Assembly: GCA_028710275.1 (NCBI GenBank)
Contig: JAQTUL010000001.1
Span: 73,031-137,030 of the forward strand
DNA: 64,000 bases
Origin: Candidatus Colwellbacteria bacterium
Lineage (GTDB): Bacteria > Patescibacteriota > Minisyncoccia > UBA6257 > Colwellbacteraceae
Reading direction: 5' to 3'
The notes under the pieces: generated by a model
Seen by the model: the letters and a program-made list of their open reading frames with translations, nothing else
What the model was told of the DNA's origin: nothing
The model's database searches: none
Shown here: positions 1-64,000 of the stretch, one piece after another
Numbering within the stretch: the stretch's first letter is position 1
Layout of the letters: the number at the start of each line of letters is the position of its first letter
Made by a program: the position numbers and the translations under genes

Positions 1-5
1 TCTTT

Positions 6-188
6 ATGGTGAAACCCCCAGAGGATAAAAGGGATGAAGATGATAATATGGAATCGATAGATATTGTTATGCGCGATCAAGCACTCGCTAAAAAAACGGA
101 GATAGAGGAATTTATGCAGAGATTGATTCCTCTTTCGATTGAGAACAGCGATTGTAACGGTAATGGAGAGATTGAGGAGGAATGGTAA
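6..188 (+). CDS. Possible C-terminal fragment of a gene that begins upstream of the window (acidic tail)
   Basis: An open frame runs to position 188 and may continue upstream. A perfect hairpin lies 10 nt after the stop. No recognisable domain. Confidence 0.3.
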   Translation: MVKPPEDKRDEDDNMESIDIVMRDQALAKKTEIEEFMQRLIPLSIENSDCNGNGEIEEEW

Positions 189-198
189 TTATTGTCTA

Positions 199-230
199 AT
201 TTTACATCGGTTTAGTCTAATGTAAAATTC
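199..230 (+). terminator. 3'-end hairpin (10-bp stem 'aattttacat'/'atgtaaaatt')
   Basis: Perfect inverted repeat 10 nt after the stop at 188. Confidence 0.45.
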
Positions 231-525
231 TATTTCTTAGTCTCCTGAGTATCCAATTCCCAAATAAACTTGTTTCCGAAGACGTCGAATCTTGTATCTC
301 TGACGTCTCTTTCGCATAGTTCCACTGATAATATGAGTACGTTTTACAGAAATGGTATCGGACATCGCTCCGTGTCCAATGTGTTCTTTCTCGGTACTTG
401 AAATACAACCCATTTCAGTGTCTAAGTGATCTATATCAACATTATATAATTGAATATCAGTTTTACATCTAGATCAATACAATTGATCTCGGATAACAGT
501 TACGATCCATTTTCAAGCTTTCAGG

Positions 526-1560
526 ATGTCTGATTACGTAGAGATCATATTTGAAGAAGAACAATGGAAAGAGATATTGGGTATGACTCGATATGAAATT
601 TCTAATTTCGGAAGGATTAAGATAAAGAAGACATCCATGATTATGAAACAGCGAATTATTGGTGATTATATGGGAGTAAAAATAACTACCGATCTGAAAG
701 TGAGAAAGAATATTCAGATTCATGTATGTGTTGCAAAATACTTTGTTGAGAATGCAGATCCTAAAAAATATAAAGTAGTTGATCATATCGATAACAATAA
801 ACTCAATAACGATTATACAAATCTGAGATGGATAGATCAGTCCGGTAATATGATTAATCATCACCAATTCAGAGAATACAAGGGGAGGGAAATAATTCAA
901 TACGATAAGGATATGGACGTTGTAAAGGAGTGGAAAGATATAAAAGAGATTGTTGAACAGACTGAATATAACTATTTTCCTCTTATGAATGCCATATCAG
1001 CAAATATTAGCTATAAAACTTTTATATGGAAGTATAAAATAGAGATTGTAGATAAGGAAATTGTAAACGAAGAGTGGAAGGATATAATAACTATAGGAGA
1101 GCATTCGTTTATAATTTATCAGATATCAAGCCATGGTAGACTAAGAAATAAGACCAGAAATAAAATATTAAGTCCGTCTATTATTTCCGGATATTATCAT
1201 ATAAATTTATCTAGTGAAAAATCTGTATTATGTTCTCTGTATGTACACCGTATTGTTGCCGAATTGTTTGTTTCGGGAAAATCGGATATAAATAAAATAG
1301 TCAATCATCTAGACGGAAACAGACTCAATAACCATTATACAAATCTTGAATGGACGACAATCAAGGGTAATACCGTTCATGCTGTAGGTCGAAAAGTAAA
1401 TCAGATAGATATTGTATCAAGAGAGGTAATTAATACCTTTGATACAATAACCGATGCTTATAAATCTTTTGGTAAACCATGTAACAGCCATATCTCAAGA
1501 TGCTGTAAAGGTACAGGAAGCTATACTTTAGGGTACGACTGGGAATATGCTGACGATTAG
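526..1560 (+). CDS. Free-standing homing-type endonuclease with two tandem NUMOD4/HNH modules
   Basis: Two copies of a NUMOD4-like 'YEISNFGRI / YQISSHGRL' segment are each followed by an HNH motif ('VDHIDNNKLNNDYTNLRW', 'VNHLDGNRLNNHYTNLEW'). Confidence 0.8.
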   Translation: MSDYVEIIFEEEQWKEILGMTRYEISNFGRIKIKKTSMIMKQRIIGDYMGVKITTDLKVRKNIQIHVCVAKYFVENADPKKYKVVDHIDNNKLNNDYTNLRWIDQSGNMINHHQFREYKGREIIQYDKDMDVVKEWKDIKEIVEQTEYNYFPLMNAISANISYKTFIWKYKIEIVDKEIVNEEWKDIITIGEHSFIIYQISSHGRLRNKTRNKILSPSIISGYYHINLSSEKSVLCSLYVHRIVAELFVSGKSDINKIVNHLDGNRLNNHYTNLEWTTIKGNTVHAVGRKVNQIDIVSREVINTFDTITDAYKSFGKPCNSHISRCCKGTGSYTLGYDWEYADD

Positions 1561-2504
1561 AATCTCCATTTCTTACCGCAGTCAGTACACTTACAGAACG
1601 TCGTCGAGGGTTCATCACATGAGCGTGTTTGTTGCTGGTACCAATCGACTCTCTTTCCACGATCAGGATCATTGGCTCTGTCCTTGTCTTTAATACAGAC
1701 AGAACATGTGTGAATTCCACGCATCACCTTTGGTGGATTTTCGATATTTGAGGTCTCTTGACTGTCATTGAACTGTTCGTTTCTGAATGAATCGCATTGT
1801 AGTCCTGTCTTGTTCTGATCGAGATTGGAGATAGAATCCTTACATTTCACACCCCGTGCGATAGAAGAGATAATCTCGTACGAGATAGTTGTGTATGATC
1901 TCTTGAACCAATCCTTACCGAGATCTGTTTTCTTCACTGCGCGACCCATAGAGGTCGCCGCTTTCCTCACTGTATGATTGTAAATCGCTCGTTCCATAAT
2001 CTTGGCATTCTTATCAGTGGTAAACTTCAAAAGATATTCAGTAGTCTTCTCCCGGACATCCTCCATCAGATAGTTCGGGATGACAAGATCGTCGACTCCT
2101 TTCTTCTTTTTGATTCTCTTAGCCTTCGCAACCTTTGGAGGCTTGGATCTCTTTCTCTTATTGAAGATCGCCTTGGCAGTTTTTTTCGGTGTTTCATCAT
2201 AGAACTCCGCGAGATCGATACCACCACTCTCTGCTTCATCTCCAAGATCGACTTCATCACCTCCATCTTCCTCATCTTCATCTTCCTCATCTTCTGGATC
2301 ACTCTCAAACGAAACACTCTCCTTGTCATCACCATCATCCTCTTCAGATGATGAACTTTCATCTGGAACATCATTTTCTCCCAGTTCATCTTCAGAGACA
2401 ACCTCCTCTTCCTCTTCCTCCTCTAGATCAGAATCGTCAAACACAATCTCGATCGACATGTTTATTGTAAGGTGATTTCTCTTACAATAATCTCTCTCTT
2501 TCAA
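1557..2504 (-). CDS. Transcription elongation factor TFIIS-like protein with an acidic N-terminal region
   Basis: The C-terminal Zn ribbon 'CSVCIKDKD...DWYQQQTRSCDEPSTTFCKCTDCGKKWRF' matches the TFIIS signature 'QTRSADEPMTTF..C..CG..W'. The N-terminus is a long D/E-rich stretch. Confidence 0.8.
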   Translation of the reverse strand: MKERDYCKRNHLTINMSIEIVFDDSDLEEEEEEEVVSEDELGENDVPDESSSSEEDDGDDKESVSFESDPEDEEDEDEEDGGDEVDLGDEAESGGIDLAEFYDETPKKTAKAIFNKRKRSKPPKVAKAKRIKKKKGVDDLVIPNYLMEDVREKTTEYLLKFTTDKNAKIMERAIYNHTVRKAATSMGRAVKKTDLGKDWFKRSYTTISYEIISSIARGVKCKDSISNLDQNKTGLQCDSFRNEQFNDSQETSNIENPPKVMRGIHTCSVCIKDKDRANDPDRGKRVDWYQQQTRSCDEPSTTFCKCTDCGKKWRF

Positions 2505-2510
2505 TTTTAT

Positions 2511-3305
2511 TTAATCATCTTTACTTTCGTTATTCTCGATGTGAGGAGAACTACTAGATCCCACATCAGCAGATGATTCTACCGGAACAAGAGAATTACT
2601 TCCGATAGACGATGAGTCGGAGGATGAACTCGAAGACGAATCAGCTGCTGCACCCATTCCCGGCATTCCGGGAATAGCACCCATTCCCGGAACACCCTGC
2701 ATACTGGACATCATACCCTGCACGGTTCCGAATAGCTTTCCAATGTTCAGACTTCCATCCTGCATTCCGGAATTCATATTCGAGATGAGATCGGTAAATA
2801 CTCCGCTACTCATCAAACCCATAATTGCAGCCATCGGATCGGAACTGTTGGGATCCACATTCTTTTCAATCTTCTGGACGAGATTAGATAAGAATGCACC
2901 TTCATTAGATTTCTCCTCAAGAGATTTCTTGAGGATCTCCATAGCCTCTTCACTAGGATCCACAGAGTTGGTGATAACTAGAAGATGTTGCCAGATAACA
3001 TTAGTTGTCTCCAGATCCGCCATCTTAAAGATTTCATCCATTTTAATATTCACCTTCTTTGAGTAGAAGATAATAGGATCGGAAAACTTAGTACTGTCCT
3101 TATTCATAATTGCTTGTCTATTCTTGGTTACGAAATCCGTAAATGATTGTACATGCTTATTGATAGCATCCATATGTTTAATGGTGGTCTTGGCTAAGAG
3201 ACGGTTGTATAGAAGAAGAGAATGCTGTTTCGTTCCGAATACATCCGTGAGATCACCCACAAATTTGTTGATACTGTCGAAACTTTTCCATGTTTTCGCG
3301 TCCAT
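2511..3305 (-). CDS. Hypothetical protein with a low-complexity C-terminus (GMPGMG and poly-Ser)
   Basis: Long ORF, tightly packed with its neighbours. It has 'PGMGAIPGMPGMG' and poly-S tracts but no recognisable catalytic motif. Confidence 0.5.
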   Translation of the reverse strand: MDAKTWKSFDSINKFVGDLTDVFGTKQHSLLLYNRLLAKTTIKHMDAINKHVQSFTDFVTKNRQAIMNKDSTKFSDPIIFYSKKVNIKMDEIFKMADLETTNVIWQHLLVITNSVDPSEEAMEILKKSLEEKSNEGAFLSNLVQKIEKNVDPNSSDPMAAIMGLMSSGVFTDLISNMNSGMQDGSLNIGKLFGTVQGMMSSMQGVPGMGAIPGMPGMGAAADSSSSSSSDSSSIGSNSLVPVESSADVGSSSSPHIENNESKDD

Positions 3306-3393
3306 GTCGATGTGTACGTGTTACTTGTCTGCTAGACTTTTTTAGATGTATTAAATGGTAGTTTCAAAGCTTCGGTCTAATTTATTACAACTT

Positions 3394-3699
3394 TCAACAA
3401 TCGTATTCATATACGATCATCTCTCCATCCAGAACAAATTCCTCATCGAGATATCGCTCTAGATACGCATCATCGACAACTGTAAATCCGTCACCAACAA
3501 GAGATTCGTTCAGATCTACAAGAGAAATAAGTTCAAATCGAACCTGATCTTCTTCAATCAGTTCCTCGACTGTTCCGTCGTCAAACTTATCTTGGATACA
3601 TCTGGTAAGAATATCAAGAATAGCCTGATTCTTCTTAATACGATGATCGTCGATCAGTTTCCCAATCTTGTCAAAAATTGTATCTTCCTTATTAGACAT
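3394..3699 (-). CDS. Small acidic hypothetical protein
   Basis: 101-aa ORF between well-supported genes. No motif recognised. Confidence 0.4.
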   Translation of the reverse strand: MSNKEDTIFDKIGKLIDDHRIKKNQAILDILTRCIQDKFDDGTVEELIEEDQVRFELISLVDLNESLVGDGFTVVDDAYLERYLDEEFVLDGEMIVYEYDC

Positions 3700-3803
3700 C
3701 TTGAATGATACTATCTGTATTACTCTTCAATTAAAAACATTTTTAAAAGTCGAAGTTACCCAGAGCTTTAAAGAATAGGGGGTAGTGATAAGACTGGTAA
3801 GAG

Positions 3804-6032
3804 ATGGCCAAAACATTCGAACAGATTGAGATTATTCCTACGTCCGAAGAGATTTTACGATCATGTAGGATGAAGAGTGATACAGATTCATTGACTATTG
3901 GATACACATTAGGTCGTCTTGCAGAATCTACATCGTCTAAAGTATTCTCTCCTATAATGTCTGATGAGTTTGCTATAATCTGTTATCGAATGGGAGATTA
4001 TAATCGAACATTTGATTATGTTGCTCAAGCACTTAAGAATAATACCTGGAATGAGTCTGAATGTGATAGATTGAGAGGAAATATGGGTATGGCTGCAAAA
4101 CATATAATCGATCGATATACCGAATATAATCCAGAAATAACAGGAAAACTATACTCACAGTTGTATAAGAAGAGAATGTTAAAAGATGAATCAAAAAGAA
4201 TTACAGTCACAATGACCATGTGTAAACGTTATGATCTTTTTCGAAAGACAGTATCATCTTTTATAAACTGTTGTGAGGATATCGATCTGATTGATGAATG
4301 GATTGTTGTCGATGATAACTCTAGTTCAGCTGATAGAAATAGAGCACTTATTGAATTTCCATTTATTAAATTTATCTGGAAGGGAGAAACAGATAAAGGG
4401 CATCCCAGAAGTATGAATATTATTTCTAAGACAATTAGAACTCCATATCTATTTCACATAGAGGATGATTGGATTTTCTATAGAAAGGAACGATATCTCT
4501 CTATATGTTTGGATATTATTGAATCGAATCCATCTTATGGACAATGTCTCCTTAATCGATCGTATGGTGAAAGAGATAAATGTCATGATATTGCATGCCC
4601 CTTTCCTATGAAATTCAGTAAAGAGAAACATCGATATTATGAACACGCGTATTTTACGGGATCAGAAATGGATAAATTCAATGCTACAGGTCCTAAAAAA
4701 CATTGTGCATATTGGCCCCATTATTCTCTTCGTGTTGGATTAACCAAAAAAGAGGTATTCGATAAGATTGGTTCGTTCAATGAGACCACAGGACACTTTG
4801 AAATGGAGTACGCACATCGATATGTATCTGGTGGTTATAGGACAGTGTTCATGGATAATATATATTGTTACCATTCAGGAAGATGTACATTTGAAAGAGA
4901 TAGTGGGCTGAAAAATGCGTATGAACTTAATGATGAGAATCAGTTTAGTAAACCAAACGAGAGTAATCTAAAGAGAAACAAGAAACTTTCTTTAACGGAG
5001 GACGAAGAGAAAATTCCTCTATACACTATACCTGAAGAAAGTGATGTTAAATACAAAACCAAAACCTATGTTATGAATTTAGAAAAAAGACCTGACCGAA
5101 TGAAACAGTTTATTGTTGATAACCATGAGAACGTGGAATCTCTTCAATATCGTTTCTTCAAAGGAATTGATGGCCAGCTTATCACCCCTCTTCCAAAGAC
5201 ATTAAAATTATTTGAAACTGGAGACTACACTTATCGAAAAGGAATAATGGGATGTGCATCTAGTCATATTAAAATATGGCATGAGCTTATTATATCCGAA
5301 CTAGATGTTATGATTGTCCTTGAAGACGATATCACTCTCGCTCCTCAATTTGTGGATAAACTTATCTTTGCGTTGAAAAGTCTTCCGCCAAAAGAATGGG
5401 ATATACTCTTTCTCGGTCACTTCCTCTATCCTCATCTTCGAAAAGAAACCGATCGAGAAGACAAACTTCCATCTACAGAAAAATGGACTCGCCAACAATG
5501 TATAGAGAGATCTATGGGTGGTACTATTGGATATGCTATACATAAAAGAGGAGCTATGAAAATGTTCAACCATATTCAAGAAAATGGTATGTACAATGCA
5601 GTAGACTGGGTTATGTTTAAGAATGCAGATAAAGCAAATATCTTCTACTGTTACCCTCATATTGTTTTTTCTGAATGTGTAACAAATACAATTAAACCGG
5701 ATAGTGATATACAATACGACACAAGTTCTCTGTGTTACGATGACGAAAAGAGATTCAATCTTGAAATCTCTTACTGGAGAAATAGAGGTGTCATACCGGT
5801 TGTTATTAACGACGATCAAATACCGTCACGAGATCTTCTTCTCTCTCACGTTCATTTTATCAAAACAGAAAAGTATCTCGACGTGATTAAGTCTCTCCAA
5901 TACTTTCCCTTGGAGTTTTACACTCTCAAGGGAAAGTATGTCGTCTCTATTCCTCATACAAAATTAGATTCAACCGTGTCAGAAGAAGTTATTCTTGACG
6001 GTAGTTATCTGAATGTAAACAATCCAGTATAA
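3804..6032 (+). CDS. Putative bifunctional glycosyltransferase (GT2-like N-terminal half, GT25-like C-terminal half)
   Basis: The N-terminal half has 'IVVDDNSS' and a DxD-like GT-A signature. The C-terminal half ('MNLEKRPDRMKQF...GCASSHIKIWHELI...VLEDDITLAPQF') resembles glycosyltransferase family 25. Confidence 0.65.
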   Translation: MAKTFEQIEIIPTSEEILRSCRMKSDTDSLTIGYTLGRLAESTSSKVFSPIMSDEFAIICYRMGDYNRTFDYVAQALKNNTWNESECDRLRGNMGMAAKHIIDRYTEYNPEITGKLYSQLYKKRMLKDESKRITVTMTMCKRYDLFRKTVSSFINCCEDIDLIDEWIVVDDNSSSADRNRALIEFPFIKFIWKGETDKGHPRSMNIISKTIRTPYLFHIEDDWIFYRKERYLSICLDIIESNPSYGQCLLNRSYGERDKCHDIACPFPMKFSKEKHRYYEHAYFTGSEMDKFNATGPKKHCAYWPHYSLRVGLTKKEVFDKIGSFNETTGHFEMEYAHRYVSGGYRTVFMDNIYCYHSGRCTFERDSGLKNAYELNDENQFSKPNESNLKRNKKLSLTEDEEKIPLYTIPEESDVKYKTKTYVMNLEKRPDRMKQFIVDNHENVESLQYRFFKGIDGQLITPLPKTLKLFETGDYTYRKGIMGCASSHIKIWHELIISELDVMIVLEDDITLAPQFVDKLIFALKSLPPKEWDILFLGHFLYPHLRKETDREDKLPSTEKWTRQQCIERSMGGTIGYAIHKRGAMKMFNHIQENGMYNAVDWVMFKNADKANIFYCYPHIVFSECVTNTIKPDSDIQYDTSSLCYDDEKRFNLEISYWRNRGVIPVVINDDQIPSRDLLLSHVHFIKTEKYLDVIKSLQYFPLEFYTLKGKYVVSIPHTKLDSTVSEEVILDGSYLNVNNPV

Positions 6033-6036
6033 TATT

Positions 6037-6062
6037 CTTTTATAACATTTCAGTTATAAAAG
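6037..6062 (+). terminator. 3'-end hairpin of the glycosyltransferase gene (10-bp stem)
   Basis: 'cttttataac atttca gttataaaag' lies 5 nt after the stop. Confidence 0.5.
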
Positions 6063-6090
6063 AAGAGACGAAATTATCTCGTACACGAAC

Positions 6091-6119
6091 CATTTTAATG
6101 TTTTCAAACATTAAAATGA
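6091..6119 (-). terminator. 3'-end hairpin of gene 6142..6549 (13-bp stem)
   Basis: 'cattttaatgttt tca aaacattaaaatg'. Confidence 0.5.
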
Positions 6120-6141
6120 AAGTTATGTAGTGAATTGTCAA

Positions 6142-6549
6142 TCAATCAATTGACAATTTCGTCAATGTCTTGAACTGATTGTATAATACCGAACAGTCGA
6201 TATAATTACAATCAACCAACTTCAGTTCCTTCAATCTCTTCATCGGAAGCAGAAGATGTTCTACGAAATTACAATCTCTAATCTCAAGTATTTCAATTAC
6301 GTCTAAATGCGACATCATTCCTTTGATCTCATTCATCCCTGACTTTTCACTGAAAACAAACGCTCGGAATGGAATATTATGCAAATCTTTTCTTAACCCT
6401 CTTGACGATTTAAGAAAAGAGACTACATCTTCACGGGGGAGAAAAGATGAGATGTAGATGTTTAAATCAGTAACAGAAAATGACATACTGAACGTCTTAT
6501 TTCTTTTGAGGGAAAGTGCGTGTACTAGTTTATAAACGATGATAGTCAC
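6142..6549 (-). CDS. Hypothetical protein (weak F-box/LRR-like features)
   Basis: 135-aa ORF with a leucine-rich C-terminal half. Assignment is weak. Confidence 0.35.
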   Translation of the reverse strand: MTIIVYKLVHALSLKRNKTFSMSFSVTDLNIYISSFLPREDVVSFLKSSRGLRKDLHNIPFRAFVFSEKSGMNEIKGMMSHLDVIEILEIRDCNFVEHLLLPMKRLKELKLVDCNYIDCSVLYNQFKTLTKLSID

Positions 6550-6571
6550 TTTTTCATCACTTTTTCATCCA

Positions 6572-7423
6572 TTAAATAGGAGGGATTTTCTTCACCATAT
6601 CAGAATCCAGAACATACTGAGCAGCCTTCTTCTCCGCATCCTTCAACGATGGTCCGTAGAATGCAACCGACTGGTATGTCTTATTGAGTGGTCTATCGAA
6701 AATATTAACTTTCACTTGGTATCGTCTCTGATATGCTGTGGGATCCATCGACCCTTTTACCGATTTGTCCTCTTCTGAAACATACTTGATGATCAGTCGT
6801 CCTCTGAATCCAAGGATAACCTCGTTCAATCGACTCTTCGCATCATATAGTTCATCTCGTTCAAGAGAAACCTTGATAGGATCCATAAGAGTCTTCATGA
6901 TCTTGTAGACGATACCGTACCCTGAATGATCGGTAACCTTTGTATCAACAAGAAGTTCGAGGCATCCACAGAATGCCTCGAACACATCCTCCATGATCTT
7001 CTTTCTGTTTTTATTCTCCTCATCAGTTCGTCGAACATAGTCCCAAAATCCGAGGGTCTCCGAAAACTGGGCATAAGTTGTTTTTGATACTCCATTCTGT
7101 TTCAATCGTGCCATGATAGCAACAGGACCCATATTTCCTCCTTTTCCCTTTGCGTCATTAAACACCTCGGGGAACCGACGAATAAAATACCAGACAACAA
7201 CCTTATTAGTTGTTGAATCTCCGAGAATCTCATAGAACTCGTAGTTGTCCACGGGATCAATCGACTTGTGTGTGAAAGCCTTGGTGAATTCGATCATTGA
7301 AGTTTTATCGGTAAAAGCTTCAATGTACTTGGGTCCTAGATGAGCTCTCTCGAGAACAGACTGGATAAACTCACGAAACTTGGGATTTTCGTGAGTTGAA
7401 GGAGCAGAAGCAGGTGCAGCCAT
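6572..7423 (-). CDS. rnc: Ribonuclease III
   Basis: RNase III signature 'YEFYEILGDSTTNKVV' (compare ERLEFLGDA) followed by a dsRBD-like C-terminus. Confidence 0.85.
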   Translation of the reverse strand: MAAPASAPSTHENPKFREFIQSVLERAHLGPKYIEAFTDKTSMIEFTKAFTHKSIDPVDNYEFYEILGDSTTNKVVVWYFIRRFPEVFNDAKGKGGNMGPVAIMARLKQNGVSKTTYAQFSETLGFWDYVRRTDEENKNRKKIMEDVFEAFCGCLELLVDTKVTDHSGYGIVYKIMKTLMDPIKVSLERDELYDAKSRLNEVILGFRGRLIIKYVSEEDKSVKGSMDPTAYQRRYQVKVNIFDRPLNKTYQSVAFYGPSLKDAEKKAAQYVLDSDMVKKIPPI

Positions 7424-7492
7424 GATTGAGAGGTATGATTATTATCTCTAGCAATTTTAATAATATCATTTTTTATTTATATAGTATAATAT

Positions 7493-7879
7493 ATGCCTTC
7501 CAAAAAGACAAACCGTAAAAGCAGGGTACGATCTCGATCTGGTTCGAGGAAGTCTCGCTCTCCGTATAAATACAATAGGAGAAATAACCTCCTCAAACAA
7601 GTTTCTAAGAGAAAGACTAAAAGTAGGTCTAAAACGAGAAGTAAAAAGAAGAGTCGGTCGAAGTCTAAATCACGCAAAAGATATTCTTCGTCGGTACCAA
7701 AGAGTAGGAAATTTAAATCGAGAAGTCCTCGCAAACTTGTAGATATCAGTGCGTTTCAACACCGAAAAAAATCACCTCGGTATTCAGCTAATGATGGATT
7801 TCAAAAGGTACAGAACCGACACCGAAGAAATATCCAAAGTCGAAAAAATAATCATTCCCCGAAGAGACGATATCATTAA
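7493..7879 (+). CDS. Highly basic Arg/Ser/Lys-rich small protein (possible nucleic-acid-condensing protein)
   Basis: 128 aa made up of RS/KS repeats ('SRSRSGSRKSRSP', 'KSRSKTRSKKKSRSKSKSRK'). Sits in its own intergenic slot. Confidence 0.5.
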   Translation: MPSKKTNRKSRVRSRSGSRKSRSPYKYNRRNNLLKQVSKRKTKSRSKTRSKKKSRSKSKSRKRYSSSVPKSRKFKSRSPRKLVDISAFQHRKKSPRYSANDGFQKVQNRHRRNIQSRKNNHSPKRRYH

Positions 7880-7910
7880 ACTCACGTGAAACTTTTTTAA
7901 GAATCATTTT

Positions 7911-8561
7911 ATGATTGCATATCATAAAATGGACAAGATCATCTCATTATTCAGAAAGAGAGGAGGTTCAGACTACATTGGAGAACCTGTAACACAGGAA
8001 CAACATATGGTTGGTGCAGCTCTCATCGCGGAGGAGAAAGGATATTCAGATGATCTTATTGTCGCGGCTCTTCTACATGATATAGGACATCTTCTCTTCG
8101 AAAATGAAAAAATGGGCGATCTCGGCGTGAAGGGTCATGAAAAGATTGGTGCAGATTATCTCCGTGGGCTCGGTTTCAACGAAACGGTATGCGATCTTGT
8201 TGAAAATCATGTGAACGCAAAACGATATCTCTGTACCGTGTCACCATTGTATTCGAAAAATCTATCCAACGCCAGTCGGAAAACATTAAATTATCAGGGA
8301 GGACCTATGTCAAACAAGGAGATTTGGGAATTTAGAAAACGCCCCCGATTTGAAATGTACATCGATCTTCGAATAGTCGATGAGTTGTCAAAAGAGTCCG
8401 ATATGAAAGGTAGAGATTTAGAGTATTTTATTCCTCTTTGTGAGCGATGTATGAAGAATAAAATAAGAGCGATCTATCCCGGAAATAATTCTTGGGAACG
8501 TGTTCAGATTGATACCGAACCTACAGTTGATAAGTTTAGGGGATCACATTCCATTCAATAG
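7911..8561 (+). CDS. HD-domain phosphohydrolase
   Basis: 'HMVGAALIA...AALLHDIGH' HD motif plus the downstream His/Asp residues of the HD superfamily. Confidence 0.75.
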   Translation: MIAYHKMDKIISLFRKRGGSDYIGEPVTQEQHMVGAALIAEEKGYSDDLIVAALLHDIGHLLFENEKMGDLGVKGHEKIGADYLRGLGFNETVCDLVENHVNAKRYLCTVSPLYSKNLSNASRKTLNYQGGPMSNKEIWEFRKRPRFEMYIDLRIVDELSKESDMKGRDLEYFIPLCERCMKNKIRAIYPGNNSWERVQIDTEPTVDKFRGSHSIQ

Positions 8562-8961
8562 CGGATGTCTTTCCTGTTGAATGACAGATGTGATTGAGGA
8601 AGGAGAGTTTCTCTGCAGCAATCGGAACCCACACTTTGGGATTGTCTGGACCCGGAACGTAATCATATTGAATTTCTACGAGTTTGTTCCATACTACGGC
8701 TTGAAGTTTCAAGCCGTGACTGAACTTCGAATTCTTGAAAATCTCTCGATCGATGATATAATCGTACAACTCTTTTGCTATACGCACCTTGTTATCCTTT
8801 CCCCGCGTAGTTTCAATTTCAACAAGTTTCTTCTTCATAAACTCAATCATCTCTACACCTTCCTTCTCCTCATGTGGAGTTGTCACAGGATATAGAGAAT
8901 TTCCGATATTCTCCGGAAGAATCGGTTTCAGAGACATCTTGAATGTGAAGTTGGATATCAT
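8536..8961 (-). CDS. Hypothetical protein
   Basis: 141-aa ORF convergent with, and slightly overlapping, the HD gene. No motif. Confidence 0.4.
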   Translation of the reverse strand: MISNFTFKMSLKPILPENIGNSLYPVTTPHEEKEGVEMIEFMKKKLVEIETTRGKDNKVRIAKELYDYIIDREIFKNSKFSHGLKLQAVVWNKLVEIQYDYVPGPDNPKVWVPIAAEKLSFLNHICHSTGKTSAIEWNVIP

Positions 8962-9030
8962 GATTACAATATTTTAAAACTCATTTTTAGGTGTTCCCTT
9001 TACAGCTATTTCTCACCGATCGTTTATCAG

Positions 9031-9603
9031 TTAATATCTTCCAACGTGATTAGTCTTGATAAAAATCCAACAGCAGCAAATAAGAATTCCGAAAATACAC
9101 GCGAGAACAATGAGAGCAATCTCCCACCCGGGCATTGCCTCTACTTGAGCCGCCCAATTCTGTTTACTGAGAATTGTGTTCAACATCAATGCTGAAAACT
9201 GTACACATCCCTCTTGAGACAGACCAATTGCTTGTGATGTCGCGGTCATATGATTCCAGTTCGATGACGTTACTGCACAGGGGAAGTTTCCCTTCCAATC
9301 AGAAATGGTGATCGCTTGTTTGAACGCAGAGACCACACTTTCAACTCCGATACTCTGAACATAGTTAAATTCATCGACTGAAGACGCATCAGAATCTACC
9401 GCAGAAACAGTAACATATGCTCGCGCAACGACGATATTACTTGATGTCACATAGGCCTGTCTACAGAAATAGAGATTCTTACATTCATCTACTATGTCAT
9501 ACCCGGTGAAAATAGTTGTGTTACTATCTACTTTAATGTAACGATCGAGAGCGTTAACTCTATACACGCAGAGTACTAGGAGGAGAAGAATTCTTGAAAA
9601 CAT
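9031..9603 (-). CDS. Type I membrane protein (signal peptide plus C-terminal TM anchor)
   Basis: N-terminal 'MFSRILLLLVLCVYRVNA' signal-like segment and C-terminal 'IALIVLACIFGILICCCWIFI' helix, with a Cys-containing ectodomain. Confidence 0.5.
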   Translation of the reverse strand: MFSRILLLLVLCVYRVNALDRYIKVDSNTTIFTGYDIVDECKNLYFCRQAYVTSSNIVVARAYVTVSAVDSDASSVDEFNYVQSIGVESVVSAFKQAITISDWKGNFPCAVTSSNWNHMTATSQAIGLSQEGCVQFSALMLNTILSKQNWAAQVEAMPGWEIALIVLACIFGILICCCWIFIKTNHVGRY

Positions 9604-9621
9604 TTTTGTGTGATAGCTAAG

Positions 9622-9653
9622 TGAAATAACCTATTTGGATAATGGTTATTTCA
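9622..9653 (-). terminator. 3'-end hairpin of the MTase fusion gene (10-bp stem)
   Basis: 'tgaaataacc'...'ggttatttca', 16 nt past the stop. Confidence 0.5.
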
Positions 9654-9668
9654 TTTTTAACAGAAGAA

Positions 9669-19396: not shown

Positions 19397-19957
19397 ATGA
19401 CTACCCCAAATTCAACAACCAAAGGCTCTATAAACTCTTTCACATGGAAAAGATTTCCAGTTGAAGAGGAGAAATTTGCTATATGTCTGGTACAGTCGGG
19501 AGAGCGAACACGAGAGTTTGACAACCTTTGTGAATATATAAAAATAATTTTTCCGGAGAATCTGATCGTACACGATTCCCCCGAATCCTATATTCCACAA
19601 ACGAAAAAAACAACTATTATACGCGAGTGTATAAAGACTAATGAAAAGGATTATCCCAAGTGGTTAGAAGATCACAACATTATTCAAGAGTATCTTCGAA
19701 ATTCGCATGTAATAATCTCGGGTGAATTTGATAACATTCCGACCACTGTTCTAACCAATTCGAGACTAATTATATTTGAATCGCAAGACGATACAAATAG
19801 ATATCTTCAGCCAACGCATGGGGCGACTCTTAATAATTTCAACACTGAATCCAATTTTATTGTGGTAGACAAATCGATAATGGGACATTTTAATATCTCT
19901 GGGTTGTTTAAGAACGAGTTAGTTCGGTATAGCAGAGATCATCAACTTTCTCCGTAA
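19397..19957 (+). CDS. Hypothetical protein
   Basis: 186-aa ORF in its own slot. No motif recognised. Confidence 0.4.
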   Translation: MTTPNSTTKGSINSFTWKRFPVEEEKFAICLVQSGERTREFDNLCEYIKIIFPENLIVHDSPESYIPQTKKTTIIRECIKTNEKDYPKWLEDHNIIQEYLRNSHVIISGEFDNIPTTVLTNSRLIIFESQDDTNRYLQPTHGATLNNFNTESNFIVVDKSIMGHFNISGLFKNELVRYSRDHQLSP

Positions 19958-20396
19958 ACTCGTTCTTCGCGAATTGATGTTTCATAATTATTGTGTTATA
20001 GAGACGGAGAGATTCAATTTTCCGAAGGAAATCCGCATTTGGTCTATCAGTCCCGTCGGGAAGTTTGAATTGTGTTTTTCTCCATTTATCGATCCATTCG
20101 TTGAGAACATTCACAAGATAGTTGGATTCAGTATAAAACGTAATCGTCCTTTTTCGTTCATTTCCAATCCACTCCAGAAACTCGATGACCGGTACAAGTT
20201 GTAGTCTCTCCTTATTAACGATATCACTCTCTCCTGAAACGAAAGTGATATCCTTCTTTCCATCAATATAGACAAAAGCCCATGTAGATTTATTCTCACC
20301 GATAACTCCTTTCAACCACACCTGAATCTCCTCGATCTTTTCGGTTTTCTCTTTTTTTCTCTCACGATGAAACTGAAAATCTGATGCGTCGGTCAT
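19908..20396 (-). CDS. Ribonuclease H-like protein
   Basis: 'VYIDGKKD' (compare YTDGS) ... 'FYTESNYLVNVLNEWIDKWRKT' (compare TDSQYV..I..W) ... 'NADFLRKI', in RNase HI order. Confidence 0.6.
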   Translation of the reverse strand: MTDASDFQFHRERKKEKTEKIEEIQVWLKGVIGENKSTWAFVYIDGKKDITFVSGESDIVNKERLQLVPVIEFLEWIGNERKRTITFYTESNYLVNVLNEWIDKWRKTQFKLPDGTDRPNADFLRKIESLRLYNTIIMKHQFAKNEFTEKVDDLCYTELTRS

Positions 20397-20415
20397 AACT
20401 TCGATACCATATTTA

Positions 20416-21003
20416 CTATATCATGGTCTGAATCACTTTTAATTTCTTTATAAATGAGATATTTTTGTCGATCTGATCAAGAGATATTAATGAAAGAGGA
20501 ATGCAAGAAAGAAAAATACCTGTACTCTCAACAATCTCTTCTGTAAATTCATAATTTACAAAAGTAGATTCAATATCGTTATTATCCATTGAATTGTAAA
20601 AATCTTTGACATCCCGCTCAGTTATCTCTTTAATTGTTGAAATTATATATACACCTCGACCCGTAATGATAATAAAAATAAGAGATATATTGTTCATTGA
20701 TACAATCATATCCTCGAGTGATGGATACGCATTCATCAATTGTATACCAAATGGATGTGAATGCCACACAACATCGGTATGTGTTTGAAGATTGAGTATT
20801 GTGTACGGACGATCCGAATCGTAATCGTAACATGTAACATTAGTGTCTAGACGAAATCCGCGTCCGTAAATATATTCTCCTCCAAGTTCATAACGTCTAA
20901 TCAATGAGAGTAAACAGAGAAGGTCGTCTATATTGTAGATCTCTTGTCTTCTCTTAAGTTTTATAACCAAATCGACATTTGGAAAAGAGAGATCAGTTGT
21001 CAT
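20416..21003 (-). CDS. Hypothetical protein (weak JAB/MPN-like HxH...S..D motif)
   Basis: 'WHSHPFGIQLMNAYPSLED' approximates a JAMM motif but the spacing is off. Confidence 0.4.
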   Translation of the reverse strand: MTTDLSFPNVDLVIKLKRRQEIYNIDDLLCLLSLIRRYELGGEYIYGRGFRLDTNVTCYDYDSDRPYTILNLQTHTDVVWHSHPFGIQLMNAYPSLEDMIVSMNNISLIFIIITGRGVYIISTIKEITERDVKDFYNSMDNNDIESTFVNYEFTEEIVESTGIFLSCIPLSLISLDQIDKNISFIKKLKVIQTMI

Positions 21004-21004
21004 T

Positions 21005-21025
21005 TCTATTTTATGAAAATAGAAT
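21005..21025 (-). terminator. 3'-end hairpin of the RING gene
   Basis: 'ttctatttt atg aaaatagaa'. Confidence 0.5.
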
Positions 21026-21027
21026 AA

Positions 21028-21591
21028 CTATATTTCGGATATATCAGGAAAGTCCTCGATGTCGGATATACTAAAATCTTCATGAACATCAACATCGTCT
21101 CCAAGTATAATTGAATTTCCTCCAACATCAACATGGAGAAATCCTGCGACAAACTCTTCTCTCATATATTCAGGTACTCCTCGGAGAAGAGATTCTATCA
21201 GTTCAAGAATCTGTGGTGGAAGAATAACATCATTATCAATACTCTCTGTTTTTTTATGAATTCGTCTCTTTATTCGTTTTTCTTCTGCAGTAAACTTTAT
21301 TGGTGCTCGACACATCGGGCATGTATCCTCTTTCCATTTCATCAAACAATCCTTATGTATCCAATGTCCACAATGTGTTGGACGATCTACATTATGAAGA
21401 CTCTCCATACAAATGGGACAATCTTCTGGTTTCTCTAAACTAAATTGTTTATGGTGAAGTTTACAATATTTTCCTCCATTATAAATCTTATTTTTACAAA
21501 GACTACCCCTTTTTGTCTTTACACAACATGTCTGATACAACAGATCCCGATCTGTAAGAATTAAAACATCATCTCCGTGTAAATGGCTCAT
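21028..21591 (-). CDS. RING-H2 finger protein (putative E3 ligase)
   Basis: 'CPICMESLHNVDRPTHCGHWIHKDCLMKWKEDTCPMCR'. Confidence 0.75.
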   Translation of the reverse strand: MSHLHGDDVLILTDRDLLYQTCCVKTKRGSLCKNKIYNGGKYCKLHHKQFSLEKPEDCPICMESLHNVDRPTHCGHWIHKDCLMKWKEDTCPMCRAPIKFTAEEKRIKRRIHKKTESIDNDVILPPQILELIESLLRGVPEYMREEFVAGFLHVDVGGNSIILGDDVDVHEDFSISDIEDFPDISEI

Positions 21592-21646
21592 TTATAAATA
21601 TACAATATTGTATATTTATATACTAATTGCGATCAATTTCAGTGGT

Positions 21647-24600
21647 TTATAAGACCAAATAATAAAATGCATAGGTTCCGTTCGGAAGTCTCGTTGCATT
21701 TTGTGTTATAGTAAAACCGTTAATAGTTATGTTTGTTGATGCAATAAATGGAATTGTGCTTACCGCTAACGATGCAAATGTTGCACTAGCAGGAGATATT
21801 ATCACAGCTTTTGGAGCAACATTGTAAGGTTTATTAAAAGTTACTGTAAACATTTGTCCGGCATTTGTTCCTCCTGTAACGACAAAGTTAATAACTCCAC
21901 TTATATCCGACCCTGCGATAGACGATGATGAAACTACGACACCCGCATTTATTGTTAATGTTGGAGATAATGTTGTACCGACAATATGATCAGCGTTTAA
22001 TGTAGTAACCGATGCGGTTACTCCCGTGATATTATTTGTTCCGAGATTTGTTAAGAACGCGTTAGTTCCTGTAATGTTACTAGTTGTGATATTAGTTATT
22101 GATGCACTAACTCCTGTAATGTTATTGGTTCCGAGATTAGTTAAGAACGCATTAGTTCCAGTGAAATTTGTAGTAATGAGATTAGTAAATGATGAACTTT
22201 GAGGACTTGGTAAAAATATTGACCACGGACTTGTTGATGAAAATTGTACATCAATACCGAGATTTCCATTTGTTACTCCACCCTGATTAGGAAAAACTCC
22301 CGACGTAAAAGACTGACCACTACTTGTAACTCGTAAGTGAGTCGAATTTGGACTTGGATTGATTGGAAAGGATTGAAAAGTGGTCCAATAAGTCGCGCCA
22401 TTCGGAACATTACATGACACAACATATGTTGTTCCAGCTGTTACCGCTGTAGGGGTCGTAAAATATGCAATTTGATACCCGGAAGTGGATTCTCCTGAAA
22501 AAACAACGGAATTTAATAATACACCACCAGATGTCCATAACTTTCCTGTATGTGTTCCTATATTATTAGCATATTTAAAAAACACGACACCCGAGATAAA
22601 TCCATTTATGAGAGGAGAAAAATACATACCATTTTCCCAATTACCTCCTGCATTTTGAGTAGTACCAGATGAATAGTCTGTAGGATAGTACATAGCCTCG
22701 TACGCACCCAATAACGCAGGATCGATATTTGTGTTTGTTATGTTACTTATATAATTGGTAGAATTTCTAAGAACAACATCAGTCGGACTATATGTTGTTA
22801 TCGAATTCCACGCTCCTTTATATGTAAATCCGGGTCCAGTAGGACCTGTTATCTGTAACGATATTCCGTTGATAAGATACTGACTGGCATCTATTGTTGT
22901 TGCTTTCAAATTAGTAATGAATCCGTTAGTTCCTGTAACGTTGGTAACAAAAAGATTAGTATGAGTAGAGTTAGTAAATAATGCACTTACTCCTGTAATG
23001 TTATTGGTTCCGAGATTAGTTAAGAACGCATTAGCTCCTGTAATGTTACTAGCAGTAATGTTAGTAAACGATGAACTTACCCCTGTAATGTTATTAGTTC
23101 CGAGATTAGTTAAGAACGCATTAGTTCCAGTAATATTAGTAAAAGATGCGGTTACACCAGTGATATTATTAGTTCCGAGATTCGTTAAGAACGCATTAGT
23201 TCCAGTAATATTAGTAAAAGATGCGGTTACACCAGTGATATTATTAGTTCCGAGATTAGTTAAGAAAGCACTTACACCAGTGATGTTACTAGTTGTGATA
23301 TTAGTTATTGACGCGCTAACTCCTGTAATGTTATTGGTTCCGAGATTAGTTAAGAAAGCACTTACACCAGTGATGTTATTAGTTCTGATATTAGTAAACG
23401 ATGCACTTACCCCAGTGATGTTATTTATACTTATACTTCCATTCGAATCTCTGATAACAAGTGTGTTCGATATATTACTTCCTGTTGCAGAATCTAATTT
23501 TATTTTATCGGCACTAGTCATAAATCCATTTACACTTTGTGTAACTGCCGAATGTAAACTTCCTCCCGGTTGATTATCGTGCGCGTGTACATGATCAGAA
23601 ACAGCAAAATCGTGCGCTATTCCGAGAGAATTAACAGTTCCTATACTAACTGGTATACTAACCGGCAAAGGATCACTCCCATTTGTTACATGTCTATTTG
23701 CATGATTAAATATATTCATTCCTGTAGCGTTCAGATCGTAAACATTATTTACAGTCGAGTTTACACTAACCAAATTATTACCACCCATATTTATATTACC
23801 ACCCATAATTCGTGTTCCATCTGTTCTAAAATACTGAGGGTGATCATCTCCTGTTGTTAAATTTGACAAACTATGATGATCACTTGTCGCGGTAACTGAT
23901 CCTCCAGATCTAAAAGAGAGAGTAGGTCTCTGATCGATTATTCCATCCTGTGGAATAACACTTCCGTATAATATATCATTTGTAACTATAACACCGGCGA
24001 TCTGAGGGACATCTTCTGATATAAAAGAAGGTATTGTTGGAGATGGACCAACTTGAGCAGAAGCTAAACTTGAAAAAGTCTGTTGACCAAATACCAATAG
24101 ATATATAGGATTTCCTGCACCATTGTTATCAACAATGTATAATGTATGTTTAACATACTGTCCAACTGGTACCGTCTGTAATACTCCACTATTATTATCC
24201 CATTGAGATGAGACATGTGATGTTGTGTTTGAGATATATCCACCAAATGTATCTCTATAAAATGTTATCATATTTATATTAAGGGTTTGAGGGAGATTAT
24301 GTTGACGTGTTGAAAAGAAAAATGTACCTGAAGTAACGTTTATCATACTACCAGTTGAACTTGATGGAGTACATATCAATCCCGAGGAAACAATTGGTCC
24401 GAATCCATAACGTAGAGTATTGTCAATATACGACGTCGCGTATGACCCGTTACGGCCCGAATTCTGATTATAAAAAGAAGATCCTGTTCCCGTATGTACA
24501 TCTCCCAGGTCTATAATTGATAACGAGTCCGATTCACTATTAGATTGTTGAAATATACCATTTTGATCTATATATAGATGGTTTTGTGAATTTGCAGGTA

Positions 24601-25327
24601 AAGATATAGTTTGAGGATCCCATGTTACGTATTTTAATTCATCGTTAGGAATATTTCCGATTGATATATATCCCGATCCAGTCGCAACGGTTGCTGTTAG
24701 ATTTGATGTTGTAAAAGGAATAGTACTTAATGATCCGATACTTCCCAGTTGTGTCGAGTATTTTTGAGAATTAGTAACATCAACCAGTGAATTGAAATTC
24801 ATACCAACAAATTGTTTCCCTGATAGAACAATAGATTGATTATTGTACGATTGTAAAATTAAATTGGGAGATTGAATAGAAATTTTATCCAAATTCATGA
24901 CCCCGTTTATAACTCCGGTTACACCCGGATGATCATCGACTATATCATGAATACAATTTTGACAAACAACTCCCAAACAATTCAGAATTGAAGGAGTTCC
25001 TAGATTAGGAATACTTATAGCTGTGCCAAATAATAGAACATTACAATTTGAAAGTGTTACATTTACCCCGTTAAATAATCTTATAAAAATTTCAGTTGAT
25101 ATTGCCGGTAGTGCAAGAATATTTGAAATCACAATTGATGTATTTGGTCCTGAGACGTCAAACAATGTTAACGGAGACACTGTATTATTCATTCCGGCAA
25201 ATACAGAGGTTGTTATTGTAAAAGTAGATCTGTCCACTCCTGTAGTTGATGTTATGACAATTCCATTTGTATATGTATCCGCGGGATTTGTTGTTATAGA
25301 ATCAAATATTATGATTGATGATCCCAA
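21647..25327 (-). CDS. Large fibre/fibril-like structural protein with N/T/S-rich beta-helix tandem repeats
   Basis: About 15 tandem copies of roughly 'NITGVSASFTNITGTNAFLTNLGTN'. The underlying DNA repeats directly across roughly 21990-23430. Confidence 0.6.
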   Translation of the reverse strand: MGSSIIIFDSITTNPADTYTNGIVITSTTGVDRSTFTITTSVFAGMNNTVSPLTLFDVSGPNTSIVISNILALPAISTEIFIRLFNGVNVTLSNCNVLLFGTAISIPNLGTPSILNCLGVVCQNCIHDIVDDHPGVTGVINGVMNLDKISIQSPNLILQSYNNQSIVLSGKQFVGMNFNSLVDVTNSQKYSTQLGSIGSLSTIPFTTSNLTATVATGSGYISIGNIPNDELKYVTWDPQTISLPANSQNHLYIDQNGIFQQSNSESDSLSIIDLGDVHTGTGSSFYNQNSGRNGSYATSYIDNTLRYGFGPIVSSGLICTPSSSTGSMINVTSGTFFFSTRQHNLPQTLNINMITFYRDTFGGYISNTTSHVSSQWDNNSGVLQTVPVGQYVKHTLYIVDNNGAGNPIYLLVFGQQTFSSLASAQVGPSPTIPSFISEDVPQIAGVIVTNDILYGSVIPQDGIIDQRPTLSFRSGGSVTATSDHHSLSNLTTGDDHPQYFRTDGTRIMGGNINMGGNNLVSVNSTVNNVYDLNATGMNIFNHANRHVTNGSDPLPVSIPVSIGTVNSLGIAHDFAVSDHVHAHDNQPGGSLHSAVTQSVNGFMTSADKIKLDSATGSNISNTLVIRDSNGSISINNITGVSASFTNIRTNNITGVSAFLTNLGTNNITGVSASITNITTSNITGVSAFLTNLGTNNITGVTASFTNITGTNAFLTNLGTNNITGVTASFTNITGTNAFLTNLGTNNITGVSSSFTNITASNITGANAFLTNLGTNNITGVSALFTNSTHTNLFVTNVTGTNGFITNLKATTIDASQYLINGISLQITGPTGPGFTYKGAWNSITTYSPTDVVLRNSTNYISNITNTNIDPALLGAYEAMYYPTDYSSGTTQNAGGNWENGMYFSPLINGFISGVVFFKYANNIGTHTGKLWTSGGVLLNSVVFSGESTSGYQIAYFTTPTAVTAGTTYVVSCNVPNGATYWTTFQSFPINPSPNSTHLRVTSSGQSFTSGVFPNQGGVTNGNLGIDVQFSSTSPWSIFLPSPQSSSFTNLITTNFTGTNAFLTNLGTNNITGVSASITNITTSNITGTNAFLTNLGTNNITGVTASVTTLNADHIVGTTLSPTLTINAGVVVSSSSIAGSDISGVINFVVTGGTNAGQMFTVTFNKPYNVAPKAVIISPASATFASLAVSTIPFIASTNITINGFTITQNATRLPNGTYAFYYLVL
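21990..23430. repeat. Degenerate tandem DNA repeats (about 72-bp unit) inside the fibre-protein gene
   Basis: Recurring 'ccgagattagttaagaa(c/a)gcattagttcc(t/a)gtaatgtta...' blocks. Confidence 0.7.
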
Positions 25328-26997
25328 AGAATTATCTTGGTATAATATTCTATTTGTCCCCCTAAATGTGCAATTTTGTAATGTAAGAGGAGAAGATAAA
25401 GTTGACCCGTTATGTACAATCGTTGATGTATTTGTTCCTGTTGGACAGCTATGGTAAGGTGTTTTATCGAATCTGTGTTTGAACAGGTTAAAAAATTACT
25501 TGTGTTATCACTCGGAACAAGTATACATGATTGCTCATCAACCCCGCTGATAACTATTCCATGAGGTATTGTAATAGGAGGTTCGATGTATGTTCCAGGC
25601 GTTATATTTATAATATAGTTATTTGTTGAAGAAGAATCTGTTATATAATTTAAGGCAGAATTTAGACTCGTAAAATTACCTCCTTTTTTTGAAACAGTAT
25701 ATACATTGTTATTTTTATTATATATATAGAATGGTGATGAAGTTGGTATTATAGTTTTACCAACATCAGTCACACCAAAGAAATACCCACTAGTCCCAGT
25801 GCTGACATTTATATCGATAATATTATCGGTAAGAGATGGACCATTGAATTGAAGGGTACATATTGACGATCCAATAGATTCTATAGCTGTTCCATAATTA
25901 TTTATCACAACAACTTGACAATCAACAATCGCGTTGCTCGTTGCAGAGATTCCAACACCTATATTATCTATTCCGCTAATCTGTCCACTTTCATATCGTA
26001 ATTGACAATTTTGACCGACATTCACACTTGGAGATAATGAATTACTGATTTGATGAATTATAAAGTGGTTCTCTAAACTTAAAAAATTAATAAACGTTGA
26101 ATTATCCATAACCATATCATTTATACAGTCCGTAAAATCACAGTATTCCATATAAATTTCTGAATCTTTCGTGGGGGAATTACAATAAAACCCTTGAAAA
26201 CAGTTTCTTATACTCACTTTATGTATCAGTACAGACGGAATACCTGCATCGGTTACTGATATACCAACACCTGTTACGTTTTCTATTATACAATTATATA
26301 ATGTGGATCCTTCTTCCATATGTATCATATCATGACCACCATTGGGTCTAATAATCACACTTTCTAATTGTTGTCCCGCTACATAAACATAACCTGGTAT
26401 CGTTAATAAATTTTCGTTATAAACCCCCGTTTTTATATACACCATAAATGGATTTGTTACACTTGGACCGGGAATAGAAGATACACATGATGATATCGCG
26501 CTTTCGATCGTAAGAAATTCATCTGCTGTGGGATTGTTCGATACTGTTTTAAGATTTGTTACAGGAAACAAATACGGGTCGAAAAGTAAATTACCTGTAC
26601 TATCTGTTGATAAATACGATTTTGACATATTAGGTATAGATTGTGGTAGAGTTAATATTATCGACCCAGTCATCCCAGTCGATGATTGAAAAGTTGTGCT
26701 ATAAGCTCCGGATATAAAATTAATACTACTGGTTCGAAGTGTGTTTGATACCAAGAAATCAGATGTGACTGAATTGGAAAACGATGCTGTATCTCCTGAC
26801 AGATTGTTTGTTACGACAATATTATTGAATACTGGATCTGTTGGAATTTTTCCCGAACCAGTAGGACCCGTAGGTCCGCCATTTCCAAATCCCGGATTTA
26901 GAATCTGTTCAGTTGCTACTACACCGGATATAGTTTTTACATCACTTCTTACAGGTAGAATGTAACGTAGTTTAAACGACATTATTAATAACAACAA
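25309..26997 (-). CDS. Fibre-associated / parallel beta-helix (pectate-lyase-like) repeat protein
   Basis: Rich in N/T/S/G/I/V with 'NCIIENVTGVGISVTD'-type beta-helix rungs. Overlaps the upstream fibre gene by 19 nt. Confidence 0.55.
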   Translation of the reverse strand: MLLLIMSFKLRYILPVRSDVKTISGVVATEQILNPGFGNGGPTGPTGSGKIPTDPVFNNIVVTNNLSGDTASFSNSVTSDFLVSNTLRTSSINFISGAYSTTFQSSTGMTGSIILTLPQSIPNMSKSYLSTDSTGNLLFDPYLFPVTNLKTVSNNPTADEFLTIESAISSCVSSIPGPSVTNPFMVYIKTGVYNENLLTIPGYVYVAGQQLESVIIRPNGGHDMIHMEEGSTLYNCIIENVTGVGISVTDAGIPSVLIHKVSIRNCFQGFYCNSPTKDSEIYMEYCDFTDCINDMVMDNSTFINFLSLENHFIIHQISNSLSPSVNVGQNCQLRYESGQISGIDNIGVGISATSNAIVDCQVVVINNYGTAIESIGSSICTLQFNGPSLTDNIIDINVSTGTSGYFFGVTDVGKTIIPTSSPFYIYNKNNNVYTVSKKGGNFTSLNSALNYITDSSSTNNYIINITPGTYIEPPITIPHGIVISGVDEQSCILVPSDNTSNFLTCSNTDSIKHLTIAVQQEQIHQRLYITGQLYLLLLHYKIAHLGGQIEYYTKIILWDHQS

Positions 26998-27055
26998 GAT
27001 TAAAAGTAATTCTATTTATTTTAAAGACTATATGTAATATAAACAAGTTGACATC

Positions 27056-27664
27056 ATGTCATATGACGACGACGAAAGACCGGGAGACGATCTTGATTTC
27101 GGGGGTGGAGGGGATTTTGAATATGACGACGAAGATATCGAAGAATACAAAACTCCAGTTGACGATCTAGAATACGGAGATGGTGGGGGAGACGATGAAT
27201 TTGTTGCTGATACCGATAGTAGAATAGATACTGGTGCTGAATGGAATGATTACGGTGATGGTGCATCAAAGTCGCGCGTCGGTATAGCAAGAGCTGCAGA
27301 TATAGATGAGGATATCGGAACTATGATGGTGGATGAAAAATTTAAGAAAATGGAACAGATGTCGAGAACACCAGAGGATATGTTTAGAATACTCGCACGA
27401 AAAATTAAGGAGCGATATGATATATCGGATGGAGTTTATGACGATTCGCTTCGTATTATGCAGTATCTGAACAAGCAGAATAGAAAGTTAAAATTCAAAA
27501 ATCCCGCAGCAATCATCTTTGCATTACTGTGTATAAAGGACACCAAAATAGACAATAAGTCTATCGATAAAATCTACGACGAGATGGCAAAACATGAGAA
27601 GATGAACAAGACTGATCTATTGAGATATATCTTCTTTGTTCAGGACGTGTTGAAAAATCGGTAA
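27056..27664 (+). CDS. Acidic hypothetical protein
   Basis: D/E/G-rich N-terminus. A perfect hairpin sits at its stop. Confidence 0.45.
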   Translation: MSYDDDERPGDDLDFGGGGDFEYDDEDIEEYKTPVDDLEYGDGGGDDEFVADTDSRIDTGAEWNDYGDGASKSRVGIARAADIDEDIGTMMVDEKFKKMEQMSRTPEDMFRILARKIKERYDISDGVYDDSLRIMQYLNKQNRKLKFKNPAAIIFALLCIKDTKIDNKSIDKIYDEMAKHEKMNKTDLLRYIFFVQDVLKNR

Positions 27665-27691
27665 TTATACTCCTTGAGAGTGTATAATTAC
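27661..27691 (+). terminator. 3'-end hairpin of gene 27056..27664
   Basis: 'gtaattatac'...'gtataattac'. Confidence 0.5.
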
Positions 27692-27717
27692 TATTCGGAT
27701 GTGGTGAGTGGAGTGAT

Positions 27718-28191
27718 TTAGAACACGTACTTGATGATCAAGACGATAAACAGTACCATGAGAATGAAGTAAGGAGAGAATGTCCGATTTGGAACATTCA
27801 CATTCACTTCGTGAGGATTCTTTCCTAGTAGATTCTTGGACCAACGGGAGGCTCCGAATTTGAGAAGCAGACGGACAGACTCATCGTCCGTCTGCTTGTG
27901 AAGAGGGGTGTTACCGTACAGGTTGACAGCGTTTGGAGATGATCCATAGATCAACAGAAGCTTAACCACTTCGGGACATTTCTTGTAGTGAAGAGGAGTA
28001 TTTCCCATCTTAGTTTTCGCGTTTGCATTCGCTCCCTGTTCCAGAAGATACTGAACAACCTCGGGGTCATTCTGGATATGAAGACATGTCTCACCAATCT
28101 CCGAACGGTCGTGAACAGAACACTTCTGCATGGTCACGAGATTCTGAACCTGGTTCAAAGACAGATTCGGAGTGAGAAGATCGAGAGACAT
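27718..28191 (-). CDS. Ankyrin-repeat protein with a C-terminal transmembrane helix
   Basis: Three ANK units ('GNTPLHYKKCPEVVKLLLIYGSSPNAVNLYGNTPLH') and a C-terminal 'FILMVLFIVLIIKYVF' helix. Confidence 0.7.
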   Translation of the reverse strand: MSLDLLTPNLSLNQVQNLVTMQKCSVHDRSEIGETCLHIQNDPEVVQYLLEQGANANAKTKMGNTPLHYKKCPEVVKLLLIYGSSPNAVNLYGNTPLHKQTDDESVRLLLKFGASRWSKNLLGKNPHEVNVNVPNRTFSPYFILMVLFIVLIIKYVF

Positions 28192-28559
28192 CGTGCGTTG
28201 AATAGAGTAATCGGATGTGGAGTGATATTCTCTCCTGATATTAGGAGAAATTCATTTTTTTTACATATGATCACACTCAAGTATCACCAAATCCAAGATC
28301 TATTGTCGGTGGATATCTATAGGTTTAATCTCTCCGAATACAAGCATACATCATCCATAGAACACCTTTTACACTTGAAATTTATACTCTATTCGCATAA
28401 TTTACCAAACATTGATTCAACTTAAGAAAGAACGATACAGGGGTTATCTAGTGGATGAATACAAACTCATGTTTACGCTGGTATCTAAACAAGATAAATT
28501 ACAGGTATTCTTTTCTGGATCTTTATTGTGTGTTAGAATATTCAGACGAGTCCATCACT

Positions 28560-29705
28560 TTAATCTATACAACCCGCTCTAGCAATATCCACTTTTCTCC
28601 CAATTCCCCCTCCATTCCCATCATCTGGACCACAATACCACTTCCAGAAACACTGAGACTTGTCCTTTGTTAGAAGATATAATCGGTACCAGTTTCTGAT
28701 TCGTAGAGATTTCACCTTGGATCTAAATTTCTTGAGTCTATTCAAGTGTATCTTCTGAAGTGATGGGTCATGTTTAAATTTGTTCTCGCTCAACCCCGTC
28801 CAACTCCATGGTTTCTCCGGATGGGCGAGAACAAACTCGGGAGTGATGTTCGGATTCTGGCTCAACCCCACCCAATCCCATGGTTTCTCCGGATGGGCGA
28901 TAACAAACTCGGGAGTGATACTCGGATTCCTGATCAGCCACTCCCAATCCCATGGTTTATCTGGATGAGCGAGAACAAACTCGGGAGTGATGTTCGGATT
29001 CTGACTCAACCAATTCCAATCCCATGGTTTATCTGGATGAGCGAGAACAAACTCGGGAGAGATGTTCGGATTCTGACTCAACCAATTCCAATACCATGGT
29101 TTCTCCGGATGAGCGAGAACAAACTCGGGAGTGATACTCGGATTCACACTCATAGAATCCCAATTCCATGGTTTCTCCGGATGGGCGAGAATAAATTCGG
29201 GAGTGATACTTGGATTCTCACTCAACGAATACCAATTCCATAGTTTCTCCGGATGAGCGAGAACAAACTCTGGAGTGATACTCGGATTCTCACTCAACGA
29301 ATACCAATTCCATAGTTTCTCCGGATGAGCGAGAACAAACTCGGGAGTGATGTTCGGATTCTGGCTCAACCAATACCAACTCCATGGTTTCTCCGGATGG
29401 GCGAGAACAAACTCTGGAGTGATACTCGGATTCATACTCAACCACTCCCAACTCCATGGTTTCTCCTGATGAGCGAGAACAAACTCGGGGGTGATATTCG
29501 GATTCATACTCAACCACCCCCAATCCCATGGTTTCTCCGGATGAGCGAGAACAAACTCGGGAGTGATGCTCGGATTCATACTCAAATCAGACCAACTCCA
29601 TGGTTTTTCCGGATGAGAGAGAATAATCAATTCTAATAGAGACATATGGTGAAGTAGTACAAATAAAAGATGTGAAATTAGGGATGTGGTGTTGGGAAAA
29701 ATCAC
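28560..29705 (-). CDS. Tandem-repeat protein (about 13 copies of a 22-aa 'NPxITPEFVLAHPEKPWxWxxLS' unit)
   Basis: The protein repeat is nearly perfect and is mirrored by 66-bp DNA repeats. Confidence 0.6.
   Translation of the reverse strand: MIFPNTTSLISHLLFVLLHHMSLLELIILSHPEKPWSWSDLSMNPSITPEFVLAHPEKPWDWGWLSMNPNITPEFVLAHQEKPWSWEWLSMNPSITPEFVLAHPEKPWSWYWLSQNPNITPEFVLAHPEKLWNWYSLSENPSITPEFVLAHPEKLWNWYSLSENPSITPEFILAHPEKPWNWDSMSVNPSITPEFVLAHPEKPWYWNWLSQNPNISPEFVLAHPDKPWDWNWLSQNPNITPEFVLAHPDKPWDWEWLIRNPSITPEFVIAHPEKPWDWVGLSQNPNITPEFVLAHPEKPWSWTGLSENKFKHDPSLQKIHLNRLKKFRSKVKSLRIRNWYRLYLLTKDKSQCFWKWYCGPDDGNGGGIGRKVDIARAGCID
28780..29640. repeat. 66-bp tandem repeats encoding the 22-aa 'PEKPWxW' units
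   Basis: 'ccatggtttctccggatg(a/g)gcgagaacaaactcgggagtgat' recurs about 13 times. Confidence 0.7.
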
Positions 29706-29726
29706 TTTTTATGTTATACTGGTATC

Positions 29727-29755
29727 AGTAATTTATCTATAAACAAGATAAATTA
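29727..29755 (-). terminator. Hairpin (10-bp stem) 100 nt 3' of the RPB1 exon-3 stop
   Basis: 'gtaatttatc tataaacaa gataaattac'. It is part of a 25-bp element that is repeated at 28484-28506. Confidence 0.4.
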
Positions 29756-29854
29756 CAGGTATTATGTTGATGATTGTTTAATATATTCAAGACAATCATC
29801 CTACAAAACAAGTGTGTATGATATGAATAGTTGGTAATATTCATTTTAGTAACT

Positions 29855-32770
29855 CTAGACCAGGACACTTTTCCTCGTATTCTGTTTCTCGACCCAATCA
29901 TCCCACTCAACCTCTGTGTTCAGATGGTTTGCGATATTCTTCACATTAGTGAACGACATCTTGCTATCACTCACTCTCACCATTCGCGCGGGATCAAAGT
30001 TGCGTCCATAGTTGAACTGGATAACCATGTTCTTTGAGTTCACAACCAATCCATCACTGTAGGACTTCACGAGATCCTCCATCTTCTTCACCAACTTTCG
30101 TTGAATATATCCAGACTGAGCAGTATCAGCAACCTGAAGACCATTCGCCAACCCAAAGTTAAGTGTACTAGGAATCGTAAGATCGTATAGTTTTTCATGT
30201 CCATCACAAGACATTTTTTCAATTGATACTATTTTATCCAATACGATATCGTTATGAACTTCGAAGTGTCGGTGAGGATTTTTCGGGGTCTTAATCATGT
30301 TCAACTTCTCTTGTTTCACAGAGTCAATCATGGGAATGGTCTCAGCAAACTTCTTAGACCACACATTTGAGATCTGAAGTCTATATGAAGGTTGAATAAC
30401 TTTTGTTCCCAGATTATTTTTCTTAATCTGTACCTTAGAAATCTTACCGAAAATACCAAGAGTGTTACACAATGTACTGATACCCTCAATAAGTTTAGGT
30501 GAAGAAGTTCCAGCCACAATCATATTTCTCTCAACAGCACCATCTCCTGAAAAATATCCGTTCAGGAGGGAGACGATGAATTCTTTAGGAGCTGTATATG
30601 CTTCATTAGGTACAAATTTATTTTTTGCTCCGTGACCAACAAACTTATCAAGGAATTGAGACAACACACTCGATCGACCTCGAACATCGCTTGTAAATCC
30701 TTCGATACCGTTAATTTTAAAGTTTTCAGAAAATTCAATCGAGTGTTTGACAAACCATCCTTTAACAAACTCACGAATTGTATCGTCGTTGTTGGTTATC
30801 TGAACATAATGTCCGTCAGTATTCCCTTCGGCCAGGTACAATCCGATAAAGAGACCGTTGTCAGAATTTAATTCGAAAGAATCCGGGATTTTAATATCTG
30901 TTCTACATCCTGAAAACGGATAGATATATCCATCTTTAATGTTATCGACATTAGATCTAGTTATCACTCGTTGAAGTTTCGCCTTTGACGTATATGGTAC
31001 AGTGAATGTTGATCCGTTATTCTCTTTCCACCAACCTCTCGGAATATGAAATTCTGTCATAGCATTCTCCATGCTGGAAACAGCTACATTAAACTCAGTT
31101 CCATAAACATATTTATCTTTTGGTAGATACTTGGACATATCCACATAATTTTTAACGATTGGGATGTTCATCAGATTCATTGTCACAGGGAGATAATCAC
31201 CCACCTTAATATCTGGAGTATAGATCTGTTCCAACACTCTCTTCTCTTTGTTCCATACAAGAAGAGATTTCGATTCGGCAACCACAACACTTCTCCCACC
31301 ATACGTTGTTACTTTATAGATATTTTTACTAGGGTCATGTCGTGTAGCATGGGAGATCTCCTCCCATGAGACGTTACCATCATTATCCGTAGTTGAAATG
31401 TACGTTTCTTTTTCCAACTCTAATGTCTCCATATTCTGTTCGTCTTGATGAACAATGTTTTTATTCCCATTCATCAAATCATCAATCCATTCTCCGATTT
31501 GTACATATTTAGCATCACCATCTTCAATGATGATGATAGTTGTTTCTTTTGTTACAGATTTCACTGCTGTGTCGATAACACCTTCTCGACCACCCTCTGC
31601 GTGGAAGAAGAACTCTTGAACAGTCAATCCCTCCATGTAACAGTGAGCTACAAATCCTCTGCTTTCATAAAGTAGTCGTCTCTCCATATCCTCTTGTTCC
31701 GGAGTTGCATCTTCCGGATACTCACCCTGTGTCTTGGAGTATGTAGGATTAGTTCGTCCACCAAATGTGAGAGGGATACGCTTACCCTCAACGTTCTGTT
31801 GTCCGACCAGAACTCGGATCTGTGAGTTGTTCACATAGCTACCTTTGGATCCCGCACTGATCATCACGTTCAAGGAATTTTCATACTCGAACTCGTTCTT
31901 GGTGATCAGCTGACCAATTGTGGTTGCGCCGTTGAGCGCGTTATTGACCTTTCGCTCACGCAACTCCGGATCACTCTCTGACGTCTCAATACTTTGAGCC
32001 TCCATAAAACTCTTGGATATCTGGTTCTGAACATCCGTGACTCTGATTGGAAGACAGTCCTCAATTCCGATAGAGAATCCTCGAGCCTTCAGACAGTGAT
32101 TGATCAACCACTGGTAGTAACTGACAAAGTCGATTGTGATCTTCGCTCCATACTCCTTCTCCAGTTTGTGTACAATGGAACTGTGACTGTCACCGAGAAC
32201 CGACTTGTTGAGAATACCCTTCAACATGACACCTCGAACAATTTCAACACCGCTCGGTTCGAACGTGTATTCGAAGTCATCGGGAAGAAGATACGAAAAC
32301 AGACAGTGTCCAGTGTACATGTAATCATCAATCTCCGCCTCAGTAAATTTTTGCCATCGCAAGACGCTCTTGATATGATCCATCTTACGAAAAATGTAAT
32401 CCTCAGTATCCTCTTCGTATGTGATCGAAGAATGTTTTCTCTTTTCGAGTTCAGAGATCTTGGACATAACAGCCGTTCTGTTTCCCGAAATAAACCAATC
32501 GTCCACGCATGTCAGAGCATCATTGAAGAGGACACGATCGATGTAGTTTCGCGGGTTGAACTTACGGACAGTCTTTCCGTTGACAGTCTCGTTGTAATAG
32601 AATCCACGGGTGAAGAGATTTCCACCGGTAAGCGCATCCTGTGTGATTGAGAGTAGAAGACGCGCGTTTTGACTACTCTTCAAGAGAGCAGCAGTTGAGG
32701 ATAATAGTAGTAATTCTGCCACAGCCTCATACGACTGCGGAATATATAAATTCATCTCGTCCCCATCGAA
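29855..32770 (-). CDS. RPB1: DNA-directed RNA polymerase largest subunit (RPB1), exon 3, containing an intein; the frame ends about 90 aa after the intein host site
   Basis: Begins 'FDGDEMNLYIPQS' (the NADFDGDEMN active site). Contains '...HAEGGREGVIDTAVK[intein]TAQSGYIQRKLVKKMEDL' and 'VIQFNYG'. The track ORF start at 32833 is intronic sequence read through. Confidence 0.85.
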   Translation of the reverse strand, partial: FDGDEMNLYIPQSYEAVAELLLLSSTAALLKSSQNARLLLSITQDALTGGNLFTRGFYYNETVNGKTVRKFNPRNYIDRVLFNDALTCVDDWFISGNRTAVMSKISELEKRKHSSITYEEDTEDYIFRKMDHIKSVLRWQKFTEAEIDDYMYTGHCLFSYLLPDDFEYTFEPSGVEIVRGVMLKGILNKSVLGDSHSSIVHKLEKEYGAKITIDFVSYYQWLINHCLKARGFSIGIEDCLPIRVTDVQNQISKSFMEAQSIETSESDPELRERKVNNALNGATTIGQLITKNEFEYENSLNVMISAGSKGSYVNNSQIRVLVGQQNVEGKRIPLTFGGRTNPTYSKTQGEYPEDATPEQEDMERRLLYESRGFVAHCYMEGLTVQEFFFHAEGGREGVIDTAVKSVTKETTIIIIEDGDAKYVQIGEWIDDLMNGNKNIVHQDEQNMETLELEKETYISTTDNDGNVSWEEISHATRHDPSKNIYKVTTYGGRSVVVAESKSLLVWNKEKRVLEQIYTPDIKVGDYLPVTMNLMNIPIVKNYVDMSKYLPKDKYVYGTEFNVAVSSMENAMTEFHIPRGWWKENNGSTFTVPYTSKAKLQRVITRSNVDNIKDGYIYPFSGCRTDIKIPDSFELNSDNGLFIGLYLAEGNTDGHYVQITNNDDTIREFVKGWFVKHSIEFSENFKINGIEGFTSDVRGRSSVLSQFLDKFVGHGAKNKFVPNEAYTAPKEFIVSLLNGYFSGDGAVERNMIVAGTSSPKLIEGISTLCNTLGIFGKISKVQIKKNNLGTKVIQPSYRLQISNVWSKKFAETIPMIDSVKQEKLNMIKTPKNPHRHFEVHNDIVLDKIVSIEKMSCDGHEKLYDLTIPSTLNFGLANGLQVADTAQSGYIQRKLVKKMEDLVKSYSDGLVVNSKNMVIQFNYGRNFDPARMVRVSDSKMSFTNVKNIANHLNTEVEWDDWVEKQNTRKSVLV
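30125..31558 (-). mobile_element. Intein (478 aa) with a LAGLIDADG homing-endonuclease domain inserted in RPB1 between AVK and TAQSGY
   Basis: N-terminal 'SVTKETTIIII' (block A). 'ISHATRHD' (block B). LAGLIDADG motifs 'LFIGLYLAEGNTDG' and 'LLNGYFSGDGAV'. C-terminal '...YDLTI...NFGLANGLQVAD' then +1 Thr. Removing it restores 'DTAVKTAQSGYIQRKL' at canonical length. Confidence 0.75.
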
Positions 32771-34061
32771 CAGGGGGATCCAATATCTTTCAATATCGGC
32801 CGGACTATATCTTAAGCATGTCGGATGACACACCCATTCCCGTTTAGTCTCTGAACCTTCTCCATATCTTACGAGTTAGGAGCTTGGCTGCGGATTGTCC
32901 ATTGTTCATCTTTTACGTTTTTACTGTTCCGTAGGTCGTTACCCCCGGTCTCACTCAAGGATTTCTCAATGAGGATAGTAGTAAAAGCTTTAGGAGTTTC
33001 CCGCAATTTGAGGATGTCGCGATACCTTCATATCACTAGCAAGTTATATTAAAGAACAAATTACACTGTTTACCCGATGAAGTATTTTGTTCAACTTCAT
33101 CAGCAGCTTGCTGTTTCAGACTTCGATAGTTAAAAGAGAGTCAAAATTATCGGAAACAAAGACCTTATCTTTTGTTGACAAGGCGTAACAAAATTCCAAA
33201 GATATATCGAGAGCATCAGATAAAGAGATGTTTTTACTTCCAAAATTTATTCTCTTTTCTTCCGATTGTTTAGTCATGATGTCTGTGCGAACATACACCG
33301 CAACTGTATAGAACGTTTTGTATTTGAATGGTGTCACTCTTAGTTTTGATATGTTCATTCCGGAAAATAGATCTAGTTTATCTTGGTATTTGGGTTTATC
33401 GATATAACTGATTATTTCAGTATCATCGCCCTTTATTTTGTTGATAAACCGATTCGCATTCTTTACACATAACTCAAAGGTTTTGTGTTTTCCGGAATTA
33501 AACATTACACGAACTTTGTTTTCGTGACCTTCTATTTGAAGCATCACTCTTACAGAGTCGTATACACCATTCTTTTTTATAGGACGCTGAATGATCTTTT
33601 GAATATTCATTTTCTTGTACTCTGAAATCTTTACAGACATTGTTTTGAAGCCTTCCCCTCCCTTCTGAACATTGTATCCGTTTGGAATCATCGAGTTGAG
33701 ATCTTGAATATAAAAACATTCACGAGAATCCGCTTGAGATAGTTCACACATCTCAAGTTCTTCTATAGAGAAGTCTTCGTCACCATACTTTCTAATATCA
33801 ACGTGAAGAGGAGACGACGCTCCCTTCTTTGCTCTAAAAAGATGCCCTTTGAATCTCCCGTCGATACCATATGTTGAAAAATATCCTCTACAATCCTTTA
33901 CACGTTCTAGATAGTTACGAGTTTGTCCTACAAACACTTTGCCAGTTGTTTTACTGGTAATTTTATAAATGATGCTCTTGATTATCTTTGACATTTTATC
34001 ACACTGTAGATCTTTGTTATATGTTTAACGATAATGTTTAAATCGATTTTTAAAACGGTTA
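32771..34061 (-). mobile_element. Group I (IC1/Tetrahymena-type) self-splicing intron 2 in RPB1, carrying a GIY-YIG ORF in its P1 loop
   Basis: P1: the exon end 'ucagau' pairs with the IGS 'gucuga' located just after the ORF. Core: 'caaauugcgggaaa', 'cgcagccaagcuccuaa', 'agacuaaa', 'uaagauauaguc'. P9: 'ccgauauuGAAAgauauugg'. Omega-G lies before 'uucgaugggg'. Splicing gives ...KTYNSD|FDGDEMN. Boundaries are inferred to within a few nt. Confidence 0.7.
33116..33994 (-). CDS. GIY-YIG homing endonuclease (intron-encoded)
   Basis: 'IYKITSKTTGKVFVGQTRNYLERV' (GIY...YIG), a conserved Arg, Glu and 'NGYN'. It lies entirely within intron 2. Confidence 0.8.
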   Translation of the reverse strand: MSKIIKSIIYKITSKTTGKVFVGQTRNYLERVKDCRGYFSTYGIDGRFKGHLFRAKKGASSPLHVDIRKYGDEDFSIEELEMCELSQADSRECFYIQDLNSMIPNGYNVQKGGEGFKTMSVKISEYKKMNIQKIIQRPIKKNGVYDSVRVMLQIEGHENKVRVMFNSGKHKTFELCVKNANRFINKIKGDDTEIISYIDKPKYQDKLDLFSGMNISKLRVTPFKYKTFYTVAVYVRTDIMTKQSEEKRINFGSKNISLSDALDISLEFCYALSTKDKVFVSDNFDSLLTIEV

Positions 34062-34199
34062 ATCTGAGTTATAAGTCTTACACTGGGCCAAATTCATTCG
34101 AATACATCTGACCGGTTTATGATTGTTGATACCTGATGTATTTTTGATAATTTTTAGTTTTCTCGCAATCATGGATCCCTTATGGAGAGTTGGTTGTCG
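34062..34199 (-). CDS. RPB1: RPB1 exon 2 (46 codons: RQPTLHKGSMIARKLKIIKNTSGINNHKPVRCIRMNLAQCKTYNSD)
   Basis: Encodes the conserved RQPSLHKMSMM...RLNLSVTSPYNAD segment. It is in frame with exon 1 (…ALFG) and exon 3 (FDGDEMN…). Confidence 0.65.
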
Positions 34200-34564
34200 C
34201 AAACCAGTTTCCAGTCTTTCGAACTGAAATTGGACTATATCTTAAGCATGTCGGATGACACACCCATTCCCGTTTAGTCTCTGAACCTTCTCCGTATCTT
34301 TTACGATTTAGGAGCTTGGCTGCGGATTGTCCATTGTTCATCTTTTACGTTATTACTGTTCCGTAGGTCGTTACCCCCGGTCTCACTCAAGGATTTCTCA
34401 ATGAGGATAGTAGTAAAAGCTTTAGGAGTTTCCCGCAATTTGAGGATGTTGCAAATAGATGATCTATTCACTAGTAGATTATATCTGGGGACAATTTACA
34501 CTGTTTATCCCGAATAGTATATTGTCCAACTATTCGAGCAGTCTACTGTTTTCGGCCAACATTA
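34200..34564 (-). mobile_element. Group I intron 1 in RPB1 (365 nt, no ORF), homologous to intron 2
   Basis: P1: 'uucggu|' pairs with the IGS 'gccgaa'. It shares the same about 300-nt core as intron 2 (94% identical over plus 34237-34456 versus 32800-33018). P9: 'cagttcGAAAgactg'. Omega-G lies before 'cgacaacca'. Confidence 0.7.
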
Positions 34565-36394
34565 ACCGAACAATGCAATATCTCCATTTCGAATATGTCG
34601 TTCGACGATATCTCCAACTTGAACTTTGAAGAATCTCTTTTTCGATGGAACGATGTTCTTGAGTTCCTTTCCTTGACGAAAGACACGATCGCCGGGTTGA
34701 ATCTCGAACTTACCCGATTTTTGAAGCTCAAGATCGGGGCTGATAGTACGATCTCCTCGACGGATGACATCTCCAAGCTCAACTTGAAAAGTAATCTTCT
34801 CCGGGAGTTTGAATCCTTTCAAGATCTTTCCACCACGAGCAATCTTGTCCGTGGCGAGAAGAGTGATTGCGCGACCGGTTGCTGCCTTGAATTTTTCAGG
34901 GTAGATTTTCTTTCCTTCACGCAACACAATATCATCTTGTTCCAGAGAGAATCCACCGGTTTCATATGTTGCGCGTGTCTTGAGATTTTTCTTCAGATCA
35001 TAACTATCCATTTCCTTAGTCGCAGGATTGAGTCTTTTCACATAGTTCGCCTTTCCAGTGTTGACCAGTTCGTTCATCGCTGCGAGATTGCGATCAAAGA
35101 CTCGTTCAGGGAATGTGAGCTTTTCAGCAAACTCCTCGGGAATAGCAATCTCATCTGCGCGAAGACTCGGATCGGGATCGATAACTGTACGTCCAGTAAA
35201 GTCGTTACGTTTTCCTGAGAGATTCTGACGGAACAGTCCTCCCTTTCCATTCATACGCTCACGAATACACTTGATCGGACGTCCAGTGATCTGACGAGCC
35301 TTGAATTGATAGTTGTACATGAGAGTTCGAATATGGAAAAGTAGACCATCCTTCTTCTCTGCCAACTCCTTCTCTTTCAAGGGTTTCACTCCCGACGTAT
35401 GATTTTTGATCGCGTTACATCGTTTGATGATCTCCACGTATTTCGAGGTCAGATCATCGTCACAAGGGCCACGATTTGTTTCGACGAATGGACGCGCACA
35501 GATAGGAAGGACAAGTAGAGAGGTGATGATGAAATCCACAGGATTGATCTCTCGTCCCTTCTCATTCAATCCCATGTTCTTGAGATCCTTCGCCTTGATC
35601 GATCCGAGAACGTTCTCGATCTCCAAAAACGTCATCTCTGTCTTCTCAGACTTCTCACCCTTGTACTTGTAGTACTTGTAGTCCTCGACGTAGTACGACC
35701 ACTTATCACACTCACACTTTGAGTTTGGACACGCCTTCACTTTGGCTGTATAATCGATGATCGCTTTCATTCGACTCGCTCCTCGAAGACTGAACATATT
35801 CAGGAGTTTCATCTCCTTCTGAGTGATGAGAAGAGATGCACACTCACCACAGAAACAGTTCAGATACATCAAAATCTCCTCTGGGTACATAGGATGCGCG
35901 ATGGGAATCGGAAGTTCAATGTGACCGAAATGTCCTGTACACTTGTTATTCGATCCGTTACAAGTCACACAGAGGGCATGATTCTTCAGAACTCCCATAC
36001 GCGGATCATACACCGTACCTTGACCTGAGAGTTTACTGTCGGTGATTTCACATACTGAGATCTTCTTCACCTCCCGAGACGAAAACATACCGAAAGCGAT
36101 TCCTGTGAACTCCGTGGTATTTTCACACGAGACGATATCATCTTCGGTTATCTCCAGAAAATCCTCCTGGTCATCATCCTCCTTATTCCATTCAGTCTCC
36201 GCATCCTCGAGAATCTCTTCTCCTTCTCCAACGAGAAAATCTCCTGCATCCTCTTCCTCCTCGATAACTATCTCCGCTTTCTTTATCTGAGAGGCAATCC
36301 TCTTCTTCATATCGGAAATCGAGATATTGGACGACATCGTGGATCGTGTCTTCTGAAGCTGTAAAAATAGGGAAACTGTTATAGTAGAAATCAT
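34565..36394 (-). CDS. RPB1: RPB1 exon 1 (N-terminal clamp / active-site region)
   Basis: 'CVTCNGSNNKCTGHFGHIELPIPIAHP' Zn-binding region, 'GKGGLFRQNLSGKRNDFTGRTVIDPDP', and the end '...RNGDIALFG'. The in-frame taa at 34562-34564 is intronic. Confidence 0.85.
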
Positions 36395-36429
36395 TTTTCT
36401 CTACTGTAACATATCATCTGGATAAATAA

Positions 36430-36969
36430 TTACATACAATGTCGGGATGCGTTTCGCGAAAAGGTTCCTGTGCAATCATCTCGAAAAGGAGAGAGAATAC
36501 ACTTAGTAAACATTAGCGTCACATCCAGTTCTCTGACGTAACAGGAATCGGAAGATACAACATAGTTGACTACCTTCGTATTCTGTAGGGCAAAAGTCTC
36601 GGTATCCTTTACTGTAACCGTATTCTTATTAGCGATAACGGTATCTGACACCCCACATTCTTCTGCGCAATGGGTCTGTCGACAATATGATCTAGAATCG
36701 GAAAAACACTCTCCCATGTTCTTCCCGTACATTCTAGAGTACAGAATAATTCGATCCATCTCATCCGGGGCATCACGGAGAGTATTAAAATAGTTATCCA
36801 TATTATTATTTTGTATGTCTCCGCATGAGAGAAGAAGATAAGAACTAGAACAGCTATTGTATAGACATCGATCACAACTGCTTACCTCGGGAACCTTTCC
36901 CGGAACGAAAAAGGTTCCCAGAAGTCCAATAAAACAAATAATAGAAATACTAAGAGGAATAGTTTGCAT
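36430..36969 (-). CDS. Secreted or membrane Cys-rich protein
   Basis: N-terminal hydrophobic signal 'MQTIPLSISIICFIGLLGTFFVP' and many Cys. Confidence 0.45.
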   Translation of the reverse strand: MQTIPLSISIICFIGLLGTFFVPGKVPEVSSCDRCLYNSCSSSYLLLSCGDIQNNNMDNYFNTLRDAPDEMDRIILYSRMYGKNMGECFSDSRSYCRQTHCAEECGVSDTVIANKNTVTVKDTETFALQNTKVVNYVVSSDSCYVRELDVTLMFTKCILSPFRDDCTGTFSRNASRHCM

Positions 36970-37015
36970 ACTAAAGATGATACCGTTGTTAGCTTATCTT
37001 CTACTAATTTCATTT

Positions 37016-37570
37016 TTACAGGTCTCTATTCCGGATAATAGAGAGAATCTCCTCTTGAGCCTTTATCTTCTCCTCCAACTCATCTTTGAGTTTTCTTTTC
37101 TGGGCAGTACTACCCAACTCTTCATCCATCTTCATGAACTCCTTAAGTTCCCCAACGATCCTGCTATTGATACCGGATAGTTCGCTACAAGTCTCCTCTT
37201 TCAGGAGTTGAGTCTCGATTGGGATTTCGGTAATTGCTCCATCAAGAACGTCGGTGGTGATAAAATCCCCAAAGTATTTTGTACTGTCTGTGTCGTCTAG
37301 AATATTGACAGCCGCATCCTTATTAAACGAATCATAAACTTTGGTTTTTATTGAACCGAAAAAACTCATTATCATTCCACGGGTCGGCTTTGTTGGTAGT
37401 TTTGGTATTATAATCGATACGTCTAAACGATCCTTGTAGTAACGCATTGTTTGATCGAATAACAAAGCGTTTAATGTGTCTCCCGTTTCTGAATCCGAAA
37501 TCCCTTGTAGATCTCTGTATGTGGATAAACCGATATCATCCAATATTCTCAATGATTGAGCCGAGTTCAT
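37016..37570 (-). CDS. Hypothetical protein
   Basis: 184-aa ORF with a coiled-coil C-terminus. Confidence 0.4.
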   Translation of the reverse strand: MNSAQSLRILDDIGLSTYRDLQGISDSETGDTLNALLFDQTMRYYKDRLDVSIIIPKLPTKPTRGMIMSFFGSIKTKVYDSFNKDAAVNILDDTDSTKYFGDFITTDVLDGAITEIPIETQLLKEETCSELSGINSRIVGELKEFMKMDEELGSTAQKRKLKDELEEKIKAQEEILSIIRNRDL

Positions 37571-37606
37571 TTAATAATATAAGATATTATTAAAGTTGAA
37601 ATGAAT

Positions 37607-39232
37607 CTATTCGAATATGATGTCAGCGTACTTATGAAATAGATTGTCGACATCAATCTCTGTGATCTTATTTCTCTCATCGTCTCCGTCATAATAGAGT
37701 TTTACTACACTTAGGAGATAAGGTGGTGGATGTAACATTGAGGATTTTATTAAGGAGACCAATCTCTTCTTTCTTGTTAAAGTTATTCCAGCTCTAACTT
37801 TATTTTTACCTGAGTCAGTATATCCGTCGGGATTGAAACGGATAAATAGAACATTTGGTCCACCGATTCCCTGTTGAATATTCACCATTCTCGCTGTCTC
37901 ACATTCATCAGCGTAACTCGAGTGTTGGTTCTCATCCACTTCTATAACTATGTAGTGTGTCTCACAATCGATTAGAAAGTCTGGTCGGTGTTTGTGACAA
38001 CTGGGATCTGAAGTCTTATCGTGGATGAAATCTATTTCCGATTCCTCTAGGAGAGTTTTTACTTTCAACTCCTTCTCGTGTCTGATGGTCGTAATATCCA
38101 CTTTAGCACAGATGTTACACATCTTAGAGTCCGATTTAATAAAGAGTACCTGATCACAGATCATACAGTTAGCTTCAGAGATTTGAATATCATCATCTAG
38201 TTTGTGTTCGCCACATCGAAGCGGATATGAATCATCTTTGTCTGTATAGTTCGGTGTCTCTTTACATATTTCATGTTCACATTTGGGTTTATTCTTTGTG
38301 TACATGTTAGGAGTTCTATGTTTAGCGCATGATGTTTTCTGTTGAAAGAGAAGACCAAACGTTGCTCGTGTACCACATTTAGGGTGAAGACATATTTTAT
38401 GTTTTACATCCACATAATCGGCTTGTTTATGAGCTGAACAAAATTCAGCAATTTTACTACCTGGTTTTCCAAACACAGGTAGTTTATTACACTCGGAATA
38501 AGAACAAGTCTTATTCTTTACATCCTCATAATCGGCTTGTTTATGGGCTGAACAAAATTCAGCAGTTTTACTTCCTGGTTTTCCGTAATTGGGTATTTTA
38601 TTACATTCGGGATAAGAACAAGTCTTATGTTTTACATCCACATAATCGGCTTGTTTATGAGCTGAACAAAATTCAGCAATTTTACTTCCCGGTTTTCCGT
38701 AATTGGGTCGAGTGAGACATCCTGGACTGATACAAGTCTTACTCTTTACATCCACATAATCGGCTTGTTTATGAGCTGAACAAAATTCAGCAATTTTACT
38801 TCCCGGTTTTCCATAAACTGGTCGTGTACAACATTCGGAATAAGAACAAGTCTTATTCTTTACATCCACATAATCGGCTTGTTTATGAGCTGAACAAAAT
38901 TCAGCAATTTTACTACCTGGTTTTCCAAACACAGGTAGTTTATTACACTCGGAATAAGAACAAGTCTTATTCTTTACATCCTCATAATCGGCTTGTTTAT
39001 GGGCTGAACAAAATTCAGCAGTTTTACTTCCTGGTTTTCCAAATGTAGGTATTTTATTACACTCGGAATAAGAACAAGTCTTATTCTTTACATCCTCATA
39101 ATCGGCTTGTTTATGGGCTGAACAAAATTCCGCAATTTTACTTCCTGGTTTTCCAAATGTAGAATATTTATCACATCCATCATATTTGCATATACGAGAC
39201 ATTTTTGATACCATTTCTAGTTTATTTCTCAT
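37607..39232 (-). CDS. Zn-ribbon repeat ('2-cysteine adaptor'-like) protein with a C-terminal PD-(D/E)xK nuclease domain; paralog of 17392..18972
   Basis: Eight near-identical 39-aa repeats of 'KTCSYSECNK.P.FGKPGSK.AEFCSAHKQADY.DVKNK'. C-terminal 'RPDFLIDCETHYIVIEVDENQH'. Confidence 0.65.
   Translation of the reverse strand: MRNKLEMVSKMSRICKYDGCDKYSTFGKPGSKIAEFCSAHKQADYEDVKNKTCSYSECNKIPTFGKPGSKTAEFCSAHKQADYEDVKNKTCSYSECNKLPVFGKPGSKIAEFCSAHKQADYVDVKNKTCSYSECCTRPVYGKPGSKIAEFCSAHKQADYVDVKSKTCISPGCLTRPNYGKPGSKIAEFCSAHKQADYVDVKHKTCSYPECNKIPNYGKPGSKTAEFCSAHKQADYEDVKNKTCSYSECNKLPVFGKPGSKIAEFCSAHKQADYVDVKHKICLHPKCGTRATFGLLFQQKTSCAKHRTPNMYTKNKPKCEHEICKETPNYTDKDDSYPLRCGEHKLDDDIQISEANCMICDQVLFIKSDSKMCNICAKVDITTIRHEKELKVKTLLEESEIDFIHDKTSDPSCHKHRPDFLIDCETHYIVIEVDENQHSSYADECETARMVNIQQGIGGPNVLFIRFNPDGYTDSGKNKVRAGITLTRKKRLVSLIKSSMLHPPPYLLSVVKLYYDGDDERNKITEIDVDNLFHKYADIIFE
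38330..39180. repeat. Near-identical 117-bp tandem repeats (x7-8) encoding the Zn-ribbon adaptor units
   Basis: 'aatcggcttgtttatgagctgaacaaaattcagcaattttact...' recurs with very few mismatches. Confidence 0.75.
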
Positions 39233-39238
39233 TAAAAA

Positions 39239-42200
39239 TCACTTTATTTCACCAATAATTCTCACGGCGCGTTCGATTTCCAACACTCTATTTGGGAATG
39301 TTATTCCGGAATCTCTTACGTACTTACTCTTCAATCCTGATTCGTCATCTGCAAAAAACATATGTAATATCTCGTCTTCTGATGGAGAAAGAACGCCCGA
39401 CATATCGGAACCCTCTAGTGTCCTCTGTACGTAACGAAGTGATTTGTCTTCTGTCTGATAGTTCAGATTCATGAGATTCTTCTCATACTTAATCTTACCA
39501 GTGATAGCATCAACTCTTTCTGCCGCGGAGTACCATGTATCAACCTGTGTTCTGATGCTATCTTTAACTATAAGGTTATCTACCTCCTCCAGTTTGGACA
39601 GATACTGTTCTTTTATAGTATTTTTTTCTCTTCCATCTCTAGATTTATTTATCTGTACTCTAATCCAATCGATCCCTTGTGTGATACCTCCAAGTCCTAT
39701 CGACCCGAATATACTACCTACCATATTTGCCACATAATTAGATATAGTTGAAGACCATGTTTCAGTTACAGTTGGTTCTCCACGGGCTTTAATATCGGTA
39801 AAAACGTTTCCATTATTCTTGTTGTAGTCCTCTGTCATCTGGTGAAGCTTTTCATATTGTTTAGTCTCCTCTTCGAAGAGAGAATCTTTCTTCGTTAACA
39901 GTTCACTCTCTCTTTTCAGATATTCTTTAAAATTACTTCTCAAGAGAATTCCTGTTATGTAATCCATGTGATACGTCTTTTTCGATAACAGATACAATAC
40001 ATGTGGATTACTCCAATCTAAATCCTTACCCTTCAAATGTTCGTCAAACATTCTTCCCGAATTCATAACCGTACTGCTCTGTTTCATAACAGTATGTAGT
40101 AGATTTACAGATTTACTACTCATTTCGAACTTCGATAATCGACTTCGGTATTCAGGTGTAATCCACATCAGCATCAAGTTATTAGCTATAATAGTTTTCT
40201 TGTCTTGGGTAGTTCCCTCAATTCCGAGATTGGAGATTTTTTGATAGATATCATCTGTGATACTATCGATCTCCTTGATCACCTCCTCTGGAATAGATGT
40301 TACAAAAGCATTACGATTCAGACATGAACTTTGAGGGGGATCCGGACAGTCGTATTGAACCAGTCCAAAAGCATCTGATAGAACCTTTACACCAGTCATC
40401 AGATTTATAACCTTATCAAATGACTGTATCTCTTGAAGTTCCTCTCCTGAGTAGCTAGATGGAAATGAACTATCATCACCGAAAGCTTTCTCATAGATAA
40501 TATCATAATCATAGTCTGTTGTTGTATCGATTCCGATATCGAAGTCAATCTGCCTATCTATCTCCTTTACACGTTCGAACCCAACACTCTTCTTCAAACT
40601 CGAGAAAGCCTGTACAAATCTCTTATCCTCTTCTGTTACTGGTTTCATCTCGGGAACGAGAACCTGGATATGTTTGATCTCCGATGTAACTAGAGTATCA
40701 ACTGTAGATAGTGTACGTAACTCCTGATCACGAAGATTTTGTATCTCTTGTAACCCTTTAATATCTCGGGGGTTATTCTCCTTCAGACTCTCCTCCATAG
40801 TCTTCAATTCCTGTAGACGACGAATACCCTCCCTCTTTTTAGTCATACCGTATCCGACAATATTTCGCATTCCCTTTCGAATCTGTTCGACTGTGTAGTT
40901 TTCAAACTTATCGTAAATACCGGATAGCCATCCACGACTTTCACTACTCTCAACAACAACCTTCTTTTCACCAGTTAATCGATACTCTTCAAGAAGTCGA
41001 TCGATCTCTGGATCCAGAGATCCATATCCTCCTTCACCGGTTTTAACCTTTTCAATGATCGATGGATCGACTAGATATCGAGTTGTTGGGATATCTTTGA
41101 GAAACAGATCCTGTGTCTTTTTAATCGATGATAACCTCTTATTCGATTGATAGAATGAATCGATATCACTTCCACCCAGAGCCATTTCCAAACTCTGTTG
41201 TCTGATCACTATTTCGTTTATCGCCTGCATGTATTCAATATGATCATGTAACCCTTCATCCTTGTTGAATCGTTGAACAACATCGGTATACATAGTATTG
41301 AGATTCTCTAGTTTCTCAGATGCGTTGTCCGGAAGATTAGCGAGAATATTTTTGGAACTGGCCTCCAAGATAGCGATATTCTCTGTGTACTCCTTCATCC
41401 GATTATGAACGATATTATATTGCGTTCTCGCATCGGATTCAAGTGCGGCGAGTGCTGTCGGATCAGCTCGGTTGATAAAGGGGATGAACTTGTTTATCAC
41501 AATACTCGCTGTCTGCATTTTTGCATTCTCGTTGACCATCTCGGTGGTGGGATTATCCCATAGTCTTTCGTTCTTCTCGTAGTATTTCTGAATAAAGTCT
41601 ATCTGAGAGACTTTCGATTGTGACAGTTCAATCTTGTTGACTACATCATCTAATGCTTTCGAAGCAATCCTCAGATTGTTCTCCATTGTTACTCTCTGGA
41701 GAATTAATTCTCTCTGTTTTTCGAGTAACTCACCTACCGGATTCACTTTACTCATTTTTGAATTGAGAGAGACGAGTTTGAGACGAATCTCCTCCTTGTT
41801 ATCAAACAAATCCCCTTTCTCGTCGTTAAAGAGTTTCTGATTTGCAATCTCTATCGCCCGATTTCTGATGTCCATCTCTTTTCGTTCATCAATGACTTTC
41901 CTGATCTTCTCTTTGTCTAATTTCACCCCCTTGTATGAATTGGATTCTGATTCGAGCGTCATTATCGTATCGACATTAGACAAGACATCTATCATCGATG
42001 AGCTCATTGCTTGACTGAAATACTCATCCATCACTAAACGATTCGATAACCATGTGAAGTTACTATCGTATATAAAACTTTTTCGTCCATAGTTAACCTC
42101 AACCCATTCGATCATTCCACCAGCTACCTTATTTTTCATTCGGTTTACACTCTGATCGATCCATTCCACAATCAGATTAGATGAGAGATAATGATATGTA

Positions 42201-44245
42201 TAGAGAATATTCTTAGCTGCGCGTTTAGAAAGCCATCTACCACTCATCTTACCGGCTTTAGTATCTATCTCTCTGTACTTCTCAACCGTTTTCGGATCTT
42301 TGGCGTGATTTAACATATTGTCCCACAGACTATTGAGAAGAACAGTTCCCGCTCCAAATCCTATGACTCCGTAGACTATCGAGGTTTTGGCTAGATCTAG
42401 ATACTGATCTAGACTTGTTATCTGTCCTGATCGTCCGGAATACATAGCTAAGAGAGTCGGTGCAATAACCGATAGATACATCTGAGTGTGAGATTTGAGA
42501 AAATTAGTGGTCTTTGATGTCATCCAATTAACAGGAATACCCAAGAAGAATTTAGCTATCTTCTTATCCTGATACAAATTCAGAAGAATCTTCTTTGCAA
42601 ACTCATAAGCTGAGAGATCCTTGGTTGTCATCTTAATATAGTTCAGCATAGTTACCAGAACAGTTTCCATTCCTCCAAAGACTGAAATATTCTTTATTAT
42701 CGTTTGATGTATCTTGTCCCATGACAGAGGAGTGACTTCGGTTAATCGATCAACCATCGATATAAGTGTCTCTTTCGATGGTAAACCGTAACCTGTTTCC
42801 GACATATCCTTGTTTATAAAGAGACTGAAAAATTCTCTAAAGTACGGCATGACATTGATAAAGGAATTATAACATGCGACCATACAGAAGATTCCCGGTA
42901 TAGCATAAACTCCAAACTTCCAAACTATGTTACAAGTGTTGGCTACTCTCTTAACTATAGCCAATGGAATGGTTACTGGGTTGAGATATTTCAAAGGTCC
43001 TTCATTCAGGTATTTTAACGGTCCTATTGGAACAGAGGAAATCTTTGTGTAGATAGTAGTAAAGACACACTCCGGAAGATTTGCAATCCAATCTAGAGGA
43101 AGCATGACCTTTGATAGAATTCTGGAAATGGTCAGGGCTTCTTTTGTTGGCTCCATAAGATTTTTTATTGTCTCTCTATCCATACCCTGACCATAAGTTT
43201 TTGCTAGATCATCCGCTCTATGCTTAGAGAGTCTCGGATCGATAAACATCATTGTGACATCAAACACAAGACTAGCTGAAACTACAAATCCTCTACCGAG
43301 ACTGAGATGTGTTGCTGCCATATCTTTCACACAATCCATACATCCGATGAGAGGACTCTTCCACAGCGTATACATAATATTATCCCATGTGGTTTCACCT
43401 GAATCCTCTTTTATATTTTGATATGTGTCGTAAGCACTAAACATCATATAAATCGGAAGTGATCCTAATATCGCGCTTCCTCCAGAAAGTCCCATCGATG
43501 TAATGGTTGCTGAGACTACCCAGGTCTTTGCCGATTTGTATACAACACCCCCCATTGTGAAGTGGAAGAATTTGTACATGGAATTAACGTTGTTAAAATA
43601 CGATAGTGCCGAAGAGTTCTGATTGTAGAGAACTGAGTTACCCACATCATTAAAAAACTTTCTAAGTGTTCGAGTCTTCTTGTTAACAAAGATAGCCGAT
43701 GATTTCATTAGTATTTTAGTATCACCCTTTTGGATAAGATCGTTTATTTTTTTCTCCTCTGCATACTGATCATTATCTGCTTTGACCGCTCGGTTAAAAG
43801 ACCTGCGGAAGAACTCAATCTTATCATTAGAATCCTTTAATGTTGAGACGATTGTTGAGGCTAATTCCGGTTGAACAAATCTGTAGTCCCGAAGACGATT
43901 GATATCCGGTGTGTAAGTGTATCTGTTTGTGTTTAGAAAATCCTTCATCTCTCTTTTTGTTGTGATATCTAATAACTCCGGATAGATTCTCTCTTTACGG
44001 GTGAAAGCTTTAGTTGCCCATCCAAATACAGAAAACGATTTATTTACAGGAACTATATCCTTCTCTATCTCTCTTAGTTTCTCCTCTACTTTATTCATGA
44101 TAGAAATACTCTTGATTGTTGATGTCTCTTCAACAAAGGTACTCTCTCTAATAAAAGATAAGACATCATCTCCTCCTATTGAGGAAAGGAGAACCGATTT
44201 CTTTTTATCGGAAGACGAACTTTCAGTAATGGTCCCTGACGACAT
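39239..44245 (-). CDS. Very large (1668 aa) membrane-associated protein with a coiled-coil C-terminal half
   Basis: Several hydrophobic helices in the 230-700 region, followed by long heptad-rich segments. No catalytic motif. Confidence 0.5.
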   Translation of the reverse strand: MSSGTITESSSSDKKKSVLLSSIGGDDVLSFIRESTFVEETSTIKSISIMNKVEEKLREIEKDIVPVNKSFSVFGWATKAFTRKERIYPELLDITTKREMKDFLNTNRYTYTPDINRLRDYRFVQPELASTIVSTLKDSNDKIEFFRRSFNRAVKADNDQYAEEKKINDLIQKGDTKILMKSSAIFVNKKTRTLRKFFNDVGNSVLYNQNSSALSYFNNVNSMYKFFHFTMGGVVYKSAKTWVVSATITSMGLSGGSAILGSLPIYMMFSAYDTYQNIKEDSGETTWDNIMYTLWKSPLIGCMDCVKDMAATHLSLGRGFVVSASLVFDVTMMFIDPRLSKHRADDLAKTYGQGMDRETIKNLMEPTKEALTISRILSKVMLPLDWIANLPECVFTTIYTKISSVPIGPLKYLNEGPLKYLNPVTIPLAIVKRVANTCNIVWKFGVYAIPGIFCMVACYNSFINVMPYFREFFSLFINKDMSETGYGLPSKETLISMVDRLTEVTPLSWDKIHQTIIKNISVFGGMETVLVTMLNYIKMTTKDLSAYEFAKKILLNLYQDKKIAKFFLGIPVNWMTSKTTNFLKSHTQMYLSVIAPTLLAMYSGRSGQITSLDQYLDLAKTSIVYGVIGFGAGTVLLNSLWDNMLNHAKDPKTVEKYREIDTKAGKMSGRWLSKRAAKNILYTYHYLSSNLIVEWIDQSVNRMKNKVAGGMIEWVEVNYGRKSFIYDSNFTWLSNRLVMDEYFSQAMSSSMIDVLSNVDTIMTLESESNSYKGVKLDKEKIRKVIDERKEMDIRNRAIEIANQKLFNDEKGDLFDNKEEIRLKLVSLNSKMSKVNPVGELLEKQRELILQRVTMENNLRIASKALDDVVNKIELSQSKVSQIDFIQKYYEKNERLWDNPTTEMVNENAKMQTASIVINKFIPFINRADPTALAALESDARTQYNIVHNRMKEYTENIAILEASSKNILANLPDNASEKLENLNTMYTDVVQRFNKDEGLHDHIEYMQAINEIVIRQQSLEMALGGSDIDSFYQSNKRLSSIKKTQDLFLKDIPTTRYLVDPSIIEKVKTGEGGYGSLDPEIDRLLEEYRLTGEKKVVVESSESRGWLSGIYDKFENYTVEQIRKGMRNIVGYGMTKKREGIRRLQELKTMEESLKENNPRDIKGLQEIQNLRDQELRTLSTVDTLVTSEIKHIQVLVPEMKPVTEEDKRFVQAFSSLKKSVGFERVKEIDRQIDFDIGIDTTTDYDYDIIYEKAFGDDSSFPSSYSGEELQEIQSFDKVINLMTGVKVLSDAFGLVQYDCPDPPQSSCLNRNAFVTSIPEEVIKEIDSITDDIYQKISNLGIEGTTQDKKTIIANNLMLMWITPEYRSRLSKFEMSSKSVNLLHTVMKQSSTVMNSGRMFDEHLKGKDLDWSNPHVLYLLSKKTYHMDYITGILLRSNFKEYLKRESELLTKKDSLFEEETKQYEKLHQMTEDYNKNNGNVFTDIKARGEPTVTETWSSTISNYVANMVGSIFGSIGLGGITQGIDWIRVQINKSRDGREKNTIKEQYLSKLEEVDNLIVKDSIRTQVDTWYSAAERVDAITGKIKYEKNLMNLNYQTEDKSLRYVQRTLEGSDMSGVLSPSEDEILHMFFADDESGLKSKYVRDSGITFPNRVLEIERAVRIIGEIK

Positions 44246-44247
44246 CT

Positions 44248-44269
44248 ATTGTATAATTAATTATACAAT
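44248..44269. promoter_or_regulatory. Perfect 22-bp palindrome 'attgtataattaattatacaat' between genes
   Basis: Read directly. It sits 2 nt upstream of the 1668-aa gene start and 140 nt 3' of the gene 44409..44822. Confidence 0.4.
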
Positions 44270-44408
44270 AGATTAAATAGTAATTCACTCAGAAGTATCG
44301 TTGGGATATTCAATTTCGACCAACCATCGAATGAATGAACCCATCGGACCGCTTGACGAATTTTGATTACACCAAGTACAGTAATCACTCTCGTTCTCCA
44401 ACATAAAC

Positions 44409-44822
44409 CTATAAATTTTTCCATTGTGTTTTCCAAAAGATTATTTCTCCACGACAAATACTACAATAGTTATCCAGTCTGTTGTTATGAGGACTACCGC
44501 ATAATGAACAACTTTTAGATGTATCCACTCCCAAATATTTTTTGATACAACAGTTTCCTGTTACGACAATAACACCCGTAATCTTATTTTTGATATAACA
44601 ATTCTCAGTTATTTCCTTGCTACAAATACAGGTTGTCTTATGAGAAGGAGCATTTTCATCTTTAAACTCCGTGACGAACTTAGATTTATGATACCCTGTA
44701 TCTCCTCCGATATAAATCCATTGTTTTTTGAAGTCATGTTCACTCAAATTATAGAGTGCTTCATTGAATCTTTTCGCATATCCCACTTCGTTATCATCCA
44801 CAAACTTCAAATCGGTCGACAT
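44409..44822 (-). CDS. Hypothetical Cys-rich protein
   Basis: 137 aa with CxC and CxxC pairs. Confidence 0.4.
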   Translation of the reverse strand: MSTDLKFVDDNEVGYAKRFNEALYNLSEHDFKKQWIYIGGDTGYHKSKFVTEFKDENAPSHKTTCICSKEITENCYIKNKITGVIVVTGNCCIKKYLGVDTSKSCSLCGSPHNNRLDNYCSICRGEIIFWKTQWKNL

Positions 44823-44890
44823 GTTTGATGACCCATTTTATCGTTAACATACAATCATTTTTAATATTGTTTATTAACATTATAGACAAT

Positions 44891-45301
44891 ATGAGTATAT
44901 CTCTTGATCAGAAGGCATGGGAATCGCTTCCGAAAACAAATCCTAATTTTTACAAAGTCCATTCACAAACGGATATCATGGCTGATCTGTTTGAGATCGT
45001 TGAACGTGATACACCCTTCTACAGATTCCCATCACATGAAGGTGGATATAACGAGAAGGAGAGAGATATTATCAAAGATTGGTTCATGTCTGTTATTGAA
45101 GGAAAAGATTATTCTGCGAACGTAAAGGGGATGTTCGACTGTTTCATGGATAGACTACAAGTTAAACGAAATCTCAAACTCTTACAAACATACAAAGCTA
45201 AGATCTACTCCAAACTTAAAGAGCATCAGACTCTCGATCGGGAGGTGAGTCTGTTAGCCTCTAAATCTGAGACTAATTTGGAAGAGATTCGTGAGTTTTG
45301 A
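44891..45301 (+). CDS. Hypothetical protein (start taken at the internal ATG at 44891)
   Basis: Begins 'MSISLDQKAWESL...'. The upstream part of the track ORF is hydrophobic junk that overlaps the neighbouring gene's start. Confidence 0.4.
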   Translation: MSISLDQKAWESLPKTNPNFYKVHSQTDIMADLFEIVERDTPFYRFPSHEGGYNEKERDIIKDWFMSVIEGKDYSANVKGMFDCFMDRLQVKRNLKLLQTYKAKIYSKLKEHQTLDREVSLLASKSETNLEEIREF

Positions 45302-45329
45302 ATTTAAGAGTTTATTTGTGACTGATCCG

Positions 45330-45420
45330 GTAGTTTCGCAAATTCCGTGAAATTTCACGACTAAACCGGAAATTCCACGACTAAACCGGAAATTTCGCGG
45401 AATTCCGCGAAATTTGCGAA
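45330..45420. repeat. Repeat array 'tttcgcaaattccgtgaaatttcacgac / taaaccggaaattccacgac x2' ending in a perfect 26-bp palindrome 'aaatttcgcggaattccgcgaaattt' (45390..45415)
   Basis: Read directly. Located immediately 3' of the C2H2 paralog 45432..46325. Confidence 0.65.
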
Positions 45421-45431
45421 ACGATAAAAAT

Positions 45432-46325
45432 CTATTTGAGAGTCTCCTCGATAATCTTTTTTCTGAAAACATTATTGTCCTTGGTGAGTCGTTTTATCTC
45501 GACATAACATTTATCGGCTCTTTGTTCTTTAATATCATCGGACGATGTTTTATCATCATCTTCACTACCGTTATCATCACTTCCGTCATCACTACCGTTG
45601 TCGTCGTCGCTTCCATTATCCTTAAATTTATAAATATTATCATAGTGTTCCTGGTTACGGTTTTTGATAGCGTCGGATACCATTTGTGTTATTCTCTTTG
45701 CTTTCGGATCGATAATAACATCTTTTGAGTCATCTTTATATTTTAACACCTCTCGAGATTTATCAGACACGATCCATGGGACCTCTCCGTTATGGGAATT
45801 TTTGACAAAATCAAGAAAAAATTTAGCAGCTCCTATTTGTCCTTGAAGAAAAAGAGTTTCATCGAAATTATCCGCGGCAGCTTGGGTCAGCTGTTCGAGA
45901 GTCGTATTGAATTGTGGTATATTAATTGTATTGGTTGTCGTTGTATTCTTTGGTTGTAAAGCAATCTTCTCAACACAGTCTTCCGCTTTAGTGTGTAGTT
46001 TCTCGAATATCTCACACCGTTTAATTTCTCCTTCAAGTTTCGTATTCAATATTGATATTTCATTTCTGAGTCTGTTTATCTCGGCATCTTTTTCCTTGAT
46101 AATTTGGTGTAGAGAATCTTTGTTATTTTTACATACGGCTTCGTGTCTGGTTTTATCATTAAGTCTCGTAAAATATTTGTCACAGAATTGACATGATATT
46201 TTAATAGGCTCTACAATAACGTTCAATTTCTTTTGGATTTCTATACAATAGTTCGCTCGTTTTTGATGCGAAATTAAAGCACTTGACGAAGAAAATGTAT
46301 TATCGCAATACCCACATCTATTCAT
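45432..46325 (-). CDS. C2H2 zinc-finger / coiled-coil protein (paralog of 16542..17390) with Asp/Ser-rich tail
   Basis: 'CGYCDNTFSSSSALISHQK' and 'CQFCDKYFTRLNDKTRHEAVC', then a coiled coil and a conserved C-terminal domain shared with its paralog. Confidence 0.65.
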   Translation of the reverse strand: MNRCGYCDNTFSSSSALISHQKRANYCIEIQKKLNVIVEPIKISCQFCDKYFTRLNDKTRHEAVCKNNKDSLHQIIKEKDAEINRLRNEISILNTKLEGEIKRCEIFEKLHTKAEDCVEKIALQPKNTTTTNTINIPQFNTTLEQLTQAAADNFDETLFLQGQIGAAKFFLDFVKNSHNGEVPWIVSDKSREVLKYKDDSKDVIIDPKAKRITQMVSDAIKNRNQEHYDNIYKFKDNGSDDDNGSDDGSDDNGSEDDDKTSSDDIKEQRADKCYVEIKRLTKDNNVFRKKIIEETLK

Positions 46326-46345
46326 TTTATATTCGTAAGTTACTC

Positions 46346-46432
46346 CTCTTTAAGGCCATTCCGCGAATTTCGCAAAATTCCGTGAGATTCCGTGAGATTT
46401 CGCAAAATTCCGTGAGATTCCGTGAACTATAA
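46346..46432. repeat. Two tandem 30-bp direct repeats 'atttcgcaaaattccgtgagattccgtgag', immediately 5' of the C2H2 paralog
   Basis: Read directly. It shares the motif 'tttcgcaaa(a)ttccgtga' with the 45330-45420 array on the other side of the gene. Confidence 0.65.
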
Positions 46433-46722
46433 GAATTTATTCCACCCATAATGTAACAGTTAAACTAAATGATTCACATTACCCAATAATAAGAGTAATA
46501 TTAGTTTACTTTTTCTCTGAAAATCTGTTTAAAATTTTCAGAGACGATCGACAAAAAACTCCTTCTGAAACCTATATTCGATCACCCCCATAAACAAGGA
46601 GATTCTATTTTTTTGCGGTGTGTCTTTCAGAGATACTACCCTTTTCCAATTCTAAAACTATTCTATAATATAATTCTCTACACACAGATATTTGTGTGTA
46701 GAGCCTATATTTCTGAAAGAAT

Positions 46723-48210
46723 CTATTCCTGTACCATCGGAATACTCAATCGTCCTCCGAACTCTGCGCATTTTTTCAATTCCTCTACTCCGATAACACC
46801 TTTCCCGAGGCATTCATGACGGTCGACATGACAATCGAATTCGCGAGCGCTATCGTTGTAGTGGATAAGTCTCGGAACAACTCCCTTCTCCTCAAGCCCG
46901 CTAAGATATTTACTCGGAAGAATTCCTGTACTCCATACATGGCAGGTATCAACACATACACCGAAACGTTTGTCATCTATCTCCCTGATGAATGAACTGA
47001 ACTCATCAAGAGTGGTTAGTGTCTCAGTTCCTTGTCCAGCCGGTGTTTCCAGCAGTAGAGGACATTCCTCTGTCGCGTACTCTAGACATTTGAGAATGTT
47101 CAGTTTCATAATCTCCAGCGCCTTCTTCTCGGTATTTCCTGTATACTTTCCTACATGAACGACAGTCCCTCTTGCTCCTATAGATTTGGAGTATGTCAGA
47201 TATTTCTGTAGACATTGCAATCCCTTATCGTTGTCCTCTTCATCAGTACAGAGATTGATAAGATACGGTGAATGGATGAAGAGAGGGATCTCTTTTTCGA
47301 GAACAGATTCGAGCATAGATGCTAAATCCCCATCGTCTAGAGAGATAGAATAGCTCTGATTTGATCCCAGGAATATCTGAGCAGGAACTCCTGGATACAG
47401 AATACTTGATGTACCCTTAACTCCGTCGACGAGAGCAACATGACTACCGATGTTGTATTGCCTCTTTACATTCCACATCAACTTCATATTCATGTCCTGT
47501 ATAAGTTTCACATCTCTCATCTCCAGGAGAAGTTCACGAAACTGTTTTCGGGTATCCCATCCGGAGATATCAAATGAGTGAACACATTTATGAAGGGGAA
47601 GTACTAGATGAAGTCGAGTATGAGTATCGGATAGACAACCATAACAGAAGAGTTGAAGGATAAAGTACAACCAACTCTTCTTGAGTTGTGTAGAGGTCTT
47701 GATCTCGAAGATTCCGGACTCTGTAACAATATCCGGATGACCTTGAACACCCTCACCGATGAACTCCACATCATACAATGGCATTTCACTCTCTTCGAAA
47801 GTCGGAACAATCTCCTCATCATCTGAATCCTCAAAGATAATCGGAACAAACTGTGAAATTTCCTTCTTGATCCAGACATTCTCAAGGCATCGACGAGTCT
47901 CCTCTATCTTCTGAACATAGTCGGTTGTCGTTTTCGACTCCTTTACCTTCTTTGGAATTTCACTCTTCATCAGTTTACAGATACTCTCTGTGGTCGGTTC
48001 AGAGAGCTTTAACATCTCTTCGGTAAGTAGACCTAAGATCGATGCTGAATTCTCTTTGGGTAGAATTTTTTTAAGAGCTGCCGGAAACACCGTCTTCATA
48101 TTTGCGAGATCCTTTGGAGCATTTCTAGCTTCCTTCGGGAGAAGTTTTTTGAATCGTTCCCGATTCTGTCTATTGAGACTATCTAGGATCTCACGTACGC
48201 GAATGCTCAT
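46723..48210 (-). CDS. nfo: AP endonuclease, endonuclease IV (Nfo) family, with an about 250-aa N-terminal extension that has a PD-(D/E)xK-like motif
   Basis: Nfo motifs 'HSPYLINL', 'VVHVGK', 'LLETPAGQGT', 'GVCVDTCHV', 'HYNDSAREFDCHVDRHECLGKG'. The N-terminal part has 'GHPDIVTESGIFEIKTST'. Confidence 0.8.
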   Translation of the reverse strand: MSIRVREILDSLNRQNRERFKKLLPKEARNAPKDLANMKTVFPAALKKILPKENSASILGLLTEEMLKLSEPTTESICKLMKSEIPKKVKESKTTTDYVQKIEETRRCLENVWIKKEISQFVPIIFEDSDDEEIVPTFEESEMPLYDVEFIGEGVQGHPDIVTESGIFEIKTSTQLKKSWLYFILQLFCYGCLSDTHTRLHLVLPLHKCVHSFDISGWDTRKQFRELLLEMRDVKLIQDMNMKLMWNVKRQYNIGSHVALVDGVKGTSSILYPGVPAQIFLGSNQSYSISLDDGDLASMLESVLEKEIPLFIHSPYLINLCTDEEDNDKGLQCLQKYLTYSKSIGARGTVVHVGKYTGNTEKKALEIMKLNILKCLEYATEECPLLLETPAGQGTETLTTLDEFSSFIREIDDKRFGVCVDTCHVWSTGILPSKYLSGLEEKGVVPRLIHYNDSAREFDCHVDRHECLGKGVIGVEELKKCAEFGGRLSIPMVQE

Positions 48211-48310
48211 CGTGAGAAGGTTATCTTTATAAGAATCTCTTTCTTATAAAGTCATTTTTAGAGACACTAAAGTTTGAGTATCTAAAAATTAGCTAGCTAT
48301 TATTTAACAT

Positions 48311-50206
48311 ATGTCAAGTGTAAAAGCTCAAGACGATTCTTTGACGAGTGATCTCTTCGCTGCATACGACGAATTCAGAGCGAAGTTTGCTCCTCAACAG
48401 AATTCTTTTCCTAGTATAGACGATTTTCAACGTAAGATGATTGGTAAAGGATACTTATTGTATCAAACTTCTGATTATCTATCTAGCATTATCTACCTCT
48501 CCATTGCGTTATGGACATACGCTATAAAACCTAAATCGGAGGAGAGTGTTAATAGTCTCAAGAAATTTATTGCCGATACGAGAGGGAAACTCAAATCCTC
48601 TCTTTCAAACGACCAGAATAGTGACATACCAAAATATAATCAAACATCGGAAAGTGATATGCGAGATAGGACAACAGGAAAACTTATCTCATTTGCAACC
48701 ATGTCAGGAGCCACAAGGGAGAAAAGTATCATAACCAATAAATTTATTTTTCCAAATCTATATCCGCATCTTTTCCTATCTGACTCAAACAATATTTTGT
48801 TGTACGGTCCTCCAGGTACTGGAAAAACATTAATCGCGAAAGCCTGTGTGGGGGAACTAAATCGTCAATCAAATGGCGAGTTCAAATTCCTATTCTACAG
48901 TCTCTCAGCGAGTGATGTACGCAGTAAATGGGAAGGTCAAACTGAGAAGAATATTGCTGCTATGTTTGAAACAGCTAGTAATACCGCGAAGGCTGAAGAG
49001 GAGAAATACAATAAATCCTCTTCATCGTCATCGAGCTCTTCATCCAGTAAGAGAATAAGAGTCAAAAGTATTCTCTTTCTGGATGAGGTTGAATCTATTG
49101 CGGAATCACGAGAGAAAGGAGGTGACGGACGAGCTCTTACCACACTCTTACAGAAGATGGACGGTATGAAGTCCGAGGATAATGTTATAATAATGGGAGC
49201 CACAAATCTTCCCTGGGATCTCGATCCCGCATTTGTAAGACGATTTTCAGCATCCGTATTTGTTGATCTTCCGGATTTTCTGGCCCGTGTAGATCTTCTC
49301 ATCAATACATTTATCGATAAGTATGAGAAACACAGTGATGTTCGTCGTCTTCTCTCTTTCGTAGTTGTACCAGAGTCTAACGATGCGGAGTGGAAAAAAA
49401 TCTCTGAATACGAGATTATTGGGGATGATGAACCGACTAAGAGAGTATTGGAGACTATTTCGAGAATGTTCTCCACACTCCCTAAAGATGAGAGACGAGG
49501 AAAAACTCCATCCGAAAAGTATGCCTCAATTGTTATGAATCGGATAAAGGAGATCGTATCAACTAAAAATATAAAGGTGGATTGGGGTGTCTGGATGAAA
49601 GAGCGATTCGAACATTACATAACCTTTGTGAATTTTATCTTTTATATTTCCGATATGATGGGACCTTCGTCAAAGGTTCTTAAGAAGTTTTCAGGAGGAA
49701 CTCTAGGTAAGAGAGCGATTCCGAAACCGAGAACGAAGTACGGATACAGCGCGAGTGATATAACAAAGATCGTTAGTGAATTTTTCTCTATTACAGCTGA
49801 GAAAATTATCCAATCTCGATTCTCACAAACATCAACCTCTTCGGTTGGATCTTGTGATGACGATTTCATCGAAAAGGGATCTCGTAAGAATAACTGTTAT
49901 GTGAAGCTTATATCACAAGAGAGTATCGAACATGCAAACGATGGGATGTTCTTTCTTATCTCCGATTCTAAAAAGAAGGAGGAACGATTCCTCAACGAGA
50001 AATTTCAGGATAGTTATACAGTATTTGTCCCTCGATTATTCGAGATAGCTATGGATAACTACCCATCGACAACCGGTAATCTTGATATGTATTGTAATTA
50101 TATTGAATACGAACGAACGGGTACAACACCTAATTGGAAAGCGCGTTGTGAAACTATAGACATGGAGGGTGATGATGAAGATGATCGTAAAAAGAGACGC
50201 GTGTGA
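48311..50206 (+). CDS. AAA+ family ATPase
   Basis: Walker A 'LLYGPPGTGKTLIAKA', Walker B 'ILFLDEVESI', sensor / arginine-finger region 'GATNLPWDLDPAFVRRF', and a poly-Ser insert. Confidence 0.8.
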   Translation: MSSVKAQDDSLTSDLFAAYDEFRAKFAPQQNSFPSIDDFQRKMIGKGYLLYQTSDYLSSIIYLSIALWTYAIKPKSEESVNSLKKFIADTRGKLKSSLSNDQNSDIPKYNQTSESDMRDRTTGKLISFATMSGATREKSIITNKFIFPNLYPHLFLSDSNNILLYGPPGTGKTLIAKACVGELNRQSNGEFKFLFYSLSASDVRSKWEGQTEKNIAAMFETASNTAKAEEEKYNKSSSSSSSSSSSKRIRVKSILFLDEVESIAESREKGGDGRALTTLLQKMDGMKSEDNVIIMGATNLPWDLDPAFVRRFSASVFVDLPDFLARVDLLINTFIDKYEKHSDVRRLLSFVVVPESNDAEWKKISEYEIIGDDEPTKRVLETISRMFSTLPKDERRGKTPSEKYASIVMNRIKEIVSTKNIKVDWGVWMKERFEHYITFVNFIFYISDMMGPSSKVLKKFSGGTLGKRAIPKPRTKYGYSASDITKIVSEFFSITAEKIIQSRFSQTSTSSVGSCDDDFIEKGSRKNNCYVKLISQESIEHANDGMFFLISDSKKKEERFLNEKFQDSYTVFVPRLFEIAMDNYPSTTGNLDMYCNYIEYERTGTTPNWKARCETIDMEGDDEDDRKKRRV

Positions 50207-50281
50207 AAGTAATATATTCCTTTTTGAATATATTACTATTTCTCTCCTTGATAGGGGTTTAGTGTGCTGGCGAATGTGTGC

Positions 50282-50791
50282 TTATGCTACAAAGTAATCT
50301 CCCACGATGTTTGCGAGATCGGGGATGATGTACTTGTCAACTCCCGCCTTCTCAAACCGCAATTGCTGAGTAGCGAGAGTCACATTTTCCCTCGCAATCT
50401 TTGCTCGCTCTTGGAGTCGACCCATGTAGTGAATCCATCCGGGAGTTCTCTCATCTGGATATCCTGTCCACTTCTTGATGAATTTTCCAATCTCGAGAAG
50501 ATCACCGTTGGACATAGACTCCGGGAATGTGCGACCGTACTCATCCTCCAGTGCTTGTTTGTACTCTGGATTTTCTGATTCGTAGAACTCGAGCATCCAC
50601 CACATCGATCCGAAGTAGTTCTTGAAAAACCGGGTGAAGAGAATCTTAGAATCCTGATTCAGGCTCGTCGTCCGCAAAGACTTGAGCTTCTTAGTGAGGG
50701 TATCGATGCGAGAGTTAGAGGCGGACATGGTGGGAGTGGCTGTGTGAAGGAGAGGGAGTGGTATTGCACTCCTCTTTCCCAAAATAATCAC
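50282..50791 (-). CDS. Hypothetical protein
   Basis: 169-aa ORF. Alternative start at 50728. Confidence 0.4.
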   Translation of the reverse strand: MIILGKRSAIPLPLLHTATPTMSASNSRIDTLTKKLKSLRTTSLNQDSKILFTRFFKNYFGSMWWMLEFYESENPEYKQALEDEYGRTFPESMSNGDLLEIGKFIKKWTGYPDERTPGWIHYMGRLQERAKIARENVTLATQQLRFEKAGVDKYIIPDLANIVGDYFVA

Positions 50792-50825
50792 TTTTTTTTG
50801 TGACTTACTTGTGTGGTTTGAGACT

Positions 50826-51515
50826 TCAACATTTTCTCAGCAGACCCATAAGCCCAGGGAAGACTTTCATTCCACTCTCCCAGAGCAACTCTTCGATAGC
50901 CGCTTGTCTCCGTGCTTGGTGGAACCGCCACCACCGTTCGATGGCTCGGACCGGTTGGCGGAGAACGCGAGGGTGAATTTTGGCATTTTCGATGTACCAC
51001 CCTTCACTAGTCAAGACGGCCTTCCCATCAACAACCTCACACTGTCTCCAAGCCGGGCCATCTACCCGATGAGTTATACCATTCAAACACCACTCTTCAC
51101 ATGTCAAGACGACTTGTCCGGCGACCACTTCCCACGCTCGATAAGCTGGACCATCTGTGTGATGAAGTTTCCCATTCAACCGCCACCCTTCACTAGTCAA
51201 GACGGCCTTCCCATCAACAACCTCCCACTGTCTACAAGCCGGGCCATCTATCCGATGAGTTATACCATTCAAATCCCACTCTTCACATGTCAAGACGACC
51301 ACCCCGTTAACCACCTGCCACTGTTTCCAAGCCGGACCATCAGTGCGATGACGATGACCATTCAAACGCCACACTTCATGGGTCTTAAATTCCACTTCAT
51401 CCACAGTAGTATAAGTGTATGTAGGAGTGCTCATGGTGATTGTCGGCGACAACTGTTGAATATAGGTGATATCACCTCCTATATTCCCTAAATAATCACT
51501 TTTTCTCATATTCAC
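50826..51515 (-). CDS. MORN-like (DGPA-type) repeat protein
   Basis: Six or more copies of about 23 aa: 'W.LNG..HR.DGPA...W.VV.G..VLT.EEW'. Confidence 0.6.
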   Translation of the reverse strand: MNMRKSDYLGNIGGDITYIQQLSPTITMSTPTYTYTTVDEVEFKTHEVWRLNGHRHRTDGPAWKQWQVVNGVVVLTCEEWDLNGITHRIDGPACRQWEVVDGKAVLTSEGWRLNGKLHHTDGPAYRAWEVVAGQVVLTCEEWCLNGITHRVDGPAWRQCEVVDGKAVLTSEGWYIENAKIHPRVLRQPVRAIERWWRFHQARRQAAIEELLWESGMKVFPGLMGLLRKC

Positions 51516-52016
51516 CTTATACTTATAAGTCCTTCAAGATAGGACTAAATTCTATTGCTAGAAAGATTCTTCTGTGGTAGATGCCATCCAACTAAAAGTA
51601 CTAGAGGTAAACCGAATAGTGTACAATACCTACTCTTTATAAAAGCCTATTGTCTCTTCTTAGATACTAATAACTTTGTCCTCCCGGAACTAAACACGAA
51701 CTTTATTAATGTCTGTTTTAAACTCTTCTATACTCCTAAAAAGATGGGGGCTTTATCAATCATAAATGAGGATCTACTATTTGGATTAAAAGTACATTCT
51801 ACATCAGGACAGATTGCGACGAAACTACTATGAGCATTTCCACAATCCGGAGTGACACTCAGATTTGTAACACTCAGCACATACATTGTACTGTTTAATA
51901 TGGTCTCCACAATTATTAACTCCACCATCACAGTAGCAGATAAGATATTCATCACTATCGTAACCCATCTTGATTGTTGTAATAGTATTCATTACAACAA
52001 TTTATTTAATCAGTTT

Positions 52017-55000
52017 TTAAATCAGAGGCTTAGTTTTATGATTCTCCTCATCATCACTACTATCATCGTAATCACTACTCTCATCATCTTCCGATACCTC
52101 TTTGATCTCTACAGCCTTTACTTTCTTCACCGGTGATTTTTTCACCGGCGATTTCGTGTTTCGTTGTGGACTCTTTGGTTTCTTCTTATGAAGCATCGAG
52201 AAGTCCTCTTCGACATCTTCCTCAACAACTTCCTCAGGAACCTCGATATCAAATGAATCTTTTTCCTCATTCTTATCGAGGTCCTCTTCACGAATGATGA
52301 TCGCCTTTCCCTCCTTCTCATCATCTTCCGCGGTTCTCAAACGATATCCCTTCCACTTATGACTCGGAGTAAGATCACCCCACTTCTTTGTTATCTCATC
52401 CCTCAGATCCTCCTTGGATGGAATTTGAGAATGAAGGTTAGGATAGGAATCGTCGAACCAGGTCTTGAATGAGTTGTAAGTCTCGACGACAGACATAAGA
52501 GCTTTTTCATTCGAAGGCTCATAGACAATCTTCTCCATGATGAACTGGAGGAATACGTCGTTCTGCTTACGATAAGCAGCCGTGGCTGAACGAACTTTTT
52601 CTGGTTCAGCCATACGTCCATCCTTGAGAATCTTTTTGAATGTGTCAAACATCATCCACATAAATGGAGCTTTCATTTTGGGAAGTTTATCAGTAAAGTA
52701 AGGGTCTCGTGGAAATCTCTTCAATCGAATCTGATCTTCAAGAAGCTCAGGAACATTATCTTTCGGGAAACATGCCTCATGAGGAAGAACTCGAATACGA
52801 TTCCATGTTGCGGGATCATCACATGGAAGTCTCGGAAGCTTATTACATATTAAACTAAGCTTGAACTGAGGCTTCAGTTCCTGACTTTCTTTGTACAGTC
52901 CACGATAATAGATGATATCGTTACCACTTAATTCCTTCAGAATACCGATGTTGATCACATCTTTGCTATTCGGCTCTTGAAGGACAGCAAAACGGACTCC
53001 AGGAAGACCGGCATACTCTGGAGTTGCTTGAGATGACTGAGTACGCTTTCCACTAATCAGAGAGGTTGGAAGAATCTTCATGTATCGACCGAGTGTCAAC
53101 TTAAGAAGATCCATATTAACAGACTTTGCGTTATCACCTTCACCTGACATATTAAGAAATGTCTTACTACTATTACCTCCACGAAGAAGACTTGCTGTAT
53201 ATTCCATCCAATATTGTTTCAATTCCGGATCGGGAAACACTTTCGAGAAGTGATCATCTACGTCGATAACCTCTTGACTATCCCAAGAGTACTCCTGAAA
53301 ATCGTAACCAGTCGTAAGACTGACATAATCAGTCGGTCGTCCGGGACGAAAACGCATTTCTCCGAGATCGAGAATACCGTTACTGAAATGAATAAGATTG
53401 ATATCAGAGTCCAATTTATCGATAAAACTGTCATCGACAAACAGTTCGATACAATTGTGAACCACGACACCATTTGCAACAAAGTTATGAATATTGTCAA
53501 CGGTAATATCATATACAGTTCTCTTTCCGACATTTTTAATATTGTGTACATCAACAATAAGAGATGGAAGAGTTAAACTATCTCTCTTAAAGCAATATGA
53601 AGGTCCATTATCCGAAAAGAAGAAATCTTTTACACCAATACTCTCCATATATTCAATGGGTTTAATCCCCAGTTTATACCTAATCTCACCAATATTTCTC
53701 ATATTATTAACCAATGTTGAGTATTTAGGAACCACTTTATCATTTAAGAATCTACCATCTCTAGTTTCAACGTTGAGTTTAGCTTGATCGATATAGTTTC
53801 TAAGGTTTACTCTCTTTACACCATCATATCCAGAAATTTTCTTTAATTCTTTTAGGAATTCTATTCTCTGGTTGCATACTGTATTATACATATTCGCGTA
53901 AGAACATGCTGCTGTTAGTTTCAATAATTTATTTGTACAATAACGAAATCCAATATTATCTGAAAACAAAAGAATATCCCGAAAACTGACATCAAATTCT
54001 ATTTCATACAGATCACGATTTTTAACCTTTCGTTTGGATTGAATATTAACATTGGATACTCCACATTTAGAAAACATTTTTACTATATCATTCATCATAA
54101 TTTGAAGAGACTCCACATGCTCTCCACATTTAGATTGTGAAAATCCGACAGATGTTATAACATTCGAATTTGTGACTACATTTGCGTGGCCATCTCCACC
54201 CATAAGTCCTCCCAGAAATTCTCTGATAATAGGAATAGGGCAATCATCTGTAAGAAGAAATTCCGGAAGAGTAGATTTTTGAACCGATCTTCTACCTAAA
54301 CTTATTCCAGGAATAAGAGCAATATTTTTACTCACACATGAAGGAATTGCTACACCATAAGTCCACCCTTTTGTTTCTTCATAAAAACTACTATGATTGT
54401 TAGTTATTTTTGGTCTCTTTCCACAGAGAATTTGTATGTCATCCACAAAATTATTTGCATCAATTAAAGATCCTAATGAGACATTTGCATTAATAATATT
54501 AGTCGACTTGTTATGAATTATAGTTTCGTCAGATAACATTAATCCGATAATTCGACTGAAAATTAGAGATTTTTCATATTCAGATTGTGTATCGGTTTTC
54601 AGAGTGAGAGAACCAAAAGTTGTAGTCCAGCCGTCACATAATTTCATATCATTCACGACACTAATTTTGACACCTGTGATACTAGTTCTCACTTTATCAA
54701 CACCCGGTTTCAAATCACCAGAGAATACCCATCGTCCGTCAGAAGTAAGAATTGGATGATCATGTGTTGAAACAAGTTTGGTTCCATCGGAAAGCATCAA
54801 TTCTACACAGTCCTTTTCTCCTTTGTTCATAAAATTGGTCTGTCTTTCGTTCAATATTCCATTCATATTTTCATCCCACCCAATAAGTCTATTTGTATTA
54901 TTATTTAGTTCTTCGATGGGAACACTCAATCCGTTACTCATTGTTACATACGTACCCGCGCTGATACATTCAGCGATAATATTATTTTTGAACGGTGTCG

Positions 55001-56492
55001 ATTTCAAGCTTGCAATAATTTTATTAACTGTTTTCAAACGCTTCTGAAGTTCAGCATCATCATCTTGTGAACCCATATCCTCACAAACCTTCTTCTTCAT
55101 GTTCTTGTATTCATTAACAAGTTCCGTAGAGATCTTTCGTCTCAAATCGATACCCTGTTTATTTACAACCCATCGGTGATTCTTATAATGAAACCACACC
55201 TTCTTTTCAGGACATGCACACACAAATTCACCTTTATATTTATTATGAAGCAACTTGGCCATATCGTAGTGTCCTCCGTTGAGAGACTCGTTGAATAATC
55301 GATCGTTATCCTTCCTTTGAATCTTTTTATACTCTTCAGGACTATCAATCTTCGCGTAATGATAGAGACTTCCGATAGTACGATTTCTCTTTTCCATACG
55401 CTCCCATTGATACACACATCCGGCCTCTGAAAAATTCTTCTTAGAGGTCTTGGATGAGAACTCAATCCACATATCAAGTGCGTCCTCTGTACCATCTCCA
55501 ATATTGAATAGGACCCATCCAATATCTAACCAGTCGTCGAAGTTGTCTGCGCGAGATGAAGAGATAAGTTTCATCAACTCTCGCGCCTTCTTAAGTGCTT
55601 CAGGAGTAGGCATATCTTCGAACAGCTTCTTACTCTCCTTCGCCTTCTTGAGAAGTTTCTTGGTGATAATGTTCAAGTCGGCTTTCACTGTGATGGGTTC
55701 TCGAGTTCCCGGATGAATAGAGAGAATTCGTGGAAGATAGTACTCGAGTGGATGTTCATCCATTTTTACCGGATCACCATGTACATCAGTCAATTTAAAA
55801 TCACTTAATGCCTCCTCTAGAGAGATCTCGTTACAGTCATCATCAAAAACCTTAGTAACCTTATAGGATTGAAGATACTCCTTCTTTCGAGATCCATACA
55901 GAAGCCAGAACTTTGAAGTACAACTCTTATCAATCACTTCCTCAGACTTGATAACTCCAATATCTTTGAAGAGATCCTTATCTGCTACCTCCTTTCGAAC
56001 ACGAGGGATAAGATGAACATCCTGATCAACCTTGTGCATAATCGCATTGATAAAATGTAAATGAAAACCGTGCTTAATCTCCTCCTTTGTTTTGTCGTAT
56101 GTTGGATGTTCCTTTTCTAGAACGACACAGACACCATGTCGTTTCTCGTAGTTCTTCACAGTCTGCTTCAGATGTTTTTGGTAAATCATTGCTGTCTGTC
56201 TAATATGTGTGTCTTTGTAAAGTTTTTTATCAAGAGGATGTTTGGCTGGATCATACGACAATTTAATATCCGAATCATTGAGTACAGGAAGAAACTCACC
56301 CGGACGTTCTGCGAGGCCGGATACCATCTTCGGATTACTGTACATTGTATCACAATAAAGTTTCCACCACTCCTCATCATCTTTTCTTGTCAAGTTATAT
56401 TTCCCTGTAGGTTGAATCTGTGAAACATGAGTGTAGTACCCCTCACCTTTTTCTTGACGTGTAGCGATGAATTTTCGAAGAGAGAGATCCAT
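52017..56492 (-). CDS. D5-like primase-helicase (AEP primase plus SF3 helicase) interrupted by an intein
   Basis: N-terminal primase region 'KHGFHLHFINAIMHKVDQD'. Helicase region after the intein: '…NMSGEGDNAKS…' (Walker A-like), 'FAVLQEPNS', 'PQFKLSLICNKLP'. Confidence 0.8.
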   Translation of the reverse strand: MDLSLRKFIATRQEKGEGYYTHVSQIQPTGKYNLTRKDDEEWWKLYCDTMYSNPKMVSGLAERPGEFLPVLNDSDIKLSYDPAKHPLDKKLYKDTHIRQTAMIYQKHLKQTVKNYEKRHGVCVVLEKEHPTYDKTKEEIKHGFHLHFINAIMHKVDQDVHLIPRVRKEVADKDLFKDIGVIKSEEVIDKSCTSKFWLLYGSRKKEYLQSYKVTKVFDDDCNEISLEEALSDFKLTDVHGDPVKMDEHPLEYYLPRILSIHPGTREPITVKADLNIITKKLLKKAKESKKLFEDMPTPEALKKARELMKLISSSRADNFDDWLDIGWVLFNIGDGTEDALDMWIEFSSKTSKKNFSEAGCVYQWERMEKRNRTIGSLYHYAKIDSPEEYKKIQRKDNDRLFNESLNGGHYDMAKLLHNKYKGEFVCACPEKKVWFHYKNHRWVVNKQGIDLRRKISTELVNEYKNMKKKVCEDMGSQDDDAELQKRLKTVNKIIASLKSTPFKNNIIAECISAGTYVTMSNGLSVPIEELNNNTNRLIGWDENMNGILNERQTNFMNKGEKDCVELMLSDGTKLVSTHDHPILTSDGRWVFSGDLKPGVDKVRTSITGVKISVVNDMKLCDGWTTTFGSLTLKTDTQSEYEKSLIFSRIIGLMLSDETIIHNKSTNIINANVSLGSLIDANNFVDDIQILCGKRPKITNNHSSFYEETKGWTYGVAIPSCVSKNIALIPGISLGRRSVQKSTLPEFLLTDDCPIPIIREFLGGLMGGDGHANVVTNSNVITSVGFSQSKCGEHVESLQIMMNDIVKMFSKCGVSNVNIQSKRKVKNRDLYEIEFDVSFRDILLFSDNIGFRYCTNKLLKLTAACSYANMYNTVCNQRIEFLKELKKISGYDGVKRVNLRNYIDQAKLNVETRDGRFLNDKVVPKYSTLVNNMRNIGEIRYKLGIKPIEYMESIGVKDFFFSDNGPSYCFKRDSLTLPSLIVDVHNIKNVGKRTVYDITVDNIHNFVANGVVVHNCIELFVDDSFIDKLDSDINLIHFSNGILDLGEMRFRPGRPTDYVSLTTGYDFQEYSWDSQEVIDVDDHFSKVFPDPELKQYWMEYTASLLRGGNSSKTFLNMSGEGDNAKSVNMDLLKLTLGRYMKILPTSLISGKRTQSSQATPEYAGLPGVRFAVLQEPNSKDVINIGILKELSGNDIIYYRGLYKESQELKPQFKLSLICNKLPRLPCDDPATWNRIRVLPHEACFPKDNVPELLEDQIRLKRFPRDPYFTDKLPKMKAPFMWMMFDTFKKILKDGRMAEPEKVRSATAAYRKQNDVFLQFIMEKIVYEPSNEKALMSVVETYNSFKTWFDDSYPNLHSQIPSKEDLRDEITKKWGDLTPSHKWKGYRLRTAEDDEKEGKAIIIREEDLDKNEEKDSFDIEVPEEVVEEDVEEDFSMLHKKKPKSPQRNTKSPVKKSPVKKVKAVEIKEVSEDDESSDYDDSSDDEENHKTKPLI
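53454..54968 (-). mobile_element. Intein (505 aa, canonical Cys...His-Asn/Cys) with a LAGLIDADG homing-endonuclease domain in the D5 primase-helicase
   Basis: Starts 'CISAGTYVTM', block B 'THDHP', LAGLIDADG motifs 'RIIGLMLSDETI' and 'FLGGLMGGDGHA', ends 'FVANGVVVHN|CIELF'. Confidence 0.75.
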
Positions 56493-56750
56493 TATCGGTG
56501 ATATCTAATTACTATATAAAAAATTTTTTTAAACAGTATATTTAGAGGGTGAGTGTGAGAACGCTTTTATCTCCGAAGTGATTGTACTATACTGCAATCT
56601 ATCGACGTAATCACTTTTAAACATGTAGATAAAATTTAGATGACTGTATAGTAAGAACATAAATTCTTACTATACACACTCATTCATCGGCTCAAATAGA
56701 TAGGTATTTTATTGATAGAAGGATCAATAAAATTTATTCAACAAAGAGAA

Positions 56751-57488
56751 TTACGCTCGATACGTGTAGATGTGAAGAATACGACGGTCAGGTGAATTAC
56801 GCTCCAAATCAGTTTGATACCCGAATTTCGTCAGTAGCATACGCGCAGATGTGAGATGAAGGGTGTTGTTCTCAATAACTTCGCGACGATAGTCGTCATT
56901 TGTTTTCATTTTATCGTAGATGTCATCAACAAGATCACGATATACTTGAGTGAGAGATTTGTAAACTTTCTTCTTTTGGTACGTGTGAAGGACTGGAGTC
57001 TGTGTTGAGAGAATGATAGACCCCTTGATATTCAATTCTGTTACACGATTCTTACACAAATCGAGGTTTTCATGATCATCAAAGAGCTCGGTATTAGAAT
57101 CTTCTTTACTCTCTTCGGTTTGTTCTCTGAGAGAACGACCGAAATTCTCATGTACATATTCATCGTCATCCCATTCATGTTCCCATTCACTATCAACGAT
57201 TAACTCATTCACTTCATTCTCGGTAATCTCTTCACACCATCGACTTCCACTACCATCAATGATCTCCATACATCCCCATCCATCCGATACGCAGATCTTA
57301 ATATATTGACCCATGACGATTGACAAAGAATCGTTCTTATTATAGAGGTCCTTTTGACTGTGGATCTTAATATCTTGAGAGATAAATTCTCTGATGCTCT
57401 TCTCGGTGTGGAATGTAACGAAACGGAATCGATTCTCCTCTGTGGAGTTCTTCGCTGTGAGAAGGAGATGAATCGGAAAAGTAGTCAT
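56751..57488 (-). CDS. Hypothetical protein
   Basis: 245-aa ORF with an acidic central segment. Confidence 0.45.
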   Translation of the reverse strand: MTTFPIHLLLTAKNSTEENRFRFVTFHTEKSIREFISQDIKIHSQKDLYNKNDSLSIVMGQYIKICVSDGWGCMEIIDGSGSRWCEEITENEVNELIVDSEWEHEWDDDEYVHENFGRSLREQTEESKEDSNTELFDDHENLDLCKNRVTELNIKGSIILSTQTPVLHTYQKKKVYKSLTQVYRDLVDDIYDKMKTNDDYRREVIENNTLHLTSARMLLTKFGYQTDLERNSPDRRILHIYTYRA

Positions 57489-57675
57489 TGTGCTGAGTGA
57501 GATGAGTGAGATATAATATTATATCATCTCACTTTAAAAAATCATTTTTTGATGTAATGTGTCAATTTAATCGGGAAGAATATTCGAATATCTTTTTGAA
57601 GGGTTGGTGTTAACATATTAGACACAATCAGAAATAAGTTCCTTGAATTCTGACATTATCGATTGATCTTAAGTA

Positions 57676-58659
57676 TTAGGTTTTAACCCGATTAGTTAAT
57701 TCTCGAAGACACCCGCTGAATTGTGATTTAACTCCTTTCATAAGTCTTGTATTATTTTTCTCCTCTTCACAGAGAAATTTGTGGAGATCTAAACGTGTTT
57801 CTCCACCCCTCATAGAATAACTTGAAAACCTGTACGACGCATATGAATTATTACTCATCTCATACAACAATGGACGAATCATATGATCCATATAACCGAT
57901 AAGGTCACATTCATGAAGTCTCTGGTTCTGAAAAGTCATTATAGAAATATTCTTTATCGCGTGAGAATTACGAACTATAAATTTCCATAGATCTTCCACT
58001 CTACCGTTAGAGATATGAAGGTCAACTATATTTATCGTTGACACATCCATACACGGAAGATCTAATTCAAATAGATTAACTTTATGATAGTCTCTGGTTA
58101 GCAATTTTCCTTCGTCGTACCAGGAGATACAAACTGTTTCTGCCTGATAACGAAACCCAGCATTTCTCTCTCTTATAAGAGACTCAAGTTCTCTTTTTAA
58201 TTTCATATAGATATCATCTATTTCTCTGGTGGATGTAAATCCGTAATTATCGTCTTTCATATTGAGATCGTAACTTTTCCAGTCTATTTCAAACATTGTG
58301 TATTCATCTACAATCTTTGCTACATCATTGGAGAAGATGGGTGTTGTGTAATTCATAAGTTCGTATTCAAATGAGGAAACACAATGTTGCATTTCTTCCA
58401 TAAGATGATAGAGCAGTTTAGTACGATCTATCGGTTTCTGTTTTAGAAACCATTGGTCAAGAGAATCTCTAGATTGTTTTAGATTAAAAGGTGACATATC
58501 AGGATAATTGAATCTGAGAACCCAAATTAATAGTCGTTTTTTCGGAAGGTTAAATTTATAAATACCTATAAATTTAAGTTTAGTCTGACCCAAGATAATG
58601 TTTTTGTATAGCTGAGAGACATATACCGAATGCCATAAGAGGAGACATTGGATATCCAT
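57676..58659 (-). CDS. Hypothetical protein (the true start is probably an internal Met, avoiding overlap with the upstream gene)
   Basis: 327-aa ORF. The first 80 nt overlap the 3' end of the Tubby-like gene. Confidence 0.45.
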   Translation of the reverse strand: MDIQCLLLWHSVYVSQLYKNIILGQTKLKFIGIYKFNLPKKRLLIWVLRFNYPDMSPFNLKQSRDSLDQWFLKQKPIDRTKLLYHLMEEMQHCVSSFEYELMNYTTPIFSNDVAKIVDEYTMFEIDWKSYDLNMKDDNYGFTSTREIDDIYMKLKRELESLIRERNAGFRYQAETVCISWYDEGKLLTRDYHKVNLFELDLPCMDVSTINIVDLHISNGRVEDLWKFIVRNSHAIKNISIMTFQNQRLHECDLIGYMDHMIRPLLYEMSNNSYASYRFSSYSMRGGETRLDLHKFLCEEEKNNTRLMKGVKSQFSGCLRELTNRVKT

Positions 58660-59743
58660 AATCCATCACGAAAATTCTTCTAGTTAACACCCTACCAAAC
58701 TGAAGAATTGTGGTTGTTTTTGAAATTCCGTTCTCGGTGTAGGTTCTATTTAATTTAAAATTCTTAACACTCGTCTCTTTAACTCTAAGATTGTCAAAGT
58801 GCATAACGTACCCACCCATTGCGTTATTCCATACAGGAACTTGATTATCAAATATAGAAATCGCTCCTGCCGTTCGAGGTTGGAAATCGTGCAACGATTT
58901 CGAGTAGATAGGTGCTGCTTTATGGAGAGATGAGAGATCTCCACGTACTTCTATCTCTTTCTCCGGTGTGAATTCGGAGTTTGGAACAGCAACCTCAATT
59001 CTAATAGGAGATCCCGCATGATGTTTGTAGAAATAGCTGTATGAAACGTTTAATAGGTTTTGTTTAAAGTTGTTGTACAGAGAAAATTTATTACAATAGA
59101 AATTGGCATGGAGATCTGCTACATAATTATCATCATCGTAGTTTTTATCTGAATATATATAGTGATGTATTCCATTCATTCTCGTCTTCTTTCGCGAACA
59201 GAGAAGAAAAATATCGTCACCCTTTTTGATAACATCTTCACCGTATTCACGCGCTCTTTTTTCAAGAGTTTTAATAACTTTCTTTTTCTCATCAACCAAA
59301 GGAAAGTTCTTTTCGAAATCTCTATCGGTGTAAATTGATTCCTCTTCACTCTTGGAAATCTCTTCTCTGATCTTACGGAAGTTTTTAGAGTTTTTAACAT
59401 TCAAATAGAGTTCATATCTGATATCTGTTTTTAGGATATAACACTCAATCAATCCCTGTGACGGAAGTGCGGGAGTTGTGAAAAAAGAGTCCATTGGTTT
59501 TTCCGTTGTGTATGATTGTATCAATTCGTTTATGTCTACAGGATAGACCGATGATAAAATAGTTTTCTCTAAATATTGTCTACAGAATGTATGATCAAAT
59601 TTTCTTGGTGGAAAATCATCCAATCCCTCACCATTGTTTTTCAATGGAAAACAGACTCTACACACATAAAGTGAATTGATGAGGAATCTCGCTTGCGCGA
59701 TTTCATGTATAGAGAGTTCGGACATCTGGACGTAAAGGTACAT
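58580..59743 (-). CDS. Tubby-like protein (Tubby C-terminal domain)
   Basis: 'SVKNFKL...ILQFGRV...FVMDYGYPMSPLMAFGICLSAI' matches the tubby signature 'ASVKNFQ..LQFGR..F.MDY.YPLS.LQAFAI.LSS'. Confidence 0.65.
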   Translation of the reverse strand: MYLYVQMSELSIHEIAQARFLINSLYVCRVCFPLKNNGEGLDDFPPRKFDHTFCRQYLEKTILSSVYPVDINELIQSYTTEKPMDSFFTTPALPSQGLIECYILKTDIRYELYLNVKNSKNFRKIREEISKSEEESIYTDRDFEKNFPLVDEKKKVIKTLEKRAREYGEDVIKKGDDIFLLCSRKKTRMNGIHHYIYSDKNYDDDNYVADLHANFYCNKFSLYNNFKQNLLNVSYSYFYKHHAGSPIRIEVAVPNSEFTPEKEIEVRGDLSSLHKAAPIYSKSLHDFQPRTAGAISIFDNQVPVWNNAMGGYVMHFDNLRVKETSVKNFKLNRTYTENGISKTTTILQFGRVLTRRIFVMDYGYPMSPLMAFGICLSAIQKHYLGSD

Positions 59744-59807
59744 TAATAGTATCGAAGACCTAAAAATTCATTTGTTCATTTTATAACTGAAAACAGTTAT
59801 AAATTTG

Positions 59808-60698
59808 CTAATACGTAAATCGTCGTTGTGGTGGTTTTCTTCTTCTTGTGAAGAGAAGCTTACGATTGAGATTTTTCAGGATCTCTCTCTTATGTGAATC
59901 AAGCTTTTGAAGGCATTCACTATAAGTACACCACAAAATCTCAGAGACCTCTTCTGATACATAGGTCGTCCTGATATTATCAGGTGTCTTCTTTACATGG
60001 ATCTCTGGAATATAAGGTATATATGCAATGTAAAGAACCGTGCGATATGTTTTACCATCTGATCCAGTATAGAGTTCTTCGTAAGGAGAAATCTTTAACG
60101 CTTGAACTATATCCCTAGATATAGTCGTCTCCTCTTCGAATTCGCGAAACGCACACTCATCCTCGGTTTCATTTGCTTGTTTTCGTCCTTTCGCGAAACC
60201 CCATGAATTTTCTAATGATCCTTTAGTATCGTCCAGAAACAGATCTATATACTTTTCCATATTCTTTCTAAACGCTTTGCAACATCTCTCCATATCATTC
60301 TTGTAGATCCTACTCTTATGATTGATCCACAAATCATCCCATAAACTTCTAGGATCATCCTTGAGATAATAATCGATACATCTTTTTCTCTCCTCTTTCG
60401 ACATCATTCCGATGTGCATCTCAATCTCATTCAATGGTAGAGCATCTTTAATAAACTCTTGAAAAGAGATACTATCTCTTCGTTGTTGGATCTGATATCT
60501 AATCTCATTCTTACCATTGGAAGTAACCACTGTAAACAGTATTACACCATAACTTGTAATTGCTCGACGCTTCATCGATCGAAGCTCAAAGTTTCTTCCG
60601 GCCATATTTACCTTGATGTGTATACACGTACTCGTTATTTTAAATATCAAACAGTAATCATTTTTAATGAACTTTCCTTTTCTGATTAGTATATCCAA
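59808..60698 (-). CDS. Nudix hydrolase (putative mRNA-decapping enzyme, poxvirus D9/D10-like)
   Basis: Nudix box 'GRKQANETEDECAFREFEEET' (G x5 E x7 REUxEE). Confidence 0.6.
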   Translation of the reverse strand: MDILIRKGKFIKNDYCLIFKITSTCIHIKVNMAGRNFELRSMKRRAITSYGVILFTVVTSNGKNEIRYQIQQRRDSISFQEFIKDALPLNEIEMHIGMMSKEERKRCIDYYLKDDPRSLWDDLWINHKSRIYKNDMERCCKAFRKNMEKYIDLFLDDTKGSLENSWGFAKGRKQANETEDECAFREFEEETTISRDIVQALKISPYEELYTGSDGKTYRTVLYIAYIPYIPEIHVKKTPDNIRTTYVSEEVSEILWCTYSECLQKLDSHKREILKNLNRKLLFTRRRKPPQRRFTY

Positions 60699-60734
60699 AA
60701 TGGATATAGTATTCTATGGGTCGTCTCGATTAGT

Positions 60735-61271
60735 TTACTCCTTTGCCTTCTTGACGACCTTCTTGACAACCTTCTTCTTTCGCAAGAGACCGGTCACCGC
60801 CTTGTCATTCTCCTCCTCCGCTACATCAGCATCCTCTGCGTCGTCCTCAAACTCGATCTCTTTAGGACCAGACTTCACCGCTTTCTTCGACGAACTGTCA
60901 ACAAAGGGAGAATGAGAACAGATCGATTCAAGTCTCTCCACTCGAGCAAGAAGAGCCAGATACGTCTTCATCGGAACCCAATCTCCACTCGATGATGAGC
61001 TCGATGAAGCGGCAGCCGGACGAGATGACGAACGATCGCTGATCTCCGATTCCTCATTATCATCACTGGGAGAGATCTTTCCAGAATCGATATCCGATCG
61101 AAGCTTCTCAACACCCTCCTTATCCTTCTTCTTGAAGATCCAACCAGGTCCTCCCTTTGTCAACTTAGTGTTCCAAGTTCCACCAAGATCTGCGAGATGC
61201 TTCTTGAAAGACTTTGTGTCCCCGCGGACAACAATAGACCACTCGGAATAGGGTTCGATAGTAATGCTCAT
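60735..61271 (-). CDS. Hypothetical protein with a small N-terminal domain, a Ser-rich linker and a Lys-rich tail
   Basis: 'EWSIVVRGDTKSFKKHLADLGGTWN...GGPGWIF', poly-S, and a C-terminal 'KKKVVKKVVKKAKE'. Confidence 0.45.
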   Translation of the reverse strand: MSITIEPYSEWSIVVRGDTKSFKKHLADLGGTWNTKLTKGGPGWIFKKKDKEGVEKLRSDIDSGKISPSDDNEESEISDRSSSRPAAASSSSSSSGDWVPMKTYLALLARVERLESICSHSPFVDSSSKKAVKSGPKEIEFEDDAEDADVAEEENDKAVTGLLRKKKVVKKVVKKAKE

Positions 61272-61355
61272 AGTGAATGAGACGGTGGAAACTGGTGGTA
61301 TTCTCTATTCGATTCTCTTAAAATTCACTTTTCATTTTCAACTTTGAACGATTAT

Positions 61356-61823
61356 CTATTCCTCCATCGCGAATTTTGTCCCGACATCCATCTCCTCCAT
61401 AAGACTCTCCAGAGTCTTATTTGATGATAATCTCGGAAGTTCAATCTTTTTGGGGATAAATTTCTGGATAAGAGCCCAAGAGAGTTTAGATGTAAATAAC
61501 TGATAATTACGTTGTTCACATCTATAGTAGAATTGAGTCAATGGGTATTCTTTCTCCATAAGATCGACAATTGGAGAAAAACAATGATGAATTGATGTCG
61601 GGTGTATTTCAATCCATTCATCGTCCACCAACACACTAAATATTCTTTCATAATAGTTTACTGTTTTTATCTGGAATCTAGAAAGAAGAAAATCGACAAG
61701 ACCATCCTCCTCCTTGTTGTAGAGATCTTCAGAATATTCATCAAGATATTCCTCAAGAAGGGATGTAATTTTCTTCAGGCTCTCCTGTATATCCTCTGAA
61801 CGTTTTCTCTGAGAAGTTTCCAT
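61356..61823 (-). CDS. Hypothetical protein
   Basis: 155-aa ORF. Confidence 0.45.
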   Translation of the reverse strand: METSQRKRSEDIQESLKKITSLLEEYLDEYSEDLYNKEEDGLVDFLLSRFQIKTVNYYERIFSVLVDDEWIEIHPTSIHHCFSPIVDLMEKEYPLTQFYYRCEQRNYQLFTSKLSWALIQKFIPKKIELPRLSSNKTLESLMEEMDVGTKFAMEE

Positions 61824-61876
61824 AATGGTAGTAATAACAGGTGTAACAAATCTACCTACACATCGATAAAATTCAC

Positions 61877-62728
61877 TTGTTCTACTTTATCAAAATTCTT
61901 ATTTTCTTTTCAATAAGAAAGATGTATTACTCTTCGAGCCAAAAAGAGATAGTCGCAAAGGATCCGGATAGCTATTCCGATTTCGGGGCCCCTTATAAAT
62001 CGTTTCCTCTTATTTCTGACCCTGTTGATGTGTGTCTACCTGGAAGTTTTCTGAGTCCTGAAAAATCTTCAGATTTGGACTTGAACAACTGCCCTGTTTA
62101 TATGAGTCAGAGATGTGCTTTGTCGTGGGATGATAAATGTGAACTCTATGTGAATTCTCTTGACGATCCTGTATTACTTAAAAATTTTATCCGTTCTACT
62201 GCAAGCAAGAAGTTCTGTCATCTGACTTCAGATTCTACGTGTAAAGTACTCTGTCAACCGTTCAATCCTATCGCACAGGAATCCCCACAGGTTTGTTCAA
62301 ATGTCGGAAAGGATGTCCTGAAGAACGCTGCTGATAATATCGATATCGGATGGTATCTTCCCGTAAATATGAGTCCAGATTATATGAGTGCTACTTGTAA
62401 CCAAACTTGTGATAACGTGGCGGGAACAGCAATTGATCCGTCTGATATAGTTATCGATGCATGTCTTAAGTATGGATTCTGTAATGATATTCTCACCAAT
62501 GTATGCCAACTCTCAGGAGGAAAATCTTCTCATCCCGGGCTTCAACAGTTCTGTTCTAACTTAACGGTGAAAGAGGGACTCGTGAATCGAGCAAAAAGAG
62601 GTCCTGTTGCACCGTTTAAAGTTTCTCAACAGAGGAAAGACGGTAATTCGATTCTATATTTCCTTTTCTTTGTTTTCTTGTGTATTGTGGGGTGGATGAT
62701 TTACAAACGCTACAAAAAGACACATTAA
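61877..62728 (+). CDS. Cys-rich tail-anchored membrane protein
   Basis: Many paired Cys and a C-terminal 'ILYFLFFVFLCIVGWMIY' helix. Possible alternative start at 61922. Confidence 0.5.
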   Translation: MFYFIKILIFFSIRKMYYSSSQKEIVAKDPDSYSDFGAPYKSFPLISDPVDVCLPGSFLSPEKSSDLDLNNCPVYMSQRCALSWDDKCELYVNSLDDPVLLKNFIRSTASKKFCHLTSDSTCKVLCQPFNPIAQESPQVCSNVGKDVLKNAADNIDIGWYLPVNMSPDYMSATCNQTCDNVAGTAIDPSDIVIDACLKYGFCNDILTNVCQLSGGKSSHPGLQQFCSNLTVKEGLVNRAKRGPVAPFKVSQQRKDGNSILYFLFFVFLCIVGWMIYKRYKKTH

Positions 62729-62735
62729 ATAGTTT

Positions 62736-62812
62736 GGTATTAATACTATTGTCAGTATTAATACTCTGAGTTCAATATGTTTCATAGAGAATGATGGACT
62801 CGAGCGAGTCCA
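62736..62812. repeat. Two tandem 'gtattaatac' palindromes and a GC-rich hairpin 'ggactcgagcgagtcc', downstream of the TnpB-like ORF
   Basis: Read directly from the sequence. Positioned where an IS605 right-end / omega-RNA scaffold would be expected. Confidence 0.4.
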
Positions 62813-63061
62813 GAGAAACAACTGCGGTGATGCTATTACAACTTACAGTAATATTTACTCCCTCATTTTCAGATTTAATAATATTCTGTGCGACGTCAAT
62901 AAAAGGTTCTTCATCAAAAATGTGTGGACCAGTGATCGAGTTTAATAGATTTTTCCCGTTTACGTCGTTCCATCTGGGCCATCCCGATGTGAATAAGGAA
63001 GTTATTTCCTTATGTCCAATACCAAATGTCCAGATACCAGGATCCCCAAATATACAAAAAT

Positions 63062-64000
63062 CTAATTTGTAATTGGAATCCCGGACATCGAACTAGTCGA
63101 TGGATCGACACTCGTATCCTCCTCTACGAAAATGAATTCGGGTGGAGTAGTGTCATGAGTAACTTTCTTTCCTCTCTGGAGACCTGGAGGTCTTTCAGGT
63201 GAGGACTTTGCTAAGGAGCAGATGTTAAGGGACGCATTAGTATCTCTATTCCAGTACTGGTTACAGGTTGTGCACCTTAACAAGCCATGGACTAGTGATT
63301 GATTCCCTCTTCTCCACGGACGAGGACATTCTCGCCACATAAACTTCTTATTCACTCCTTCACACTGATAACAGGTACAAGAGGTTTTGTGTTCGTCCAC
63401 TAGATAAACCTTGTAACCATTCTTTCTAAAAATGTCTCTTACCCCCTTTCCGAGAGTTGGCTCTTTCCACTTCATCTGTCGTTTCTGTTCCCAATCACCT
63501 ATCGCTATCACCGCTTCAGTTGGACCTCCAAACACGTTCTTAAAGTTACGAATCATCTTACTCTCTGATTTCTGTCGTAGAATATGTCCTCTCCACCTTA
63601 TGGATCTGAATACCTCTTTCTGGTACACAGATCTACATTCCTCTTCAACTTCTCTCTTCTTAGAGACGTAGTACATGAACTCGGTGTAATCAGATGAAGT
63701 TGAACGATAGTGAGAGAGTTCCTCCTCTATACTCTTTACTGGTTCTCTTTGTTTATCTAATTTGTGTCTGTGGAATCTCTTACAGCACTCCCTCTTTCTC
63801 TGAACAGCCGAGTATCGAAATCTCTTCTCTCCATCAGTACAGTGAATAAGATCCTCCTTCCCGGGATCGATACCAACTACAGAGGTGTAGAGATCTCTTG
63901 TAGAGAGAAATTCGGGTCCAGTAATATAAGGTTCAGTGAACTCAGGAGTTTTTTCTTTATCTAAACTCTCCTTGTGAAGAAGAATCGAGACTCCCTTACC
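63062..64000 (-). mobile_element. TnpB/Fanzor-like RuvC nuclease gene (IS200/IS605 OrfB family), 5'-truncated by the window edge
   Basis: The frame is open to the window edge. RuvC-I 'VVGIDPGKEDLIHCTDGE'. RuvC-II 'LVDEHKTSCTC'. Zn finger 'CYQCEG...CTTCNQYW'. RuvC-III 'NRDTNASLNICS'. Confidence 0.7.

Follow-up and report, generated by a model that had tools for sequence, protein, structure and literature searches.

In a 64,000-nucleotide stretch of DNA (the window), part of a 152,625-bp contig, the reading frame for the largest RNA polymerase subunit, RPB1, stops shortly after the bridge helix, which raises the question of where the rest of the subunit is encoded. In multisubunit RNA polymerases the catalytic core includes both the trigger loop and the C-terminal elements of the cleft and clamp, and RPB1 is a standard marker in giant-virus classification. 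An earlier note on this DNA had proposed either a split gene with the remainder elsewhere or a further intron or trans-splicing event at the break, and had also considered a frameshift. We have followed these proposals by defining the gene model, the region 3' of the stop, the end point in relatives and the distribution of genes encoding the missing part.

Results

Structure of the RPB1 N-terminal gene

The RPB1 N-gene extends over 36394..29855 on the minus strand and comprises three exons, two group I introns and one intein. Exon 1 (34565..36394, minus strand), 610 codons from the ATG at 36394 in the ORF listing, encodes Rpb1 domains 1 and 2, with Pfam matches to RNA_pol_Rpb1_1 (3.1e-54) and Rpb1_2 (8.4e-18), its 3' boundary being set by tblastn with P0006, an intron-less relative with 75% identity. 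The exon 1 product appears in the NCBI annotation as a 591-aa version. Group I intron 1 (34200..34564, minus strand) is detected by Rfam RF00028 at 34210-34516 (93.2 bits, E 1.8e-23), with boundaries derived from the P0006 protein alignment and precise to a few nt. Exon 2 (34062..34199, minus strand) encodes 46 aa, RQPTLHKGS...KTYNSD, and was located by tblastn with P0006 residues 279-324 at 85% identity. Group I intron 2 (32771..34061, minus strand) is detected by RF00028 at 32781-33081 (93.2 bits), again with boundaries from the P0006 alignment, and harbours a GIY-YIG-like ORF (33116-33994) for which the Pfam GIY-YIG match is weak (2.6e-4). Exon 3, including the intein (29858..32770, minus strand), was assigned by Pfam (Rpb1_3, Rpb1_4 and Rpb1_5), tblastn with P0006 and extein reconstruction and completes Rpb1 domain 2, holds domains 3 and 4 and enters the domain 5 model as far as position ~67; in the N genes of relatives the Rpb1_5 model is covered only over positions 1-67 of 267. 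The 478-aa LAGLIDADG intein (30125..31558, minus strand; Pfam Intein_splicing 2.3e-13, LAGLIDADG_3 6.5e-11) interrupts the bridge helix, with DTAVK on its N-terminal side and TAQSGYIQ on its C-terminal side, its junctions being placed by comparison with the intein-less relatives P0001, P0004 and P0006. Extein reconstruction yields a mature N subunit of ~1149 aa. Good conservation of the gene, together with introns and an intein that leave the reading frame intact, shows that it is in use.

The stop codon and the region beyond it

The minus-strand ORF at 29855..32833 finishes with ...EKQNTRKSVLV followed by a TAG stop (29855..29857, minus strand), which we take to be where the N-terminal RPB1 gene genuinely ends, on the basis of the sequence and of an end point common to ten relatives. 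The stretch that begins at the intein C-extein junction (T at 30124) and ends with the last codon (29858) is 267 nt long, corresponding to 89 aa, so that the frame does stop, as had been reported, about 90 aa past the intein. Many stops are present 3' of the RPB1 stop in all three frames, with no open continuation.

The hairpin and the unrelated repeat-protein gene previously described after the stop were both recovered. A 3' intergenic spacer of 209 nt (29646..29854, minus strand) contains two hairpins, at 29769-29800 and 29723-29761, as judged from folding and from inverted repeats of 9 bp, 100% complementary (29769-29777/29792-29800), and of 16 nt, 88% complementary (29723-29738/29746-29761). 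Folding of the 120 nt 3' of the stop is stronger than that of mononucleotide shuffles (z = -2.85); approximately one third of the gene ends in the window fold likewise, and the hairpin is therefore ordinary for this genome. Its interpretation as a special signal was rejected, as structure in downstream regions does not significantly exceed that in upstream ones (Mann-Whitney p = 0.32), a comparison confounded by most spacers serving as both. L006, a relative with 92% identity, has a perfect 12-bp hairpin 25 nt past its own RPB1 stop. As a 'hairpin rule' for transcript 3' ends has been validated in Marseilleviridae (PMC5413956), the spacer is probably a transcript 3'-end region. The next gene (28560..29645, minus strand), identified by its ORF, Pfam and tandem repeats, encodes a repeat protein unrelated to RPB1 with a PEKPWxW... 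motif and a 72-nt unit present in 11.4 copies. By blastn, window positions 28260-29855, the ~1.6 kb following the stop, are missing from L006.

The end point is conserved in relatives

The end point of RPB1 in the window is shared by at least ten relatives, with identities ranging from 92% down to 34% (P0001, P0004, P0005, P0006, P0008, P0013, P0015, P0027, P0056 and P0100). These are independent assemblies, from different samples and assemblers, in JGI, ENA, Logan and NCBI. The N proteins of the relatives share a conserved LNxExE motif followed by variable tails of ~3-25 residues, the window protein having ~15 variable residues after its last conserved motif. P0006 and P0001 are without intron(s) or intein, yet end at the same point. 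The gene that follows the N-gene stop varies: L006 has an ankyrin gene there and L004 a KilA-N gene, and still others are present in L002, L364 and L365. An end point common to the orthologs, which had been set in advance as grounds for rejecting the earlier interpretation, is thus observed, but it provides the main support for a split gene.

Search for the C-terminal part

The earlier observation that the trigger loop and C-terminal domains of RPB1 are not encoded in the 64-kb window was confirmed, as neither tblastn nor a profile HMM gave a significant match. The C-terminal part was not found in the window by motif regexes or by tblastn with a yeast Rpb1 C-terminal query; tblastn with two, then 15, viral C-terminal genes also gave no significant match there, and neither did hmmsearch --max with a 32-sequence profile against all stop-to-stop segments of the window, in which the best C-profile match (E = 0.11) falls on a D5 primase ORF. 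The C gene is also absent from the 8 kb left flank (L008), the search in the window's own genome covering the window plus this flank.

A similar result was obtained around the N gene in other genomes. No C gene occurs within ~10 kb of the N gene in L002, L004, L006, L092, L364, L365, L366 or L367, contigs belonging to the window's own sub-clade or to sister groups, for a total of ~215 kb examined around the N gene in nine genomes including the window. A C gene adjoining the N gene was found neither in the window nor in nine relatives. Among the 120 best matches, no stand-alone C gene is linked to the sub-clade of the window; the IMG/VR motif scan gave no match on GVMAG-M-2140918012-1, the only member of the sub-clade there, and the C-gene motif in JGI metagenomes gave none from the sub-clade's samples among the 120 matches listed. 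In the scan of bacterial and archaeal genomes, the matches listed are mostly archaeal rpoA'' and bacterial rpoC, with no sub-clade C gene among them.

Stand-alone C-terminal genes in the sister clade and in metagenomes

Two contigs of the sister clade, L010 and L011, have N genes of 858 and 848 aa, respectively, that end at the same spot, and a separate gene matching only Pfam Rpb1_5 is present 6.2 and 8.6 kb downstream, with 6-8 unrelated genes intervening. These C genes, of 425 and 455 aa, contain the trigger loop (GEKQTQSTLNSFHSSG and GERQTQMTLDTFHSAG, respectively) and align with yeast Rpb1 up to residue 1443 and with archaeal A'' to its end. Sister-clade C genes have a Met start at profile positions 1-6 and their own conserved N-terminus, and the C genes of relatives often contain inteins. 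Stand-alone C genes are widespread, forming at least 1008 clusters in metagenomes and being present on 72 IMG/VR contigs in the motif scan. Of the 150 best representatives at 50% identity, 149 are without any N-terminal part, so that a very large environmental clade as a rule has the two-gene form, which is no oddity of a few isolates.

Viral affinity of the window

The window is giant-virus (Nucleocytoviricota) DNA, most like that of pitho-, marseille- and iridoviruses. In a rough neighbour-joining tree of the N part, the window lineage is sister to the clade with demonstrated C genes (bootstrap 99) and lies apart from unsplit viral RPB1 and eukaryotic Rpb1. A fold search against BFVD, also rough, returned Marseillevirus LCMAC201, Pithovirus LCPAC104/101/302, invertebrate iridescent virus 3 and Solivirus as the best viral matches, with only 24-31% identity between the window lineage and these named viruses. 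Mimivirus affiliation was rejected, the early-promoter motif AAAATTGA being seen twice versus 10 occurrences expected. The contig was deposited under a wrong, bacterial label, as Candidatus Colwellbacteria bacterium, and therefore needs a new one.

Discussion

We propose, with a probability of about 0.8, that the largest RNA polymerase subunit of this virus is encoded by two separate genes, of which the window holds the N-terminal one. The N polypeptide of ~1149 aa would begin with the clamp and reach slightly beyond the bridge helix, its translation ending at the TAG at 29857-29855 and its transcript probably at the hairpins beyond. An independent gene elsewhere in the genome, predicted to encode roughly 430-700 aa from its own start codon, would supply the trigger loop, jaw, cleft and clamp core but lack a heptad-repeat tail, and the polymerase would contain the two polypeptides in non-covalent association, like RpoA' and RpoA'' of most archaea. 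A C gene in the window's own genome is inferred from the sister clade and the literature, and assembly of the two products is inferred as well. The split gene proposed earlier stands with respect to the stop, conserved in every relative examined, and to the separate C gene in the sister clade, whereas the expected C gene of the window's own genome was not present in the window or its 8 kb flank.

Continuity of the subunit could alternatively be restored at the RNA level, by an intron (group I, group II or spliceosomal) or trans-splicing from ~29855 to a distant 3' exon, generating one full-length RPB1. Two group I introns already reside in the same gene and Marseilleviridae RPB1 consists of two ORFs joined across a group I intron (PMC5413956); however, an Rfam search of 27000-29855 on both strands at E <= 0.1 returned nothing while both upstream introns were found at 93 bits, the residues preceding the stop in relatives vary in length and sequence, unlike an exon edge, and no downstream exon is present in 30 kb. 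In L006 a hairpin, with the next gene beyond it, comes within 25 nt of the stop, and sister-clade C genes possess their own Met start and conserved N-terminus. A Marseilleviridae-type group I intron at the break was specifically rejected, RF00028 matching only at 34210-34516 and 32781-33081 and the window containing no C-terminal ORF. We consider RNA-level joining very improbable, and the further intron or trans-splicing event envisaged earlier is not supported by the blank Rfam result after the stop, the variable tails and the lack of a downstream exon in the window. Joining after translation by a split intein has almost no probability: although one intein is already present in the gene and relatives' C genes often carry inteins, the ~15 variable residues past the last conserved extein motif are far too few for an N-intein (~100 aa or more), relatives' C genes open directly with conserved RPB1 sequence without a C-intein, and no Pfam intein domain is found at the end of the ORF. 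These lengths already exclude protein trans-splicing.

Two further explanations dispense with a viral partner gene or with the stop itself. The sub-clade could possess a truncated RPB1, the C module having been lost or replaced by an unrecognisable or host-derived part, as no C gene is linked to the sub-clade in the ~215 kb around the N gene in nine genomes and the sub-clade MAG has no match in the IMG/VR motif scan. We regard this as improbable, given that the missing elements belong to the catalytic core and that the N gene, well conserved and with introns and intein in frame, is evidently in use; moreover, ~215 kb covers a small part of genomes likely to be several hundred kb each, and the C gene is unlinked in the sister clade too. 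Finally, a frameshift, misassembly or chimeric contig might have cut the gene, a concern raised by a metagenome-assembled contig carrying a wrong bacterial label. Recurrence of the same end point in at least ten independent assemblies already refutes such an artefact, to which we assign next to no likelihood; the frameshift suggested earlier to cut off a long C-terminus does not agree with all frames being closed past the stop, and no further RPB1-like coding occurs in any frame of the window.

For annotation, an RPB1 gene ending at this point is to be regarded as complete, not broken, and its second half sought elsewhere and joined to it before phylogeny. Two-gene RPB1 is already known from some iridoviruses and cedratviruses, and the window is probably a further case. 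We found no description in the literature of the viral break position or of its match to archaea, which does not show it to be unpublished. The break shared with archaea suggests a site at which division of the largest subunit is generally tolerated, and its coincident position fits retention and repeated fission at a permissive surface loop alike. That the pitho/marseille/irido-like clade kept an archaeal-type two-gene architecture from a polymerase ancestor, the genes having fused later in ranaviruses, in IIV-3 and in a small number of other viruses, is in our opinion improbable, and the shared break may be convergent because some archaea and related viruses have a fused form. Retention, if true, would be relevant to the debate on where giant-virus and eukaryotic RNA polymerases come from.

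Comparison with known two-gene and unsplit forms

Among viruses, two ORFs, 176R and 343L, are listed for the RPB1 core gene of invertebrate iridescent virus 6 (PMC1783846, Table 6), and the cedratvirus virion proteome contains 'RPB1' (107 kDa, gene 191) and 'RPB1 (Domain 5)' (78 kDa, gene 493) as separate proteins (PMC12724359). These Pimascovirales resemble the architecture proposed for the virus of the window in that their largest subunit is listed as two unlinked ORFs, a likeness that rests on published gene lists, and differ in that the N gene of the window adds two group I introns and an intein. The proteins nearest to the N part of the window in fold and sequence come from pitho-, marseille- and iridoviruses, and some of them (474, 833 and 905 aa) are only long enough for an N part. 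The Marseilleviridae, a related family, also have separate N- and C-terminal RPB1 ORFs and group I introns in the gene (PMC5413956); however, their ORFs are adjacent with the Rfam-detected intron between them, whereas the introns of the window lie upstream, inside the N part.

In archaeal RpoA'/RpoA'' (Rpo1N/Rpo1C), as in the viral pair, the break falls between the bridge helix and the trigger loop, the viral break being within ~10-25 residues of the archaeal one (versus the A' ends of L013 and L015; PDB 4qiw_A, 2pmz_A and 36ro_A). Archaeal A' ends 76-80 residues past the GREG motif, compared with 80-100 for viral N genes. In archaeal A'' and viral C genes alike, PGExVG..AAQSIGE is preceded by ~65-70 residues and the sequence stops at the clamp core, with no heptad tail, and archaeal A'' matches residues 10-422 of a 425-aa viral C gene. 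The archaeal genes are adjacent in one operon (L013, L015) whereas the viral genes are 6-9 kb apart or unlinked, and the N part of the window branches with viral, not archaeal, sequences in the neighbour-joining tree. Unsplit giant-virus RPB1 (~1520 aa, IMG/VR contigs L093-L171) and eukaryotic Rpb1 share homologous domains and catalytic motifs with the window, with 30-33% identity over the N part, but are one continuous ORF and form a separate clade. From the bridge helix to the trigger-loop region, the unsplit forms have ~215 residues, versus ~155 summed over the two viral genes. Eukaryotic and mimivirus-like Rpb1 are longer between these elements by ~60-90 residues, which the combined viral subunit does not have.

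Structure and end point of the RPB1 N gene

In the window, the N gene of RPB1, the largest RNA polymerase subunit, lies on the minus strand and is interrupted, with Rpb1 domains 1-2 in ORF 34562-36394 and the end of domain 2, domains 3 and 4, the start of domain 5 and a LAGLIDADG-containing intein in ORF 29855-32833 (Pfam). Two group I introns are detected at 34210-34516 and 32781-33081 with identical scores of 93 bits (Rfam). Alignment with P0006, an RPB1 of a relative (75% identity) containing neither introns nor intein, places exon 1 at 36394-34565, intron 1 at 34564-34200, the 46-aa exon 2 at 34199-34062, intron 2 at 34061-32771 and exon 3 at 32770-29858, giving a mature N product of ~1149 aa. 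The introns, 46 codons apart, share sequence, the peptide CHPTCLRYSP being read in the 3' part of each, and a GIY-YIG-like ORF (33116-33994) is present in the second only. The 478-aa intein (31558-30125, minus strand) splits the bridge helix after DTAVK and before TAQSGYIQ. It begins with Ser and ends in GLQVAD before the +1 Thr, both the penultimate His and the terminal Asn being replaced. Because it is located in the bridge helix, the intein must still splice with these altered terminal residues.

The earlier note had placed the end of the frame ~90 aa after the intein, followed by a hairpin and an unrelated repeat-protein gene, and this description is borne out: the frame ends in EKQNTRKSVLV and a TAG at 29857-29855, 89 codons past the intein, and a 209-nt spacer with two hairpins precedes a gene built from a 72-nt unit (11.4 copies, 88% matches) encoding 24-aa PEKPWxWxxLSxNPxITPEFVLAH units. 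Its statement that the trigger loop and C-terminal part are not encoded in the window also held, as trigger-loop coding was detected there neither by tblastn with C-terminal sequences from yeast and viruses nor by an unfiltered profile-HMM search. In the closest relative (contig L006, 92% identical), 1.6 kb after the window's stop, repeat gene included, is absent; a perfect 12-bp hairpin lies 25 nt past its RPB1 stop, followed by an ankyrin gene, and a weaker copy of this hairpin persists in the window at ~28232-28255. The stretch 28260-29855, comprising the repeat-protein gene and flanks, thus represents a recent insertion or deletion directly after the RPB1 stop. Stable hairpins also occur 3' of many other window genes (for example 3804-6032, 44828-45301, 45432-46325 and 56751-57488), 34% of gene ends having z < -2 in the 120 nt after the stop, a pattern that recalls the 'hairpin rule' by which other giant viruses form transcript 3' ends.

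Conservation of the end point in relatives

A stop at this position could reflect an assembly artefact, a frameshift masking a long C-terminus, an intron or trans-splicing event, or the genuine end of a split gene. When the intein-free exon 3 product was used as query, many proteins of 430-500 aa were recovered with 96-100% of the query covered. In all nine relatives compared residue by residue (P0001, 76% identity; P0004, 92%; P0005, 85%; P0006; P0008, 61%; P0013, 52%; P0027, 44%; P0056, 35%; P0100, 34%), a conserved (I/V)xxxLNxExE motif is followed within a few residues by the C-terminal end. The artefact reading is rejected, as the same end is observed on contigs from different samples, assembled separately (JGI, ENA, Logan, NCBI) and carrying different genes 3' of the RPB1 stop. 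A frameshift restoring a long C-terminus is not seen, all three frames beyond the TAG being closed. The intron or trans-splicing event that the earlier note had offered as an alternative is not supported: Rfam detects no intron-like element after the stop, and the tails past the motif vary in length and sequence among relatives, as is typical of a genuine C-terminus and not of an exon edge or intein junction. In one sister group (P0034, P0039, P0048 and P0050; locus L367 4569-6989), the exon-3-equivalent ORF runs ~300 aa beyond the conserved LNxDxEW end, an extension without resemblance to RPB1 or to any Pfam family.

Separate C genes in relatives

A second gene with a Pfam Rpb1_5 match only is present in the gene tables of the contigs of P0056 (L010) and P0100 (L011), which belong to the sister clade. 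These C genes (L010 18739-20016, 425 aa; L011 16619-17986, 455 aa) lie 6.2 and 8.6 kb downstream of the respective N genes on the same strand, with 6-8 unrelated genes between. Their proteins contain the trigger loop and align with archaeal A'' to its last residues and with yeast Rpb1 to residue 1443, and therefore lack the heptad-repeat tail. Searches with these two proteins returned at least 1008 clusters of stand-alone C genes; among the best 150 representatives at 50% identity, 149 are without an N part and one, P0328, is fused. Stand-alone C genes were also located by motif on 72 IMG/VR contigs, where the N part is almost never nearby. P0328 (1319 aa, 47% identity to P0056 over the N part) is a single fused protein within an otherwise split clade, its two parts having either fused again or never been separated. 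The unsplit form is seen in 79 IMG/VR contigs as a continuous RPB1 of ~1520 aa, the identity to the N part in the window being 30-33%.

Insertions of 1-3 kb very often break up stand-alone C genes at the trigger loop, near profile positions 92-95 (loci L181, L184, L197, L204, L215, L218, L221, L234, L235 and L242; proteins P0185, P0196, P0222, P0241 and others), and several of them are classed by Pfam as inteins. Many of the 150 representatives have such a Pfam-marked insertion. The site looks like a mobile-element hot spot.

Nature and placement of the virus

The window encodes a typical giant-virus gene set that includes a D5-type primase-helicase with intein, cap and 2'-O-methyltransferase domains, EsV-1-7 cysteine-repeat proteins, an AAA ATPase, TFIIS and RNase III, at a G+C content of ~38%. 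Exact look-up identifies its proteins as MDD4930591 to MDD4930624 at NCBI, from a contig of 152,625 bp, of which the window, judged by locus-tag numbering, probably forms the final 64 kb. The MAG to which this contig is assigned bears the label 'Candidatus Colwellbacteria bacterium', a binning or labelling error, since the gene content is that of a giant virus. The primase-helicase (52017-56492, minus strand) combines AEP_C962R, PriCT_2 and D5_N with an intein (Pfam Intein_splicing, residues 518-1013) that is absent from the enzymes of relatives L011 (892 aa) and L364 (962 aa). A single ORF (9669-11687, minus strand) joins Methyltransf_15, cap guanine-N2 methyltransferase-like, to a poxvirus-type poly(A) polymerase regulatory/2'-O-methyltransferase domain. 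A protein of ~1670-1710 aa without Pfam match (39239-44245, minus strand) is encoded a few genes upstream of RPB1 not only in the window but also, at the same position, in relatives with 85% and 61% identity (L002 1-3843; L365 1-4382).

In a rough neighbour-joining tree built on 379 columns of the N part (100 bootstraps, archaea as outgroup), the window's lineage and two related groups cluster together (bootstrap 95); this set is sister to the clade in which C genes are demonstrated (99) and stands apart from unsplit viral and eukaryotic Rpb1 (85). The predicted structure of P0004 (pLDDT 76), searched against viral predicted structures, matched best Marseillevirus LCMAC201 (474 aa), Pithovirus LCPAC104 (905 aa), LCPAC101 and LCPAC302, together with invertebrate iridescent virus 3, Solivirus, Clandestinovirus and a ranavirus, mimivirus-like, asfarvirus and poxvirus proteins ranking behind. 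The mimivirus early-promoter motif AAAATTGA is depleted in the window (2 seen, 10 expected). On this fold ranking and the lack of motif enrichment, the virus is best described, approximately, as pitho/marseille/irido-like, a group that current usage places in the order Pimascovirales.

Discussion

Every multisubunit RNA polymerase has the trigger-loop module in its catalytic core, and the N gene has been conserved, its frame maintained across two introns and an intein. A separate C gene elsewhere in the window's genome is therefore by far the likeliest state, although none was found for this genome or its own sub-clade in ~215 kb around the N gene from nine genomes. Combined with the end point shared by relatives and the separate C genes on L010 and L011, this favours the split gene which the earlier note had given as its first alternative. 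The window thus carries the N gene of what is probably a two-gene RPB1 in a giant-virus clade.

The two-gene form itself is already known. For the largest-subunit core gene, invertebrate iridescent virus 6 has two ORFs, 176R and 343L, and other iridoviruses a single ORF (Eaton et al., PMC1783846, Table 6), and in a cedratvirus virion proteome 'RPB1' (107 kDa, gene 191) and 'RPB1 (Domain 5)' (78 kDa, gene 493) are detected separately (PMC12724359). Marseilleviridae have two neighbouring RPB1 ORFs with a group I intron between them, across which they are joined (PMC5413956), the arrangement that the intron or trans-splicing alternative would need and from which the window differs. Of more interest are the archaeal-like position of the break and the fact that the split clade is very large. 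Archaeal A' (loci L013 and L015) ends 76-80 residues past the bridge-helix GREG motif and viral N genes 80-100, while ~65-70 residues precede PGExVG..AAQSIGE in both archaeal A'' and viral C genes. In PDB alignments, the window's tail aligns with residues 800-880 of Thermococcus A' (906 residues) and 777-853 of Sulfolobus Rpo1N (880 residues). The viral break thus matches the archaeal A'/A'' break in position. The archaeal pair of genes is adjacent, the viral N and C genes are not.

Follow-up and report, generated by a model that had tools for sequence, protein, structure and literature searches.

Two related group I introns, one with a GIY-YIG endonuclease gene in its P1 loop, interrupt the RPB1 gene of an uncultured giant virus

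Gene callers break one RPB1 gene into three open reading frames and a "hypothetical protein" in the stretch of DNA considered here (contig JAQTUL010000001.1, 64,000 nt analysed, hereafter the window). What interrupts this gene, and how did the interruptions arise? The contig is plainly giant-virus DNA. The window encodes a C962R/D5 primase, a poxvirus-type poly(A)-polymerase regulatory subunit and EsV-1-7 repeat proteins, and its source is an uncultured giant virus of the Nucleocytoviricota, from an environmental clade with a split RPB1. That two related group I introns interrupt RPB1 next to its catalytic site is confirmed, and both are predicted to be self-splicing. We regard the full reading as highly probable, namely a split giant-virus RPB1 with paralogous IC1-like introns, a GIY-YIG endonuclease gene in the P1 loop of one of them, and recombination between the two. 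All elements of the arrangement proposed in the initial annotation, that is, RPB1 exons, two homologous Tetrahymena-type introns with correct splice sites and, in intron 2, a P1-loop ORF of the GIY-YIG type, hold up (Table 1).

Table 1. Parts of the interrupted RPB1 gene, with positions in the window
Feature	Position	Strand	Evidence
RPB1 exon 1	34565..36394	(-)	ORF list, translation, Pfam Rpb1 domains 1-2, homologue HSPs stop at 34565
Intron 1, ORF-less, 365 nt, group I, IC1-like	34200..34564	(-)	Rfam, structure, covariation
Intron 1, P10 guide	34561-34557
Intron 1, P1 guide GCCGAA	34556-34551
Intron 1, P3-P7 core	34443-34232
Intron 1, terminal G	34200
RPB1 exon 2 (mini-exon)	34062..34199	(-)	Separate tblastn HSPs with exactly these ends
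Intron 2, 1291 nt, group I, ORF in P1 loop	32771..34061	(-)	Rfam, orthologous introns, covariation
GIY-YIG (I-TevI-like) homing-endonuclease ORF	33116..33994	(-)	Pfam, I-TevI profile match, L109 homologue
Intron 2, P10 guide	33129-33122
Intron 2, P1 guide GUCUGA	33121-33116
Intron 2, P3-P7 core	33011-32802
Intron 2, terminal G	32771
RPB1 exon 3	29855..32770	(-)	Translation, Pfam, tblastn; opens with FDGDEMN
LAGLIDADG intein within exon 3	31558-30125	(-)

Continuity of RPB1 had been claimed through 34565, 34199-34062 and 32770, and tblastn HSPs break at exactly these bases. With the homologue P0007 as query, residues 10-511 align to 36115..34565, residues 512-557 to 34199..34062 and residues 558-1488 to 32770..29882. 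The exon 2 HSPs are contiguous in the query with both neighbouring exons, and independent RPB1 homologues lose 0 residues at either junction. Moreover, the exon 2 region is continuous with its flanks in two intronless alleles (L004 and L106). The length of each exon is a multiple of 3, and the joined coding sequence has one stop, at its end, and reads ...DIALFG/RQPTLHKGS...CKTYNSD/FDGDEMN (slashes mark the junctions). Exon 1 has 610 codons counted from its first ATG; translation more likely begins with the Met at 36337 ("MSSNIS"). Its C-terminal reading is ...GDIALFG, within which UUCGGU forms the 5' strand of P1. Exon 2 is only 138 nt long (46 codons), encodes RQPTLHKGSMIARKLKIIKNTSGINNHKPVRCIRMNLAQCKTYNSD and ends directly before the catalytic FDGDEMN motif. 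Pfam assigns Rpb1 domains 1-4 and the beginning of domain 5 to the joined product, and exon 3 stops there. This clade has a split RPB1 gene, of which the window contains the N-terminal half; relatives without the intein have RPB1 proteins of 1008-1075 aa, and tblastn with homologues found no second half in the window.

The Infernal/Rfam check that had been proposed for the intervening segments identified both as group I introns. RF00028 (Intron_gpI) matches 34210-34516(-) and 32781-33081(-) over the full model (1-253), each with 93.2 bits against a gathering score of 50 (E 1.1e-22); Rfam has a single model covering all group I subgroups. Apart from these two matches, the RNA search of the window returned nothing significant, even at E<=0.1, and neither tRNAs nor further introns were found there. 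Both introns have the claimed GAAA-capped P9, and the last base of each is G.

Both ribozymes appear to be Tetrahymena-like and IC1-like, judged by P2 and P2.1 and by a three-way P5abc extension with an AAUAA bulge (RNAalifold helices 2-6, 10-13). These elements are shared with Tetrahymena Tth.L1925 and Physarum Ppo.L1925, as are the core strings UCAAAUUGCGGGAAA, CGCAGCCAAG.UCCUAA, GUUCA.AGACUAAA and UAAGAUAUAGUC. The AAUAA bulge aligns with Tetrahymena GUAAUAAG, the Tetrahymena reference being a sequence of 413 nt. Unlike the two rDNA introns, those of the window do not have the P9.1/P9.2 extension. Tth.L1925 and Ppo.L1925 also reside in nuclear rDNA and are associated with His-Cys box enzymes, whereas the window introns lie in a viral protein-coding gene and the enzyme is of the GIY-YIG type. 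The I-PpoI gene of Ppo.L1925 is itself an example of a homing endonuclease gene (HEG) located in P1.

Conserved P3-P7 pairing, on which the group I assignment had been staked, was present on folding and included the P3/P7 pseudoknot (n=3 sequences). The consensus structure from these sequences has 107 pairs and spans P1, P2, P2.1 and P3 to P9. In the same alignment of three sequences, 96.3% of cells are paired, against 37-43% when the partners are slid. Compensatory changes occur at 20 of the consensus pairs, with 2 of them in P3; P4, P5, P6 and P7 are invariant, and P8 and P9 covary (n=3). A single-sequence fold of intron 1 gives P4-P6, P5abc and P8 and misses the long-range pairs, and its energy is not significant (MFE -87.7 kcal/mol, z = -1.46). 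The structural argument therefore rests on the covariance model and on covariation.

The pairings that connect the introns with their exons are specific to each site. The P1 guides with a U·G pair at the splice site, read from the start as a property of both introns, are there, and each guide is matched to its own 5' exon: UUCGGU pairs with GCCGAA in intron 1 and UCAGAU with GUCUGA in intron 2. Each guide also pairs with its own 3' exon to form P10, which has 5 bp in intron 1, 8 bp in intron 2 and 7-8 bp in the relatives L007 and L109. P1 covaries with the exon, reading UCAGAU/GUCUGA in the window, UCUGAU/GUCAGA in L007 and GCUGAU/GUUAGC in L109, and in the relatives the change falls on a synonymous exon codon. 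Across the window introns and L007, 3 of the 6 P1 pairs covary.

Could the double intron be an artefact, a mis-join of strain variants, or else a dead relic of non-splicing introns in a pseudogene? The 212-nt repeat probably exceeds a typical short read, and a Logan contig (L108, from run SRR22315508) ends within the repeat on both sides, as a mis-join might predict. However, each unique segment is single-copy and stands in the sole order that gives a complete conserved RPB1: exon 1, the 5' and 3' parts of intron 1, exon 2, the ORF, the 5' and 3' parts of intron 2, and exon 3. L108 also links the 3' end of intron 1 with exon 2 and the intron 2 ORF, although it may share reads with the window assembly. 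A relic is contradicted by the core helices, both guides, the terminal G residues and the exon reading frames, all of which are intact. We therefore consider an artefact or a relic highly improbable. An in-frame TAA follows immediately after the 5' splice site of intron 1.

The ORF in intron 2 is 879 nt long with its stop (292 codons plus stop) and begins with an ATG 67 nt past the 5' splice site, in a P1 loop of 930 nt. The initial annotation had placed it between that splice site and the internal guide sequence. The P1-loop position stands, but the ORF does not stop short of the guide; its final codon and stop (GUC UGA) are the guide hexamer, and the overlap with the P10 and P1 guide sequence extends over its last five codons. 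In L109, the same P1-loop position is taken by an endonuclease gene with 46% identity, and this ORF too runs through the guide. The GIY-YIG identity claimed for the ORF was borne out by a profile of the window ORF and three homologues, which matches the catalytic domain of I-TevI (1LN0) with E 5e-5 over residues 2-92. Alone, the window ORF scores 21.7 bits with Pfam GIY-YIG (PF01541), just below the gathering score of 22.6. Among four related intron ORFs searched at E<=0.01, two match PF01541 and two match SegE_GIY-YIG (PF19835). When the I-TevI catalytic residues Y6, Y17, R27, H31, E75 and N90 were compared, Y10, R47, H51, E92 and N108 of the window ORF proved conserved, as did the Gly. At the second motif Tyr (Y17 of I-TevI) the window ORF has Phe, where all three homologues have Tyr, and this substitution may have weakened the window enzyme. 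The C-terminal DNA-binding part of the product (~170 aa) is without a match to a known domain in Pfam.

How are the two introns related? Their identity varies strongly by region, with 69.5% in P1-P2.1, 97.6% (207/212) in the P3-P7 core and 46.3% in P9; for intron 2 and its L007 orthologue the same regions give 64.1, 78.4 and 80.6%. The earlier figure of about 94% identity over about 220 nt gives way to these values, which are higher in the core and far lower in the 5' and 3' peripheries. In P1-P2.1 and P9, intron 1 is equally far from intron 2 and from the orthologue in another virus. The claim that one intron had copied itself to a second site fares unevenly, having the near-identical core in its favour and the diverged peripheries and dissimilar target sites against it. 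The two target sites match at 18 of 70 positions, which is the random expectation, and recognition of both by one endonuclease is therefore not supported.

If intron 1 were a direct, ORF-less recent copy of intron 2, inserted 138 nt upstream and changed only where needed, the nearly identical cores would follow, and so might the occupancy of the sites, with site 1 filled in this genome only among the recovered relatives and site 2 widely. The intron 2 guide GUCUGA could also form 5 of the 6 pairs with UUCGGU of the site-1 exon, and each of the three differences in the intron 1 guide replaces a wobble or a mismatch by a Watson-Crick pair. Such a guide fit is expected by chance in an estimated ~8% of cases, so it is only a weak hint of an origin by reverse splicing. 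Plain duplication is nevertheless unlikely in our judgement, because P2, P2.1 and P9 have no contact with the exons and yet are 30-54% different, with many compensatory changes. Intron 2 is nearer to another virus's orthologue than to intron 1 in P9 (80.6% against 46%). Furthermore, the core diverges at about two-thirds of the peripheral rate between orthologues, but >10x more slowly than the periphery between introns 1 and 2. Diverged peripheries beside a 97.6% core argue for recombination between paralogous introns rather than a plain recent copy. From these comparisons, recombination or gene conversion between the pair would be the best account of the pattern; the same data fit intron 1 being chimeric in origin as well as they fit gene conversion.

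Relatives of the locus show where else such introns reside. Four alleles are intronless and read through both sites (L004-6 and L106). Site 2 holds an intron without an ORF in L007-10 and with an ORF in L109-111, and is also occupied in the distant L019 (RPB1). A third site, FDGD/EMN, 12 nt downstream of site 2, is occupied in L001-3 and L016-18. Among the matches listed, no recovered relative has an intron at site 1. A protein-guided scan of IMG/VR for site-1 introns found only distant relatives (<=49% identity), which are continuous across both sites, and a scan of metagenomes found at least 2 relatives, both intronless. Bacterial and archaeal species genomes contained no match to an intron-1-specific 49-mer or to the core pattern of the family. 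Introns of this family occur widely on giant-virus contigs and interrupt several genes, with up to 16 related introns per contig in IMG/VR, at gaps of 22-285 nt.

This abundance, together with the empty site 1 of close relatives among the matches listed, invites the thought that intron 1 came independently, with a nearly identical core, from another virus or gene and without exchange between the resident introns. We found no donor; when the intron 1 periphery was compared by BLAST with the fetched loci, the best matches were 77-80% over 41-65 nt. Orthologous cores are just 78% identical in viruses whose RPB1 proteins are ~81-88% identical, and so it would take a coincidence for a foreign donor to combine a 97.6% identical core with an unrelated periphery. 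Independent acquisition is thus improbable, and we retain recombination between the resident introns as the preferred explanation.

The suggestion that this arrangement may differ from described cases does not stand. The polr2a gene of Bodo saltans virus already contains HEG-bearing "parental" and ORF-less "offspring" introns with 94.4% identity, plus inteins (PMC5871332), P1 is a listed HEG location in nuclear group I introns (PMC3679873), and related introns are numerous on single IMG/VR contigs. The HEGs of polr2a/polr2b in that virus are of the HNH or GIY-YIG type, splicing was confirmed by RT-PCR (Deeg et al. 2018, PMC5871332), and the same homing logic as here has been proposed (PMC5871332). 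The arrangement is therefore already described in giant viruses, and the window is a clear further case of an RNA-polymerase large-subunit gene with an endonuclease-bearing intron, a related ORF-less intron and an intein. There are differences. Bodo saltans virus is a klosneuvirus, whereas the window belongs to an environmental clade with a split RPB1 and just two introns, and, unlike the offspring introns, intron 1 is near-identical in the P3-P7 core alone, its periphery being 46-70% identical. A further parallel is the td intron of phage T4 with I-TevI; it too is of group I, interrupts an essential viral gene and encodes an endonuclease of the GIY-YIG type. The T4 td intron belongs to subgroup IA2 and has its ORF in P6, in which it differs from window intron 2, and a further difference lies in the C-terminal part of the window protein, for which no known domain was matched. 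Finally, PhiPA3 gp210 is an intron endonuclease in a phage RNA-polymerase gene, for which interference with a co-infecting relative was shown experimentally (PMC11620839). There too an intron that encodes an endonuclease lies in a viral RNA-polymerase subunit gene at conserved residues of the catalytic region; however, the enzyme is of the HNH type, and the gene is the beta-subunit gene of a jumbo phage with a single intron.

How might the two introns behave together? Group I splicing begins with an attack by guanosine at the U·G pair in P1; this releases the 5' exon, which P10 aligns for its own attack behind the terminal G. By their predicted structure, the window introns would be removed in this way, joining 34565 to 34199 and 34062 to 32770, and the spliced product would then also need protein splicing of the intein. 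With the guide hexamer as the end of the ORF, translating the ORF and forming P1/P10 would exclude each other on any one RNA molecule. Intron 2 would be the resident of a recurrent RPB1 homing site (NAD/FDGD), where its endonuclease would be expected to cut the intronless RPB1 alleles of co-infecting relatives, leading to homing and possibly to interference competition. For intron 1, which has no endonuclease gene and is 138 nt away from site 2, the most plausible means of transfer would be co-conversion along with intron 2. It is possible, if somewhat doubtful, that the introns form one composite mobile unit. The intron 2 endonuclease would then open the catalytic-site region of intronless RPB1 alleles, and repair would copy both introns in; the same local recombination would hold the cores identical (concerted evolution) without erasing the differences in their exon-specific and peripheral parts, and translation and splicing would be mutually exclusive per RNA.

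These observations change no established principle. Together with the double intron of the window, the close relatives in metagenomes form an allele series of this gene region in five states; the other four are the intronless form, site 2 with an ORF-less intron, site 2 with an endonuclease-bearing intron, and an intron at the third site 12 nt away. Such a series lends itself to studying how homing elements are gained, lost and recombined at the catalytic centre of a viral RNA polymerase, and it could serve to test intron-mediated interference between giant viruses. The NCBI record of the endonuclease ORF calls it a "hypothetical protein" and assigns it to a Candidatus Colwellbacteria MAG.

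RPB1 in the window is interrupted by two group I introns on the minus strand. The initial annotation had restored continuity by joining 34565, 34199-34062 and 32770, and the joined pieces indeed form a single open frame (...GDIALFG|RQPTLHKGS...CKTYNSD|FDGDEMNLY...), whose product carries Pfam Rpb1 domains 1-4 and the beginning of domain 5. In tblastn, residues 10-511, 512-557 and 558-1488 of the independent homologue P0007 aligned to 36115..34565, 34199..34062 and 32770..29882 with zero residues skipped, and two further homologues (P0036 and P0047) broke at the same junctions. Because these breaks fall exactly at the junctions, the junctions are independent of motifs read by eye. In four related loci (L004-6 and L106, 78-82% protein identity), RPB1 is uninterrupted across both sites. 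The Rfam group I model RF00028 matched both intervening segments over its full length (34210-34516(-) and 32781-33081(-)), each at 93.2 bits (E 1.1e-22) against a gathering score of 50. Beyond the two introns, an Rfam scan of the 64-kb window returned nothing at E 0.1 except a chance miRNA match, and no tRNAs were found in it. RPB1 stops at 29855, and the second half of the gene is absent from the 64-kb window. RPB1 proteins of this clade end soon after domain 5 begins (~1010-1075 aa without the intein), which resembles the archaeal A'/A'' split.

Features of the interrupted RPB1 gene (P1 and P10 read from the sequence)
Feature	Position	Strand	Details
RPB1 exon 1	36394-34565	-	length divisible by 3
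Intron 1	34564-34200	-	365 nt; in-frame TAA as first three nucleotides; terminal G 34200
Intron 1 P10 guide	34561-34557	-	UGUUG, 5 bp with CGACA
Intron 1 P1 guide	34556-34551	-	GCCGAA, exon UUCGGU
Intron 1 P3-P7 core	34443-34232	-	
RPB1 exon 2	34199-34062	-	length divisible by 3
Intron 2	34061-32771	-	1291 nt; in-frame TAA as first three nucleotides; terminal G 32771
GIY-YIG ORF	33994-33116	-	292 codons + stop; in P1 loop; begins 67 nt past 5' splice site
Intron 2 P10 guide	33129-33122	-	CUAUCGAA, 8 bp with UUCGAUGG
Intron 2 P1 guide	33121-33116	-	GUCUGA, exon UCAGAU
Intron 2 P3-P7 core	33011-32802	-	
RPB1 exon 3	32770-29855	-	length divisible by 3
RPB1 intein, LAGLIDADG	30125-31558	-	between DTAVK and TAQSGY

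Both introns have intact group I ribozyme structures with guides matched to their exons, and P1 places a U·G pair at each splice site, as first described. We aligned intron 1, an ORF-less version of intron 2 and the orthologous intron of the related locus L007. RNAalifold recovered P1, a P2 domain built as a long-range helix around two hairpins, P2.1, P4, P5, a three-way P5 extension with an AAUAA bulge, P6, P7, P8 and P9. The P9 helix has the GAAA cap and is followed by the terminal G that had been noted for both introns. With P3 added as a pseudoknot, standard pairs occupied 96.3% of 320 cells, compared with 37-43% when the 3' partners were slid by 1-3 columns. Both-sided changes occurred in 20 of 107 pairs. 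These figures come from only three sequences, which limits the structure statistics. Most telling is the covariation between exon and guide: the Ser/Ala codon preceding the final GAU of the exon reads UCA, UCU and GCU in the window, L007 and the related locus L109, respectively, and the matching guides are GUCUGA, GUCAGA and GUUAGC. Folding from a single sequence was uninformative (z = -1.46). The core strings, P2/P2.1 and a P5abc-like extension with an A-rich bulge are as in the Tetrahymena LSU intron, and alignment gives shared blocks, so the earlier "Tetrahymena-type" (IC1-like) label seems reasonable for both introns. The LSU intron reference used in that alignment has the known length of 413 nt.

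How are the two introns related? Their homology is plain in the P3-P7 core (97.6%, 207/212), but the initial annotation's proposal that one was copied to a second site does not fit the periphery, where identity falls to 69.5% in P1-P2.1 and 46% in P9 and the 3' end. A plain recent copy of intron 2 at site 1 (LFG|RQP) is therefore not supported. Between intron 2 and its L007 orthologue, the corresponding values are 78.4% for the core, 64% for P1-P2.1 and 80.6% for P9 and the 3' end. Core divergence is normally about two-thirds that of the periphery, whereas between introns 1 and 2 the core has diverged >10 times less. Moreover, P9 of intron 2 is nearer to another virus's intron than to intron 1, 138 nt away. 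Since P2, P2.1 and P9 make no exon contact, their divergence cannot be put down to adaptation at a new site. Targets at site 1 and site 2 (NSD|FDGD) agree at 18/70 positions, the random expectation. An assembly artefact behind the duplicated core is unlikely: every unique segment is single-copy, in the sole order encoding a complete RPB1, and a Logan contig (L108) connects the 3' end of intron 1, exon 2 and the intron 2 ORF. This contig possibly stems from the same reads as the window assembly, and both its ends break within the repeated core. This mosaic, a specific point of interest, is best read as an older or foreign paralogue at site 1 that recently received its present core from intron 2 by recombination or gene conversion, or as a transfer in the opposite direction. 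The present data fit equally well an intron 1 that was chimeric when it arrived and one that underwent gene conversion later. No donor for the intron 1 periphery was found in a protein-guided IMG/VR scan, the metagenome matches listed, the fetched loci, or bacterial and archaeal species genomes.

Intron 2 carries an intact I-TevI-like ORF. Alone, this ORF scores 21.7 with Pfam GIY-YIG (threshold 22.6), and its sole PDB match is a weak one to I-TevI (E 0.064). A profile of this ORF and three homologous intron ORFs matches the I-TevI catalytic domain at E 5e-5 (residues 2-92), in agreement with the earlier GIY-YIG assignment. Equivalents of I-TevI Y6, R27, H31, E75 and N90 are kept; that of Y17 is Phe in the window ORF and Tyr in all three homologues, so full activity of the window endonuclease is uncertain. 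The ORF had been placed between the 5' splice site and the internal guide sequence, but its 3' end (ACU AUC GAA GUC UGA) is itself the P10 and P1 guide sequence. That the guide hexamer is the final sense codon plus the stop codon is a second point of specific interest. At three related loci (L109-111), a 46%-identical ORF occupies the same site and P1-loop position and reads through the guide into P2; the P1-loop arrangement is not peculiar to the window genome. In L007-10, the same site-2 intron is ORF-less, with a P1 loop of 10 nt. Relative to L007, a TTAAC direct repeat read from the sequences flanks the window's ORF-bearing segment, and deletion between the repeats would regenerate the L007 loop with at most one nucleotide of difference, which fits gain or loss of the ORF as a separate unit.

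The relatives form an allele series, which is likewise of specific interest. L004-6 and L106 are intron-free and intein-free; L007-10 (81-88% RPB1 identity to the window) have the ORF-less site-2 intron and the intein; the close relatives L109-111 have the ORF-bearing site-2 intron and the intein; and the window has an ORF-less site-1 intron, an ORF-bearing site-2 intron and the intein. Each element is optionally present among close relatives. L001-3 (78-85%) instead carry an intron at site 3 (FDGD|EMN), 12 nt downstream of site 2. Its 36%-identical GIY-YIG ORF (293 codons) begins in the P5 extension, crosses P4' and P6, and stops just before J6/7. The site-3 introns (L001 9921-11170; L003; L016-L018) have the guide sequence GUCUCC. 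In distant RPB1 genes (24-30% identity over the aligned N-terminal part), site 2 is occupied in L019 and site 3 in L016-18. Both site 2 and site 3 lie at the catalytic aspartate motif and are recurrent homing sites; among the relatives compared and matches listed, site 1 is occupied only in the window.

From the known behaviour of group I introns and homing endonucleases, guanosine-initiated two-step splicing would restore RPB1, followed by excision of the intein. The intron 2 endonuclease would cut intronless alleles of co-infecting relatives, and repair would copy intron 2 in. Intron 1, being within typical co-conversion distance, may ride along as a passenger. Ribosomes completing the ORF on the guide sequence would block P1/P10 on that RNA molecule. 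A possible benefit to the virus is interference with intronless competitors. Such interference was proposed for Bodo saltans virus (PMC5871332) and shown with an endonuclease encoded by an intron in a phage RNA-polymerase gene (PMC11620839).

The twin arrangement with a P1-loop endonuclease had been thought possibly unlike described cases, yet it is of a known kind. The closest precedent is polr2a of Bodo saltans virus, where parental introns carry endonuclease genes, offspring introns at 94.4% identity lack ORFs, inteins are also present, and RT-PCR confirmed splicing (PMC5871332). P1 is listed among the locations of intron endonuclease genes (PMC3679873). Arrays in IMG/VR are far more extreme than the window's pair: the giant-virus contig L024 has 16 Rfam matches spread over 12.7 kb and separated by 22-285 nt. 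The L024 array (1456-12756) is the same element in L013 and L023, and arrays also occur in L022, L015, L011 and L012. Units of these arrays (up to 16 group I matches, ~12 kb) are 68-91% mutually identical, and the wider gaps between them contain GIY-YIG ORFs.

The window's genes mark it as giant-virus DNA: among their products are a C962R/D5 primase-helicase that contains a separate intein, a poxvirus-type poly(A)-polymerase regulatory subunit, and EsV-1-7 repeat, ankyrin and Tub proteins. ORF 33116-33994 is 100% identical to NCBI [quoted passage not shown], whose contig is 152,625 nt long. Such gene content under this label most likely means that the contig was wrongly binned into a bacterial MAG. 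The RPB1 intein begins SVTKET and ends ...GLQVAD|T, with a C-terminal Asp rather than Asn and no penultimate His. Same-site inteins in seven other RPB1s (L007, L109, P0007, P0071, P0073, P0079, P0098) share the ending [A/R]D|T, even in relatives with just ~33-35% RPB1 identity, which suggests a conserved class of variant. The C962R-type AEP primase/D5 helicase ORF (52020-56492 (-), 1491 aa; Pfam Intein_splicing at residues 518-1013) is, after RPB1, the second essential gene found to host a selfish element. ORF 526-1557 (+) has HNH_3 and NUMOD4 domains. As no group I intron match lies near it, it is apparently a homing endonuclease that stands alone, which makes three types of mobile nuclease in the window. 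ORF 28560-29705 contains 11.4 copies of a 72-nt tandem repeat (28800-29623). A 114-nt repeat (6.6 copies, 38403-39157) codes for EsV-1-7 cysteine-rich motifs in ORF 37607-39232, and a further EsV-1-7 repeat protein is encoded at 17395-18972.

Follow-up and report, generated by a model that had tools for sequence, protein, structure and literature searches.

The finger gene and its neighbourhood

The window, by which we mean the whole 64-kb stretch of DNA analyzed here, belongs to a giant-virus (NCLDV) contig of 152,625 bp, the one with MDD4930623.1, that was deposited within a bacterial MAG, a contig of giant-virus type being filed in this way under a candidate-phylum bacterium. Within it, an intact gene for a 297-aa zinc-finger protein is accompanied on both flanks by repeat arrays, and the features of this locus are the following.

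44825..45301, plus strand: convergent neighbour gene, ORF of 158 aa, its 3' intergenic region in common with the finger gene
45333..45422, unstranded: 3' array of nine units that keep a strict 10-bp register, same motif family as the 5' array (direct reading)
45349..45396, unstranded: 20-bp direct repeat x 2.4 (GAAATTYCACGACTAAACCG) within the 3' array (repeat search, TRF)
45390..45415, unstranded: perfect 26-bp palindrome AAATTTCGCGGAATTCCGCGAAATTT with a 13-bp stem, 17 nt past the finger-gene stop
45432..46325, minus strand: zinc-finger gene, intact ORF, 297 aa
46347..46354, minus strand: CTTAAAGA, the TTAAA[GA] element common to the family, its distance to the ATG being fixed
46358..46426, unstranded: 5' array, seven head-to-tail 10-bp units ATTYCGYRAR (direct reading, TRF)
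46514..46544, unstranded: inverted repeat TCTCTGAAAAT..ATTTTCAGAGA in the leader (repeat search, leader alignment A2)
46676..46703, unstranded: hairpin CTCTACACACA..TGTGTGTAGAG, at -373 from the ATG, the sole such hairpin in the window

The gap between the finger gene and the convergent 158-aa gene measures 130 nt and is filled by the 3' array. In a related virus (locus L001) the finger gene lies between the same neighbours, which are 79% (the 158-aa convergent neighbour) and 81% identical, and the RPB1 proteins of the two viruses share 85% identity, whereas the fast-evolving finger protein itself is only ~57-63% identical to this syntenic ortholog. Upstream of the gene, the hairpin at 46676..46703, which lies 20 nt after the stop of an AP-endonuclease gene, forms the distal boundary of a leader of ~370 nt that accompanies the gene family (leader alignment A2). 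Hairpins of this type are found no more than 450 nt upstream of 19/52 family genes, compared with 14 matches in 277 kb elsewhere, and the TTTCAGAGA block of the leader's inverted repeat is kept in the leaders of relatives.

The 5' array and the promoter-like element

With respect to the ATG, the 5' array extends from -33 to -101; it is composed of four copies of TTCCGTGA, two of TTTCGCAAA and one of TTCCGCGAA, all seven in one orientation. The earlier note had described it as two perfect 30-bp tandem units. The long units at 46367-46395 and 46397-46425 are indeed 100% identical across 29 nt, but their 30th base differs (G/A; 29/30). TRF reports for 46358-46426 both a period of 30 (2.3 copies) and a period of 10 (4.9 copies); the true repeat unit is 10 bp. 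The array adjoins a TTAAA[GA] element, presumed to be the core promoter, which is located at -25/-26 in 22/52 family loci and between -24 and -30 in 34/52, and throughout the family the arrays stop just 5' of this position-fixed element at about -25. Repeated sites next to the promoter-like element of the gene for their own putative DNA-binder are therefore found both here and family-wide, and the 5' array consists of helically phased direct repeats adjoining the gene of the candidate binding protein.

Sharing of one motif by the two flanks, as had been claimed, was confirmed by counting. The motif ATTYCGYRA has 13 matches in the 64-kb window, where 5.9 +/- 2.6 are expected and none of 100 shuffles reached 13, and 10 of these 13 fall inside the two ~90-nt flanks of the finger gene, which hold seven units 5' and nine units 3'. 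Likewise, TTCCGTGA, TTTCGCAAA and TTCCGCGAA are confined to these flanks within the window, so that the motif is private to the finger gene within 64 kb. No motif cluster was found in a further 8.5 kb past one window edge, and hence no second target within ~72 kb (window plus extension); a regulator whose sole target is itself would be biologically odd. A search of viral contigs with the window motif gave no match, and the matches listed for a 15-mer from another member's array were random, across unrelated contigs. The copy number of the array is constant over four samples with an identical homolog.

The 3' array and its palindrome

The nine units of the 3' array read, in order, TTTCGCAAA, TTCCGTGAAA, TTTCACGACT, AAACCGGAAA, TTCCACGACT, AAACCGGAAA, TTTCGCGGAA, TTCCGCGAAA and TTTGCGAAAC, and their orientation is mixed; the suggestion that both arrays run in the same orientation thus applies to the 5' array only. 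The 3' array also contains an outer inverted repeat of 28 nt (45333-45360 / 45395-45422) and, as had been noticed before, a perfect 26-bp palindrome. This palindrome sits where this virus puts generic 3'-end hairpins, a point that the earlier note had overlooked. Of the perfect hairpins with a stem of at least 10 bp in the window, 24/34 are intergenic, although intergenic DNA makes up 12% of the sequence, and 15 of them lie no more than 30 nt past a stop codon. Hairpins after stops are accordingly general across the genes of this virus, and the finger gene has a palindrome able to form one soon after its stop. As RNA, the two strands of the 3' intergenic region both folded much better than shuffles did (z -4.3 and -4.0).

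In Mimiviridae, viral transcripts end at palindromic hairpins (Priet et al. 2015, PMC4402537). The window resembles this rule in that its palindromes lie 0-30 nt past stops and keep their structure but not their sequence, and the palindrome at 45390..45415 is on these grounds a predicted 3'-end signal. Unlike the usual form of the rule, however, the finger-gene hairpin is GC-containing, derives from the 10-bp motif of the 5' array and lies inside a 90-bp phased array, while the other hairpins of the window are AT-rich singletons.

It could be argued from these data that the 3' array has no protein-binding role and is a mere hairpin-rule terminator for the two convergent genes that happens to derive from a copied part of the 5' array, with only the 5' array being regulatory. 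The position of the palindrome, shared with 14 other 3'-end hairpins in the window, and the strong folding of both RNA strands would agree with this, as would the fact that most family members have ordinary AT-rich palindromes 3' of their stop codons with no motif sharing, and array duplications nearby are documented. On the other hand, 90 bp of nine motif-like units in strict 10-bp register go far beyond the needs of a hairpin. Moreover, the syntenic ortholog uses a different motif, YCACATTWT, of which 8/9 copies in 13 kb are located on both flanks of its gene, and such a joint change on both flanks would be unexpected if the 3' copy need only be palindromic. We regard a terminator without protein binding as somewhat unlikely.

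The finger protein

The 297-aa protein has two CCHC/C2H2-like fingers at its N terminus. A long coiled coil takes up about residues 55-122 and a conserved alpha/beta domain residues 143-233, after which come an acidic linker and, at the C terminus, helices; the AF2 model has a pLDDT of 79. The earlier assignment as a C2H2 protein agrees with Pfam, where finger 1 matches zf-C2H2 (PF00096) with 28.0 bits at a cut-off of 25.2. The ligands that are invariant in alignment A1 (C4 C7 H20 C27 and C45 C48 H61 C65) nevertheless depart from the Cys-Cys-His-His set, since in both fingers the last zinc ligand is Cys; judged by sequence, the fingers are thus a CCHC variant of the C2H2 fold and not strict C2H2. 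Fold and profile matches to residues 3-66 were to DNA-binding fingers only (CTCF, Tramtrack, ZBTB38), and the alignment A1 profile matched the fingers of ZBTB38 (E = 1.4e-4) and CTCF (E = 2e-3). The protein, with its coiled coil, is probably dimeric. A fold search with the conserved alpha/beta domain gave no match to a known fold.

Protein-array pairs of this general kind can also serve replication or genome segregation and organisation instead of transcription, in the manner of plasmid Rep-iterons and ParR-parC. For the finger gene we consider such a function very unlikely, as Pfam, hhalign and fold searches of the finger protein revealed no initiator, helicase or partition-ATPase domain, and hhalign against the window's own D5 primase gave no match. 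In addition, cumulative GC skew has no turning point at 45-46 kb, and the spacing of the arrays to the promoter-like element and to the ATG is fixed.

Comparison across the family

The finger gene belongs to a large family, comprising 1,774 clusters (50% identity, E <= 1e-10) with several copies per genome, that expands locally as leader, array and gene are duplicated together in tandem. One further member lies in the window, together with an array of its own.

16458..16538, unstranded: private array of the paralog, units TTGATMAMYR, 10/20-bp periods (TRF)
16542..17390, plus strand: in-window paralog, 282 aa, 30% identical to the 297-aa finger protein

The paralog's array is an inverted repeat with a 26-bp stem that ends 4 nt before the paralog ATG, and its sequence, which includes TTGATCAA, is distinct from the TTYCGYRA array of the finger gene. 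When the 46 genes of the window were ranked by upstream repeat score, the two family members came first and second, with the paralog at the top.

For a broader comparison, 52 distinct homologous loci from many giant-virus contigs were assembled, with controls taken from the same loci. Repeats cover a median of 59 positions in the 150 nt upstream of the 52 family genes, compared to 22 for 125 control ORFs (p = 4e-11), and the motif differs from locus to locus. Private phased arrays are hence present upstream of nearly all family members. Tandem-repeat periods of 10, 11, 20, 21 or 30 bp were found in 40/43 family cases versus 11/43 controls (Fisher p = 1e-10) or, counted per locus, in 40/52 family loci versus 11/107 controls (p = 5e-17), and such multiples of 10-11 bp fit binding on one face of double-stranded DNA. 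The closest homolog (63% identical) points in the same direction: the core of its array is nearly the same (AGATTTCGYC) but inverted relative to the gene, and such orientation independence fits a site in double-stranded DNA.

These findings bear on the possibility that the arrays act as RNA: located in the two UTRs, 5' and 3', of the finger-gene mRNA, they would be bound by the finger protein for autoregulation of translation or stability. Situated between stop codon and terminator hairpin, the 3' array is probably transcribed, the leader, long and conserved as it is, could serve as a 5' UTR with the array in principle inside it, and finger 2 weakly matches zf-C2H2_jaz, a dsRNA-binding finger family, at a sub-threshold 20.6 bits (cut-off 22.6). 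However, the periods just described are a property of double-helical DNA, the inversion in the closest homolog changes the RNA sequence, the TTAAAG fixed at -25 suggests a short 5' UTR with the start downstream of the array, and a search of Rfam gave no match. An RNA role is in our judgement hardly probable.

The earlier note had likened the arrays to the termini of a small cassette that could move or be amplified, an idea to which the occurrence of one motif on both sides of one gene, and a multicopy and often tandem family with a conserved ~370-nt hairpin-bounded leader, lend some appeal. Yet the gene occupies a syntenic position with conserved neighbours in the related virus, and neither Pfam nor fold searches of the finger protein detected a transposase, integrase or nuclease domain. 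The sequence of the locus shows no visible target-site duplication, and its flanking arrays are tandem phased units in place of terminal inverted repeats. In an exact 8-mer test, 5'/3' motif sharing was found for the window gene only, and a 7-mer test, for which 39 loci were scorable, added only L001 and L082, so that 3' arrays and 5'-3' sharing are not a family feature. The array motifs furthermore vary from copy to copy, which the ends of transposons of one family do not. Taken together, these observations speak against a cassette, which we consider extremely improbable.

Possible co-variation of fingers and arrays

The residues of the fingers that are presumed to contact DNA are hypervariable. 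At the 12 presumed base-contact positions mean pairwise identity is 27.5%, as opposed to 44.9% for the rest of the protein, and it is lower in 92/105 pairs; the window protein and the syntenic ortholog agree at 1/12 contact positions, compared to 63% for the rest. When the canonical recognition code was applied to helix positions -1, 3 and 6, the finger-2 triplets were enriched in a member's own array relative to those of other members (mean z = 0.50, p = 0.0006, n=48; with one locus per triplet, n=22, median p 0.012), and finger 1 gave p = 0.03, canonical docking being an assumption here because of the CCHC ligands and the long linker (~17 residues) between the fingers. The code signal is indirect and modest, with many loci scoring zero and a z of 0.82 for the window gene itself, whose finger-2 helix RLNDKTR (YKHRKNS in the paralog) translates by the code to GCG, a triplet that the TTCCGCGAA and TTTGCGAAA units contain.

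Alternatively, the arrays might be read by something other than the adjacent product, such as another paralog in a cross-regulatory cascade, a general viral factor or, without a specific reader, as a curved-DNA promoter-upstream element, in which case the association between gene and array would reflect co-duplication only. Leader, array and gene duplicate as a unit, so linkage alone could yield the association, and curved DNA also shows A-tract-like 10-bp phasing. In Mantel tests, motif similarity correlated with the rest of the protein and with the finger helices to a similar extent (r 0.32 and 0.30; partial r 0.22 and 0.20), values so alike that this test does not separate the fingers from shared ancestry or demonstrate co-variation beyond it. 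In contrast, the private and very diverse motifs mean that no single general factor could read all of them, the finger-2 triplets are enriched in a member's own array and not in others', and no other part of the protein evolves as fast as the contact residues. At L211, moreover, the duplicated leader was kept while the array is different, which points to selection on the array itself. In view of this evidence, another reader of the arrays appears unlikely.

Proposed mechanism

We propose, with moderate confidence, that the flanking arrays are the cognate sites of an autoregulating coiled-coil two-finger DNA-binding protein, and that the 3' array doubles as a terminator hairpin. The suggestion of dense transcription-factor sites with autoregulation, which the earlier note had offered as its second option, is thus the one we favour, given the private phased arrays, the hypervariable contacts, the code triplets and the motif change that the ortholog shows jointly on both flanks; looping, the sign of regulation and the physical binding itself are steps that we infer. 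Seven TTYCGYRA units, one helical turn apart and directly 5' of TTAAAG, would be spaced such that several protein molecules could sit on the same face of the DNA and regulate transcription of the gene that encodes them, and since the sites adjoin the core promoter, we lean towards repression. The 3' array would combine the same sites with a generic 3'-end palindromic hairpin for both convergent genes, and protein bound there could loop to the 5' array or stop antisense read-through. After duplication, finger contact residues and array motif would diverge jointly, so that each copy gets a private regulator-operator pair. The private arrays that relatives in many giant viruses carry upstream most likely mark out a large and so far unstudied family of viral transcription regulators that act on their own genes.

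A more far-reaching possibility, which we judge quite unlikely, is that the family forms a 'private address' system spanning the genome: every paralog would recognise its own array and no other, and coiled-coil multimers would bridge arrays, as between the 5' and 3' arrays here. Were this so, the giant-virus genome might be folded or anchored in a CTCF- or ParR-like manner, landmarks for replication or packaging might be marked or, alternatively, self might be told apart from co-infecting relatives, and the co-divergence of fingers and arrays would reflect selection against cross-recognition.

To our knowledge, apart from a few promoter motifs that are shared between genes, almost nothing is known of how giant viruses control the transcription of individual genes. 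If the members of this family are autoregulating finger proteins with private operators, they would offer dozens of natural, directly testable protein-motif pairs and, with these, a natural dataset for the rules of two-finger recognition, as well as a handle on viral regulatory circuits and on the escape of duplicated regulators from cross-talk.

Comparison with known systems

Autoregulated binders with phased sites at their own gene include ParR/parC of plasmid R1, the iteron-binding Rep proteins and lambda CI with its OL-OR looping. Similar to these, the finger family has helically spaced short direct repeats by the promoter of the (here putative) binder's gene and a private specificity for each variant, and a multimer could bridge two site clusters. 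In contrast to them, the putative binders are eukaryote-type zinc-finger proteins of a giant virus and the family comprises dozens to thousands of diverged pairs, and replication or partition partner genes are absent.

With respect to the fingers themselves, residues 3-66 match those of Tramtrack (PDB 2drp) and CTCF in fold and sequence profile, and two fingers suffice for a 6-8-bp site, which would fit the 10-bp unit. The window protein differs from both in its CCHC ligands, its inter-finger linker and the ~70-residue coiled coil and conserved domain that follow. Among isolates, at least seven copies of C2H2 zinc-finger proteins are annotated in pacmanvirus lostcity (PMC11788076). BFVD matches to the finger protein came from Marseillevirus LCMAC, Fadolivirus, Indivirus and Yasminevirus (Foldseek E = 1.5e-9 to 1e-4), and the C2H2 proteins of isolates are thus similar to it in their overall predicted fold and in being multicopy in viral genomes. 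The literature searched reports neither a function nor associated cis-elements for these proteins, and we found no description of such private arrays in it.

The coccolithovirus EhV-86 has a short 'family A' promoter repeat immediately upstream of coding sequences that is common to many of its genes. Here, too, a short repeated motif stands directly upstream of a coding sequence in a large (in that case algal) virus, but one motif for many genes defines a promoter class, while in the finger family each gene has its own motif. Rapidly diversifying zinc-finger families are known in the form of KRAB-ZNFs and PRDM9. As in these proteins, the base-contact positions of the viral family evolve much faster than the scaffold; unlike them, its members have two fingers only, and their presumed target is their own promoter instead of transposons or recombination hotspots.

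Arrays flanking the finger gene

The arrays that flank the finger gene are real and non-random. The features of the locus are:

44825..45301 (+), convergent gene
45333-45422, 3' array
45390-45415, perfect 26-bp palindrome within the 3' array
45432..46325 (-), finger gene, 297 residues
46347-46354, TTAAA[GA] element of the finger gene, CTTAAAGA
46358-46426, 5' array

The 5' array, directly upstream of the gene, consists of seven head-to-tail 10-bp units (ATTYCGYRAR), for which TRF gave a period of 10 with 4.9 copies and a period of 30 with 2.3 copies. The earlier note had described two perfect 30-bp tandem units here; two long units are present, but they are identical at 29 of 30 bases. The 3' array takes up nearly all of the 130 nt that separate the finger gene from its convergent neighbour and, on direct reading of the sequence, comprises nine units in a strict 10-bp register from the motif family of the 5' array, including a 20-bp direct repeat and the 26-bp palindrome, which is perfect as had been claimed. 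Arrays of one motif are thus found on both flanks, but not in the same orientation throughout, the 3' units being mixed. In the 64 kb there are 13 copies of ATTYCGYRA compared to an expected 5.9 +/- 2.6, and no shuffle reached this count; 10 of these 13 copies fall within the two flanks, outside of which the three exact variants are absent from the window. Based on these counts and flank-only variants, the earlier description is correct apart from two small corrections.

Rather than being ubiquitous in intergenic DNA, which in the earlier note would have counted as refutation, the motif is clearly private, and an in-window paralog (16542..17390, 30% identical to the finger protein) has an unlike private array of a TTGATCAA-type motif at 16458-16538. 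No further targets of the window motif were found in the 64-kb window or 8.5 kb past its edge. The leader of the paralog (16207-16452) contains nine TCCGAA motifs and a palindrome with a 13-bp stem, GGTTTTCGGAGATGATCTCCGAAAACC (16405-16431); close relatives (L001, L004 and L211) have similar TCCGAAA clusters in their leaders, whereas the wider family does not.

Viral context and transcription signals

The window is part of a giant-virus (NCLDV) contig, which carries a D5-type primase-helicase and a split RPB1, each with an intein, mRNA-capping-related genes and EsV-1-7 repeat proteins. Since the protein of the neighbouring AP-endonuclease gene (46723-48210) has the accession MDD4930623.1 and the title 'MAG: TIM barrel protein [Candidatus Colwellbacteria bacterium]', within a contig of 152,625 bp, this viral contig has probably been binned by mistake with the MAG of a bacterium from a candidate phylum.

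The virus obeys the hairpin rule described in Mimiviridae (PMC4402537). Perfect hairpins whose stems measure 10 bp or more are mostly intergenic (24 of 34, intergenic DNA being 12% of the sequence), 15 of them are located at most 30 nt past a stop codon, and AT-rich perfect palindromes lie 0-30 nt after stops (e.g. 6035-6064, 21593-21620, 37570-37594, 50208-50237 and 59780-59803). The palindrome of the 3' array lies 17 nt past the finger-gene stop, and RNA of this intergenic region folds far better than shuffles on both strands (z of -4.3 and -4.0); the palindrome very probably serves the two convergent genes as their 3'-end hairpin. A AAAAATGA motif, likely the common (early-type) promoter of the virus, recurs 20-60 nt upstream of the start codons of many window genes (e.g. 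8536..8961, 9031..9603, 9669..11687, 17392..18972, 44409..44822 and 46723..48210), in place of which the finger family has TTAAAG at -25.

Several other features of the contig were observed. RPB1 is divided between two ORFs (29855-32833 and 34562-36394) separated by about 1.7 kb that contains another gene, and the intein in its C-terminal part has a LAGLIDADG domain; the intein-containing D5 primase-helicase spans 52017-56492. ORF 526-1560, with NUMOD4 and HNH_3 domains, looks like a homing endonuclease and adjoins a TFIIS-type zinc-ribbon gene. Long in-frame tandem repeats within coding regions (28800-29623, 38403-39157, 22020-23425 and 50996-51378) have units of 72 nt x 11.4, 114 nt x 6.6 (an EsV-1-7 cysteine-rich repeat protein), 45/90 nt and 93/186 nt. 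A perfect 30-bp palindrome, ATCTATTGTATAATTAATTATACAATAGAT (44244-44273), lies across the start codon of a 1668-aa gene, 136 nt past the stop of the upstream gene.

Upstream arrays across the finger family

At the N-terminus of the finger protein are two fingers whose CCHC ligands are invariant; then come a coiled coil of about 70 residues, an alpha/beta domain that is conserved, an acidic linker and helices at the C-terminus. Matches to known structures are limited to the fingers (DNA-binding C2H2 fingers of CTCF, ZBTB38 and Tramtrack), and the whole predicted fold is similar to that of uncharacterised C2H2 proteins found in several giant viruses. The family comprises 1,774 clusters at 50% identity (E <= 1e-10), with 224 confirmed loci on IMG/VR giant-virus contigs, several per contig.

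The 5' array is one instance of a family-wide rule. Nearly all of the 52 distinct family loci for which gene models were extracted have repeats of a locus-specific motif at about -30 to -140, and these arrays stop just short of the TTAAA[GA] element fixed near -25. Repeats covered a median of 59 positions in the upstream 150 nt, compared to 22 in 125 control ORFs from the same loci (p = 4e-11), and when 46 window genes were ranked by upstream repeats the two family members came first and second. Tandem repeats were found upstream in 43 of 52 loci, 40 of these with a period of 10, 11, 20, 21 or 30 bp, compared to 11 of 43 in controls (p = 1e-10; per locus p = 5e-17). This contrast is understated, since at least one 'control' ORF is an overlooked tandem paralog with its own array.

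Motif change at a conserved position

The earlier note had considered the arrays either as ends of a mobile or amplifiable cassette or as dense transcription-factor sites with autoregulation. The syntenic ortholog, on JGI contig L001, keeps its place between the same two neighbours, the convergent gene (79% identical) and the AAA ATPase (81%), and the RPB1 there is 85% identical; its finger protein is just 57% identical and keeps 1 of 12 contact positions. The L001 5' array is 3 x ATAAAATCACATTTTTTCAG, and its 3' intergenic region contains repeats and a perfect palindrome of about 54 bp. Of nine copies of YCACATTWT in 12,963 nt of L001, the 5' array has three, the 3' region has five and one is elsewhere, indicating that both flanks changed motif together at a fixed position. 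This joint switch between conserved neighbours argues against a mobile cassette, a reading that we reject for the finger gene, and favours a single trans-acting factor that reads the two flanks. In the closest homolog, L211 (63% identical), four to five units of AGATTTCGYC, nearly identical to the window core, are inverted relative to the gene, as would be expected of a double-stranded DNA site.

Sharing of motifs between 5' and 3' sides is not general in the family, most members having a short AT-rich palindrome past the stop. Since the nine-unit phased array exceeds the needs of a hairpin and the L001 change was concerted, we think, less confidently than for the 5' array, that the finger protein also binds the 3' array, which would double as a hairpin-rule terminator.

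Possible correspondence between fingers and arrays

Comparisons within the family suggest that the finger protein recognises the array beside its own gene. The 12 presumed base-contact positions evolve fastest within the finger protein (mean pairwise identity of 27.5% compared to 44.9% for the rest; lower in 92 of 105 pairs). With a crude, fixed recognition code based on helix positions -1, 3 and 6 and scored on the repeated part of each array, predicted finger-2 triplets were enriched in a member's own array relative to those of other members (mean z = 0.50, p = 0.0006, n = 48). When each distinct triplet was represented by a single locus (n = 22), all 20 draws gave a positive effect (median p = 0.012); for finger 1, p = 0.03. 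The helix RLNDKTR of the window protein predicts GCG, which is found in the TTCCGCGAA and TTTGCGAAA units. Because a Mantel analysis did not separate the finger effect from general relatedness, the co-variation of fingers with array motif is suggestive only.

Family dynamics and leader

In a distant relative (locus L053, 1575-1730 and 2433-2465) the private array and promoter occur in three copies, one of which precedes a truncated family-gene start and another an unrelated 185-aa ORF; the latter may represent promoter capture. The L211 leader is duplicated past the stop codon and followed by a different array, and L004 has two members in tandem. A conserved leader of about 370 nt accompanies family genes (also at L001, L003, L004, L005, L007 and others), its first element being a CACACA..TGTGTG hairpin (46676-46703 for the window finger gene). 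This hairpin type precedes 19 of 52 family genes, compared to 14 matches in 277 kb elsewhere, and in the close clade lies at a fixed -354 to -382 irrespective of the upstream neighbour; it may insulate as a terminator, or mark where a divergent non-coding transcript ends.

In summary, these sequence comparisons are best explained if the arrays serve as cognate operators for a family of two-finger giant-virus DNA-binding proteins that diversifies rapidly and is probably autoregulating. No published description of such arrays was found in the literature, so that the pattern seen across the family appears not to have been described before. Autoregulated binders with phased sites and viral C2H2 proteins are already known, and the finger-gene system is a variant of both.

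Follow-up and report, generated by a model that had tools for sequence, protein, structure and literature searches.

The question raised by this locus is whether a giant-virus gene product already recognizable as an endonuclease IV (Endo IV, Nfo) carries a second nuclease in the same polypeptide and, if it does, what the pair of active sites might accomplish. The window, by which we mean the whole 64-kb stretch of DNA that was analyzed, contains on its minus strand an uninterrupted frame of 495 codons (Table 1). The predicted product is a 100% match to NCBI MDD4930623.1, which was deposited on a 152,625-bp contig under the name 'MAG: TIM barrel protein [Candidatus Colwellbacteria bacterium]'. 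The assigned ATG start is supported because (H/I)RVR..I..L....LPK.A, a motif found at the N-terminus throughout the family, lines up with residues 3-28 of the protein. The short intergenic region upstream is common to this gene and to a gene for an AAA+ ATPase on the plus strand (48311-50206), and is presumed to be a promoter region. Database labels applied to proteins of this kind, namely 'AP endonuclease family 2', 'deoxyribonuclease IV' and 'TIM barrel protein', cover the Endo IV half alone.

Table 1. Positions of the fusion gene, its domains and motifs, and selected other genes, numbered from the first letter of the window.
Feature	Coordinates	Strand	Basis or remark
Whole fusion gene	46723..48210	minus	ORF listing; ATG start at 48210, 495 aa plus stop
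Stop codon of fusion gene	46723-46725	minus	
N-terminal domain, residues 1-251	47458..48210	minus	predicted structure
Catalytic motifs II and III, G157-H-P-D160 ... E169-I-K171-T-S-T174	47689..47742	minus	translation verified
QxxxY motif, Q186-L-F-C-Y190	47641..47655	minus	translation verified; helix after (D/E)xK strand
Acidic insert, residues 118-147, ISQFVPIIFEDSDDEEIVPTFEESEMPLYD	47770..47859	minus	predicted disordered; between N-terminal helices and beta core
Endo IV (Nfo) TIM-barrel domain, residues 252-495	46726..47457	minus	Pfam PF01261 E 2e-27, NCBIfam nfo, PDB Endo IV chains
Divergent intergenic region, 100 bp, AT-rich	48211..48310	no strand	sequence and ORF layout
Rpb1 first ORF, domains 1-2	34562-36394	minus	
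Rpb1 second ORF, domains 2-5	29855-32833	minus	
GIY-YIG-like ORF between Rpb1 halves	33116-33994		
D5-type AEP primase-helicase, 1491 aa	52017-56492	minus	Intein_splicing match over residues 518-1013

The original prediction confined Nfo to the C-terminal 250 or so residues and left a separate part of about 245 residues in front of it. Matches to Endo IV in Pfam, NCBIfam and PDB do span residues ~252-495, and the separate N-terminal part measures 251 residues. Pfam model PF01261 recognizes residues 279-479 with a score of 96.8 bits, above its cut-off of 31.1. The NCBIfam nfo models cover residues 254-493, all with scores under their curated cut-offs; TIGR00587 reaches 99.2 bits where its cut-off is 129.65, and the equivalog models (among them PRK01060) reach 69-109 bits where 244-376 would be required. 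The protein is therefore a divergent member of the Endo IV family and not an equivalog of bacterial Nfo. Endo IV chains from PDB match residues 253-493, the best being 5ZHZ (E 1e-18), with matches also to 1QTW and to the ASFV chain 6KHY.

The trinuclear metal site has its full set of nine ligands, H313, H352, E388, D421, H424, H450, D463, H465 and E495, the counterparts of which in E. coli Nfo are, in the same order, H69, H109, E145, D179, H182, H216, D229, H231 and E261. Seven of these were mapped by BLASTP to a sequence verified as that of 1QTW, and two by HMM alignment to 5ZHZ. The nine are conserved at ~100% across the 172 full-length relatives described below. The same nine ligands, and membership in the same PF01261 TIM-barrel family, are shared with E. 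coli Nfo (1QTW), M. tuberculosis End (5ZHZ) and ASFV pE296R (6KHY). Characterized Endo IV enzymes, however, are single-domain proteins of ~250-300 aa, whereas the window protein adds a predicted nuclease domain of 251 aa at its N-terminus. It differs at the other end as well. Exact termination at the last ligand Glu (E495, codon 46726-46728 in the window) is seen in 153 of 163 family members, and the ~24-residue C-terminal tail that extends beyond this position in E. coli Nfo is therefore missing. In the predicted structure, the N-terminal domain (N-domain) closes with a 30-residue helix, residues 221-250, that runs straight into Endo IV and abuts the first barrel strand at residue 252 with no linker. 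We speculate that this helix may stand in for the one that the Endo IV barrel lacks at its C-terminus, in which case the two domains would make up one structural unit.

The suggestion of a nuclease in the N-terminal region had been drawn from the string GHPDIVTESGIFEIKTST, which is present at residues 157-174, and from the D...E.K spacing within it. Taken as a bare pattern, D-x(6-20)-(D/E)xK matches 110 times in the window, in 33 of its 44 long ORFs; it is no commoner than chance, and alone it proves little. The extended signature GxhD...(D/E)hK...QxxxY occurs once in the window, in the fusion ORF, and its 96-98% conservation across the 172 relatives is far above chance expectation. GxhD, (D/E)hK and QhxxY constitute the motif set of RecB/Cas4-type nucleases, with QhxxY the fourth motif of that family. 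Conservation, computed over the 172 relatives that have both domains, reaches 98% for G157, 96% for H158, 98% for P159 and 97% for D160, and 98% for each of E/D169, K171, Q186 and Y190. Median identity of these relatives to the window protein is 28% in the N-domain versus 37% in Endo IV. An acidic residue upstream of the signature, E149, is only 68% conserved.

Structure prediction, the check proposed along with the original prediction, places these motifs in a recognizable fold. Single-sequence AlphaFold2 modeling of the full protein gave a pLDDT of 36, and a model of residues 1-251 built with a 58-sequence alignment was used instead; this model is confident (pLDDT 91, pTM 0.85). It has a helical N-terminal region at residues 5-113, followed by a core in the order beta-beta-beta-alpha-beta-beta, made up of strands 150-152, 155-157 and 166-170, helix 176-193, and strands 199-204 and 209-214. 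D160 comes directly after strand 155-157, the second of the core, E169 and K171 lie inside the third, 166-170, and Q186-L-F-C-Y190 falls within the helix that follows. A catalytic Asp after one strand, with (D/E)xK within the next, is the canonical PD-(D/E)xK placement. The acidic insert that precedes the core has a pLDDT below 50 at residues 118-127, and regular structure is absent from the model over residues 114-149. Residues 118-139 correspond to gaps in ~99% of relatives in the family alignment, and the insert is therefore specific to the subclade of the window protein.

The modeled N-domain has the alpha-beta-beta-beta-alpha-beta core of restriction-endonuclease-like folds and significant structural similarity to solved PD-(D/E)xK members. 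MGME1 and the nuclease domain of Dna2 share the best structural comparison score, 10.8, followed by AdnAB (10.2), RecE and Cas4 SSO0001 (both 9.4), LHK-exo (9.1), ACE1 (8.9), Cas4-Cas1 (8.8), Exo5 (8.0), lambda exonuclease (7.6), RecB and AddA (both 7.2), and mimivirus R354 (6.7). The best 25 PDB matches from Foldseek belong to the same set. The idea of an Endo IV accompanied in cis by a second nuclease thus gains support from the predicted structure, and it gains further support from the relatives.

Searches that used the N-domain of the window protein itself returned no significant match in Pfam, NCBIfam, PHROGs, PADLOC or PDB, by sequence or by profile; matches to DUF2683, PTPS, sorting nexin and FcoT among the Pfam, NCBIfam, PHROGs and PDB results were rejected as noise. 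The N-domains of relatives do better, with seven of nine matching the PADLOC model RTasPDDEXK (best E 1.7e-7) and five of nine matching a Cas4 model (best E 3.8e-5), whereas the window copy scores against neither and is probably too divergent for the PADLOC models. Because the window copy gives no significant profile match, the assignment of its N-domain as a nuclease rests on the predicted structure and on the relatives.

Within this group of nucleases the placement can be narrowed. No Cys column of the N-domain is more than 31% conserved among the 172 relatives. A Fe-S cysteine cluster of the Cas4/Dna2 type is therefore absent, and the missing ligands rule out strict identity as Cas4, Dna2 or AddB, in all of which four Cys residues hold such a cluster. 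It is likewise lacking in MGME1, RecB and lambda exonuclease. The lack of the cluster makes the N-domain most like MGME1, and the model supports its description as a putative Fe-S-free PD-(D/E)xK nuclease of the RecB/Cas4/MGME1/Dna2 clade with its catalytic residues intact. The resemblance to human MGME1 (5ZYU, 5ZYT) is one of structure, with no detectable sequence-profile relationship. MGME1 is a stand-alone eukaryotic mitochondrial protein, whereas the N-domain is always fused to Endo IV and, unlike MGME1, has a conserved N-terminal helical region of its own (the HRVR...LPK motif).

The N-domain defines a family larger than a direct search would suggest. Queried by itself, the N-domain brought up one close relative, P0001, which is likewise fused and has an overall identity of 83%. 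A scan of IMG/VR found a full-length relative with 28% identity on a 505-kb giant-virus contig, in which GHPDLVIDGTIYDIKTTG...QLLAY aligns with the motif of the window protein. Repeated alignment-based searches seeded with this distant relative opened up the family. Iteration brought in 59 proteins, and phmmer, run exhaustively over 1.84 billion representatives, found 156 clusters at E <=1e-3, including 88 at E <=1e-10. Both domains are present in 172 of the 205 proteins collected, and 32 'N-only' entries are short fragments. In two 'N-only' cases, L008 and L009, an Endo IV ORF lies directly downstream on the contig, and these are therefore split or frameshifted copies. One further candidate, P0138, was rejected as a false positive with Sushi/EGF repeats. 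No stand-alone N-domain, and no other partner domain, was found among the 205 proteins. Fusion of Endo IV to the PD-(D/E)xK domain is thus obligate, and is kept in at least 156 giant-virus sequence clusters.

Some members depart from the standard arrangement. In L008 (2778-4262 and 4340-5185), an N-domain ORF of 224 aa and an Endo IV ORF of 212 aa are ~170 nt apart, a split that could stem from a frameshift, from an intron or from faulty assembly; a gene for an Fpg/Nei DNA glycosylase adjoins the split gene on the opposite strand. Unannotated N-terminal extensions of 60-160 aa occur in P0090, P0093, P0202 and P0121, and the extensions of relatives contain no Pfam domain. The frame of L005 (2859-4481) continues for ~75 aa beyond the N-terminus usual in the family, and a CxxC...CxxC pattern in it may be a zinc ribbon.

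Named members of the family are the proteins called 'AP endonuclease family 2' in Marseillevirus LCMAC101 and LCMAC102. Structural matches in BFVD add Pithovirus LCPAC101, Pithovirus LCPAC201 and the cultured Cedratvirus Zaza. By this structural match (BFVD E 1.4e-3), a cultured Cedratvirus appears to carry the fusion, and protein for study might readily be obtained from this putative carrier. In 185,579 species genomes of bacteria and archaea (GTDB), a degenerate DNA signature assembled by hand gave seven matches, of which five (L013, L015, L016, L017 and L018) are true members and two are chance matches. All five true members are on contigs in MAG bins, labeled Alphaproteobacteria, Saccharibacteria, Saccharimonadales, Actinomycetota and 'bacterium', and their neighbors are virus-like: F-box/LRR proteins, a 2-cysteine adaptor domain, dNK and ribonucleotide reductase, together with a MutH-like protein and a methyltransferase of the Dam type. 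The family seems confined to giant viruses, and the GHPD...(D/E)IK...QxxxY-Endo IV signature may serve to flag giant-virus contigs hidden in bacterial MAG bins.

The window itself is a case of this kind. Because its gene content includes Rpb1, a D5/AEP primase-helicase, TFIIS, capping genes and EsV-1-7 proteins, we read it as giant-virus (Nucleocytoviricota) DNA. The Colwellbacteria label on the contig is evidently a binning error, and looks like the result of a giant-virus contig placed in the MAG of a CPR bacterium. Rpb1, the largest subunit of RNA polymerase, is encoded in two ORFs, the second of which contains an intein with a LAGLIDADG endonuclease at residues ~434-899, and an intein also interrupts the D5-type primase-helicase. 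Other genes encode TFIIS, RNase III, RNase H, NUDIX and EsV-1-7 repeat proteins, and a fusion of cap methyltransferase to poly(A)-polymerase regulatory subunit.

Both enzyme families joined in this protein are known; their combination, conserved and widespread among giant viruses, appears to be undescribed. We found no published description of a PD-(D/E)xK-Endo IV fusion in the full-text literature, for which coverage is incomplete. The one viral AP-endonuclease fusion found in that literature is the DNA polymerase X / AP endonuclease protein of entomopoxviruses; in NCLDVs otherwise the AP endonuclease and Pol beta are separate genes, and a PD-(D/E)xK-Endo IV fusion is not mentioned (PMC4202312). 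The entomopoxvirus protein likewise joins an Endo IV-type AP endonuclease to an enzyme of the next repair step in a large DNA virus, but its partner is a Pol beta/X polymerase, where that of the window protein is a PD-(D/E)xK domain. Among the structural matches, the nuclease domains of Cas4 (SSO0001, Pcal_0546, Cas4-Cas1), Dna2, ACE1, AdnAB, AddAB and RecB have helicases or Cas1 as partners, not an AP endonuclease. The Cas4-like nuclease R354 of mimivirus (5YET) is a much weaker structural match than MGME1 or Dna2 and has no Endo IV fusion.

Building on the two folds, the two conserved sets of catalytic residues and the obligate fusion documented above, we propose, with a probability of about 0.5, that the protein is a bifunctional giant-virus DNA-repair enzyme in which incision by Endo IV would be followed by processing of the new 5' end by the N-domain. 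The Zn-dependent Endo IV half would nick DNA on the 5' side of an abasic site to give a 3'-OH and a 5'-deoxyribose-phosphate (dRP), and would also strip 3' blocking groups such as those that bifunctional glycosylases produce. The N-domain, attached with no flexible linker, would engage the 5' end newly created by that incision and take off the dRP-bearing nucleotide(s) or a displaced 5' flap. The result would be a gap with a clean 5'-phosphate, ligatable, for the viral polymerase and ligase. Characterized members of the RecB/Cas4/MGME1/Dna2 clade work at free DNA ends and on single-stranded 5' tails or flaps. We infer that both domains are active and act on the same lesion, and we likewise infer which substrate and polarity the N-domain has. 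Should the N-domain prove active, base excision repair in giant viruses would gain a second, coupled nuclease step, and both the reconstitution of the pathway and its interpretation would change. The fusion yields a testable prediction about viral base excision repair, and overturns nothing.

The surroundings of the gene lend some context to a repair role, with genes for a glycosylase, ligases and FEN1 near the genes of relatives in neighborhoods that are not conserved. An NAD-dependent ligase is two genes from the fusion gene at the locus of one relative, and an ATP-dependent ligase is near it in another. In the loci examined, no conserved repair operon was found; neighborhoods vary, and repair genes are loosely associated. 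Other base excision repair genes were not found within the 64-kb window. We entertain more tentatively, at somewhat short of even odds, a self-contained enzyme that would both incise and trim: after the nick at an abasic site, the rigidly attached MGME1/Dna2-like nuclease would itself remove the 5'-dRP end or flap, and the fusion would serve in addition as a lineage marker for mis-binned contigs. Canonical base excision repair would then have its dRP-lyase and FEN1 steps bypassed or backed up. At least one fusion-bearing genome, however, also encodes a separate XPG/FEN1 flap nuclease, so that a nuclease devoted to flaps or dRP may be redundant there; this weakens the case that flap removal requires the N-domain.

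The main rival to the proposed sequence of incision and 5'-end processing is the cleaning of oxidative strand breaks. Endo IV would remove a 3'-phosphate or 3'-phosphoglycolate, and the N-domain would resect the 5' strand much as RecE, lambda exonuclease, AdnAB or RecB do, for recombination-dependent replication or repair. This is possible, if rather unlikely: the best structural matches, MGME1 and Dna2, are flap or single-strand nucleases and not processive double-strand exonucleases, and no SSAP/annealase or helicase partner lies beside the fusion gene in any locus examined. A different use for two nuclease active sites in one protein would be the degradation of DNA from the host or from competitors, serving nucleotide salvage or shut-off of the host instead of viral repair, and the genes for dNK and ribonucleotide reductase near some relatives would fit such a role. 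Endo IV, however, is damage-specific and a poor general DNase, which makes this reading less likely; the neighboring glycosylase, ligase and FEN1 genes point to repair, and the nine lesion-processing ligands are strictly conserved. We regard it as improbable.

Two more rivals deny the N-domain a catalytic role altogether. It might be a catalytically dead PD-(D/E)xK fold, retained as a DNA-binding, targeting or oligomerization module for Endo IV. Conservation of D160, E/D169, K171, Q186 and Y190 at 97-98% against a background identity of 28% is the pattern of an active site and not of a scaffold, and we hold a dead domain to be quite improbable. Least credible is that the motif is a coincidence in a region with no nuclease fold, the outcome named beforehand as the one that would undo the original prediction. 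The frequency of the bare string among the long ORFs of the window, and the empty Pfam, NCBIfam, PHROGs and PDB sequence searches, could be cited in its favor; the evidence given above already contradicts it, and we attach next to no weight to it.

Several other ORFs of the window merit description. At 50811-51515, two antisense ORFs of 226 and 229 aa overlap almost fully across coding DNA that is repeated in tandem. The product of the minus strand contains four or five repeats of ~46 aa (W.LNG..HR.DGPA...W) that look MORN-like, and the repeat ORFs have no significant Pfam match. A 1668-aa ORF without a Pfam match (39239-44245, minus strand) lies directly downstream of an EsV-1-7 repeat protein, and a protein of 1451 aa (11796-16151, minus strand) has a central NADAR domain at residues 752-924, the remainder being unannotated. 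Two ORFs are of mobile-element type, one of 204 aa with a Cas12f1/TnpB-like TNB domain (63062-63676, minus strand) and one resembling HNH homing endonucleases with NUMOD4 (526-1560, plus strand).

Follow-up and report, generated by a model that had tools for sequence, protein, structure and literature searches.

A Fanzor1-family gene with a divergent 3′ region in giant-virus DNA deposited under a bacterial name

Described Fanzor systems and the gene at the window edge

Fanzors form the eukaryotic and viral branch within the TnpB family of RNA-guided DNA endonucleases. In these proteins, the canonical RuvC-II Glu is changed to Gly or Pro, and an alternative Glu is found ~45 residues downstream (PMC10530073). 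Structures have been solved for the Fanzor1 proteins SpuFz1 of Spizellomyces punctatus (8GKH, 9CEU-9CEZ), PpFz1 (9CF0) and GtFz1 (9CER), the hosts of which are a fungus or an alga, and Fz1 has also been reported in giant viruses (PMC10432273). A giant-virus-borne RNA-guided nuclease with a relocated catalytic Glu is likewise described in Acanthamoeba polyphaga mimivirus: ApmFNuc (ApmFz2) belongs to the Fanzor2 clade, is accompanied by an IS607 TnpA, and has an fRNA encoded between the 3′ end of its ORF and the right end, with ~200 nt of conserved non-coding sequence past the ORF (PMC10530073). The locus described here shares the type of host and the relocated Glu with ApmFNuc, and differs from it in being Fanzor1-like, in having no visible transposase and in its inferred 3′ non-coding tail of ~16-25 nt. 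TnpB of the IS200/IS605 elements (such as ISDra2) belongs to the same superfamily and shares the presumed arrangement, in which an omega-RNA lies over the 3′ end of the ORF and takes its guide from beyond the right end. Unlike TnpB, the gene described here scores under the NCBIfam cut-off, has its catalytic Glu relocated, and is carried by a eukaryote-infecting virus.

The window, a 64,000-nucleotide stretch of giant-virus (Nucleocytoviricota) DNA deposited inside a 'Candidatus Colwellbacteria' MAG, ends with the gene of interest (63062-64000, minus strand). Its open frame comprises 312 stop-free codons from 64000 to 63065, followed by a TAG at 63064-63062, and runs past the window edge at 64000, in agreement with an earlier reading of the letters alone (the sequence-only reading) that had described an uninterrupted minus frame up to this edge. 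By homology, the frame encodes the C-terminal half of an RNA-guided endonuclease of the Fanzor1 family, and full-length relatives suggest that ~300-350 N-terminal codons should be expected beyond 64000, where the left end would also lie. In searches for DNA past this edge, an exact 40-mer had no hit in viral contigs, protein-seeded scans of viral and of GTDB genome contigs yielded no relatives, and look-ups with the neighbouring genes yielded a single 11.5-kb Logan contig, which stops at 63075. In phmmer searches of the PDB, the fragment matches SpuFz1 (8gkh, E=3.4e-29, over fragment residues 40-266), PpFz1 (9cf0, E=3e-23) and GtFz1 (9cer, E=2.6e-8). Pfam PF07282 is matched by fragment residues 192-260 (E=6.6e-9; 36.2 bits, where the cut-off is 26.3), and the NCBIfam model NF040570 (guided_TnpB) is matched in part, over profile positions 331-387 of 389 only, with a score of 41.7 bits that falls short of the cut-off of 100. 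Codon usage at the locus is coding-like in the Fanzor frame only, and a relative of 581 aa with a complete N-terminus (P0099, MRGKKCSYKSFKIG...) is 91% identical to the fragment. The open frame and its homology are far beyond chance. Together with hundreds of giant-virus relatives, the SpuFz1 and PF07282 matches bear out the earlier assignment of the gene to a TnpB/Fanzor-like family. Because Fanzor homologues in giant viruses are already documented (PMC10432273), as the same reading had pointed out, the gene itself adds little; the locus belongs to an established class of mobile genes, and its 3′ region is divergent. The window's own Fanzor protein was not found in a collection of 15 billion proteins, though the proteins of its neighbours are present there. 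Such an absence would be expected if the NCBI record flagged the gene as a pseudogene.

All of the motifs quoted in the sequence-only reading are observed at the expected places on the minus strand. RuvC-I (GIDPGK, 63857-63874) aligns with 'VIDPNK' of SpuFz1 and carries the catalytic Asp, D45 of the fragment, which is nearly invariant. At the canonical RuvC-II site, IGDWEQ (63485-63502), a Gly takes the place of the usual Glu, and both G168 and D169 are invariant among 24 homologues. The motif that had been labelled RuvC-II, VDEHKTS (63380-63400), is not this canonical site, but it does carry the catalytic Glu: E203, located 35 residues past the canonical RuvC-II position, corresponds to the relocated catalytic residue known from Fanzors (PMC10530073). 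Both D202 and E203 are invariant. The zinc-finger (TNB) region (63263-63379), which is recognised by PF07282, contains a CxCxxC motif (CTCYQC, 63379-63362) and a CxxC motif (CTTC, 63274-63263). Residues C208, C210, C213, C243 and C246 are invariant inside the subclade; among the 24 homologues, C210, C213 and C243 are invariant, C208 is nearly so, and the last Cys becomes Gly in some relatives. RuvC-III (NRDTNASLNI, 63221-63250) holds the catalytic Asp D253, and W250, R252, D253, N255, N259 and I260 are all invariant. Judged from these residues, the catalytic set (D45, relocated E203, D253 and the zinc finger) is apparently complete.

The RuvC and zinc-finger half is homologous to that of the solved Fanzor1 proteins, and the succession of xIDPxK, Gly at the canonical RuvC-II site, DE[YH]KTS, CxxC...CxxC and WNRD is the same. 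Unlike these proteins, the window gene is viral, is visible in its C-terminal half, has a guide RNA that is a candidate only, and bears a long C-terminal tail, the coding sequence of which runs across the putative scaffold. Relative to locus L084, a 91%-identical relative that shares 89% nucleotide identity with the window, the core shows 94 differences, of which 56 fall in the third position of a codon, 22 in the first and 10 in the second, with the remaining 6 in indel columns. This third-position excess is consistent with purifying selection.

Hairpins and a coding-like open frame downstream of the gene

Downstream of the gene, the sequence-only reading had proposed a right-end or omega-RNA structure at 62736-62812, composed of two palindromes and a GC-rich hairpin. 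The palindrome GTATTAATAC is real, and the window contains exactly two copies of it, one at 62737-62746 and one at 62755-62764. The two copies, however, are the arms of a single hairpin (62737-62764) with a perfect 11-bp stem and a 6-nt loop, and this type of structure is not special to the locus. The window contains 44 perfect hairpins with stems of 9 bp or more, where block shuffles give 4.05, 18 of the 47 ORFs have a hairpin within -5 to +40 nt of their stop (1.4 for random placement), and ~15 hairpins sit 2-30 nt past stop codons. The hairpin at 62737-62764 lies 8 nt past the stop of a plus-strand gene (61922-62728) and 7 nt past the stop (62774-62772) of a minus-strand frame. Because these two convergent stops adjoin it and the same hairpin class follows many genes, this hairpin is best read as the virus's generic gene-end ('hairpin rule') signal, a putative mark of transcript 3′ ends, and not as the right end of the Fanzor element. 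Such 'hairpin rule' signals are known in Mimiviridae and Pithovirus (PMC4402537, PMC6163669), and those of the window resemble them in being palindromes without conserved sequence, in their position a few nucleotides past stops and in their strong enrichment. The Mimivirus early promoter AAAATTGA is not enriched in the window (2 occurrences against 10 expected), and the virus therefore need not be mimivirid. For genomes that follow the hairpin rule, a trap is apparent: any gene-end palindrome can pass for a transposon end.

The convergent plus-strand gene encodes an orphan protein of 268 aa that is present in the ORF list, is called at the same length in Logan and has a codon score of 0.167; a Pfam search of this gene matched nothing. 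The GC-rich hairpin (TGGACTCG-AG-CGAGTCCA, 62795-62812) exists, with an 8-bp stem and a 2-nt loop, but the window contains 11 comparable GC-rich hairpins with stems of 7 bp or more (0.7 in shuffles). It is located inside the coding-like minus-strand frame, and a specific role for it is not supported.

This minus-strand frame (62772-63092) is a Met-less open stretch of 106 codons that ends 7 nt before the 62737-62764 hairpin. Its codon score (63092-62775) is +0.149 per codon, compared with 0.107-0.398 for the genes of the window and -0.009 for the antisense ORF. Searches with the translated frame returned zero matches in Pfam and zero in a word-indexed search, and an exhaustive phmmer search against 1.84 billion representatives returned just two repetitive junk proteins. 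We interpret the frame as what is left of the 3′ part of a viral gene that hosts or adjoins the Fanzor insertion, and as flank instead of element. The 300 nt past the Fanzor stop (63064-62765) fold no better than shuffles (z=-0.2).

The 3′ segment and the candidate right end

The Fanzor1 family of giant viruses, as represented by loci L002-L081 on IMG/VR GVMAG contigs, shares 36-44% protein identity with the window. Its members are single-ORF elements with ORFs mostly of 634-709 aa, and homology between copies stops ~80-130 nt past the stop codon. In this 3′ region, a covarying RNA module of ~122 nt, which ends in ...CAAGGGTGTAAA and follows the pattern ...AAUCA-stem-...UUUACAC...CCUUGAA...UUCAAGGGUGUAAA, is observed in 77 of the 80 related loci searched and is present in relatives that are merely 31-47% identical. 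In contrast, the window, L084 and L085 do not match this module and have 3′ islands of their own. The module was not detected in L084 or L085, and nhmmer profiles of it gave no match in the window. Covariance models R1 and R2, run with filters off on 61500-64000 and 62500-63500, gave wrong-strand matches of 5.5-6 bits at best, with E>1 (module members score 47-122 bits), and Rfam returned nothing credible in the last 2 kb of the window (E of at least 1.7) and nothing in the related loci. A weak R1 match at 26323-26441 (17.2 bits, E=0.18 window-wide) was set aside as chance; it falls inside an ORF and contains many broken pairs.

What the subclade does conserve is a segment at 63037-63170 (minus strand), a candidate guide-RNA scaffold and right end that overlaps the unusual C-terminal tail of the ORF and extends 16-25 nt past the stop. 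In L084, a 2-nt deletion stops the ORF early, at window position ~63150. Past this early stop, the next 55 nt of L084 sequence show 2 differences only from the window (~63149-63095). The islands ATGACAC, AGTGTCGATCC and TTTTTGTAWATT..TCCTGG are common to the window and to L085, which is 57% identical, and the sharing with L084 and L085 reaches 63037. The segment folds with z=-1.87. In addition, the Logan contig L001 (SRR22315508_782503; 11.5 kb, 100% identical) starts at 63075, a position that equals 63045 + k-1 and corresponds to a k=31 graph node boundary. From the reach of conservation with L084 and L085 and from the break in an independent assembly, we infer a right-end junction at ~63046/63045 and at the latest at ~63037. 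Contigs of relatives also stop close to the 3′ end of the element. As an alternative to a right end, the Logan break could equally stem from branching at 63076 or from a polymorphism.

The conservation of 63170-63037 could be due to constraint at the protein level, and in an alignment of the segment, which holds three sequences only, convincing covariation was not seen. A two-tier terminal hairpin common to the window and L085 was dropped, as the bases that pair in one sequence do not align with those that pair in the other. A scan of IMG/VR for the motif ATGACAC-N(25-55)-AGTGTCGATCC gave 15 matches, none of which adjoins a Fanzor, indicating chance. A scan of JGI metagenomes for members of the subclade gave relatives of at most 44% identity only, and tblastn and blastn searches of the 64-kb window found no second copy and no repeated end.

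Taken as a whole, the locus is probably best read as a giant-virus Fanzor1 gene with a scaffold-like segment at 63170-63037 and an element end at 63046-63037, followed by a flank that is the remnant of a viral gene and by the generic gene-end hairpin at 62737-62764. Characterised Fanzor/TnpB elements suggest by analogy that the protein would associate with a guide RNA, the transcript of the region from the 3′ end of the ORF to the right end of the element, and that the last ~20 nt of this RNA would come from flanking DNA. This RNA would direct cleavage of matching DNA beside a short motif and would thereby help the element to persist. The scaffold portion would be read through by the unusual tail of the ORF, the element would end ~16-25 nt past the stop, and 63045-62772 would be flank, apparently left over from the 3′ part of a viral gene, with the 62737-62764 hairpin serving both this remnant and the convergent plus-strand gene. 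A more specific proposal, which we hold as doubtful, is that the subclade (the window, JGI contig Ga0139299_1056212, ENA NODE_20211 and ERZ27297709) may have swapped the RNA scaffold that hundreds of related giant-virus elements conserve for a different, compact one located almost wholly inside the CDS, with ~16-25 nt of non-coding sequence, and that the window copy inserted in a viral gene. If true, the compact scaffold would represent a natural re-engineering of the Fanzor guide RNA. The subclade is rare and is without the RNA module of most related giant-virus elements; if active, it would provide a second guide architecture, a compact one, for Fanzor1.

Competing readings of the locus

The proteins of the neighbouring genes correspond exactly to NCBI MDD4930614-634 (locus tags PHG66_00475-00575 in the window), on a contig of 152,625 bp filed as 'Candidatus Colwellbacteria bacterium'. 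This organism label would imply a bacterial TnpB of a CPR bacterium, and the partial match to the NCBIfam guided_TnpB model points in the same direction. This origin is nevertheless extremely improbable. The window contains the giant-virus hallmarks of an AEP-D5 primase-helicase and an Rpb1-type RNA polymerase subunit, each with an intein, and has hairpins at its gene ends; the closest structural relatives of the fragment are eukaryotic Fanzor1 proteins, 444 relatives confirmed by tblastn sit in giant-virus contigs, and the NCBIfam score is far under its cut-off. A giant-virus contig under a CPR name matters to counts of 'bacterial' TnpB or Fanzor genes.

For the giant-virus Fanzor1 gene, there are two further readings. 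An omega-RNA spanning ~300 nt past the stop, with the palindromes and GC-rich hairpin at 62736-62812 as its right-end structure, would have a precedent in the ~200 nt of conserved non-coding sequence past the ORF of the viral Fanzor2 ApmFNuc (PMC10530073); the hairpins do exist, and, by the standards of this genome, an unusually long stretch separates the Fanzor stop from the next annotated gene. This arrangement, which is that of the sequence-only reading, is very unlikely, given that the hairpin belongs to the genome-wide post-stop class and adjoins two convergent stops, that the stretch does not fold better than shuffles and is coding-like in one frame, that homology in the related family stops 80-130 nt past the stop, and that the family RNA models have no correct-strand match. 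The Logan contig, moreover, breaks at 63075 and not near 62736. The reading of the locus as a decaying or immobilised relic, without a guide-RNA module or mobility and possibly an N-terminally damaged pseudogene, is less remote but still unlikely. It would account for a 122-nt module that persists in relatives of 31-47% identity and is undetectable in the window, L084 and L085, for the absence of the window's protein from NCBI-derived protein sets and for the single copy in 64 kb. The nearest relatives are damaged as well: on contig ERZ27297709, the closest relative, the protein is split into 353 and 245 aa (P0001/P0103) with loss of RuvC-I, and L084 carries its 2-nt deletion. Against decay, the catalytic and zinc-binding residues are all intact, the differences from L084 concentrate at third codon positions, and the 3′ islands are conserved across relatives of 57-91% identity. 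Also against decay, branching of the k=31 graph close to the 3′ end points to more than one context in the sample.

A Fanzor1 gene in giant-virus DNA

On the minus strand, 312 stop-free codons run from the window edge (64000) to 63065 and are followed by a TAG at 63064-63062, in agreement with the uninterrupted frame claimed in the sequence-only reading. The motifs quoted there are all present: GIDPGK (63874-63857), VDEHKTS (63400-63380), CTCYQC (63379-63362), CTTC (63274-63263) and NRDTNASLNI (63250-63221). In an alignment with 23 homologues, D45 of GIDPGK is nearly invariant, and D202-E203 of VDEHKTS, W250/R252/D253 (WNRD) and G168-D169 of a further minus-strand motif, IGDWEQ, are invariant. 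The fragment matches the Pfam Cas12f1-like TNB family (PF07282, E=6.6e-9); for the NCBIfam TnpB model, only the C-terminal end is matched, with a score under the cut-off. The top matches among PDB sequences are Fanzor1 nucleases, from Spizellomyces punctatus (8gkh, E=3.4e-29, residues 40-266), Parasitella (Fz1, E=3e-23) and Guillardia (Fz1, E=2.6e-8). Based on these PDB matches, PF07282 and the motif set, the earlier call of a TnpB/Fanzor-like gene is correct, and by sequence the gene is a Fanzor1, which is ordinary for giant viruses. The label RuvC-II given to VDEHKTS holds only in part. In Fanzors, the canonical RuvC-II Glu is replaced by Gly or Pro and a conserved Glu lies ~45 residues downstream (Jiang et al., PMC10530073). 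The window protein has the same arrangement, with the conserved E203 35 residues after G168; VDEHKTS is thus not the canonical site, but it does carry the relocated Glu.

The window also codes for an intein-bearing AEP/D5 primase-helicase (52017-56492, minus strand), an Rpb1-type RNA polymerase subunit (29855-32833, minus strand), whose intein contains a LAGLIDADG homing-endonuclease domain, and, among other products, a NUDIX protein. Seven ORFs of the window are identical to NCBI proteins (MDD4930614-634, locus tags PHG66_00475-00575), and the contig that holds MDD4930614-MDD4930634 is a 152,625-bp member of a "Candidatus Colwellbacteria bacterium" MAG. By the numbering of the locus tags, the window would be this contig's second 64-kb slice, with the Fanzor gene running on past 64000. 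Based on the inteins in the D5 primase and Rpb1 and on the gene-end hairpins described below, the DNA is evidently that of a giant virus and the contig mis-binned in a bacterial MAG. The window shows no enrichment of the Mimivirus early promoter AAAATTGA, and the virus need not belong to Mimiviridae.

The missing half and the integrity of the gene

Among the best 80 of 444 IMG/VR relatives from a family-alignment scan, most ORFs encode 634-709 aa and RuvC-I lies at about residue 385. A search with N-terminal halves recovered P0099 (JGI metagenome 3300011007), a 581-aa protein with a complete N-terminus and 91% identity to the window fragment. From these lengths, ~300-350 codons of the window gene are therefore predicted to lie beyond 64000. 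Neither the window's own Fanzor1 protein nor an N-terminal piece from the same MAG was found in a 15-billion-protein collection in which the neighbours' proteins are present. The missing entry could reflect a pseudogene flag in the NCBI record, but is no proof of one.

Comparison with L084, the contig that encodes P0099 (89% nucleotide identity), speaks in favour of function: of the 94 differences scored in the core, 56 fall at codon position 3, 22 at position 1 and 10 at position 2, and the other 6 are indel columns. Against function counts a damaged 80%-identical relative (P0103 + P0001, on an ENA ERZ27297709 contig), which now consists of two pieces, of 353 and 245 aa; the gap between them has removed RuvC-I. 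As judged from these alignments, the half within the window encodes a Fanzor1-type nuclease that is under purifying selection and whose active site is apparently complete; the genome is that of a giant virus.

Other features were observed among the relatives. In L083:1-2046 (ENA ERZ23486238 scaffold_280664, 47% identity), one in-frame stop falls within the conserved "KIWxFFF" (DQIW*YFFKT); the frame is otherwise intact, and the family RNA module is recognisable at 30-35 bits. The stop could be a pseudogene mark, an error or a reassigned codon. A short ORF (MNSVVAVYHKKSIPQALRQQVW...) at L084:126-215, 5' of the Fanzor gene, stops after 29 codons. It resembles the start of an HNH-endonuclease-like gene, which the left end of the element may have interrupted.

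The RNA module of the family and the probable right end of the element

In the 80 IMG/VR giant-virus Fanzor1 loci (L002-L081), pairs with 85-97% ORF identity lose homology 80-130 nt past the stop; upstream, homology between copies extends 150-470 nt before the ATG, without a second ORF. Iterated nhmmer found a ~122-123-nt module in 77 of the 80 (for example L019:3960-4082 and L072:3923-4045). Its offset from the stop varies from -177 to +132 nt, so the module is independent of the reading frame. RNAalifold of 46 distinct copies predicts 22 base pairs, of which 16 show compensatory changes. They form four helices: a hairpin at the 5' end, the long-range stem UUUACAC...GUGUAAA, a further small hairpin and CCUU...AAGG. 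No Rfam family matches the module, whose terminus reads ...GGTGTAAA (also given as ...CAAGGGTGTAAA). The module is probably the guide-RNA scaffold of the family, ending at the right end. Additional inverted matches near a Fanzor element, at L033:6224-6341 (minus strand, 47.9 bits) and L082:233-346 (minus strand, 17-22 bits), are possible right ends, either neighbouring or solo.

The sequence-only reading had expected a Fanzor RNA at the 3' end of the window gene. Covariance models of the module (R1, built on 46 sequences, and R2, on 63), searched with filters off, gave no match around the window gene: the best scores in 61500-64000 and 62500-63500 were 5.5-6 bits on the wrong strand, compared to 47-122 bits for family members and 30-69 bits for relatives 31-47% identical to the window protein. 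The closest relatives with DNA, L084 and L085, also lack a match. By these scores, the window element belongs to a rare subclade without an RNA module that is otherwise near-universal in the family, and this is the mildly interesting remainder.

In L084, a 2-nt deletion (L084:2020-2031; window 63166-63165) truncates the tail (...RGKSYS*). Past this early stop lie 55 nt that no longer code and match the window at all but 2 positions; the contig ends at the equivalent of 63095. L085, which encodes P0105 (57% identity), retains three islands: ATGACAC, AGTGTCGATCC and TTTTTGTAAATT...TCCTGG. The last corresponds to window 63058-63037, falls past the stop of L085 itself and coincides with the end of that contig. 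The 63215-63040 segment shows somewhat stronger folding than shuffled sequence (z=-1.87; 4 of 200 shuffles as good), and a GACAC/GUGUC stem is retained in all three sequences, too few for real covariation. In an independent Logan assembly of SRR22315508, contig L001 matches the window at 100% identity and starts at 63075. Because Logan graphs have k=31 and overlaps of 30 nt (PMC12424806), this start implies a branch after 63046 or before 63075; conservation in L085 to at least 63047 makes the 63046/63045 junction preferable. We thus favour a right end at 63046/63045, at the latest about 63037, which would lie 16-25 nt past the stop. The resemblance of TTGTATAT/TTGTAAAT to the family terminus GTGTAAA/GTGTATA might, speculatively, point to derivation from the family scaffold by collapse.

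By analogy with TnpB and Fanzor systems already characterised (PMC10432273, PMC10530073), the Fanzor1 protein would bind an RNA transcribed from the 3' end of its gene as far as the right end, with ~20 nt of flank following 63046-63037 as guide, and cleavage of matching DNA beside a short motif would help the element to persist or spread. For the window element, the RNA, left end, mobility and N-terminal integrity are putative.

Gene-end hairpins and the downstream flank

A candidate right end had previously been placed at 62736-62812, 235-310 nt farther from the stop than the one favoured here. The palindromes reported there do exist: the window has just two copies of GTATTAATAC (62737-62746 and 62755-62764), which pair into a single perfect hairpin (11-bp stem, 6-nt loop). 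This hairpin begins 8 nt past the stop of the convergent plus-strand gene 61922-62728 and is 7 nt from a minus-frame stop (62774-62772), symmetric between the two. A scan of the whole window for perfect stems of at least 9 bp with 2-14-nt loops found 44 hairpins, compared to 4.05 in block shuffles (maximum 9); 26 of them lie in intergenic DNA, which makes up 12% of the window. For 18 of 47 ORFs, a hairpin starts within -5 to +40 nt of the stop codon (1.4 by random placement, maximum 6). In Mimiviridae and Pithovirus, a "hairpin rule" has been described by which palindromes without sequence conservation mark the ends and polyadenylation sites of transcripts (PMC4402537, PMC6163669), and the 62737-62764 hairpin fits it. 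The proposed right end is a generic gene-end hairpin, and its call as a right end was mistaken. The GC-rich hairpin reported beside it is present at 62795-62812 (8-bp stem) and was rejected as a special structure, as one of 11 GC-rich hairpins in the window with stems of 7 bp or more.

In the 300 nt past the Fanzor stop, folding is no stronger than in shuffled sequence (z=-0.20). A Met-less open frame of 106 codons (63092-62775, minus strand), which ends at the 62774-62772 stop, has a codon-usage score of +0.149 per codon, compared to 0.107-0.398 for window genes, 0.162 for the Fanzor gene and -0.009 for the ORF antisense to the frame. No homologues of the frame were found in the searches run. 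We infer a 3' remnant of a viral gene, into or beside which the element was inserted. Inside this coding-like frame, a perfect 8-bp AT-rich hairpin (62993-63013; AATAAGGA-AGTTA-TCCTTATT, plus strand) lies ~25-35 nt past the favoured right end, where a ~20-nt guide would stop; this placement may be coincidence. Finally, a perfect hairpin with a 26-bp stem and 9-nt loop is observed at 16478-16538, in intergenic DNA just 5' of the plus-strand ORF 16542-17390; the usual gene-end hairpins, at 10-13 bp, are far shorter.
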